Assembly: GCF_051307035.1 (NCBI RefSeq) | Contig: NZ_CP195536.1 | Span: 1,440,001 to 1,472,000, forward strand | Direction of reading: 5' to 3' | Origin: Psychrobacter sp. DM4 | GTDB lineage: Bacteria; Pseudomonadota; Gammaproteobacteria; Pseudomonadales; Moraxellaceae | Length of the DNA stretch: 32,000 nucleotides | Shown: in pieces, positions 1 through 32,000 of the stretch | How positions within the stretch are numbered: position 1 is the first letter of the stretch | Layout of the letters: every line of letters begins with the position of its first letter | The notes under the pieces: model-generated | Seen by the model: the letters and a program-made list of their open reading frames with translations, nothing else | What the model was told of the DNA's origin: nothing | Database searches by the model: none | Program-made: the position numbers and the translations under genes

Positions 1-2104
1 AATCCTCGCTTGGTAGTCCCATTGTATCGAGATACTCGCCCGCAGCCGATGCGCCCATAATCGCATTGGACGGTGACATATGATCGGTGGTGATATTATC
101 GCCAAGCACTGCGAGTGGACGTAAGCCTTTGAGCTTATTCATTGCGGCCATTTTACCTTCCCAATACGGCGGACGGCGGATATAAGTACTCATCTCACGC
201 CAGTCATATTGTGGATCAATAACGGAGGCTTCGTTGCGACCCGCATCGGCTTTGGCCTCATCAAACATTGGAATATAAACTTCGTTAAATTGCTCAGGTT
301 TAACGGACGCTTTTACGATTGCATCGACCTCGCTATCATCGAACCAGATATCTTTTAGATAAACGTCGTGACCGTTTTGATCTTTGCCAAGCGAGTCTTT
401 TTCGATATCGAAACGGGTGTTACCTGCGATAGCGTAAGCGACAACCAGTGGCGGTGAGGCAAGAAACGCTTGCTTGGCGTGAGGATGGATACGACCATCA
501 AAGTTACGATTGCCTGAGAGTACCGCGGTGCTAAATAGATCGCGCTCAATAATTTCTTTTTCGATTTCTGGATCAAGTGCGCCGCTCATACCATTACAGG
601 TTGTACAAGCAAAGGCGACAACGTCAAAGCCCAATTTTTGTAGTTCAGGCAGTAGTCCTGCTTCTTCTAAGTACAGCTTAACGGTTTTTGAACCCGGCGC
701 GAGCGAGGATTTTACCCAAGGCTTACGCACAAGGCCTTTTGCGACCGCATTACGAGCAACGATACCAGCGGCGACCATGTTGCGCGGGTTTGAGGTATTG
801 GTACAGCTCGTAATCGCAGCAATAATGACCGCACCATCTGGCATTAAACCATCTTTTGGTTCAGGTAATTTATCACCTTCGCCATGGGCGATACCTTCAG
901 TGACCAGATCAGTCGTTGATACGCGAGCATGCGGACGTGATGGGCCTGCGATATTACGCACGACTTTTGATAAGTCAAAACGCAATATGCGGTCGTATTC
1001 AGCATCAACCATGCCATCTGCCCAAAGCCCTGTTTGCTTGGCATAAGATTCAACGGTTTTGATCTGTTGTTCAGTACGACCAGTCAAACGTAGATAGTCA
1101 ATCGTTTGCTCATCAATGGAGAACATCGCGGCGGTCGCACCATATTCTGGGGTCATATTTGAGATAGACGCACGGTCACCGACGGTGAGATTGCGCGCGC
1201 CGTCGCCATAAAACTCTAAATAAGAGGACACAACGCCTTCATCACGTAAGAACTCAGTCATTGCCAATACTAAATCCGTACCGGTGATACCTTCTTGTAA
1301 TCTACCTGTTAGCTCAACGCCAATGATGTCCGGCAGACGCATATAGGACGGATTACCGAGCATCACGCTCTCAGCTTCTAAGCCGCCAACACCGATTGAA
1401 ATAACACCGAGCGCATCAACCATCGGCGTATGGCTGTCAGTTCCGACTAAAGTATCAGGAAAGGCAATCGCATCGCCGTCTTGATCAGCAACCACTTGTA
1501 CGACCGGCGACATTTTCTCTAAGTTAATTTGATGCATAATGCCATTACCGGGCGGTACGACATTGACGTTATCAAAGGCATACTGACACCAATTGATAAA
1601 GTGAAAACGATCTTCGTTACGGCGCTCTTCAATAGCACGGTTTTTCTCAAAGGCGTTCTCTTCAAAGCCTGCATGCTCGACGGCTAAAGAGTGATCGACG
1701 ATCAATTGCGTGGGTACGATGGGGTTTACTTTAGACGGATCGCCGCCTTCTGCTGCGATTGCATCACGAAGGCCTGCCAAATCAACAAAGGCCGTTTGAC
1801 CCAAGATATCATGACAGACAACGCGCGCAGGATACCATGGAAAGTCGATATCTTGCTTACGATAGATATGCTGTGACAAGGCTTCGGTCAAGTCCTCTGG
1901 CGGGCAGCGGCGTACTAAGTTCTCACACAGTACCTTTGAGCTAAACGATAGCTTGGCATAAGCGCCAGGCTCGATATCATTGATCGCTTGCTCTACATCG
2001 AAATAATGCAAATCGGTATTGGGTAGAGGCTTTTTAAATTGCGCGTTCATGGTTTGCGGATTAACTTGCGTTAAGGGCTGCTTATTGTCAGTGCTCGTTG
2101 GCAT
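1..2104 (-). CDS. acnD: Aconitase-family Fe/S 2-methylcitrate dehydratase (AcnD-type), partial; the C-terminal end runs off the left edge
   Basis: Absent from the ORF track because the frame stays open to position 1. Manual translation from ATG at 2104-2102 gives MPTSTDNKQPLTQVNPQTMNAQFKKPLPNTDLHYFDVEQAINDIEPGAYAKLSFSSKVLCENLVRRC...ARVVCHDILGQTAFVDLAGLRDAIAAEGGDP...NWCQYAFDNVNVVPPGNGIMHQINLEKMSPVV, a typical aconitase N-terminus. The same frame is still open at the left edge (..MGASAAGEYLDTMGLPSED). AAGGAA Shine-Dalgarno about 10 nt upstream. Its position directly after prpB-prpC favours AcnD over housekeeping AcnA. Confidence 0.85.
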   Translation of the reverse strand, partial: MPTSTDNKQPLTQVNPQTMNAQFKKPLPNTDLHYFDVEQAINDIEPGAYAKLSFSSKVLCENLVRRCPPEDLTEALSQHIYRKQDIDFPWYPARVVCHDILGQTAFVDLAGLRDAIAAEGGDPSKVNPIVPTQLIVDHSLAVEHAGFEENAFEKNRAIEERRNEDRFHFINWCQYAFDNVNVVPPGNGIMHQINLEKMSPVVQVVADQDGDAIAFPDTLVGTDSHTPMVDALGVISIGVGGLEAESVMLGNPSYMRLPDIIGVELTGRLQEGITGTDLVLAMTEFLRDEGVVSSYLEFYGDGARNLTVGDRASISNMTPEYGATAAMFSIDEQTIDYLRLTGRTEQQIKTVESYAKQTGLWADGMVDAEYDRILRFDLSKVVRNIAGPSRPHARVSTTDLVTEGIAHGEGDKLPEPKDGLMPDGAVIIAAITSCTNTSNPRNMVAAGIVARNAVAKGLVRKPWVKSSLAPGSKTVKLYLEEAGLLPELQKLGFDVVAFACTTCNGMSGALDPEIEKEIIERDLFSTAVLSGNRNFDGRIHPHAKQAFLASPPLVVAYAIAGNTRFDIEKDSLGKDQNGHDVYLKDIWFDDSEVDAIVKASVKPEQFNEVYIPMFDEAKADAGRNEASVIDPQYDWREMSTYIRRPPYWEGKMAAMNKLKGLRPLAVLGDNITTDHMSPSNAIMGASAAGEYLDTMGLPSED

Positions 2105-2137
2105 GGCGTGCGTTCCTTTGTAAGTGAATTAAAATAA

Positions 2138-2183
2138 TTTATTGAGCAAAATTTATTAGCGTGAATAGACTTTGCTCAATAAA
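2138..2183 (-). terminator. AT-rich 13-bp perfect inverted repeat with a U-rich tail; possible partial terminator or attenuator inside the prp operon
   Basis: TTTATTGAGCAAA (2138-2150) and TTTGCTCAATAAA (2171-2183) are exact reverse complements separated by a 20-nt loop. On the minus strand the stem is followed by TTATTTTAATT. It lies in the 162-nt prpC-acnD spacer. Confidence 0.3.
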
Positions 2184-2206
2184 TAATAAGAATAATCAAA
2201 ATAGTA

Positions 2207-2231
2207 TGTAGGATGCGTCCAGCACACCCTA
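2207..2231. repeat. REP-like imperfect hairpin (GTAGGATGCG-TCCAG-CACACCCTAC)
   Basis: Terminal GTAGG/CCTAC arms pair at 8 of 10 positions around a 5-nt loop. The left arm resembles the GTAGGGTGCG unit at 22535. Confidence 0.4.
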
Positions 2232-2266
2232 CAATCTTTCACATCAAACATTGATATTTAGAACGA

Positions 2267-3394
2267 TTAACGAGCGCTCATATCAGGCACGTCTCTTGGC
2301 TCTTCACCGATGTACTCTGCGCTTGGACGTATAATACGGTTGTTACCGCGTTGCTCAAAGACGTGAGCGGCCCAGCCTGTCAGACGTGAGCACACAAATA
2401 TCGGTGTAAACAGCTTGGTTGGGATACCCATAAAGTTATAGGTTGAGGCATGGAAAAAGTCAGCATTACAGAACAGTTTTTTCTCGCGCCACATTACCTC
2501 TTCACAGCGTACTGATACCGGATAGAGCACCGTATCTCCAACATCTTCAGCGAGTTTTTCAGCCCACTTTTTGATAATGACGTTACGCGGATCAGACTCG
2601 CTATAAATCGCATGACCAAAGCCCATGATCTTGTCTTTGCGCGCCAGCATACCCATCATCTCCTCTTCAGCCTCATCAGGCGATTTGAAGCCTTCAATCA
2701 TATCCATCGCCGCCTCATTTGCGCCGCCGTGCAAGTTGCCACGTAGCGAGCCGATAGCACCTGTAATACAAGAGTGAATATCAGAGAGGGTAGAGGCACA
2801 AACGCGTGCGGTAAAGGTTGAGGCATTAAACTCATGCTCAGCATAAAGAATCAATGACACATTCATCACCTTAGTATGTAGCTCGTTTGGCTTCTCGCCT
2901 TTTAGCAGATGCAAAAAGTGACCGCCAATCGTGTCATCGTCTGTTTCGGTTTCGATGCGCACGTTATCATGCGTGAAGCGATACCAGTAGTTGATGATGG
3001 ATGGGAATACCGCGAGCATGCGATCGGTCTTGTCGTTCTCTTGGTCAAAGTCGGTTTCGGTCTCAAGATTACCGAGCATAGAGCAACCGGTACGCAAGAC
3101 ATCCATAGGATGCGCCGTCGCTGGAATACGCTCTAATACGTCTTTTAGCGCTTGTGGTAATCCGCGTAGTGTTTTGAGTTTGGCTTGATACTCATCAAGT
3201 TCGCTTTGAGTGGGCAGATTGCCATAAAGTAGCAAATAGGCCACTTCTTCAAAGATACATTTTTCTGCCAAGTCTGAGACATCATAACCGCGATAGGTTA
3301 GACCTGAGCCTGATTTACCAACAGTAGATAATGAGGTCTTGCCTGCGACTTGACCGCGCAATCCTGCGCCTGATAGTTCCTTCTGTGCTGCCAT
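2267..3394 (-). CDS. prpC: 2-methylcitrate synthase (citrate synthase family)
   Basis: The track ORF 2267-3457 translates to a citrate-synthase-family protein (..GLRGQVAGKTSLSTVGKSGSGLTYRGYDVSDLA..HAEHEFNASTF..GPLHGGANE-like LRGNLHGGANEAA..). I prefer the internal ATG at 3394, giving 375 aa starting MAAQKELSG, because AAGGAA lies 8 nt upstream. It is flanked by prpB and acnD. Confidence 0.9.
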   Translation of the reverse strand: MAAQKELSGAGLRGQVAGKTSLSTVGKSGSGLTYRGYDVSDLAEKCIFEEVAYLLLYGNLPTQSELDEYQAKLKTLRGLPQALKDVLERIPATAHPMDVLRTGCSMLGNLETETDFDQENDKTDRMLAVFPSIINYWYRFTHDNVRIETETDDDTIGGHFLHLLKGEKPNELHTKVMNVSLILYAEHEFNASTFTARVCASTLSDIHSCITGAIGSLRGNLHGGANEAAMDMIEGFKSPDEAEEEMMGMLARKDKIMGFGHAIYSESDPRNVIIKKWAEKLAEDVGDTVLYPVSVRCEEVMWREKKLFCNADFFHASTYNFMGIPTKLFTPIFVCSRLTGWAAHVFEQRGNNRIIRPSAEYIGEEPRDVPDMSAR

Positions 3395-3487
3395 AATACA
3401 TTCCTTTTTGGTGGCTTTTTGGGTGGTACGGTTTTTATAGTACAGTGAAATTTTCACGCTTTACTGACTTACAAACAGTGAATCGCT

Positions 3488-4378
3488 TTACTTGTTGTCC
3501 GCAAATAATTTATCCAGCGTTTGCTCAAACTCATGATAATTCAAAAAGTCATAGAGCTCCATACGGGTTTGCATGGTATCGACGACTTCTTCTTGCGTGC
3601 CGTCATCTAATAGATGCTGATAGACATTGAGTGCAGCTTTATTCATCGCACGGAACGCTGATAGTGGGTAGAGCACCATATCGACGCCAACACCATGCAA
3701 TTGCTCAGTGGTATATAGATCAGTCTGACCGAACTCCGTCATATTGGCAAGGACGGGGATATCGAGCACATCGGTAAATTTACGATACATCTCGATATCG
3801 GTCAAGGCTTCAGCGAATATCATGTCAGCGCCTGCATCAGAGAAGGCCACTGCTCGTTCAACGGCAGCGTCTAAACCTTCGACAGATAGCGCATCAGTAC
3901 GCGCCATAACGACAAAATCAGGGTCAGTTTTGGCATCCAGTGCCGCTTTTAAGCGATCGACCATCTCTGAGATGCTGACAATTTCTTTATTAGGGCGATG
4001 ACCACAGCGCTTTTGAGCGATTTGATCTTCGATATGTACTGCCGCCACGCCTGCTTTTTCCATCTTCTTAACACTTTGGCTAATGTTAAAGGCGCCGCCC
4101 CAACCGGTATCAATATCGACGAGCAATGGCGTATCAACGGCATCAGTGATACGGCGCGCGTCTTCTAATACATTGTCGAGACTCGTCATACCCAAATCTG
4201 GCAGGCCAAATGAGGCATTGGCAACGCCGCCACCAGAGAGGTACAAAGCTTTATGACCGACTTGTGTGGCCATCATCGCAGTATAAGCGTTGATAGTACC
4301 GACGATCTGTAGCGGTAGATTATTATCGTTCTGCGCTTTCATAGCACTGCGAAAGCGTGCGCCAGCTGATGAAGTCAT
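3488..4378 (-). CDS. prpB: 2-methylisocitrate lyase
   Basis: 296 aa with isocitrate lyase/PEP mutase family signatures (..[38 protein letters not shown]..). First gene of the prpB-prpC-acnD string. Confidence 0.92.
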
Positions 4379-4741
4379 GATGATGTCCTTACGTAGAGAG
4401 GTTAGCTGATTGTCTTTTATACTTTGATTTTAGTGTTAGACGCTAAAATGCTTTAATGGTTTTTGACTTAGAGTACATCTAATCACTAACATTGCATAGC
4501 GTACAAAACCTATGGTTATTAATATAAAATTAATTGTATGTTAACTAAAAACTAAATTATTTATAATATGAATAACTACATGTCTAAATCAACATCATAC
4601 GTTATCTTCTATGTATATTAGCCTATAAATTTTTTTCTAAAATAGAATGTATTTTACATTTAGTTACATATGAATATAATTTTAAGATAAGTAGCTTATA
4701 GCTCACTGTTGGCGCATACAGTAGTTGAAAGTCATATTACA

Positions 4742-4776
4742 AAAATGCCTTTTTAGCTTAGCTAAAAAGGCATTTT
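4742..4776 (-). terminator. Rho-independent terminator-like hairpin downstream of the NRAMP-like gene
   Basis: Perfect 16-bp stem AAAATGCCTTTTTAGC / GCTAAAAAGGCATTTT with a 3-nt loop, 32 nt after the stop at 4808. Confidence 0.6.
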
Positions 4777-4807
4777 GAAATTAGTGAGTATGTTCTCTAG
4801 TCCTTAT

Positions 4808-6079
4808 TTACCCAAATAGTCTCGCTAAGTTCGCTAAGAACAACAGTGTAAAACCCCCTAAAAATAGTAGCCCAGCGATGGAATAGGCGTTCATACCAGC
4901 AGACATTTGTTTGTGGACTTTTACCAAAGAGTAATTCAGCCAACCAAAGATTGGCGCTGAGACAAAGGCTGATATCATAGCAAATTTAAGCATAGCGCCG
5001 AGTTGTCCGGTGAAGAAGGTAATGATAACCAGACCGCCTCCGATAGCGTAAGTCGTCCAAAAGGCAATTTGCTTTTTATTGATCTCATTCTCACCTTTGA
5101 GCAAGCGCCAACATTCAGCATTGGCGCGACCGTAGCCATCTGCGCAAGTGATTGTGGTGCCAAACATGCACATAAAGGCTATGAAGGCGACCAGTAAGCG
5201 CGACCATTCACCGATAGTGGCAGTATACATATTGATGAGCTGATTGATATAAGCGCCGCCTACCAGCTCAATCTCTTGCCCTGAGCCATACTGAACAAAC
5301 ACGCCAAGCGATAAAAAGAATAGCGCTAAGACAGCAGAAACTAAGAACCCAACATTGAAATCAAGCAAGCCTTGGCGATAAGTGGTGTTATCCGCTTTTC
5401 TTTTAGCGGACGTCCACATCGAGGTGATCGCTGCGAACTCAAGGGGCGCAGGCATCCATCCCATGAGCGCCACGATAAAACCCAAAGTTGCCAGATTCCA
5501 AGGGGAGGCGACTACAAAATCAGCAGTCATCACCGCAGGCTTACCAGCAGCAATGACAACAGCAGCGACCGTCGCTGTCGTTAGGGCAATCATAATCCAT
5601 TTGGTCACCCCGTCTAATAACTTGTAGTGACCTGCAAGCAAAAACACCCAGCAGACGACAACGATAATGAGCGATAGCGCTATGGTTGAAAGACCCAAAG
5701 AGGCGGGCAGCATAAAGCCTAATATGACTGCTGCGATCAAGGACACAGCGCCCGTACTGATCACCGCAGACAAGATTGAGAGGATGAAGTACACCCATAG
5801 ATAGGCTTTTGAGCGTTTGGCATAGCCTGCGATTAGACTCTCGCCCGTGTCATAAACGTATTCGGTAGCAAAACGAAAAAAGGGATATTTGAAAACATTG
5901 GCAAGAATAATCATAATCGCCAATTGCCAGCCGTATATCGCGCCTGCCTGCGTAGAGGAAATTAGATGTGAGCCACCAATAGCAGCGGTCGCCATCAAAA
6001 TACCTGGGCCAAAAATTCGCCAGCTAAACCCTTTTTCTTGTAGTGGGTTTGCCGTATTGTTCATAGATTGTGTGCTCAT
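4808..6079 (-). CDS. NRAMP-family-like divalent metal cation transporter (polytopic membrane protein)
   Basis: 423 aa and strongly hydrophobic with about 11 predicted TM segments. The N-terminal FGPGILMATAAIGGSHLISSTQAGAIYGWQL resembles the NRAMP GPG...G signature. The family call is from pattern recognition only. Confidence 0.6.
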   Translation of the reverse strand: MSTQSMNNTANPLQEKGFSWRIFGPGILMATAAIGGSHLISSTQAGAIYGWQLAIMIILANVFKYPFFRFATEYVYDTGESLIAGYAKRSKAYLWVYFILSILSAVISTGAVSLIAAVILGFMLPASLGLSTIALSLIIVVVCWVFLLAGHYKLLDGVTKWIMIALTTATVAAVVIAAGKPAVMTADFVVASPWNLATLGFIVALMGWMPAPLEFAAITSMWTSAKRKADNTTYRQGLLDFNVGFLVSAVLALFFLSLGVFVQYGSGQEIELVGGAYINQLINMYTATIGEWSRLLVAFIAFMCMFGTTITCADGYGRANAECWRLLKGENEINKKQIAFWTTYAIGGGLVIITFFTGQLGAMLKFAMISAFVSAPIFGWLNYSLVKVHKQMSAGMNAYSIAGLLFLGGFTLLFLANLARLFG

Positions 6080-6229
6080 AATTGTCTCAAAATCATTATA
6101 AGTGTTTTCAAATATCAGCCGACTTTATCATATATACCAAGAGGCAATCTATGCAAAATTCTGCTTACTAAGTAAACCTCTGCGCACAGCTACTATCATC
6201 TAATTTAGTCAGCTATTTGGGTATCTAAT

Positions 6230-7216
6230 TTACACAAACTGTTGACGACGATAAGTGATACCGCGCTGCTCATAGACCTCATAAATAGCATTAAGAAAAT
6301 CAGGCACTTTTGGATGGACAACATCTTTGAGGGTATGTAAATAGATAGGAGAGGTGACGTTTTCGTGAATAAGCCGCTGATAACTTATTTGTTCAGCGCG
6401 TACCGTTTGTAAGCTTGCGGGCACCAGCGTAATGCCTTCACCAGCAGCAACTAAGCTTAGCGCCACCTGCAAGTCGCTTACCTTTGTTGTCATTAGCGGC
6501 GTGATACCATACTGCGCAAATAGATGAAGCAGCGGCTCAGTGATGGCGTTTTCGATAATGGGCGTTGCATTAATTGGCACTGCGCTTGGCGTTGCATCTG
6601 TCATTACAGAGATAGCAGGCGGCAAATGAGTTTGATGATAGAGGATCAAGCGATTATTCACCAAGTCTATTAAGCGCTGATCACGAGTATGAGCTAAGGG
6701 GTGGGTCTTGGGTAGCGCAACCATATAGCGCTCATGGCGTAGCAGGATCTGCTGAATCCAAGGGTCGCGATGCGCAAAACGTCCAAGTCCAACATCGATA
6801 TCACCGCTCTTTAGTGCCTCGATTTGTTGATAGGAGCTAATGTCTTTGAGATTGACCTCGATGTCAGGACGACGGCGCTTGAGCGCGGCGATAATCTCAG
6901 GCAGCAGCCCATATAACACTGATGGCACAAAACCGATAGTGAGCGCCGTACTTGGGTTAGATAGACGCTGGGTCATGCTAGTGACGGTCGCAAGCTCTGT
7001 TAGCACCGCACTGATTTTGTCATAAAAAAACTGCCCAGACTCGGTCAGTTGTAGGGGTCGATGATACCGATCAATCAGCTCGACACCTATGTCTGTCTCT
7101 AGCTGCTTTAGCATACGACTAAGACTAGGCTGAGAGATACCCGTGCTCCTCGCCGCCAAGCTAAAGCTTTGACAATCGGCAATAGCGATGAAAACGTTCA
7201 GCTGTTTGATGTCCAT
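6230..7216 (-). CDS. LysR-family transcriptional regulator
   Basis: N-terminal MDIKQLNVFIAIADCQSFSLAARSTGISQPSLSRMLKQLETDIGVELIDR is a canonical LysR winged-HTH. 328 aa with a LysR substrate-binding-type C-terminal region. Confidence 0.9.
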   Translation of the reverse strand: MDIKQLNVFIAIADCQSFSLAARSTGISQPSLSRMLKQLETDIGVELIDRYHRPLQLTESGQFFYDKISAVLTELATVTSMTQRLSNPSTALTIGFVPSVLYGLLPEIIAALKRRRPDIEVNLKDISSYQQIEALKSGDIDVGLGRFAHRDPWIQQILLRHERYMVALPKTHPLAHTRDQRLIDLVNNRLILYHQTHLPPAISVMTDATPSAVPINATPIIENAITEPLLHLFAQYGITPLMTTKVSDLQVALSLVAAGEGITLVPASLQTVRAEQISYQRLIHENVTSPIYLHTLKDVVHPKVPDFLNAIYEVYEQRGITYRRQQFV

Positions 7217-7404
7217 AAATAGTACTCTTAGAGTCTTACGTTGAACGACACAAGCGACTCCTTTTGCCCTTTATCAAATAAAACAATTAGATAAGACAAG
7301 GTGGAGGTAGAATCAGGCGCTGGCATAGTTATTGCTTATTTCCTAGTGTAAGAGGTGACAAACCATCAGTCGATGATAAGTCTATCTGAATTCTAACAGC
7401 AAAA

Positions 7405-8151
7405 ATGGCATGGTGTGCTATGAGTGACTTAAATAAAAATAAGATGCGTGATCAAGAAGATTTGAGTGATTCTAGCGATATAGAGCCTTACTCTATATAT
7501 GATGGCTTAAGTGCTGAAGAGCTAAGTTTTTTTGCAGATGGCGAGGTGCAAACAGTTGAGGATAATGCGGTAGAGATATCTGCTAAATACGATGATACTC
7601 AGCGATCTGACGATATAGACATTAATGACAGAATATCTGCTCATTTAACTCATAAAACAAGTCACGAGAGCCGCTTAGAAAAAAACAAAAAAACGAACAC
7701 CGATACTAAAAGTTTATTTTTTATTGGTTTAATCGTAGCGCTATTGATCAGTGCTACTGTGGCAGCAGCTATAGTACTCTTGAATATCACTGGAAAGATA
7801 GATTTAATGAGTGTGTTTTCAGGCGATACTAACGTAGAGAACGTCTCACCAGTCTTAGATGATACGACGGCTGTACCTATTAATGATAACTTAGATGCAG
7901 GTTTGGATGCAGATGTTAATAGTGAGCCCCTGCCAGTAACAGATACGGCCACAAACACTAACGAAGCAAATTTGGAGCTTTTGACAACCAAACCTGCTAG
8001 CGCGAACTTAGATAGTGCTATAGATAGTAATAATCAGCAAAGTAATGCTATACCGACACCTAATAATGATGACAGTCAGAACACAGAAATGAGCCTTGAA
8101 GAGTTTATGCAAGAGTCTGATGTCACGTTGTATCGCGATACTTCAGAATAA
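7405..8151 (+). CDS. Hypothetical acidic single-pass membrane protein (low-complexity D/E/N/S/T-rich)
   Basis: 248-aa ORF with one clear TM helix (LFFIGLIVALLISATVAAAIVLLNI) between two very acidic, polar segments. I recognise no family. The start is uncertain (ATG 7405 or ATG 7420) and no convincing SD is present. Confidence 0.5.
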   Translation: MAWCAMSDLNKNKMRDQEDLSDSSDIEPYSIYDGLSAEELSFFADGEVQTVEDNAVEISAKYDDTQRSDDIDINDRISAHLTHKTSHESRLEKNKKTNTDTKSLFFIGLIVALLISATVAAAIVLLNITGKIDLMSVFSGDTNVENVSPVLDDTTAVPINDNLDAGLDADVNSEPLPVTDTATNTNEANLELLTTKPASANLDSAIDSNNQQSNAIPTPNNDDSQNTEMSLEEFMQESDVTLYRDTSE

Positions 8152-8232
8152 GGTCTTATTTTTTATAAAGCATGGCTATCCGTTATTCTGTTGCCCGCTA
8201 ATAAATAATATGCCAGCTGTCATTTAGACAAT

Positions 8233-8268
8233 AAAAAAGCAGATACTGTTTAGAGTACCTGCTTTTTT
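8233..8268. terminator. Bidirectional Rho-independent terminator between convergent genes
   Basis: AAAAAAGCAGATAC-tgtttaga-GTACCTGCTTTTTT. The stem has one mismatch, with an A-run on one side and a T-run on the other. Confidence 0.6.
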
Positions 8269-8316
8269 ACGTGCAAAAACTCACTACTATAAATAGTTGC
8301 TATGATTAAATATTGA

Positions 8317-9444
8317 TTACTGCTGCGGGGTAATTAAATACTTCTCGCCAGTCGCTTGCTTACCATAAGCGGCGATAGACTTTAAGTGTAAAACCTCAGG
8401 TAATGACACTTCATGAGTATAGCTACTAGCAAAGGTGGTCGTGATCTCATCTGCCACGCGCTCACGCATTTTCATAACAGTTTTAGTGCCCAATTTACCG
8501 AGTGCATTGAACAACAAGAAACCGCCAACGCCCCAAGAAAAACCAAAGTTGCGATTAAGGACAATAGGACCTCGGTTTAGTCCGCCATATACATAGACTT
8601 GCTTAAAGGTATTAGAGCCGTACACGCTGTACTCTTCAACGTCGCGTGTGATAGCGGCTTCCATACAGTTAAGGATATCGCTAGTTAGCTGACCGCCGCC
8701 GATAGGATCAAAGGCGATAGTAGCGCCCGTCTCGATAATCGCTGTCGTCAAATCGGTGAGGAATGACTCGCTGCTTGAATTGACCACATATTTTGCGCCC
8801 ATATCACGTAGCAAAGTTTCTTGCTCTTCTTTACGCACGATGTTAATCAGATCAATACCATCAGCCATACAGATACGGTTGAGCATTTGACCAAGGCTTG
8901 AGGCGGCTGCCGCATGTACAATCGCTTTGTGACCTTCAGCGCGCATGGTTTCAGTCATTGCAAGTGCGGTTAGCGGATTAACAAAAGAGGACGCGCCTTC
9001 TTTAGCCGTTGTGCCTTCTTTTAATTCCAAGCAGCTTTGCACATTGACGCAGTGATATTGACGATACGTACCGCCACCGATGACCGCAACGGTTTTACCC
9101 ATTAAGGCTTGCGCCGCCGGTGAGGATCCTGCGGCGACCACAGTGCCAGCGCCTTCATTACCGACAGGCGTATCTTTGCCCACGCGGGTTTTGACGGCTG
9201 GCATGAACTTGGCAGGAACGTCTGCTGTGATAACTGGGTTTTGCTCGTTGCCTGATTGCGCGGCAGTAGACATGTCAGCGACGCTAAACAAAATCGCTAA
9301 ATCAGATGGGTTAAGCGGCGCAGCTTCAATACGTACCACAACTTGGTCGTCATTTGGCTGCGGCATCTCGATATCTTGCAAAGATACGGTAAGTTTGTTG
9401 TCAGCACTGATAGTAGAGATGAGTTGTATGTTTGTATCGCTCAT
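8317..9444 (-). CDS. MDR-superfamily NAD(P)H-dependent oxidoreductase (quinone-oxidoreductase / enoyl-reductase-like)
   Basis: 375 aa with the GroES-like N-terminal pattern (VVVRIEAAPLNPSDL) and a Rossmann segment (HAAAASSLGQML). It lies 93 nt downstream of the GST gene on the same strand, so the two are probably an operon. Confidence 0.75.
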   Translation of the reverse strand: MSDTNIQLISTISADNKLTVSLQDIEMPQPNDDQVVVRIEAAPLNPSDLAILFSVADMSTAAQSGNEQNPVITADVPAKFMPAVKTRVGKDTPVGNEGAGTVVAAGSSPAAQALMGKTVAVIGGGTYRQYHCVNVQSCLELKEGTTAKEGASSFVNPLTALAMTETMRAEGHKAIVHAAAASSLGQMLNRICMADGIDLINIVRKEEQETLLRDMGAKYVVNSSSESFLTDLTTAIIETGATIAFDPIGGGQLTSDILNCMEAAITRDVEEYSVYGSNTFKQVYVYGGLNRGPIVLNRNFGFSWGVGGFLLFNALGKLGTKTVMKMRERVADEITTTFASSYTHEVSLPEVLHLKSIAAYGKQATGEKYLITPQQ

Positions 9445-9537
9445 AAGGTTTGCTCCTGCAAATGGTTAAAGGCATTAGACAAAGTGTCTTTTGTTGATCG
9501 TAAATGGTTCGTTATTCAAATGAGCTATTGTTTGGCT

Positions 9538-10215
9538 TTATTTAGTATGGACAGCTTTGATCTGGGCTTGCACGTATTGCATAAATTCAGGCATATTTGT
9601 CAATCGACCTACGTCCACCTGCTTAGCAATATCAGAGTCCCTCATAGTCTTATTCCACTCTGTCATGCCTGATATCTGCGCCATGATATCCCACTCAAGC
9701 TGTTTGACGGCAAAGCTACTTACGATAGTGTTGACATAATAAACATAGATATCAGCCATAGTAAATTGCTCGCCTGCAATCCAAGGTGAGAACTGACTCA
9801 GACTATTCAAGGCGATAATACCGCGCTCTAAAACTTGACGTACCTCTATAGCAATAGGCTTAGGCACTGGAGTGCCTGAAAAAGTAAACGGTATCAAGCG
9901 GCGGCTTGGTAGCTCAAAGTACAACTCTGCTATCTTCATGATTTGACGTATGGTTGCGCGCTCTTTGGCATCGCTAGGGTATAGCGGCGTATAGGGGTAG
10001 CTCTCTTCAATAAAGTCGCAGATGACACTCGACTCTGATAGATCAAAACCATCGGGCATGGTAATAGCAGGCACTTTGCCTACAGGACTGACGGCTAGTA
10101 ACTCGTCGCTACTCGGATAGACGAGGTTTTCTTGAAATGGAATCTCTTTGTGTAAGAGAACGTGTTTTACTAGGTTGTAGTAGTTGCTCGCGGCAAATCC
10201 ATGCAAAGTGATCAT
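9538..10215 (-). CDS. Glutathione S-transferase family protein
   Basis: 225 aa. The N-terminal thioredoxin-like GST fold pattern (MITLHGFAASNYYNLVKHVLLHKEIPFQ...VSPVGKVPAI...LSESSVICDFIEE) is followed by a helical C-terminal domain. Confidence 0.8.
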   Translation of the reverse strand: MITLHGFAASNYYNLVKHVLLHKEIPFQENLVYPSSDELLAVSPVGKVPAITMPDGFDLSESSVICDFIEESYPYTPLYPSDAKERATIRQIMKIAELYFELPSRRLIPFTFSGTPVPKPIAIEVRQVLERGIIALNSLSQFSPWIAGEQFTMADIYVYYVNTIVSSFAVKQLEWDIMAQISGMTEWNKTMRDSDIAKQVDVGRLTNMPEFMQYVQAQIKAVHTK

Positions 10216-10228
10216 AATTGGTTATCCG

Positions 10229-10273
10229 TAGTTGATATTGTTTTAGTTGATATTGCTTAAGTTGCCAATTTTC
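10229..10273. repeat. 15-bp-period tandem repeat just upstream of the GST start codon
   Basis: TAGTTGATATTG at 10229-10240 and again at 10244-10255, followed by a degenerate third unit AAGTTGCCAATT. Confidence 0.6.
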
Positions 10274-10484
10274 TTATTGACGTCCCTGTTAAGTCTAACT
10301 GAGTTACAGCATATTGAATGCGCTGTAGCAGTACTAAAGCGGTCCCTATAAAGTCAAATCTATTATTACTGGTTTTAATAGGCTTGTATATGCATACAAA
10401 CGTGAATCACTATTGCTTTTATGACAATAATAAGGCGAAAATGCTCAGATATTGCACAATTGAAGATCTAAAAGGAGAGGGGAG

Positions 10485-11426
10485 TTGGATCAATTGCGAG
10501 CCATACGCTACTTTAGTAAAGTCGCTGAAACGGGCAGCTTTACTAAAGCGGCAAAGGCATTTGGAGTACCACCATCATCATTATCAAGGCGAGTTGCTGA
10601 TCTAGAAAAGAATCTGGGTGCCACCTTGTTACAGCGCTCAACTCGCATTGTCAAACTGACAGAAGTGGGTCAGATTTACTATAACGACGTACAGCAAATA
10701 CTCAGTCAGCTCAAACAAAGTGCTGAGACCGTTCAGAGTTATCAAACTACGCCTATGGGGCGTCTGCGCATCAGCTCCATGGTCGGCTTCGGTGAAAAAA
10801 TCCTATTACCATTGTTAGAGGAATTTAGCGCGTTATATCCAAAGATTGTCTTGGATGTGAGCTTAAGTGATGAGCTGTCCACCCTTGGGCGTGATGACGT
10901 CGATATCGCGATTCGCGGCGGTTACGCGCCTAATGAGCGCGTGCTGGCGATAAGGCTTATGGACAATGGTTTTATACCTGTAGCTGCACCAAGTTATTTA
11001 GAGAAATATGGCATGCCTAAAGATGTAATGCAATTAGTACAGCACCGAGGTTTGTATTTTAAAGCGCCAACAGGGCCGACGCCTTGGCTTTGCTATATAG
11101 ACAATCAATGGCACGATGTCTCAGGGCCTGCGGTCGCTATATCAAATAACGGGCCGTGGCTGGCAAAAAAGGCATGTAATGGCGACGGTATTTTGATGTC
11201 AACGCGCTGGGCGTTAGCCTCATATCTAGAGTCAGGACAGCTGATAGAGCTAAAGTTTGCGCATAAATTAGCGATTACCCAGCAGGCAGATATGGCGGTT
11301 TATTTGTTGTATCAAAAGCAGCGCTACTTAGTCCCTAAAGTAAAAGCCGCTGTGGACTTTTTGGTTAAGAGAATCAAAGTGGATAGTGAGCAGATAAATA
11401 ATATCGTTGAATCAAATGCTAACTAA
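10485..11426 (+). CDS. LysR-family transcriptional regulator (divergent from the GST/oxidoreductase pair)
   Basis: TTG start preceded by AAAGGAGAGGGG. The N-terminal DQLRAIRYFSKVAETGSFTKAAKAFGVPPSSLSRRVADLEKNLGATLLQRSTR is a canonical LysR HTH. 313 aa. Confidence 0.9.
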   Translation: MDQLRAIRYFSKVAETGSFTKAAKAFGVPPSSLSRRVADLEKNLGATLLQRSTRIVKLTEVGQIYYNDVQQILSQLKQSAETVQSYQTTPMGRLRISSMVGFGEKILLPLLEEFSALYPKIVLDVSLSDELSTLGRDDVDIAIRGGYAPNERVLAIRLMDNGFIPVAAPSYLEKYGMPKDVMQLVQHRGLYFKAPTGPTPWLCYIDNQWHDVSGPAVAISNNGPWLAKKACNGDGILMSTRWALASYLESGQLIELKFAHKLAITQQADMAVYLLYQKQRYLVPKVKAAVDFLVKRIKVDSEQINNIVESNAN

Positions 11427-11592
11427 CTATAAATAGAGTCTATTTAACATAATATACATTATACGAAAACAAACCAACGGTGTTTAGGGTTGAGTATATT
11501 TCTTTATTAGCTAAAAATAACATCATTGATTTTCACAGAATCTACTTAACCTTTTATAACTCACACGCTAGCATGATTTTAACGACTGATGA

Positions 11593-12066
11593 TTAACGAC
11601 AACTCTTAATTAAATGCTCTCGTAAAGATGCGCCGTCGTTATACAAGATAACATCCGCTATTTGGCAGACGCTCTCATCGCACACCAATTCATAATGCAC
11701 ATTGTCGCCTTGCGCTAAATTGACTTGAACCAATCCACTTGTCATCATTGAAAAGGTTTTGTCTTGCGTATAGTCAGGATCTTGCGAGCTCCACAGCACA
11801 TCATAGCCAATATGGCAGGATATTTGCTCTTTATCAAAATAATCTTGCTCAAGCTGCATAGCAGCCTGTAGCTCTGGATTGGCGTATTGTTGCAATGTAG
11901 ACGGATGATCTTGCCCTCGGTTGTGGCTATCTTGTTCATACATCTTAGCGATCGTTTCTACTTTTAGCGCAAAAGCGGTCTGTAGCGGCTCCGTTAGGTT
12001 TGCGCTTGCCGTTATTGCAAACACTCCTATGATAAGCACTGTTATTGACAAAATCGATTTTTGCAT
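11593..12066 (-). CDS. Hypothetical secreted protein (possibly DUF3828-like)
   Basis: 157 aa with an N-terminal signal peptide (MQKSILSITVLIIGVFAITASA) and four Cys in the mature part. The family assignment is a weak recollection only. Confidence 0.55.
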   Translation of the reverse strand: MQKSILSITVLIIGVFAITASANLTEPLQTAFALKVETIAKMYEQDSHNRGQDHPSTLQQYANPELQAAMQLEQDYFDKEQISCHIGYDVLWSSQDPDYTQDKTFSMMTSGLVQVNLAQGDNVHYELVCDESVCQIADVILYNDGASLREHLIKSCR

Positions 12067-12218
12067 GGTGTCCTGCGTTTATGCTATCTTAAATCATATA
12101 TTCATCAAAACACATAAAACGCTATCTCTACTTATAAGCATCATTTAAAAGGTCGCATTATTTAGGTTAAACGGACAACTACCGTTTGCTATATTCCCAT
12201 ACTGATAAGGATATTATT

Positions 12219-12881
12219 ATGATCTCATCTCGTTTTAATTTATCTTACCCTTGTCTTAAGTCCCTATTGACCGTAGCACTCTTTGTACCCCTTGTAGTGA
12301 CCAGCGGTTGTCAACTCTCTGCTGAGTCAAACGCGACGACACAGTCACCAAATAACACATCTACTCCCTCTGATATGAGCCAGCAAACCCTTATACAGCA
12401 AGCAATGCGTATTCAGCGTGCACTGGCCAATAACGCCTATACGAGAATCACCGATGATATTCATCCGACGCGTGGCGTGCGTTTTTCTATGTACGCCTAT
12501 ATTCAACCTGAATCCGACAAAGTGTTTAGCCGCGATCAATACGCACAATATCTCGATGAATCCAATATTCGCTTCACTTGGGGCCAAAAAGACGGTACTG
12601 GCGAGCTATATGTCACACCATTGCCAGATTATCTCAAAAATTGGGTGAAAGCCGACTATTATTACAACCAGTCAACGACCATCAACAGTAGCGCTGCCGT
12701 AGGAAATAGTATCAATAATTTGCATCAAATATATCAAAATTCAGACTATGTTGAGTTCTATAACCCCGGGGTCAATCCTGACTATGGTGGCCTGGACTGG
12801 CGGGCATTACGACTGGTATTTGATGAGTACCAAGGTAAGCGCTATCTAGTTGCTATTATCAGTGATAAATGGACAACATAA
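12219..12881 (+). CDS. Hypothetical lipoprotein
   Basis: ATG at 12219 with AAGGA 8 nt upstream. Signal peptide ends in a lipobox (LVVTSG-C), then comes an S/T/N/Q-rich linker. No family recognised. Confidence 0.6.
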   Translation: MISSRFNLSYPCLKSLLTVALFVPLVVTSGCQLSAESNATTQSPNNTSTPSDMSQQTLIQQAMRIQRALANNAYTRITDDIHPTRGVRFSMYAYIQPESDKVFSRDQYAQYLDESNIRFTWGQKDGTGELYVTPLPDYLKNWVKADYYYNQSTTINSSAAVGNSINNLHQIYQNSDYVEFYNPGVNPDYGGLDWRALRLVFDEYQGKRYLVAIISDKWTT

Positions 12882-12989
12882 GTCGTTCATTTATGTGCGA
12901 TTCATTATTGTTATAAAGTTTAGATAAAACATTAGATGCAACGCTCCATTCTTGATGACTACTACTATATATTCGTATTTAGTCATATA

Positions 12990-13733
12990 TTAAATTGGGG
13001 ATTGCTTAAAGAATTTGACCATGATGTCGTAAATATCAGGATAAGCGTCAACGAGCTTTTGCGGCGTCTCAAAGAATACTTCACTTAGCACAGCAAAGAA
13101 CTCAGCAGGATTGGTCGTGCCATAACGATCAAGACCTGATTTGCGGTGTTTTTGGAAGTCCTCAAAGTCTCGACTCATAATGGTCGTCCAGCGCTTAGGG
13201 TCCATATCATGCTGCAAAGGCGGGAAACCATTGGCGCGGCCATTCAACATATCGAGCTTATGCACGAACTCATGAATAACCACGTTATGACCATCGCGCT
13301 CACCTGAATGCTTAGCATCTTTCCATGAGAGTATCACAGGCCCGCGCTGCCATGCCTCCCCGCTTCGATGCTGTTGGCCTTCGTGGACGATACCGAACTC
13401 ATCGACTGTTTTGGCATCACTTTTGTAAGACCCAGGATAAATAATAATCGACGACCAGCCCGCGTACCAATCGAGATTTAGATTCAGTATCGGCAAACAA
13501 GCTTGCAAAGCAATCGACTGTTTGACCGCATCTGTAATCTCAAAGCCTTGCGCGCCTGTGATTGATTTGTCATTTAAGAATAAAGTAGCAAGATCAAATA
13601 AGCGCGCCATTTCTTCGTTGTCTAATCGATCCAATATAACGATGCGCTTAGCCGCGCGCTGCCAGTCATCATTTGTCAAATCGCTTTTATCTAATATGCG
13701 CTGTTCACGCCAGTCTTTTATCATCTCAAACAT
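12990..13733 (-). CDS. mtfA: MtfA-type zinc metallopeptidase (peptidase M90 family)
   Basis: 247 aa with the HEFVHKLD zinc motif and downstream ..NPAEFFAVLSEVFFE.., characteristic of MtfA (Mlc titration factor A) proteins. Confidence 0.8.
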   Translation of the reverse strand: MFEMIKDWREQRILDKSDLTNDDWQRAAKRIVILDRLDNEEMARLFDLATLFLNDKSITGAQGFEITDAVKQSIALQACLPILNLNLDWYAGWSSIIIYPGSYKSDAKTVDEFGIVHEGQQHRSGEAWQRGPVILSWKDAKHSGERDGHNVVIHEFVHKLDMLNGRANGFPPLQHDMDPKRWTTIMSRDFEDFQKHRKSGLDRYGTTNPAEFFAVLSEVFFETPQKLVDAYPDIYDIMVKFFKQSPI

Positions 13734-13788
13734 TCGGTATTTCCTCTATTTTTGGACCGTTTTGTATTCTTAATTAACCCTCTATTAT

Positions 13789-14105
13789 TTATTGCTGCCA
13801 TCGCATCAAGGTTGCTAGGCAAATAGCGTCTAAATTATAAAAAACATTACGTCGAACTTGACGCTTTCCTTCCTGACGAACTACCGAGGAATACTCGGTA
13901 GTTGCCTCTTTAAGCAATTCACCTTCTTGATAAATGTTTTTTAGATGCAATCCAATCGTATCGGAATCCTTTTTAAACAGAGTCGCTAATTGTGCTTGCG
14001 AGAGCCACAAAGTATAGTGTTCAAAGTATAGTGTTCTAAGCGAATTTCGATTTCAGCTTGTCCATTTTCTAGCTGATATCTCTCTATTCTGCTAATAGAT
14101 TGCAT
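13789..14105 (-). pseudogene. RhuM-family (virulence/DNA-binding protein) N-terminal fragment, frameshifted and C-terminally truncated
   Basis: The track ORF 13789-14010 reads WLSQAQLATLFKKDSDTIGLHLKNIYQEGELLKEATTEYSSVVRQEGKRQVRRNVFYNLDAI, the N-terminal pattern I recognise from RhuM-family proteins. An ATG at 14105 opens MQSISRIERYQLENGQAEIEIRLEHYTL and joins this frame only if one copy of the 14-bp duplication is removed. The sequence leaves the family pattern right after YNLDAI and stops, so only about 100 residues remain of what I recall as a roughly 300-aa family. Confidence 0.6.
14008..14035. repeat. Perfect 14-bp tandem duplication (CAAAGTATAGTGTT x2)
   Basis: Read directly: 14008-14021 equals 14022-14035. 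14 is not a multiple of 3, so the duplication shifts the RhuM-like frame. Confidence 0.95.
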
Positions 14106-14333
14106 CTAGTTATCCTCTATGATTTCGATGAGGCTATTCTTCTACTGCTTTTTTGAACTATCGCAAAATTTGCGACAGTTGCTTTGTCATTCAGCTTATA
14201 GCCATCCAGCTCATATTGGCTAACGATACGCGGCGATAATACTTATATACTGGCGAATTATTTTATCAATATTAATTTGCAGTATGAGGTCTATTTGTAG
14301 CTAGTTTATCGCTGCTTTTAGCAGCATCTTGCA

Positions 14334-14816
14334 TTAACTGACGACCTTAGCAGTCGCATCTAATTGAGTCTCTACCACCCGAAGCGCCATTGACTTCCAA
14401 TCCAAATCCTTGTCATGGGTCAGCGCAACATGATGACTGATACTCACATAACCATGCACGATGGCCCAAACATCTAACGCCATTTGACGGCGCTCTGAAT
14501 GACTAGCCTCATCCGCTAAATATGAACCCGCTACTTGCACCAGCTTTGCAAAGGCTTCATCTCTTGCAGCGATAGCCTCCTCTGAGGGCACATAGCCTGC
14601 ATCAGACTCCCCAAAGATGAGCCGATAATGCGCCTCGTGCTGTTCGCCGACAGTAAGGTAACCCAAGCACGACTCTAACACTTGCGCTTTACTCGCCTTA
14701 CCATCGACAACGACATTCATAGCCTCGCTGACCAGATTGAAACCTTCGATATAAAGCGCGTCCAATATACCCTGCTTACCCTGAAAATGGCTATAGATGC
14801 CGATAATCGATGGTAC
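14334..14816 (-). pseudogene. TetR/AcrR-family regulator lacking its N-terminal HTH domain
   Basis: The 143-aa track ORF looks like a TetR C-terminal ligand domain (..AHYRLIFGE....VWAIVHGYVSI..). Extending the frame upstream gives only VPSIIGIYSHFQGKQGILDALY, which is the tail of the HTH region, and then a stop at 14817-14819. The roughly 40 residues that normally form helices 1-3 are absent. Confidence 0.55.
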
Positions 14817-15801
14817 TTATTTTAAGACCTCCGTGCCAGCCACACATACGCCAAGTTTTACGGTCGCTGATGGCGTCGAGTTTGCCCCTTTAAACGATTT
14901 ACCTTATTTAAAACAAGCGCGCAAAGGCTACGTCGTCATTGGTGGCGGCAAAACAGGTATCGATGCGGTACTCTGGCTACTTGGTAACGATGTCAATCCA
15001 GACCATATCACATGGATTATGCCAAGAGATGGCTGGCTTATCGACCGCAAAAATACTCAGCCCTCGCGTGAGTTTTTTGAGCAGACTATGGGCGCGCAAG
15101 CCAATCAAGCCGAAGCGGTTGCTACTGCCGAAAATATAGAGGATCTGTTTGATCGCTTAGAGCAAGGCGGTGTACTAATGCGTATTGATACGAATGTGCG
15201 CCCGCAGATGTTCCATGGCGCAACCGTTAGTACTGATGAGCTGACCGAGCTACGTCGAGTCAAAAACGTGGTACGTAAAGGCCGCGTGACTCGAATAGAC
15301 ATCGATCAAATTGTCTTTACTGAAGAAGATAGCATAGCGACGACGACCAATACTATGCATATTGATTGCTCTGCCCGCGCGGTACCCGTGACCGAGACTT
15401 ATGATGTCTTTCAAAAGAATAAGATTGTGGTACAAACGGTACGCTCTTATCAGCCCATTTTTAGTGCTGCTTTTATCGCGCACATCGAAGCCAGCTATGA
15501 TGATGAAGCGTTAAAAAACAAGCTATGCCAAGTAGTGCCTCTACCCAATCATGATACCGACTGGCTAACGGGTCTAGTGGCACAAATGCAAAACCATATG
15601 CGTTGGACTAAAGAACCTGATATCCGTGAGTGGCTACTAAGCAACCGCTTGGATGGCTTTACTCATCTCACGCAGGTAAGCTGTGAGACAACCCCTGAAC
15701 AGATGGCGATACTCATGCGTCTAAAAGCGGCAGGACCAAAAGCTGCTGCGAATATGCCAAAATTGATGTTTGAGGTGATGAAAATAACGGCCGAACGGTA
15801 G
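14797..15801 (+). pseudogene. FAD/NAD(P)-binding oxidoreductase (flavin monooxygenase-like) lacking its N-terminal FAD-binding segment
   Basis: The only dinucleotide-binding motif, YVVIGGGKTGIDAVLWLL, sits at residue 45. That looks like the second (NAD(P)) motif of two-dinucleotide-binding flavoproteins. No N-terminal GxGxxG is present and a stop (TAG 14794-14796) lies immediately upstream. There is no SD or promoter space because the TetR remnant abuts it. Confidence 0.5.
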
Positions 15802-15933
15802 GCTCAGGTTCAAGTCCAAGCTTAAGTTATGATAGATAGCCATACCACTAAAAAGGACACTATCAACAGTCATACTGCTAAATAGTGATAGTTGATGAAC
15901 GTTATGATCTAAATAAAACACAAGGAGAAGATA

Positions 15934-17024
15934 ATGTTGGACACTAAGATGCAAGAATTCCAAACCAATAAGGCTGAGTTGACCCAGTCGCGAATAGTAG
16001 AGACGGATAAGCAAACAATTAATGACGGCGAAGTATTGGTAAAAGTCGATCGCTTTGCTTTTACCGCGAATAACATCACTTACGCAGTAATGGGCGATCA
16101 TCTGCGCTATTGGCAGTTCTTCGCGCCTAATGGCGATAACGCAGAACAATGGGGCATCATTCCCGTTTGGGGTTTTGCCGATGTCGTTGAATCAAACAAC
16201 GATGACGTCCCTATAGGTGATAGGCTTTTTGGATATTTCCCGCCAGCCACTGAACTTGTGATTAATCCTGTCAAAGTGGATGGTTCAAGCCTCATGGATG
16301 GTAGCGCTCATCGCTCGCATCTACCGCCAGGCTATAACTTATATCAACGCGTCAATGATGAAGCAGGCTACGACCGCGCTTATGATAATCAGCGCATGCT
16401 ACTTGCCGTATTACACCTAACTGCGTTTTGTATCCACGATATGCTGACGAGCAACAACTGGTACGAAGCTGAGCAAGTCATCGTAATTAGTGCTTCTAGT
16501 AAGACTAGTTGGGGTATGGGCTGGTCGATGACGCAGATGCACCAGCAGCGATTGGTCTGACCTCTAGCCGTCATATAGACTTTGTACAGTCGATCGATGC
16601 CTATAACAATGTGCTGAGCTATGATGATATCGAAAACATTGACGCAAGCAAACCAACGGTCATCATCGATATGTCTGCTAATACTGATGTGCTAAGCCGC
16701 TTACACACGCATTTGGGTGATAATATGCGCTTTACGAGCAATGTTGGACTCACCCATTGGGACGAGCCGCGCCAGACCAAGGGTATTATCGCCGCGCGTA
16801 GTGAGCAGTTTTTTGCGCCCAGTCAAATTCAAAAGCTGATAAAAGAATGGGGCGCAGAAGAATTTAATAAGCGCTCCATGCGCTATATTATGGCATGCAC
16901 TGCCAAAACGAGTACCTGGCTAAAAATTAAAGATCTAAAAAGTATTGAGGAGTTATCGACCGTTTACAAAGACGTTTGTGATGGCAAGATACCTGCTAAT
17001 GAGGGTTTAGTCGTGGTCATGTGA
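15934..17024 (+). pseudogene. DUF2855-family protein, split by a -1 frameshift near 16507-16512
   Basis: ORF 15934-16560 (..RFAFTANNITYAVMGDHLRYWQFFAP...WGIIPVWGFADVVES..IGDRLFGYFP..) and ORF 16509-17024 read as the two halves of one protein. Frame 1 ends ISASSKTS and then turns to nonsense. The other frame continues LGYGLVDDADAPAAIGLTSS. One missing base in ACTAGTTGGGG would restore a single 362-363-codon frame. Good AAGGAG SD before 15934. Confidence 0.6.
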
Positions 17025-17085
17025 TAGCAAATTTACTAAAAATGCGACTTAGATTGATTGCAAATGCTAATTGAGAACCTCTTAA

Positions 17086-17118
17086 AAGGCAACGCATATA
17101 ACTTATAAGTGTTGCCTT
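17086..17118. terminator. Hairpin between convergent genes (AAGGCAAC-17 nt-GTTGCCTT)
   Basis: 8-bp perfect stem with only a weak U-tract (TT on the minus strand). Confidence 0.35.
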
Positions 17119-17177
17119 CTATCGTTTATCCCTAATATTAGGGCGTGTTTGATATTCGATCGTGTCAATGATAGAGA

Positions 17178-17843
17178 CTATTTTTTAGGCGATACCCAGC
17201 CCTCTTCTTGCAAATACTCATATAAGCCTTCGGCAAAATAGCGATATCCTGCCGCATTGGGGTGAATCTGATCCGACTTAAGCCTTTCATTCGATATAAT
17301 CTCTGACCAGCGTTTGCTATATAGCGATACGTTTTCGCTTTTGGCAATCTGCTTATAGATAGGATTATCACTAGCTCTACCGAATAACGCGCTGGTACTA
17401 AAATACGGCTCAGCGATGAGAATAACTGGAATATCCGCAGCTTTTAATCGTTGAACCGTTTGCGTGATATTGCTTGTCGTCGTACCTGATTGCACCCGCC
17501 TCAAGACGTCATTACCGCCGACTCCGAATAATACCAGATCAGGATTAAGAGTGATGACTTGATCTATACGCGCCAGCACATCAGCTGAGGTATCACCGTT
17601 GACCCCTAAATTGATAACCCGCCACCCTGTCAGTCCAGTCAATATACTAGGATAATTGCTTTGCGCGTTCGTACCATAGCCATAGGTGAGCGAATCACCT
17701 AAAGCCACTACGCTACTGCCCGCTGGCAAGACCTGCATATCTCTATCCCTACTACAGCCTGTAGTCGATGCAGCTGCGCCTATCATCATAGACAACATCA
17801 TGACTATCGACTTAATATTAGTTTCACTTTTAATAAGTGTCAT
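17178..17843 (-). CDS. SGNH/GDSL-family hydrolase lipoprotein (TesA/arylesterase-like)
   Basis: Contains block I VVALGDSLTYGYG, block III FGVGGNDVLR and block V DQIHPNAAGY. I prefer the ATG at 17843 (AAGAAGG upstream), giving MTLIKS...AAASTTG-C with a lipobox. The 33-codon 5' extension in the track looks spurious. Confidence 0.8.
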   Translation of the reverse strand: MTLIKSETNIKSIVMMLSMMIGAAASTTGCSRDRDMQVLPAGSSVVALGDSLTYGYGTNAQSNYPSILTGLTGWRVINLGVNGDTSADVLARIDQVITLNPDLVLFGVGGNDVLRRVQSGTTTSNITQTVQRLKAADIPVILIAEPYFSTSALFGRASDNPIYKQIAKSENVSLYSKRWSEIISNERLKSDQIHPNAAGYRYFAEGLYEYLQEEGWVSPKK

Positions 17844-18044
17844 CCATTCGCCTTCTTTATTACTTTTTAATATATGGGACTCGTTGAGGTTGACAAGTCG
17901 TAAATTAAGTTTAACGTCTAAAATAAAATCTAACAAAAACAATTTATTAATATCAAACCTCTGTTGTGTAATACCCTATAGACAGGTTATAGTCATAGCA
18001 ATTCTATGATATCGGCTTAGTTTTTACTCATTGCAAGACTAAGT

Positions 18045-18073
18045 TTGTCAACGATAGCCTGTCTATTTATCAT
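18045..18073 (+). promoter_or_regulatory. Candidate sigma70-type promoter of the Anbu operon (TTGTCA-17 nt-TATCAT)
   Basis: -35 TTGTCA at 18045-18050, a 17-nt spacer, and -10 TATCAT at 18068-18073, about 35 nt upstream of the preferred start at 18109. Sequence match only. Confidence 0.3.
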
Positions 18074-18108
18074 AATTTGTCACTCAACCAAAGATGCGTG
18101 AGGTATTC

Positions 18109-20403
18109 ATGACCAAAGAAACAACTCAATCTGCAAAACAAAATCAAAGCCAAGAGCAAGCCACGACGACAGATAAAGGTAATGGGCAGCAGCAAACACA
18201 AAGCCAATCCCAAAAAAAGCCCCATCCAAAACAGCAAAGCTTTGATGAATTATTAAGTAGTAAGGGCAAATATCGTCCCGTTGCAAAGTCCGTTGGCGAC
18301 TGGTTAGACAATACCAGCATGGATGCTATTAACCATCTCAATGAGCAAGCCGAAAATATCTTTTATCGTAAAGGCGTCACTTTTACGGTCTACAGCGATG
18401 CTGAAAATATTGAACGTATGATACCTTTTGATATCATTCCGCGCATTATTTCAGGTAGCGAATGGCAAACGATAGAAAAAGGCTGTAAGCAGCGTATCAC
18501 CGCATTGAATGCCTTTTTACATGACATTTATCATGATCAAGCCATTATGAAAGCGGATGTAGTCCCTGCCAGCTACGTCTATGCTAGTGGTTGTTATGAG
18601 CCATGGATGATGGGGATTGAGCTGGATAAGCCGATTTACTCCCATATCAGTGGTATCGATCTGATCCGTGATGAGTCTGGTAAATTTTGTGTGTTAGAGG
18701 ATAATCTACGCACGCCATCAGGGGTGTCCTACATGCTTGAGAGCCGTAACATATCAGAGATGCTATTATCCGATATGTTTGCTCATACGCCGATTTTGGG
18801 TATCAGTGATTATCCAAACCGTCTCAAAAAATGCCTTGCCAGCTCAACGAGCAAATACGATCCACAAATCGTCATCTTGACTCCAGGGCGCTTTAATAGT
18901 GCTTATTATGAGCATGCGTTTTTGGCACATGAGATGAGTGTGCCCTTAGTACACGGCTATGATTTGGTGGTTGAGGACAGCAAAGTCTATATGCAAGGGA
19001 TTCGCGGCAAAGTTCAAGTCGATATCATTTATCGCCGTATCGATGATCCTTTTATTGATCCATTAGCGTTTGAGTCCAATTCTATCTTAGGGGTTTCAGG
19101 GCTGATGAGTGCTTATCGCGCGGGTAATGTCGTCATTGTCAACGCTCCGGGTACTGGCGTGGCTGATGACAAGAGTCTTTATCCTTTCGTACCCGACATG
19201 ATTAAGTTCTACTTAGATGAAGAGCCTATTCTGCCAAATATCGAGACTTATCAGTGCCGTAAGCCTGATGAGCTCAAATACGTCCTGGATAATCTAGACA
19301 AATTGGTCGTAAAAGAAACTCAAGGCTCAGGCGGTTATGGGATGCTCATTGGTCCGACATCCAGCAAAAAAGAGATTGAGGACTATCGCAAGCGCTTACT
19401 TGATAATCCAGCCGGATTTATTGCTCAGCCTACTATTTCACTCTCTACCAATCCTACTGCGGTAGCCGATGGTATCGCGCCCCGTCATATTGATTTGCGC
19501 CCCTTTATCTTAAGTCATGGTGATGGTTCAGTCGATATTGTACCGGGTGGTTTGACCCGCGTGGCGATGGTTGAGGGCTCACTCGTTGTCAACTCCTCTC
19601 AAGGCGGCGGTATCAAAGACACTTGGGTCATTGACGATAGTGATCTAGACAATCCTGATGCTGATAAATGCAATCCTGTCTCACTCGATACGGCAGCTGC
19701 CAGTCACGCCGAATATTACGATCGCGTACAGCCTACAGAAGCCGGCTATGAACAGCTAGATGATGCGCCAATGATCCTGCTGTTATCGACTGCCAGCCAT
19801 CTGATTTGGTTGGGTCGATACAGTGAGCGGCTTTATTATTACGATAGTCTGATGAAGCAGCTGATCAAAGGCGATTTCAAAAAATCACAGGTACAGCATC
19901 TGATCACTCATTTGGGCTTTGAGGCCGACGCTGATGAGTCTTTTAAGGCCATGAAAGCGCAAATGATGACGGACTTAGAACAAACCATCATTCCTAGTGT
20001 GGTGCACTCGATTGAGACCAATGTTCAAGAAGCCAAAGGCGTCATCGGTAAAGACACCGCTGAGCTGTACAACTTGATTAAACGGCTTTCAAGCGCTGGG
20101 ACTTATCGAGCAGCGACCTTGCAGTTGCATGCTTGTAACGCTGCTATGAAACAAGAGCATCCCACCGTGACTTGTTTTTGGCAATTAGGCCGACACTTTG
20201 AGCAGCTTGAGCGCGCGGTATTATTAAATGAGGACTCACTAGCCGCCAGTTTAGAATTTAAGCATTGGATCAACGAGCTACCAGAGAATACGCGCTGGCG
20301 TGAGCTGACTCGCCTGACCAATCAGATGATTAGATCTAAGCAAATTAGTGACTTTGATTTGATCAGCCAAGAGTTCAATATCATACTGCGCCAAGGGGTT
20401 TAA
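18109..20403 (+). CDS. Fusion protein: circularly permuted ATP-grasp (type 2) domain plus alpha-E domain
   Basis: Preferred start is ATG 18109, with GAGG 5 nt upstream. Residues about 60-510 match the permuted ATP-grasp pattern (GVTFTVYSD..ERMIPFDIIPRII..VLEDNLRTPSGVSYMLE..LTPGRFNSAYYEHAFLAHEM..IIYRRIDDPFIDPL..NAPGTGVADDKSLYPFVP..LVVKETQGSGGYGML..RHIDLRPF..PGGLTRVA..LVVNSSQGGGIKDTWV). After an acidic linker, 19771-20400 carries the alpha-E hallmark twice (HLIWLGRYSERL and FWQLGRHFEQLERA). Confidence 0.85.
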   Translation: MTKETTQSAKQNQSQEQATTTDKGNGQQQTQSQSQKKPHPKQQSFDELLSSKGKYRPVAKSVGDWLDNTSMDAINHLNEQAENIFYRKGVTFTVYSDAENIERMIPFDIIPRIISGSEWQTIEKGCKQRITALNAFLHDIYHDQAIMKADVVPASYVYASGCYEPWMMGIELDKPIYSHISGIDLIRDESGKFCVLEDNLRTPSGVSYMLESRNISEMLLSDMFAHTPILGISDYPNRLKKCLASSTSKYDPQIVILTPGRFNSAYYEHAFLAHEMSVPLVHGYDLVVEDSKVYMQGIRGKVQVDIIYRRIDDPFIDPLAFESNSILGVSGLMSAYRAGNVVIVNAPGTGVADDKSLYPFVPDMIKFYLDEEPILPNIETYQCRKPDELKYVLDNLDKLVVKETQGSGGYGMLIGPTSSKKEIEDYRKRLLDNPAGFIAQPTISLSTNPTAVADGIAPRHIDLRPFILSHGDGSVDIVPGGLTRVAMVEGSLVVNSSQGGGIKDTWVIDDSDLDNPDADKCNPVSLDTAAASHAEYYDRVQPTEAGYEQLDDAPMILLLSTASHLIWLGRYSERLYYYDSLMKQLIKGDFKKSQVQHLITHLGFEADADESFKAMKAQMMTDLEQTIIPSVVHSIETNVQEAKGVIGKDTAELYNLIKRLSSAGTYRAATLQLHACNAAMKQEHPTVTCFWQLGRHFEQLERAVLLNEDSLAASLEFKHWINELPENTRWRELTRLTNQMIRSKQISDFDLISQEFNIILRQGV

Positions 20404-20473
20404 TTAGGCATTAACTAAACGCCAAACCATTAAACGTGAGACTAAAGAATAGAGATAACAACAGGATGCTATT

Positions 20474-21259
20474 ATGAAACTTCAAATCAGCCATCAAACC
20501 AATTATTACTATGATGAGCTTGCACAGCGTAGTGTACAGTATATTCGCATGACGCCTATGCAGCTACCGCATCAGGTCATTCATAAGTGGGATGTGATGC
20601 TACCTAAAGTTGCGACCAACCAAAAGGACGGCTTCGGTAACGACTGGCTTACTCTGAGTCGCAATGAGGCGCATAATAATTTGCAGATGCAAGCTTCAGG
20701 TATTGTTGAGATTAATACTGAGACACAGCGCCTTGAGGACATGGATCATGTCCCCTACTTGCTATTTACGGTACAGACGCCACTGACTAAATGCTCGAAT
20801 GAGATGCGCGCATTTGCAGCACCTTTTTTGAAAAAGCCTACGCTCGATAGTCTAAAGACGATGGCCAATGAGCTGATCATGAAAATGCCTTTTGTAAAAA
20901 ACGTCACTCATGTCGGAACGACAGCTGCTGAGTCTTTTGCCACTAGCGCTGGTGTGTGTCAAGATCATACGCATGTGTTTATCAGTATGCTGCGTGATCA
21001 GCAAATACCTGCCCGCTATGTATCAGGCTATCTTTATGATGACACCGAAAATCATATGGCAAGCCACGCTTGGGCGGAGGCTTATATGGATGGATATTGG
21101 TACACTTTTGATATCTCAAATCAAGCCTTTCAACCAAATTCACACGTCTATGTCGCTATTGGTCGCGACTATTTAGATACGGCTCCTGTACGAGGTGTAA
21201 GAATGGGCGGCGGCTATGAAAATCTTTACAGTCAAGTACTAGTTACTCGGTTATCATAG
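20474..21259 (+). CDS. Transglutaminase-like cysteine protease-fold protein
   Basis: 261 aa. The N-terminal MKLQISHQTNYYYD is typical of the bacterial transglutaminase N-domain. Catalytic-triad context is GVCQDH (Cys codon 20957-20959), SHAWAEAY and FDISN. AGGA SD 8 nt upstream. Confidence 0.85.
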   Translation: MKLQISHQTNYYYDELAQRSVQYIRMTPMQLPHQVIHKWDVMLPKVATNQKDGFGNDWLTLSRNEAHNNLQMQASGIVEINTETQRLEDMDHVPYLLFTVQTPLTKCSNEMRAFAAPFLKKPTLDSLKTMANELIMKMPFVKNVTHVGTTAAESFATSAGVCQDHTHVFISMLRDQQIPARYVSGYLYDDTENHMASHAWAEAYMDGYWYTFDISNQAFQPNSHVYVAIGRDYLDTAPVRGVRMGGGYENLYSQVLVTRLS

Positions 21260-21286
21260 CGCACTTTTATTTATTGAGAAACGACA

Positions 21287-22027
21287 ATGACTTATTGCGC
21301 TGCTATTCGTCTTAAAGATGGTATGGTTTTTGCGAGTGATACCCGTACTAACGCGGGCATCGATCATATTTCAACCTTCAGAAAAATCTATCAGTATGGT
21401 ATTGAAGGTGAGCGTTTTATAGTTTTGCAAACTGCTGGTAGTTTAGCAACCTCACAAGCCGTTTTTACTAAATTACAAAGCGATATTGACCAAAAACTTG
21501 AAAGCAACCTTAATACTGTAGAGACATTATTTGACGCCGCGCAAATGGTTGGCGAATGTATGCGTAGCGTGATGAATCATGCCAAAGAAGTGGCTAATGC
21601 GGCTAAGGACGGCGGATTTACGAGCTCTTTTATGTTGGGTGGTCAGATAAAAGGGCAAAAACCTGAGCTTTATAAGATTTATCCCGAGGGTAACTGTATT
21701 CGAGCTACAGAGGATACGCCTTTTTTCCAGTTAGGCGAGAGTAAATATGGTAAGCCTATTCTCGATAGAGCAGTCACTTATGATACCGACGTCAATCACG
21801 CAGCCCGTGCTTTAATGTTGTCGTTTGATTCGACGATTCATTCAAACTTGTCTGTCGGTATGCCGATAGATTTTGTGCTATATAGAAATGATAGCTATAC
21901 CCTACCAAAAGGTCGCCGTGTTGATGAGCGCGACGAGTATTTCAACACCATTCGTCATCAGTGGTCAGATGTGCTGCGTAATACTTTAGTCGAGCTGCCC
22001 GCCTGTCCTGATAATTATTGGGATTAA
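21287..22027 (+). CDS. Anbu-type proteasome beta-subunit homologue (peptidase T1 family)
   Basis: 246 aa beginning MTYCAAIRLKDGMVFASDTRTNAGIDHISTFRKI. Thr2 directly after the initiator Met and the SDxRTNAG block are the Anbu signature as I recall it. It lies 27 nt after the transglutaminase-like gene. Confidence 0.85.
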   Translation: MTYCAAIRLKDGMVFASDTRTNAGIDHISTFRKIYQYGIEGERFIVLQTAGSLATSQAVFTKLQSDIDQKLESNLNTVETLFDAAQMVGECMRSVMNHAKEVANAAKDGGFTSSFMLGGQIKGQKPELYKIYPEGNCIRATEDTPFFQLGESKYGKPILDRAVTYDTDVNHAARALMLSFDSTIHSNLSVGMPIDFVLYRNDSYTLPKGRRVDERDEYFNTIRHQWSDVLRNTLVELPACPDNYWD

Positions 22028-22371
22028 AGGATGATAATATGACCACTGGTACTTAGAGGGCGTGCCATTTTCCCAAAATTTTGAGCCATCTTTATACTTT
22101 TAACTCTCTGTTGTCTTCGATACTCACTAGGCGAGATCTCATATACTCGCCTAAAGGCTTGGCTAAAAGTTGAGTTCGACGAGTAGCCGACCATCTCACC
22201 AATCTGAGCGATACTACTATGCTGCAGGCGCAAGTGGCGCGCGCCAAGACGTAGCCGGTAGTCGGTCAAATAAGTCAGTGGAGGTATACCAACGACGTCT
22301 TTGAAACGCTGAGTAAAACCTGAACGTGACATTCCAGCCGCTTTAGTTAAGCGCGCTAAACCAGAGGTGTT
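22024..22371 (-). pseudogene. AraC/XylS-family regulator remnant (C-terminal HTH half only)
   Basis: The track ORF gives MSRSGFTQRFKDVVGIPPLTYLTDYRLRLGARHLRLQHSSIAQIGEMVGYSSNSTFSQAFRRVYEISPSEYRR, which is the two HTH units of AraC. Extending upstream adds only NTSGLARLTKAAG before a stop at 22372-22374. No sensor or dimerisation domain remains. Confidence 0.6.
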
Positions 22372-22373
22372 CT

Positions 22374-22484
22374 ATGAATACCGGACAGTTTGTAAAATGG
22401 ATTATTGTTACTTGGGTAATAATGATTGTCTTGGCAGTTTTTATTGGCTCATGTGAATTGTGGATAAGAGGGTTTTGTAGTTAA
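22374..22484 (+). CDS. Candidate 36-aa hydrophobic small protein (below the ORF-track size cutoff)
   Basis: ATG 22374 is preceded by GAGG (22364-22367) with a 6-nt spacing. Translation is MNTGQFVKWIIVTWVIMIVLAVFIGSCELWIRGFCS, with a stop at 22482-22484. It has one predicted TM helix. No homology could be assessed. Confidence 0.3.
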   Translation: MNTGQFVKWIIVTWVIMIVLAVFIGSCELWIRGFCS

Positions 22485-22534
22485 ATAATTTTGAATTAAA
22501 GGTAATATTAGAAGTGACTTCGACTAGTCAACGT

Positions 22535-22596
22535 AGGGTGCGTCTCGCGCACCGCTTATACTAGCTCTCTTTTCTGGTGCGCAGGGCGTACTCTAC
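22535..22596. repeat. Inverted pair of REP-like 21-bp units (BIME-like)
   Basis: GTAGGGTGCGTCTCGCGCACC (22535-22555) and GGTGCGCAGGGCGTACTCTAC (22576-22596). The reverse complement of the second matches the first at 16 of 21 positions. Each unit contains its own GGTGCG/CGCACC stem. It lies just downstream of the EamA-like gene stop. Confidence 0.5.
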
Positions 22597-22637
22597 AAAA
22601 GCAATTTCTTACTATTCATGAATCTCCTTGATGCTTC

Positions 22638-23579
22638 TCAAAAGTTAACCTTAATACTCTTTCTACTAAATCCTAGTTGCACATTCGCCAGTATCAGTCC
22701 CGATAAGATAAGCACCATCGCTAGCATCTTCCACCATGTCACCACCTCCCCAGTCAGTAGCACTGAGGCAATCATTCCAAAGATAGGAACGAGCAAAGCA
22801 AAAGGCATAACTTTGGAGGCTGTATTTTGACTGAGTAGATGCGCCCATAGTCCAAAACCGATCAGGGTTGAGATATAGACGATAAACCCAAGCGACAGCC
22901 AAGACTTGAGTGAGGCTCCAGTAAACGTTGCGAGCTGCCAGGCATCTCGCTCAAATATTAAAGAAGATAGGATCAAAATAACGCAAGCGATTAGACCGCC
23001 CCATACCACTAATGATAGCGCAGACAATTTTGATGCTTTGTTCTGGCTAGTAGCAGGCAAGATAGTAGACACACTAGTACTCTGCTGCGTAGAAGCCTGC
23101 TTTGATGCGATATTGCCAAAGCTCCAACCAATCGCAGCAATCAAGATACAAATAAATCCAATCAAAGGCATATCACCGCCGAGGTTTAACGCAATCACAC
23201 TCAGTCCTAGCACGCCGACTAGCATACCGGCGATTTGCATGCGACTCACTGATTCGCCCAAGATGACATAGGCCAGCAATACCGTGATAAAAATCTGCAT
23301 TTGTAACAACAGTGCCGTCAACCCTGCAGATGCACCCAAATGCATAGCGGTGAATACAAAAGCGTACTGCATAACAAAGGTACCGATTGCATAGATAAAT
23401 AACGTACGGTTAAACTTGGGCGGCTTCAGAAATAGCACTAACGGCACAGCGGTAAAGAAAAAGCGCATGGCGGTCAGCATTAATGGCGGGAAGCTCTCAA
23501 GGCTCCAGGCGATAAACGTGAAGTTCACACCCCAAATAAAGGCAACCAATACAGCTAATGCAATATGGATTGGGGTCAT
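22638..23579 (-). CDS. EamA/DMT-superfamily transporter (EamA/YdeD-like exporter)
   Basis: 313 aa with about 10 TM segments. The N-terminal ..LAVLVAFIWGVNFTFIAWSLESFPPLMLTAMRFFF.. parallels the E. coli EamA N-terminus as I recall it. It carries an S/T/Q-rich insert (KQASTQQSTSVSTILPATSQNKASK) between the two EamA repeats. Confidence 0.8.
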   Translation of the reverse strand: MTPIHIALAVLVAFIWGVNFTFIAWSLESFPPLMLTAMRFFFTAVPLVLFLKPPKFNRTLFIYAIGTFVMQYAFVFTAMHLGASAGLTALLLQMQIFITVLLAYVILGESVSRMQIAGMLVGVLGLSVIALNLGGDMPLIGFICILIAAIGWSFGNIASKQASTQQSTSVSTILPATSQNKASKLSALSLVVWGGLIACVILILSSLIFERDAWQLATFTGASLKSWLSLGFIVYISTLIGFGLWAHLLSQNTASKVMPFALLVPIFGMIASVLLTGEVVTWWKMLAMVLILSGLILANVQLGFSRKSIKVNF

Positions 23580-23728
23580 AGAATTGTCCTAGATATTGGT
23601 TTTAATTATTAGCATTAGGCTTTAATTCCGATTTTTATGAGCCTGTGGTGATAGCCAAAGCGCTATCATGCAATACAGTATCATGAGAATGATTATGACA
23701 TAAATCATTCTTATCAGAACCTAGATAC

Positions 23729-23762
23729 AAAAAAGCCAGATAGTTCACTATCTGGCTTTTTC
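23729..23762 (-). terminator. Rho-independent terminator of the helicase gene (usable in both directions)
   Basis: AAAAAAGCCAGATAG-ttca-CTATCTGGCTTTTT. Perfect 10-bp stem and 4-nt loop, flanked by an A-run and a T-run. Confidence 0.7.
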
Positions 23763-23795
23763 TTATACTATTTTGAGTAATCGAATGAATCGTTT

Positions 23796-23819
23796 CATTA
23801 GATCATTAGATCATTAGGT
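23796..23819. repeat. 8-bp tandem repeat x3 (CATTAGAT CATTAGAT CATTAGGT)
   Basis: Read directly from the sequence, immediately 3' of the helicase stop codon. Confidence 0.85.
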
Positions 23820-23827
23820 ATCAACTA

Positions 23828-25504
23828 TTACGAGTTACCACCGCGATTGCCACTGTTTGAGCGGCCTTGACCGCCCGAGCGGTTTGCTGGACGACCTTGG
23901 CTACCACTTGGACGACCACGGCCTGTTGCAGCACGGTCACCGCGCGGTACGCCAGTACCATCACTACGGCTTGGACCACCCGTACGCTTGCCTTGATACG
24001 GCTTGCCACCAGAGCGCTCATTTGGCTTACCAGATGAGTCGCGCGGCTTGCCTTGATAACCACTGTCGTTGCTGGCTCGCTGAGAAGTACCATTGCTGCT
24101 ATCACTTGAGCGACCACGGCTCTGCGCGCCGCTACTTGACTTGCCTGCGTAACCACCGCCATTACCTGAACGGCCACGGCCACTACCGCCGCCGTTTGAG
24201 CGACCACGACCACGTCCGCGACCTTTGGGTTTATTTTCACTTGGTACGTAAGTTTTCTTAGGCTCCATGCCCGCTATGACGCAGACTTCCATCTTACGAT
24301 CGAGGTAGCGGTTGATGGCGTTAAGCTGCGGACGGTCATCCATGCTACATAGGCTAATAGCGACACCCGTACGACCAGCACGGCCACAGCGGCCAATACG
24401 GTGAACGTAATCTTCGGTCTGACGCGGCAGATCATAGTTGATGACGTGTGATAGAGCTGGCACATCAAGACCACGAGCGGCGACATCGGTTGCTACTAGG
24501 ATTTTGCATTTGCCGTTACGCAGGTCTTGTACGATGCGGTTACGCTTGCTTTGTGGCAAATCGCCGTGCAAGAAGCTGGCTTTATGACCTTGCTCTTGTA
24601 GTGATTTAGCCAGTTTTTCAGTGCTGCGCTTGGTGGCGGCAAATATGATGATTTGCTCCATTTCAGGCTGGCAGACGAGTGTGTCTAGGATCTTGTTTTT
24701 GTGATTAAAGTCATCACAGTAATAGACAGTCTCATCGATGTGAGCCGATTCAACTTTGATAGAGACGCGCTCAGGATTGTTGGTAAAGCTGGCAGCGATT
24801 TTGCCGACAGGACCATCCCAAGTCGCTGAACACATAATGGTTTGACGATCGGTTGGCGCTGCACGTAGGATGTCACTGATGTCATCAGCAAAACCCATAT
24901 CCAGCATACGATCTGCTTCATCAAGTACTAGAACCTCTAGGCTAGACAAATCAACTCGGCCTGCATTGATATGGTCAAGCAAGCGACCTGGCGTTGCGAC
25001 GATAACTTGTACGCCTTTTTTGAGCGCTGTGATCTGACCATTGTATGGGGCGCCGCCAACTAAAGGCACACAAAATACGCCACGCATGTCTTTTGAATAC
25101 GTACGTACGCTGTCATGGACTTGCTGAGCAAGTTCACGAGTTGGCGTTAAGATAAGCGCTTTAGTCAATTTATCAAAGCTAGTTGAGCGGCTCAAACGAT
25201 CAAGTACAGGAATTACGAATGCGGCTGTCTTACCACTACCTGTTTGCGCAGATAATAAAAGGTCGCGACCTGCTAGAGCAAAGGGAATGGCCTGTGCTTG
25301 AATAGGTGTAGGATTGGTGTAGCCACTGCGATCAAGCGCAGATAAAATAGGTTTGGCAATGTTAAGGTCAGCGAAGGTGACTTGGTTTTCGTCAGTAGTA
25401 TCACTGGCAGTAGCGTCTGTAGTAGGCGCTTGAGTAGCAGATGAGGTGTCAGTGCTTTCGATGATGCCGTTTTGGGCGGCGATTGTAGATAAGATATCAG
25501 TCAT
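23828..25504 (-). CDS. rhlE: DEAD-box ATP-dependent RNA helicase with a long C-terminal Arg/Gly/Ser-rich tail (RhlE-like)
   Basis: Q-motif region (FADLNIAKPILSALDRSGYTNPTPIQ), motif I AQTGSGKT, motif Ia PTRELA, motif II DEAD, motif III SAT and motif VI HRIGRCGRAG. I prefer the ATG at 25504 (AAGG upstream). The last 134 codons (23831-24232) are RG/RGG/SG-rich. Confidence 0.88.
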   Translation of the reverse strand: MTDILSTIAAQNGIIESTDTSSATQAPTTDATASDTTDENQVTFADLNIAKPILSALDRSGYTNPTPIQAQAIPFALAGRDLLLSAQTGSGKTAAFVIPVLDRLSRSTSFDKLTKALILTPTRELAQQVHDSVRTYSKDMRGVFCVPLVGGAPYNGQITALKKGVQVIVATPGRLLDHINAGRVDLSSLEVLVLDEADRMLDMGFADDISDILRAAPTDRQTIMCSATWDGPVGKIAASFTNNPERVSIKVESAHIDETVYYCDDFNHKNKILDTLVCQPEMEQIIIFAATKRSTEKLAKSLQEQGHKASFLHGDLPQSKRNRIVQDLRNGKCKILVATDVAARGLDVPALSHVINYDLPRQTEDYVHRIGRCGRAGRTGVAISLCSMDDRPQLNAINRYLDRKMEVCVIAGMEPKKTYVPSENKPKGRGRGRGRSNGGGSGRGRSGNGGGYAGKSSSGAQSRGRSSDSSNGTSQRASNDSGYQGKPRDSSGKPNERSGGKPYQGKRTGGPSRSDGTGVPRGDRAATGRGRPSGSQGRPANRSGGQGRSNSGNRGGNS

Positions 25505-26004
25505 GAGTTGCCTTGGTAGTATGGGCTGCTGAACATTCAGCATGCCAGTTGCCTACCACTGATAACCGCGCATCACACAACTTAGATCATCTATTGATGA
25601 TATTTGCTACTAAAAGCAGTCTAAAAAAGTTGTCTGTTGTCTGACGTATTTTGGTGGTAGCGCCGAGTGTCTTATCCTTGATTGTTATAAACGTTTTATC
25701 AAAGCTTTAATCCAAAGCCGATAAAATCAAATAACACCCAATTTGGCACATAGGCCAGTAGATAAGATATGAGTCAAAAATAATAGGATTATTTCAGAAC
25801 ACAAAATCATCGGCAACAATTACTCATGGTCATCCTAGACCCAAAATCGCAGGCGATGTTATCAATCTCATAATTCACACAATATTGAATTGCGTGGCGA
25901 CATAGTATAGCACAGTAAAAGAGGTCTTCCTGTCTTTTTTAGAGCAATATTAAAGATTATCGATGACTATTATAAATGGGCGCTCAACACCGCTATTAGG
26001 CAAG

Positions 26005-27126
26005 CTATGGGCGAACTATATTGACATCAGACACATAAGTGGGTAATTGCCAAGCACCGCCTACCTCTACCATGCGGCATAGACCCGTCGTGCTTTCATG
26101 ACTTTTGACAAAACGCTTGCCCGTCCATATCCAATCCGTCTTGGATATGCAGTCTCCTAAACTACGGCCCTTTTGAATCGCGCTTATTTTGCCACTTTTG
26201 TACTCAGTGGCATTGGTAGTGACGAGCTGCGGGTTGTAAGGCTTACGATCATTAATAACCCATGCTCCAGCGCCAGAATTGTATACTGCCGTCCAGCAGT
26301 TATGCTGCGCCAGTAACTTGGTACTACTTAAACGAGTCATCTGCCAAGAGGTGCCATCAGCGATATTAGGACAGCTACTAGTATCGTTCAGCGTCTGTTT
26401 GAGCATGGTCGCAAGATTCGACGCTCTCATCACAAACTTAGTGCTTTGATTGGTTGTTTTATTGCTAGGCAATACTAAATTAAGCGCAGGCGCAGTAGCA
26501 GCGGGCAACACGCTATCATTGGGTTTGGTCGCACTATCTGATTTTATTAGAGCGCTAGTAGTTCCCACTCGGCCCTGTACAGCGTCAACATGCGTCATAG
26601 CAGCAGTTGCTCCCTTATCAGAGACCTGCCAGCGCGTATTACGCAGTACCAGCTCAATCTTGCTCGACTTTGCCAACGCACCCAACAGTGCTGTGACTTG
26701 CGGCGCGGTAAGATCGGCATCCCCTGATGAAAATGGCTTTATCTCTCCCAGATCTTTATCATCGATAAACAGCGATATGCGGTGGCGATTACCTAATTGC
26801 ATAAGGGCTTTAGCTGAGCTCTCTTTAGCGCCCCCAAATTTGACTTTGCCCTCAACACTAGTATTAACGCCTGCGCGGCGTACAAGCAAGATGGATACAG
26901 GCTGCTCACTACTTCCTTCTGCTTGATAGCCTGCTAGGCGACAAGTACGCGTGTTGTCGCATACTGCTTGCCAGTCTTGCTGCGTGAATTCTAAAGAAGT
27001 CGCAGCTTGAACAGAGGCGCTCGATAGCATAAGTGCCATAGCAATGCGAGTTGCGAACACGAGGTTGTCGCTTATTGGTTTTTTTATTATTTTAGCTAGA
27101 TGTTTATTGATCTGTACCATAACCAT
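26005..27126 (-). CDS. Secreted Cys-containing protein of unknown function (possibly DUF1176-like)
   Basis: 373 aa with a signal peptide (..RIAMALMLSSASVQA-ATS) and conserved-looking Cys pairs (WQAVCDNTRTCRLAGY; two-domain layout). The family name is a tentative recollection. Confidence 0.55.
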   Translation of the reverse strand: MVMVQINKHLAKIIKKPISDNLVFATRIAMALMLSSASVQAATSLEFTQQDWQAVCDNTRTCRLAGYQAEGSSEQPVSILLVRRAGVNTSVEGKVKFGGAKESSAKALMQLGNRHRISLFIDDKDLGEIKPFSSGDADLTAPQVTALLGALAKSSKIELVLRNTRWQVSDKGATAAMTHVDAVQGRVGTTSALIKSDSATKPNDSVLPAATAPALNLVLPSNKTTNQSTKFVMRASNLATMLKQTLNDTSSCPNIADGTSWQMTRLSSTKLLAQHNCWTAVYNSGAGAWVINDRKPYNPQLVTTNATEYKSGKISAIQKGRSLGDCISKTDWIWTGKRFVKSHESTTGLCRMVEVGGAWQLPTYVSDVNIVRP

Positions 27127-27308
27127 AAGTCTGATCCTCCATTAGTAAAGCAAGAATATTCTGCTCTAAAGACAACATCTCCTCATTCTAACTCGGTAAT
27201 GTTTCTTTGTATTATACCAATGTAGCATTATGTAATAGCGCAATCAATAAATCCAAGTAAAACTCCTTAAACAATAATCAATAACATTACATATGTGTTG
27301 ACTTGATT

Positions 27309-27346
27309 AAAAAACAGCCTAATAAACTAAGTTTATCAGGCTGTTT
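27309..27346 (-). terminator. Rho-independent terminator of the yghU-like gene
   Basis: AACAGCCTAATAAAC-taa-GTTTATCAGGCTGTT, 15-bp arms with one mismatch, followed on the minus strand by TTTTTT. Confidence 0.7.
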
Positions 27347-27406
27347 TAAACTAAATTTTGGGATGTTCTTGACTGTAAAGTTAAAGGATTACTATTATCT
27401 TTAGTA

Positions 27407-28237
27407 TTAGCGCATAGATTGAAGAGGGAGGTCAACGGCGCGTATCACAGCAGGACGCTTGGCTATGCGTTGTGCCCAGCGCAGTAGATTTTGATAGCTA
27501 TCAACTTGCAAAAATTCACTCGCTTCATAGAGCTTACCTAGTACCAGCTGACCATACCATGCCCAGATAATGATATCGGCGATGTTATAGTCCGCTTCGC
27601 TATCACCGCATATATAGGTCTGATTTTGCAAATGCTTGTCGAGTACGTCGAGCTGACGTTTAGTCTCCATAGTAAAGCGATCTATCGGGTACTCCATCGG
27701 ATACGGTGCATAGGCATAAAAATGTCCAAAACCACCGCCTAAATAAGGGGCACTACCCATTTGCCACATGACCCAAGATAGACACTCGGTGCGTGCGCGG
27801 CCCTGCTCCATCGGTATAAACTGCCCAAACTTCTCTGCTAAATACATCAAAATTGCGCCCGACTCAAATACTGCGAGCGGCTCATCTTGTGTATCGCCCG
27901 TGTGATCGACCAAAGCGGGTATCTTGGAGTTAGGGTTAATCTCAACAAACCCTGAGCCAAACTGGTCGCCCTCAGAGATATCGATCTTGTACGCATCGTA
28001 CGCCGCCTCTTTGATACCAAGTTCGGCTAATTCTTCTAGCAAGATATTGACCTTAATACCGTTTGGCGTGTTTAGGGAATATAGCTGTAGTGGTGCTTGT
28101 CCTACTGGTAGCGCCTGCTCGTGCCGTGATCCGGCTTCTGGGCGATTGATGCTAGCAAACTTGCCGCCGTTTTCTTTATCTGGTGTCCAGACTTTAGGCG
28201 GTGTATAGGGCTGTGCTTGATTGTCTGTGTTATTCAT
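27407..28237 (-). CDS. yghU: Nu-class glutathione S-transferase / disulfide-bond reductase (YghU-like)
   Basis: 276 aa. PPKVWTPDKENGGKFASINRPEAGSRHEQALPVGQAPLQLYSLNTPNGIKVNILLEEL..DQFGSGFVEINPNSKIPAL..GGGFGHFYAYAP..INRF-like DRFTMETKRQLDVLDK closely parallels E. coli YghU as I recall it. Confidence 0.85.
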   Translation of the reverse strand: MNNTDNQAQPYTPPKVWTPDKENGGKFASINRPEAGSRHEQALPVGQAPLQLYSLNTPNGIKVNILLEELAELGIKEAAYDAYKIDISEGDQFGSGFVEINPNSKIPALVDHTGDTQDEPLAVFESGAILMYLAEKFGQFIPMEQGRARTECLSWVMWQMGSAPYLGGGFGHFYAYAPYPMEYPIDRFTMETKRQLDVLDKHLQNQTYICGDSEADYNIADIIIWAWYGQLVLGKLYEASEFLQVDSYQNLLRWAQRIAKRPAVIRAVDLPLQSMR

Positions 28238-28376
28238 TGTTCATCCTTTAAATGTGGTGTATTGGATACGATAGTATACGTTTATAGATGTTGTACCGTA
28301 TTTTGAGAGAGTGATAATATCGCCTTACTATAACGGGCGCTAGTTATGATAATAAAGTCCTCTTTGGTAATAACGT

Positions 28377-28466
28377 ATGGCTTGTCTGTTTACTTTGCTA
28401 CTCTTTTATTGTTTAGGCGTTGTTCTTATACTAGCGCGACTTAGATCATTTAACATTAGGCGATAA
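28377..28466 (+). CDS. Candidate 29-codon upstream ORF whose stop overlaps the MFS start (TAATG)
   Basis: ATG 28377 ... TAA 28464-28466 gives MACLFTLLLFYCLGVVLILARLRSFNIRR. The A of the stop codon is the A of the MFS ATG (28466). There is no convincing SD, so this may be a chance ORF. Confidence 0.2.
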   Translation: MACLFTLLLFYCLGVVLILARLRSFNIRR

Positions 28467-29842
28467 TGGTAACCTTGACCCCAACTCAGCAAAAGTTCTT
28501 GCCTTATGTATTGGCAGTAGCTTTGTTCATGCAGATTCTTGATGCCACCATTTTAAATACCTCACTTCCACAGATGGCGCAAGCCTTGGGCGAATCGCCG
28601 CTTAAGATGCAATGGGCGGTCATTAGTTATGCTTTGGCCTTAGCTATTTTTATTCCGGTTAGTGGTTTTTTGGCGGACAAATACGGTACTCGGCGCGTGT
28701 TTTTATCCGCTATTGTTGTCTTCTCCATTGGTTCCATAATGTGCGCCGCCTCTGCTACTTTAGATATCTTGATAGGATCTCGTATCATACAAGGGTTGGG
28801 CGGCGCAATGATGACGCCAGTTGCGCGCCTGATCTTGGTCAAGTCCTATCCACGCAACCAGCTGCTTACCGTCATGAATTTTGCGGTCATTCCCGCGCTG
28901 ATCGCCCCGCTAGTTGGTCCTGTACTTGGTGGCTATATCGTACAGTATGCCAGCTGGCACTGGATATTTTTGATTAATATTCCTATGGGGCTGCTAGGAT
29001 TCATCATGGGGCGCAAACTAGTGCCCGCTCTGTTCGAGGATACCCAGCGTTTGGATTGGACAGGGTTTGGCTTGTTTGCGGCAGCGGCCTGCGGATTCAC
29101 TCTAGCCGTTGAATTTGGCGCGCAGTCGGGTCGCGGGCTATATGGTCTCTTGCTTGGCATTATCGCATCGATATTGATAGGCGCATACGTTTGGCATGCC
29201 AAGCGCCAGACAGCGCCCCTGTTCCCGCTAGGTTTATTTAGTATTCGAACCTTTCGTATCGGTATCGTCGGCAACCTATTTACCCGTCTTGGTATTAGCG
29301 CTGTCCCGTTTTTACTGCCGCTATTATTACAAGTAGTGTTTGAATACTCGCCATCACAAGCAGGCTGGCTTCTTGCGCCCATCGCTATTGGGGCAATAGG
29401 TATCAAGCCTTGGGTCAGTAAACTTATTCAGCGTTATAGTTATCGTAAAGTCCTAGTTGTCAATACCATCTCACTTGGCGTGCTCATCATCGTTCTCGCG
29501 CAGTTCAATGACCCCTCTTATTGGATGTGGTATATTCCGGTGCTGATTTTGATGGGCGCTAGTAATTCTATGCAATTTAGTGCGATGAACACTTTAACCA
29601 TAGGCGATCTACAAGGCACGCAAACGAGTAGCGGCAATAGCCTGATGGCAGTCAATCAGCAATTGGCTATTGGTTTTGGTATCGCTTTTGGTGCGGCAGT
29701 TTTAAACCTATTGCGTGAACGCATGGAATTTGATACCTTACTTGCCTTTCAAACGACCTACTGGATATTGGGTATTTTAACCATATTATCTGGATTGCAT
29801 TTTTTGCGTTTAGGACCTAGAGACGGTGATGGCTTGTATTGA
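28466..29842 (+). CDS. mdtD: MFS transporter, DHA2 (14-TMS) drug:H+ antiporter family, MdtD-like
   Basis: 458 aa. LPQMAQALGESPLKMQWAVISYALALAIFIPVSGFLADKYGTRRVF...IQGLGGAMMTPVARL...YASWHWIFLINIPMGLLG aligns by eye with E. coli MdtD/YegB at roughly half the positions. The symbol is by similarity only. Confidence 0.75.
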   Translation: MVTLTPTQQKFLPYVLAVALFMQILDATILNTSLPQMAQALGESPLKMQWAVISYALALAIFIPVSGFLADKYGTRRVFLSAIVVFSIGSIMCAASATLDILIGSRIIQGLGGAMMTPVARLILVKSYPRNQLLTVMNFAVIPALIAPLVGPVLGGYIVQYASWHWIFLINIPMGLLGFIMGRKLVPALFEDTQRLDWTGFGLFAAAACGFTLAVEFGAQSGRGLYGLLLGIIASILIGAYVWHAKRQTAPLFPLGLFSIRTFRIGIVGNLFTRLGISAVPFLLPLLLQVVFEYSPSQAGWLLAPIAIGAIGIKPWVSKLIQRYSYRKVLVVNTISLGVLIIVLAQFNDPSYWMWYIPVLILMGASNSMQFSAMNTLTIGDLQGTQTSSGNSLMAVNQQLAIGFGIAFGAAVLNLLRERMEFDTLLAFQTTYWILGILTILSGLHFLRLGPRDGDGLY

Positions 29843-30352
29843 TGTGTGCAGTCTTTTCTAGGATAAAAGTACAAGACTCTATGAGCAGTTTTCGTAGTTA
29901 CATCATCGCGTTCGTCTTGAATCATTATCACCGCCTTTGTCTTTTGAAGCACAAATCAGCTTATTCATGATGTATTTAGACAGCCATAGGATGCCTTCCT
30001 ACTACTTATATGCATGATATAAAATATAGTGTAGATAAAGTTTATAGGACGATGGCTAAAACATTTAACCAAATACGCTGTTACTATTTAAGATAGCAAA
30101 TAACAGATGTCTAAGAGATTTTTTTGAAGACACATAAATATTTGAAATAATTGAAAATTATGTTAGCGCCCTCTAGGTTATTGTTATGTGTAAATATTAC
30201 ATGAATATGACACTGACTATATGTTTGTAAGTGGATATTGGTAGTGAGTAGTGCTTTTACAAAAACTGTAAAGTTTTCAATCAATATTCGATTATTTATT
30301 CATCTGCTGATATATTGTGCTTTTTAAATCAAACCATAAGTTGGATAACTCT

Positions 30353-30685
30353 ATGTCTACTGATATTTTTGTAATGCAACCGCTTGGACTATTTAAAGCT
30401 TTGTCCGATCCAACTCGGTTGAACATTTTTTATATTTTGTATAAAAAAGAAGCGCGCTGCGTAGGTGAATTGGTCGATATGCTAGATCAGCCGCAGCCAA
30501 CGATATCGCGTCACTTGAACCATCTCAAAAAAATAGGGCTGCTAAATGCGGTACGAGATGGTACTTGGATGTGGTACGAAGTCGCTAATGATTTGCCCGC
30601 ATGGTGTCAAGTTATCTTAGAGTCCACTCATGAGACGATGGTCAAACATGCCGATGGTCAAAAAGCTCCGCTTGTTGACCTTTAG
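30353..30685 (+). CDS. ArsR/SmtB-family transcriptional regulator
   Basis: LFKALSDPTRLNIFYIL...RCVGELVDMLDQPQPTISRHLNHLKKIGLLNAVRDGTWMWYEV is the ArsR winged-HTH core. The start is taken at ATG 30353. The GTG at 30317 in the track is less likely. Confidence 0.8.
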   Translation: MSTDIFVMQPLGLFKALSDPTRLNIFYILYKKEARCVGELVDMLDQPQPTISRHLNHLKKIGLLNAVRDGTWMWYEVANDLPAWCQVILESTHETMVKHADGQKAPLVDL

Positions 30686-30728
30686 TAGTGATCTTTAAGT
30701 GATTGTCCCTAATCTAAATATAAAGCTC

Positions 30729-30762
30729 AAAAAAAAGACCTATTGCAATAGGTCTTTTTTTT
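30729..30762. terminator. Bidirectional Rho-independent terminator between the arsR-like gene and cysA
   Basis: AAAAAAAAGACCTATTGCAATAGGTCTTTTTTTT. Palindromic stem at 30736-30755, flanked by an 8-nt A-run and an 8-nt T-run. Confidence 0.8.
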
Positions 30763-30819
30763 GTTTAACCGTTGAGCTCAATGCTGTGACAGTCGATACT
30801 ATATTAAATCCAAAAAGTA

Positions 30820-31542
30820 CTAGACCAAATCTAAAAAGTCACTAACAAAGGCGTTGCTGGTCTGCTCAATCAAACTCTCAGGCGTCCCTACTTGCTCAAC
30901 GCGTCCTCGATTCATAACCACAATCTCATCCGATATAGCGCGCGCCTCTTCTTGATCATGAGTCACCATGATGCTTGTGATACCTAGCTCGTGATGAATG
31001 TTCTTGAGCCACGTGCGTAGCTCCTTACGCACCTTAGCATCGAGCGCGCCAAAGGGCTCATCTAATAGTAGTAACTTAGGCTTGACCGCAAGGGCTCGTG
31101 CCAGCGCAATACGTTGACGCTGCCCCCCTGAGAGCTGATGCGGATACGCATTGGCCAGTTGCGGTAACTGTACCAGCTCTAGTAAGTCAGCCACGCGCTG
31201 CTTGATCTCAGTCTTACTAGGACGCTCATTTTTGGGCAATAACGTCAAACCAAAGGCGATGTTGTCAGCGATGTTTTTATGCCGAAAAAGAGCGTAATGC
31301 TGAAACATAAAACCGATATGACGTTTTTGTACGGGTGTGTTGGTCACGTTAATGCCGTCGAACAATATATGACCTGAGTCAGCATATTCAAGCCCTGCGA
31401 TAATACGTAATAACGTAGTCTTACCGCAGCCTGAGGGGCCAAGCAAAGTTGTGAGCTTACCTGTTGGTACGGTGATATTGATATTATCTAACGCCGTAAA
31501 TTCACCAAAGGTTTTATTAACGTCTCTTATCTCAATACTCAT
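30820..31542 (-). CDS. cysA: Sulfate/thiosulfate ABC transporter ATP-binding protein, short form without the C-terminal regulatory domain
   Basis: [13 protein letters not shown]...[20 protein letters not shown]...FQHYALFRH...[37 protein letters not shown] tracks E. coli CysA almost residue for residue through the ABC domain. It ends at 240 aa (..FVSDFLDLV). Confidence 0.85.
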
Positions 31543-31584
31543 AGTGATGTCTCTTATCGATGCTAATTTAATTCTATTTTGATG

Positions 31585-31613
31585 CTAATAAGGTTGGCTC
31601 TTCTTCATGTCAA
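31585..31613 (-). promoter_or_regulatory. Candidate sigma70-like promoter in the cysW-cysA spacer (TTGACA-17 nt-TATTAG on the minus strand)
   Basis: The reverse complement of 31608-31613 is TTGACA. The reverse complement of 31585-31590 is TATTAG. The spacer is 17 nt. Sequence match only. Confidence 0.2.
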
Positions 31614-31656
31614 ATGGTCTATCGTACTATCTTTATCTTAGACCTCTTTATCTTAG

Positions 31657-32000
31657 TTATCGACCTGTTTCGTTATCAACGGTAGCATTGGCGCTCACAG
31701 GTAATTTGGGCGCAGCGGCTAAACGCTCAGACTTGGCAAACTTACGTGATTGCATCTTAGTCATAATCTGCTGCACAAGTAAGGTCACTAACGCCAAAGC
31801 AGCAAGAAGACTGGACAAGGCAAAAGCTGCGGTAAAGTTGTATTCGTTATAGGCAATCTCAACCAGTAGCGGCATCGTATTAGTCTCACCGCGAATATGT
31901 CCTGATACGACGCTGACCGCGCCAAACTCGCCCATCGCACGCGCATTGGTTAGGATCAAACCATAGAGCAATGCCCATTTTATATTGGGCAAAGTAATAT
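31657..32000 (-). CDS. cysW: Sulfate ABC transporter permease CysW, partial; the N-terminal part lies beyond the right edge
   Basis: ..[51 protein letters not shown].. matches the CysW C-terminal region as I recall it. The frame stays open to position 32000. It carries a roughly 25-aa C-terminal extension ([27 protein letters not shown]). Confidence 0.85.

Follow-up and report, generated by a model that had tools for sequence, protein, structure and literature searches.

The window analysed here, a stretch of 32,000 nucleotides of the chromosome of Psychrobacter sp. DM4 (Moraxellaceae), carries three co-directional genes separated by gaps of 70 and 27 nt, exactly as the original prediction described them (Table 1). 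They encode a circularly permuted (CP) ATP-grasp ligase fused to a short Alpha-E domain, a transglutaminase-fold enzyme and a homologue of the proteasome beta-subunit. To judge by sequence, the locus is almost certainly an intact three-gene version of the known Anbu-1 cluster.

Table 1 Features of the Anbu-1 locus, with positions counted from the first letter of the window
Feature	Position	Strand	Evidence
Candidate sigma70-type promoter	18045..18073	+	TTGTCA-17-TATCAT, 10/12 matches
Gene 1, CP ATP-grasp/short Alpha-E fusion, 764 aa	18109..20403	+	Pfam, DM4 identity, conserved ATG and GAGG
Gene 1 N-terminal low-complexity tail, 44 aa	18109..18240	+	Composition
Gene 1 CP ATP-grasp catalytic core, residues 45-510	18241..19638	+	PDB 3N6X match, residue conservation
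Gene 1 inter-domain linker, residues 511-554	19639..19770	+	Homologue alignment, relaxed dN/dS
Gene 1 short Alpha-E domain, residues 555-764, 210 aa	19771..20403	+	Pfam, hhalign, AF2
Gene 2, transglutaminase-fold Cys/His/Asp enzyme, 261 aa	20474..21259	+	Pfam, PDB 3ISR
Gene 3, Anbu-1 proteasome beta-subunit homologue, 246 aa	21287..22027	+	PDB Anbu structures

The locus had been predicted to begin at 18045, a position that is out of frame with gene 1 and is the first base of the -35 box of a sigma70-like site. The open frame of gene 1 begins at 18094, and its real start is the ATG at 18109, with a GAGG Shine-Dalgarno sequence at 18100-18103. Both this ATG and the GAGG are kept in seven other Psychrobacter loci, across which the ATG at 18094 is not conserved, and the resulting protein is 100% identical to the NCBI-recorded 764-aa protein of Psychrobacter sp. 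DM4. Gene 2 has an AGGA Shine-Dalgarno sequence 8 nt upstream, and gene 3 is likewise preceded by one. A terminator scan found no terminator-like site in either gap; all three sites that it returned fall within genes 2 and 3, a number at chance level (3 found versus 3.6 +/- 2.0 expected). The short, terminator-free gaps suggest that the three genes are co-transcribed. Several genes nearby in the window are broken: the DUF2855 gene by a frameshift and the TetR gene by a 5' truncation; AraC survives as a fragment with the HTH domain alone, and RhuM is also a fragment.

Domains, catalytic residues and selection

The circularly permuted ATP-grasp assignment of gene 1 is borne out by a Pfam profile match to CP_ATPgrasp_2 (6.6e-151) and by a match of its core to PDB 3N6X over the full length of the latter (2.2e-169). 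The core retains all 138 residues that at least 97% of 61 homologues share. An ATP-grasp protein of this kind from Yersinia frees phosphate from ATP (PMC6376114). The tail preceding the core contains 13 Gln and is rich in Thr, Lys and Ser; across 120 Psychrobacter homologues it spans 20-90 aa (median 62) with SQSQSQ runs, and this Gln/Ser/Lys/Thr-rich region is hypervariable. Inspection of the sequence found no in-frame alternative start before the conserved core. The ligase of Acinetobacter also has a polar N-terminal extension of about 40 aa, though not a Gln/Ser-rich one, and none exists in the other taxa compared. The linker that follows the core measures 45-63 aa in 88 Psychrobacter homologues, with a variable first half and a conserved second half (YYDRVQPxExGYExLxDAP), and its dN/dS of 0.14-0.35 is relaxed relative to the flanking domains. 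Its end is at Met555, the position aligned with Met1 of stand-alone 200-aa proteins.

The C-terminal domain of gene 1 matches Pfam Alpha-E at a borderline 21.3 bits (cutoff 20.8; profile positions 5-162 of 294), so profile-profile confirmation was needed. This was obtained from an hhalign comparison of the short family with 33 canonical Alpha-E proteins (probability 98.9%, E 1.1e-17), with query positions 1-186 aligned to positions 1-216 of the 318-position template. The AF2 model is a nine-helix bundle (pLDDT 87, pTM 0.87), and some 100 residues at the C-terminal end of canonical Alpha-E are missing from the domain. Consequently, the predicted joining of an ATP-grasp ligase to an Alpha-E-type domain stands, while the prediction had missed that this Alpha-E is truncated and lineage-restricted and that the canonical operon has four genes.

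Gene 2 matches Bact_transglu_N (4.5e-15) and Transglut_core (2.3e-18) in the Pfam profile search, and aligns with PDB 3ISR (1.7e-12) through its Cys and His/Asp motifs. The motifs GVCQDH, SHAWAE and FDISN lie at residues 160, 197 and 212, and C162, H198 and D213 recur in at least 97% of 57 homologues, in agreement with the proposal of a transglutaminase fold with an intact Cys/His/Asp context. The transglutaminase-like family is generally taken to consist of peptidases (PMC3495828).

The closest structural match of gene 3 is P. aeruginosa Anbu (5LOX, 7e-82), followed by 5LOY (1.8e-77) and 5NYJ, 5NYW and 5NYF (all about 1e-69), the solved Anbu structures together spanning E values from 7e-82 to 4.5e-69. 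This match confirms gene 3 as a proteasome beta-subunit homologue with, as predicted, an MTYC N-terminus. Thr2, Asp18 and Lys33 in precursor numbering (Thr1, Asp17 and Lys32) are identical to those of P. aeruginosa Anbu and recur in at least 97% of 80 homologues. The same identity holds for T21, F31, T49, L53 and S56 (precursor numbering), the S1-pocket residues of Anbu-1 as listed in PMC5666114. Sequence comparison thus identifies gene 3 as an Anbu-1 with a complete S1 pocket.

Selection was analysed against four other Psychrobacter species. With dN at 0.04-0.10 and dS saturated, omega is about 0.02-0.05 for the three genes (gene 1 about 0.05, gene 2 about 0.02, gene 3 about 0.03-0.04; the short Alpha-E domain about 0.03-0.04), and all three are under strong purifying selection.

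A lineage-specific layout of a known cluster

The description of this neighbourhood as a known conserved cluster agrees with our comparison of 80 Anbu loci in other genomes. The full ATP-grasp/Alpha-E/transglutaminase set lies upstream of Anbu in 51 of them, in the same order and on the same strand, across gamma-, beta- and alpha-proteobacteria. About nine more have ATP-grasp and Alpha-E only, 15 have no partner gene within 4.2 kb upstream, and no other conserved neighbours were found beyond the set in the 80 loci. The canonical operon has four genes, as in the PA1733 region of P. aeruginosa, PP_2685-PP_2688 of P. putida and Yersinia bercovieri (Valas & Bourne 2008; Fuchs et al. 2017; Piasecka et al. 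2018). The window has the same four modules in the same order (ATP-grasp, Alpha-E, transglutaminase-like, Anbu), and its Anbu is 56% identical to that of P. aeruginosa, with identical catalytic and S1-pocket residues. However, it has three genes because ligase and Alpha-E form one polypeptide, its Alpha-E has about 210 aa rather than about 310, its ligase bears the Gln-rich tail, and it lacks a sigma54-type promoter.

Judging by source names, the short Alpha-E appears limited to Psychrobacter and Acinetobacter, together with one proteobacterial MAG locus (L011), and only 25 relatives were found among 1.84 billion representative proteins. The Acinetobacter operons compared (L009, L013-L020 and L026) and L011 encode members of the same family, about 200 aa long, with BLAST identities of 24-30% and family-profile E values of up to 1e-70, and their transglutaminase-like and Anbu proteins are 45-54% identical to those of the window. 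Whereas each of the eight intact Psychrobacter loci examined (the window, L001-L006 and L081) has ligase and Alpha-E fused, the two are separate genes in L011 and in Acinetobacter, where they are adjacent and the four-gene layout is kept. In L009 the two share a reading frame, with one stop codon and 24 nt between them. The ligase/short Alpha-E fusion, seen only in Psychrobacter among these loci, is a modest lineage-specific architecture.

The same domain logic recurs in a paralogous cluster, represented by L036 (12178-15638), in which a single 852-aa chain joins CP_ATPgrasp to a full-length Alpha-E (3.9e-65). M. tuberculosis Rv2566-Rv2569c is presumably a cluster of this ATP-grasp-Alpha-E/transglutaminase/DUF2126 kind. 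Another is B. cenocepacia I35_5080-83, which is nitrogen-regulated in Burkholderia (PMC5491218). Since the paralogous ligase is only 29-34% identical to that of the window, its Alpha-E is full length and its partner is an 1100-aa transglutaminase-DUF2126 protein and not necessarily Anbu, this fusion is independent of the Psychrobacter one. Two independent fusions of ligase and Alpha-E argue, in Rosetta-stone fashion, that the two are coupled physically and functionally, and Alpha-E may act as a bound, obligatory non-catalytic partner of the ligase.

Promoters and nitrogen regulation

In P. putida, nitrogen limitation induces PP_2685-PP_2688, an effect attributed to NtrB/NtrC (PMC7801951, PMC8050072). 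Both the operon and the paralogous cluster are among the genes that NtrC and sigma54 control during nitrogen starvation in Pseudomonas and Burkholderia (PMC7801951, PMC5491218). Of 53 non-Psychrobacter loci, 41 have a sigma54-type site at a distance of 20-260 nt upstream of the ligase, where chance would give about 0.036 per locus. It is present in nine of the ten Acinetobacter loci, the tenth (L026) being cut by a contig end, and was not found upstream in L011. The site (TGGCAC-N5-TTGCW) was likewise not found upstream in the window or in any of the six Psychrobacter loci scanned. The candidate sigma70-type promoter of the window is the best-scoring such site in 17500-22700, a region whose 16 sigma70-like sites are not in excess of shuffled sequence (12.1 +/- 3.0). 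Its -10-like ATCATAA (18069-18075) is conserved across eight Psychrobacter loci and its -35 is not.

Possible functions of the cluster

The view that this is a known Anbu system, with a role not established in the literature, is supported by domains, residues and gene order. To our knowledge, none of the Anbu operons has a known substrate, tag or phenotype. As of 2021, no function was stated as known for these operons (PMC8665760). ATP-grasp, Alpha-E and transglutaminase-like proteins have been brought together in a tag-and-remove model (PMC3495828, which cites Iyer et al. 2009). In a working model that we give somewhat less than an even chance, with substrate, tag and step order all conjectural, the ligase and its Alpha-E partner would use ATP to turn a carboxylate into an acyl-phosphate, which would be joined to an amine to place an amino-acid or peptide-type tag on a protein or peptide. 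The two hydrolases would share these amide or peptide bonds as targets: the transglutaminase-fold enzyme may trim or remove the modification, and the open Anbu ring may degrade polypeptide that is marked or unfolded, with no AAA+ unfoldase involved. As a functional analogy only, the Pup- and ubiquitin-proteasome systems also place an ATP-dependent amide ligase beside a proteasome-family Thr protease and a de-modifying hydrolase. Yet the window cluster encodes neither a Pup- or ubiquitin-like tag nor an AAA+ unfoldase, its ligase fold is a circularly permuted ATP-grasp and not PafA/glutamine-synthetase-like or E1/E2/E3, and Anbu forms an open split ring instead of a closed barrel (PMC5666114). 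Fuchs et al. considered plain degradation likelier than peptide synthesis (PMC5666114).

Against tagging, the ligase most resembles small-molecule ligases, its closest solved relative, 3N6X, being deposited as a 'putative glutathionylspermidine synthase'. It is conceivable, if unlikely, that the cluster serves small-molecule amide metabolism, with ATP-grasp/Alpha-E making or recycling a gamma-glutamyl-, polyamine- or dipeptide-type amide, the hydrolases acting as amidases that release ammonia or amino acids, and Anbu not being a processive protease on tagged proteins. The Anbu proteins of Yersinia, Hyphomicrobium and Pseudomonas were inactive on standard proteasome peptide substrates, and other Ntn hydrolases are amidases or amidotransferases (PMC6376114); the nitrogen-starvation control and the widespread sigma54 motifs upstream of the ligase point the same way. 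However, peptide-like proteasome inhibitors bind at Thr1 of Anbu-1, whose S1 pocket is of the proteasome type (PMC5666114) and fully conserved here. The dodecameric ring of identical sites, taken as an argument for protease function in the same study, would be unusual in a small-molecule amidase, and the peptidase assignment of the transglutaminase-like family also speaks against this reading.

That the three genes have separate functions and form an apparent operon by accident of synteny is very improbable. Anbu did not pull down the other operon proteins or stimulate the ATP-grasp, results that also count against the tagging model, and no stable complexes were detected among the Yersinia operon proteins (PMC6376114). 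The absence of complexes and the 15 Anbu loci without partners fit such a reading, whereas the order and strand shared by 51 loci with otherwise differing neighbours, the short gaps free of terminator-like sites and co-induction in P. putida (PMC7801951) contradict it. Still less credible is a degenerating locus. The DUF2855, TetR, AraC and RhuM neighbours are broken, and P. immobilis NCIMB361 (L007) no longer has genes 1 and 2 or the first 31 codons of gene 3, which shows that at least one strain can do without the system; yet the three reading frames of the window are full length with all catalytic residues intact, and the selection analysis effectively rules decay out.

As a whole, the locus is probably best explained as an Anbu-1 cluster that pairs an amide ligase/Alpha-E protein with two hydrolases and has lost its sigma54 promoter. 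In most Proteobacteria, NtrC/sigma54 would switch the module on in nitrogen starvation for protein or peptide salvage. Because the sigma54 motif is absent, this link is not transferable to Psychrobacter, where the operon may be read from a different, possibly sigma70-type, candidate promoter. The cluster is thus an ordinary member of an already described system, and its lineage-specific layout is what differs.

Layout and comparative anatomy of the Anbu operon

The three co-directional genes of the original prediction, an ATP-grasp ligase/Alpha-E fusion (gene 1), a transglutaminase-fold enzyme (gene 2) and the proteasome homologue Anbu (gene 3), were recovered as the same ORFs with the same gaps of 70 nt and 27 nt. 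The start of gene 1 has to be moved, as position 18045, where it had been placed, is out of the gene 1 frame and forms the first base of a sigma70-like match, TTGTCA-17-TATCAT. The longest frame opens at ATG 18094, which is not kept in seven other Psychrobacter loci, whereas ATG 18109 is kept there together with its Shine-Dalgarno sequence (GAGG, 5 nt ahead of the ATG in the window). Since translation from ATG 18109 gives a 764-aa product identical to the protein on record for Psychrobacter sp. DM4, this start is conserved in the genus and no in-frame start lies between it and the conserved gene 1 core, we assign the start of gene 1 to ATG 18109. The short gaps, neither of which holds a terminator-like site, lend indirect support to a single mRNA for the operon; 3' of gene 3, a terminator-like fold was not seen (z = +0.76).

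Coordinates in the window of the operon, its upstream region and other features
Feature	Position	Strand	Length	Remarks
Gene 1, longest frame	18094-20403	+		true start ATG 18109
Linker, second half	19705-19770	+		gene 1 residues ~533-554
Gene 2	20474-21259	+	261 aa	transglutaminase-fold enzyme
Gene 3	21287-22027	+	246 aa	Anbu-1
Upstream conserved block	~17950-17995			non-coding
Upstream conserved block	18069-18108			non-coding
Sigma70-like match	18045-18073			TTGTCA-17-TATCAT
Sigma54-type motif	7321-7336	+		one mismatch
LysR gene	6230-7216	-
Uncharacterised ORF	7405-8151	+	248 aa
ORF	510-1046	+		no Pfam match
ORF	11593-12066	-		no Pfam match
ORF	12186-12881	+		no Pfam match
ORF	13789-14010	-	73 aa	no Pfam match
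TetR-family gene	14334-14765	-		C-terminal domain only (TetR_C_33)
ORF	14797-15801	+	334 aa	no Pfam match
DUF2855 gene	15934-17024	+		overlapping ORFs 15934-16560 and 16509-17024, in different frames
AraC-family remnant	22024-22332	-	102 aa	HTH_18 only
EamA transporter gene	22638-23579
DEAD-box helicase	23828-25543	-		Gly/Arg/Ser-rich C-terminal tail

We sorted 80 loci around Anbu homologues by their arrangement upstream of Anbu. The order in the window, with ATP-grasp, Alpha-E, transglutaminase-like and Anbu modules all co-directional, matches that in 51 of these 80 loci, and the cluster corresponds to the Anbu operon of Valas & Bourne (PMC3235984), so that its description as a known conserved cluster was right. 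The canonical four genes are found in 34 loci, four genes with a 200-aa Alpha-E in 11 (ten from Acinetobacter and one proteobacterial MAG, L011), a ligase/short-Alpha-E fusion in 6, all from Psychrobacter, and ligase and Alpha-E without the small transglutaminase gene in 7-9; 15 loci have no partner genes upstream of Anbu. The fusion is present in all eight intact Psychrobacter loci examined (these six, the window and one further locus, L081). Whereas the canonical operon comprises four genes with a stand-alone Alpha-E of ~310 aa, the window has a 210-aa Alpha-E fused to the ligase. The window locus is thus an architectural variant of the Anbu operon, not a different system. Across lineages, no conserved neighbour beyond the four known modules was found around the 80 Anbu loci.

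In some genomes, Anbu adjoins a ~1100-aa protein with transglutaminase and DUF2126 ('putative amidoligase') regions (locus L008, 1361-4678; L036, 8770-15638; L072, 2085-5387). L036 also carries a second, paralogous fused ATP-grasp/Alpha-E protein and a second transglutaminase gene, indicating that two related ligase/hydrolase systems can cluster around one Anbu.

Protein families and the ligase/Alpha-E fusion

Genes 2 and 3 fall where the original prediction had put them. Gene 2 matches Bact_transglu_N and Transglut_core (PF08379, PF01841) and can be aligned with 3ISR, a transglutaminase-like putative cysteine protease, over the regions of the Cys and His/Asp motifs. Its triad is intact, and C162, H198 and D213 each recur in at least 97% of the 57 homologues compared. 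We therefore place gene 2 in the transglutaminase-like cysteine peptidase superfamily, as a putative peptidase, amidase or cross-linker. Gene 3 aligns with solved Anbu structures from P. aeruginosa (Pa-Anbu, 5LOX; 7e-82, residues 2-244), the Anbu-1 consensus design 5LOY (1.8e-77) and 5NYJ, 5NYW and 5NYF (about 1e-69). The alignment to 5LOX extends to residue 244 of 246, with YF..IR.QWS conserved. Every solved Anbu is matched. The protein starts MTYC, with Thr next to Met and no propeptide. When gene 3 is aligned with Pa-Anbu and Cons-Anbu, T2, D18 and K33 (mature Thr1/Asp17/Lys32) do not vary, and each is shared by at least 97% of 80 homologues. Fuchs et al. (PMC5666114) give T20, F30, T48, L52 and S55 of mature Pa-Anbu as the S1 pocket of Anbu-1, distinct from the basic one of Anbu-2, and gene 3 has the Anbu-1 pocket in full (T21, F31, T49, L53 and S56 in precursor numbering). 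Given these structural matches, the Met-Thr start, Asp17/Lys32 and all five pocket residues, gene 3 is Anbu-1, a predicted Thr1 hydrolase.

The ligase part of gene 1 is a circularly permuted ATP-grasp enzyme, as had been proposed; the profile search (CP_ATPgrasp_2, 6.6e-151, 502.9 bits against a curated cutoff of 32, profile 1-374 of 374) and the match to the solved homologue 3N6X (2.2e-169) agree, and none of the 138 positions shared by at least 97% of 61 homologues has changed. Its N-terminal 44 residues, 13 of them Gln, form a low-complexity stretch that also contains Thr, Lys and Ser, and no tandem repeat lies behind this tail in the window strain. Among 120 Psychrobacter homologues the tail spans 20-90 residues in which Ser, Gln, Lys and Thr abound and runs of SQSQSQ occur, whereas the Acinetobacter ligase has a polar extension of ~40 residues without Gln richness and the ligases of other taxa have none. 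The linker between ligase and Alpha-E is 45-63 residues long in Psychrobacter. Its first half is hypervariable; its second half, HxxYYDRVQPxExGYExLxDAP, is conserved in the genus and lacks a counterpart in Acinetobacter and canonical ligases, whose chains stop directly after the catalytic core. With a dN/dS of 0.14-0.35, against 0.02-0.05 in the domains, the linker evolves faster. The predicted model of full-length gene 1 is of low confidence (mean pLDDT 44.6, pTM 0.34) and yielded no packing of Alpha-E on ligase, as the ligase part was covered only by shallow Psychrobacter sequences.

That an Alpha-E domain is joined to the ligase was confirmed by profile-profile comparison, while the domain proved incomplete and its Pfam match marginal (PF04168, 21.3 bits against a cutoff of 20.8; partial, profile 5-162 of 294). 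A complete domain of ~294 profile positions is not present in gene 1, in which Alpha-E occupies 210 aa only. The C-terminal 254 residues of gene 1, searched exhaustively against 1.84 billion representative proteins, yielded only 25 relatives, nearly all of them fusions or ~200-aa proteins starting exactly at gene 1 Met555 (MxLLLSTAxxLxWLGRY...). A profile of this short family was set against one built from 33 canonical ~310-aa Alpha-E proteins of other Anbu loci, and residues 1-186 aligned with 1-216 of 318 (probability 98.9%, E 1.1e-17). On this profile evidence, the C-terminal domain of gene 1 is a genuine Alpha-E without roughly its C-terminal third. In Acinetobacter, the 200-aa Alpha-E gene overlaps the next gene by 4 nt, leaving no room or ORF for the missing part.

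The window domain carries the motifs WLGRYSER (N-terminal WxxRYxER) and LGRHFEQLE (central LGxxxE(R)xD). Within the short family, WLGRYxxR keeps its W and both R in all members, and LGxxxExxD its G and E; R570, R574 and E698 of gene 1 are among these invariant residues, whereas the E of the first 'ER' varies. AlphaFold models the short Alpha-E as a confident nine-helix bundle (pLDDT 87, pTM 0.87), for which Foldseek found no solved structural relative (best E 0.6). By profile search the family has 77 members, all named ones from Psychrobacter or Acinetobacter, and no paper describing the family or the Psychrobacter fusion was found. Database entries of 208-211 aa hinted at an unfused short Alpha-E in Psychrobacter; the stand-alone version in Psychrobacter sp. 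PP-21 was rejected as an alternative gene call, its DNA having one uninterrupted gene 1 frame, whereas a 218-aa entry with 68% identity (P0121) is still a candidate for an unfused form.

In Acinetobacter sp. ANC 3903, the ligase and short Alpha-E genes share a frame, with one stop codon and 24 nt between them, suggesting that the fusion could arise easily. The paralogous cluster of L036 contains an independent ATP-grasp/Alpha-E fusion of 852 aa in which Alpha-E is full length. Repeated fusion provides a Rosetta-stone argument that ligase and Alpha-E would function as one unit.

Upstream region and neighbouring features

We scanned the loci for sigma54-type sites (TGGCAC-N5-TTGCW, up to 2 mismatches, GG/GC cores kept), with a background of 1.5e-4 per nucleotide, or ~0.036 expected per locus. 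In 41 of 53 non-Psychrobacter loci, the ligase core is preceded by such a site at a distance of 20-260 nt, mostly 53-107 nt, and 9 of 10 Acinetobacter loci have one. Neither the window nor any of six Psychrobacter loci has one upstream of gene 1 at up to 2 mismatches. A link to sigma54 therefore seems to be general for Anbu operons and to have been lost in Psychrobacter. The only sigma54 match nearby was rejected as a gene 1 promoter, being inside gene 1 and on the wrong strand. The best sigma70-like match in the region, at 18045, is a consensus match only, and such matches are not in excess in this region; of the site, only the -10-like ATCATAA is conserved in the genus; whether it would act as a replacement promoter in Psychrobacter is uncertain.

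Eight Psychrobacter loci share two conserved stretches of non-coding sequence upstream of gene 1. The distal one reads CTTGTTGT...GT(T)ATAGTC, with a possible direct repeat GTTGTRT / GTTRTAG, and the proximal one ATCATAA followed by ACTTTACCAAGGATACGTGAGGTATTTATG. They may represent a regulator site and a 5' leader, respectively. Elsewhere in the window, TGGCATAGTTATTGCT is a near-consensus sigma54-type motif between the LysR gene and the 248-aa ORF, 69 nt upstream of the latter. If real, this site would mean that the genome uses sigma54 and that the motif loss at the Anbu operon is specific to that operon. Nothing usable was found in the literature on rpoN/ntrC in Psychrobacter.

Several neighbours of the operon are broken. 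The two DUF2855 ORFs match profile positions 1-169 and 172-334, and locus L001, an intact Psychrobacter locus, has both halves in one frame; the window gene is either a frameshift pseudogene or a sequencing error in the strain. Relative to L003, another such locus, the TetR-family gene has lost ~650 bp at 14803/14804, covering the N-terminal HTH and the intergenic region; 31 nt now separate what is left of it from the divergent 334-aa ORF. This ORF has a GGGKTG dinucleotide-binding-like motif and is kept beside TetR and DUF2855 in other Psychrobacter; no Pfam match was obtained for it or for the three ORFs beginning at 510, 11593 and 12186, the four measuring 157-334 aa. The AraC-family remnant lacks a ligand-binding domain, has a stop codon 13 codons before its Met, and its own stop overlaps the Anbu stop codon by 4 nt. 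Both it and the adjacent EamA transporter gene are absent from other Psychrobacter loci. The low-complexity DNA of the long DEAD-box helicase tail gives rise to spurious overlapping ORFs of 134-139 aa, one per strand. Rfam at gathering thresholds and searches for tRNA/tmRNA found nothing in the whole window.

In P. immobilis NCIMB361 (L007, ~6800-8650), genes 1 and 2 and the first 31 Anbu codons are deleted, and an M90 peptidase gene and a RhuM-like fragment abut the shortened Anbu; the cluster is consequently dispensable in at least one strain. The 73-aa ORF of the window, which we take to resemble a RhuM-type protein fragment, has a homologous stretch beside this deletion (83% identity).

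Possible function and significance

At the level of sequence, the window cluster shows every hallmark of Anbu-1, CP_ATPgrasp, transglutaminase-like and (partially) Alpha-E proteins, together with the operon order. Its three genes, shortened Alpha-E and lack of a sigma54 motif set it apart from the canonical description. The short Alpha-E and the fusion are modest architectural variations, with precedent in the paralogous system. Databases already carry the proteins as 'circularly permuted type 2 ATP-grasp protein' and 'alpha-E domain-containing protein', and beyond the fusion, the minimal Alpha-E and the regulatory contrast, the locus is an unremarkable member of a known system and has already been annotated. 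No data were found in the literature on the Anbu cluster in Psychrobacter.

The original prediction considered substrate, tag and role not to be established, in agreement with the literature (no known function as of 2021; PMC8665760). Anbu forms an open dodecameric split ring in which proteasome inhibitors bind at Thr1 (PMC5666114). The Yersinia ATP-grasp protein hydrolyses ATP, standard substrates revealed no peptidase activity, and stable inter-protein complexes were not detected (PMC6376114). In the model of Iyer et al. 2009, the primary comparative-genomics source, as relayed by PMC3495828, PMC5666114 and PMC6376114, the ligase adds a tag that the transglutaminase-fold enzyme shortens or removes. 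We favour, at slightly less than an even chance, a ligate-and-hydrolyse cycle acting on proteins or peptides. The ligase/Alpha-E unit would attach an amide-linked tag, the transglutaminase-fold enzyme would trim or take off the tag, and Anbu would break down the polypeptide; nitrogen starvation would be the condition that calls the cycle into use in most Proteobacteria.

The orthologous operon of P. putida, PP_2685-PP_2688, is strongly induced by nitrogen limitation, which has been attributed to NtrB/NtrC (PMC7801951, PMC8050072), and a related cluster of B. cenocepacia depends on NtrC and sigma54 (PMC5491218). The main rival to the ligate-and-hydrolyse cycle, which we consider possible at rather low probability, is small-molecule amide metabolism for nitrogen scavenging. 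A highly improbable reading would have Psychrobacter Anbu rewired and not just rearranged, such that it forms, without NtrC/sigma54, a constitutive or differently regulated protein-turnover module, in which three Moraxellaceae-specific traits of the ligase, its hypervariable and disordered Gln/Ser/Lys-rich tail, the conserved YYDRVQP...GYE linker segment and the minimal Alpha-E, are functional parts of the mechanism. The Gln/Lys-rich tail could, for example, serve the transglutaminase-fold enzyme as a substrate in cis or as its tag donor, or thread into the open Anbu ring; the single-chain ligase would then expose the long-sought substrate logic of Anbu operons. That the three genes have independent functions is essentially excluded by the repeated ligase/Alpha-E fusion and the shared order upstream of Anbu. 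Decay of the locus can essentially be excluded as well: against four other Psychrobacter species (dS saturated), dN is 0.04-0.10 and omega ~0.02-0.05 for the ligase core, short Alpha-E, gene 2 and gene 3, which argues that all three genes are maintained by selection despite several broken neighbours. PADLOC-DB anti-phage defence models gave 0 matches at E <= 0.01 for any of the three proteins, and a defence-system reading was dropped on that account.

The Anbu cluster is among the few widespread proteasome-family systems of unknown function, despite structures of Anbu and an ATP-grasp homologue, and this locus does not solve that function. A sigma54-type promoter in most Anbu operons, absent in Psychrobacter, supports a broad link with nitrogen starvation and shows that this link is not obligatory. 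The natural single chain of ligase and Alpha-E argues for one unit, a pair that published pull-downs with Anbu as bait did not address, and could ease expression, biochemistry and structure determination. From the locus, a minimal Alpha-E can also be delimited to ~200 residues, which make up two thirds of the domain and include the few Arg, Glu and Trp positions that are invariant.
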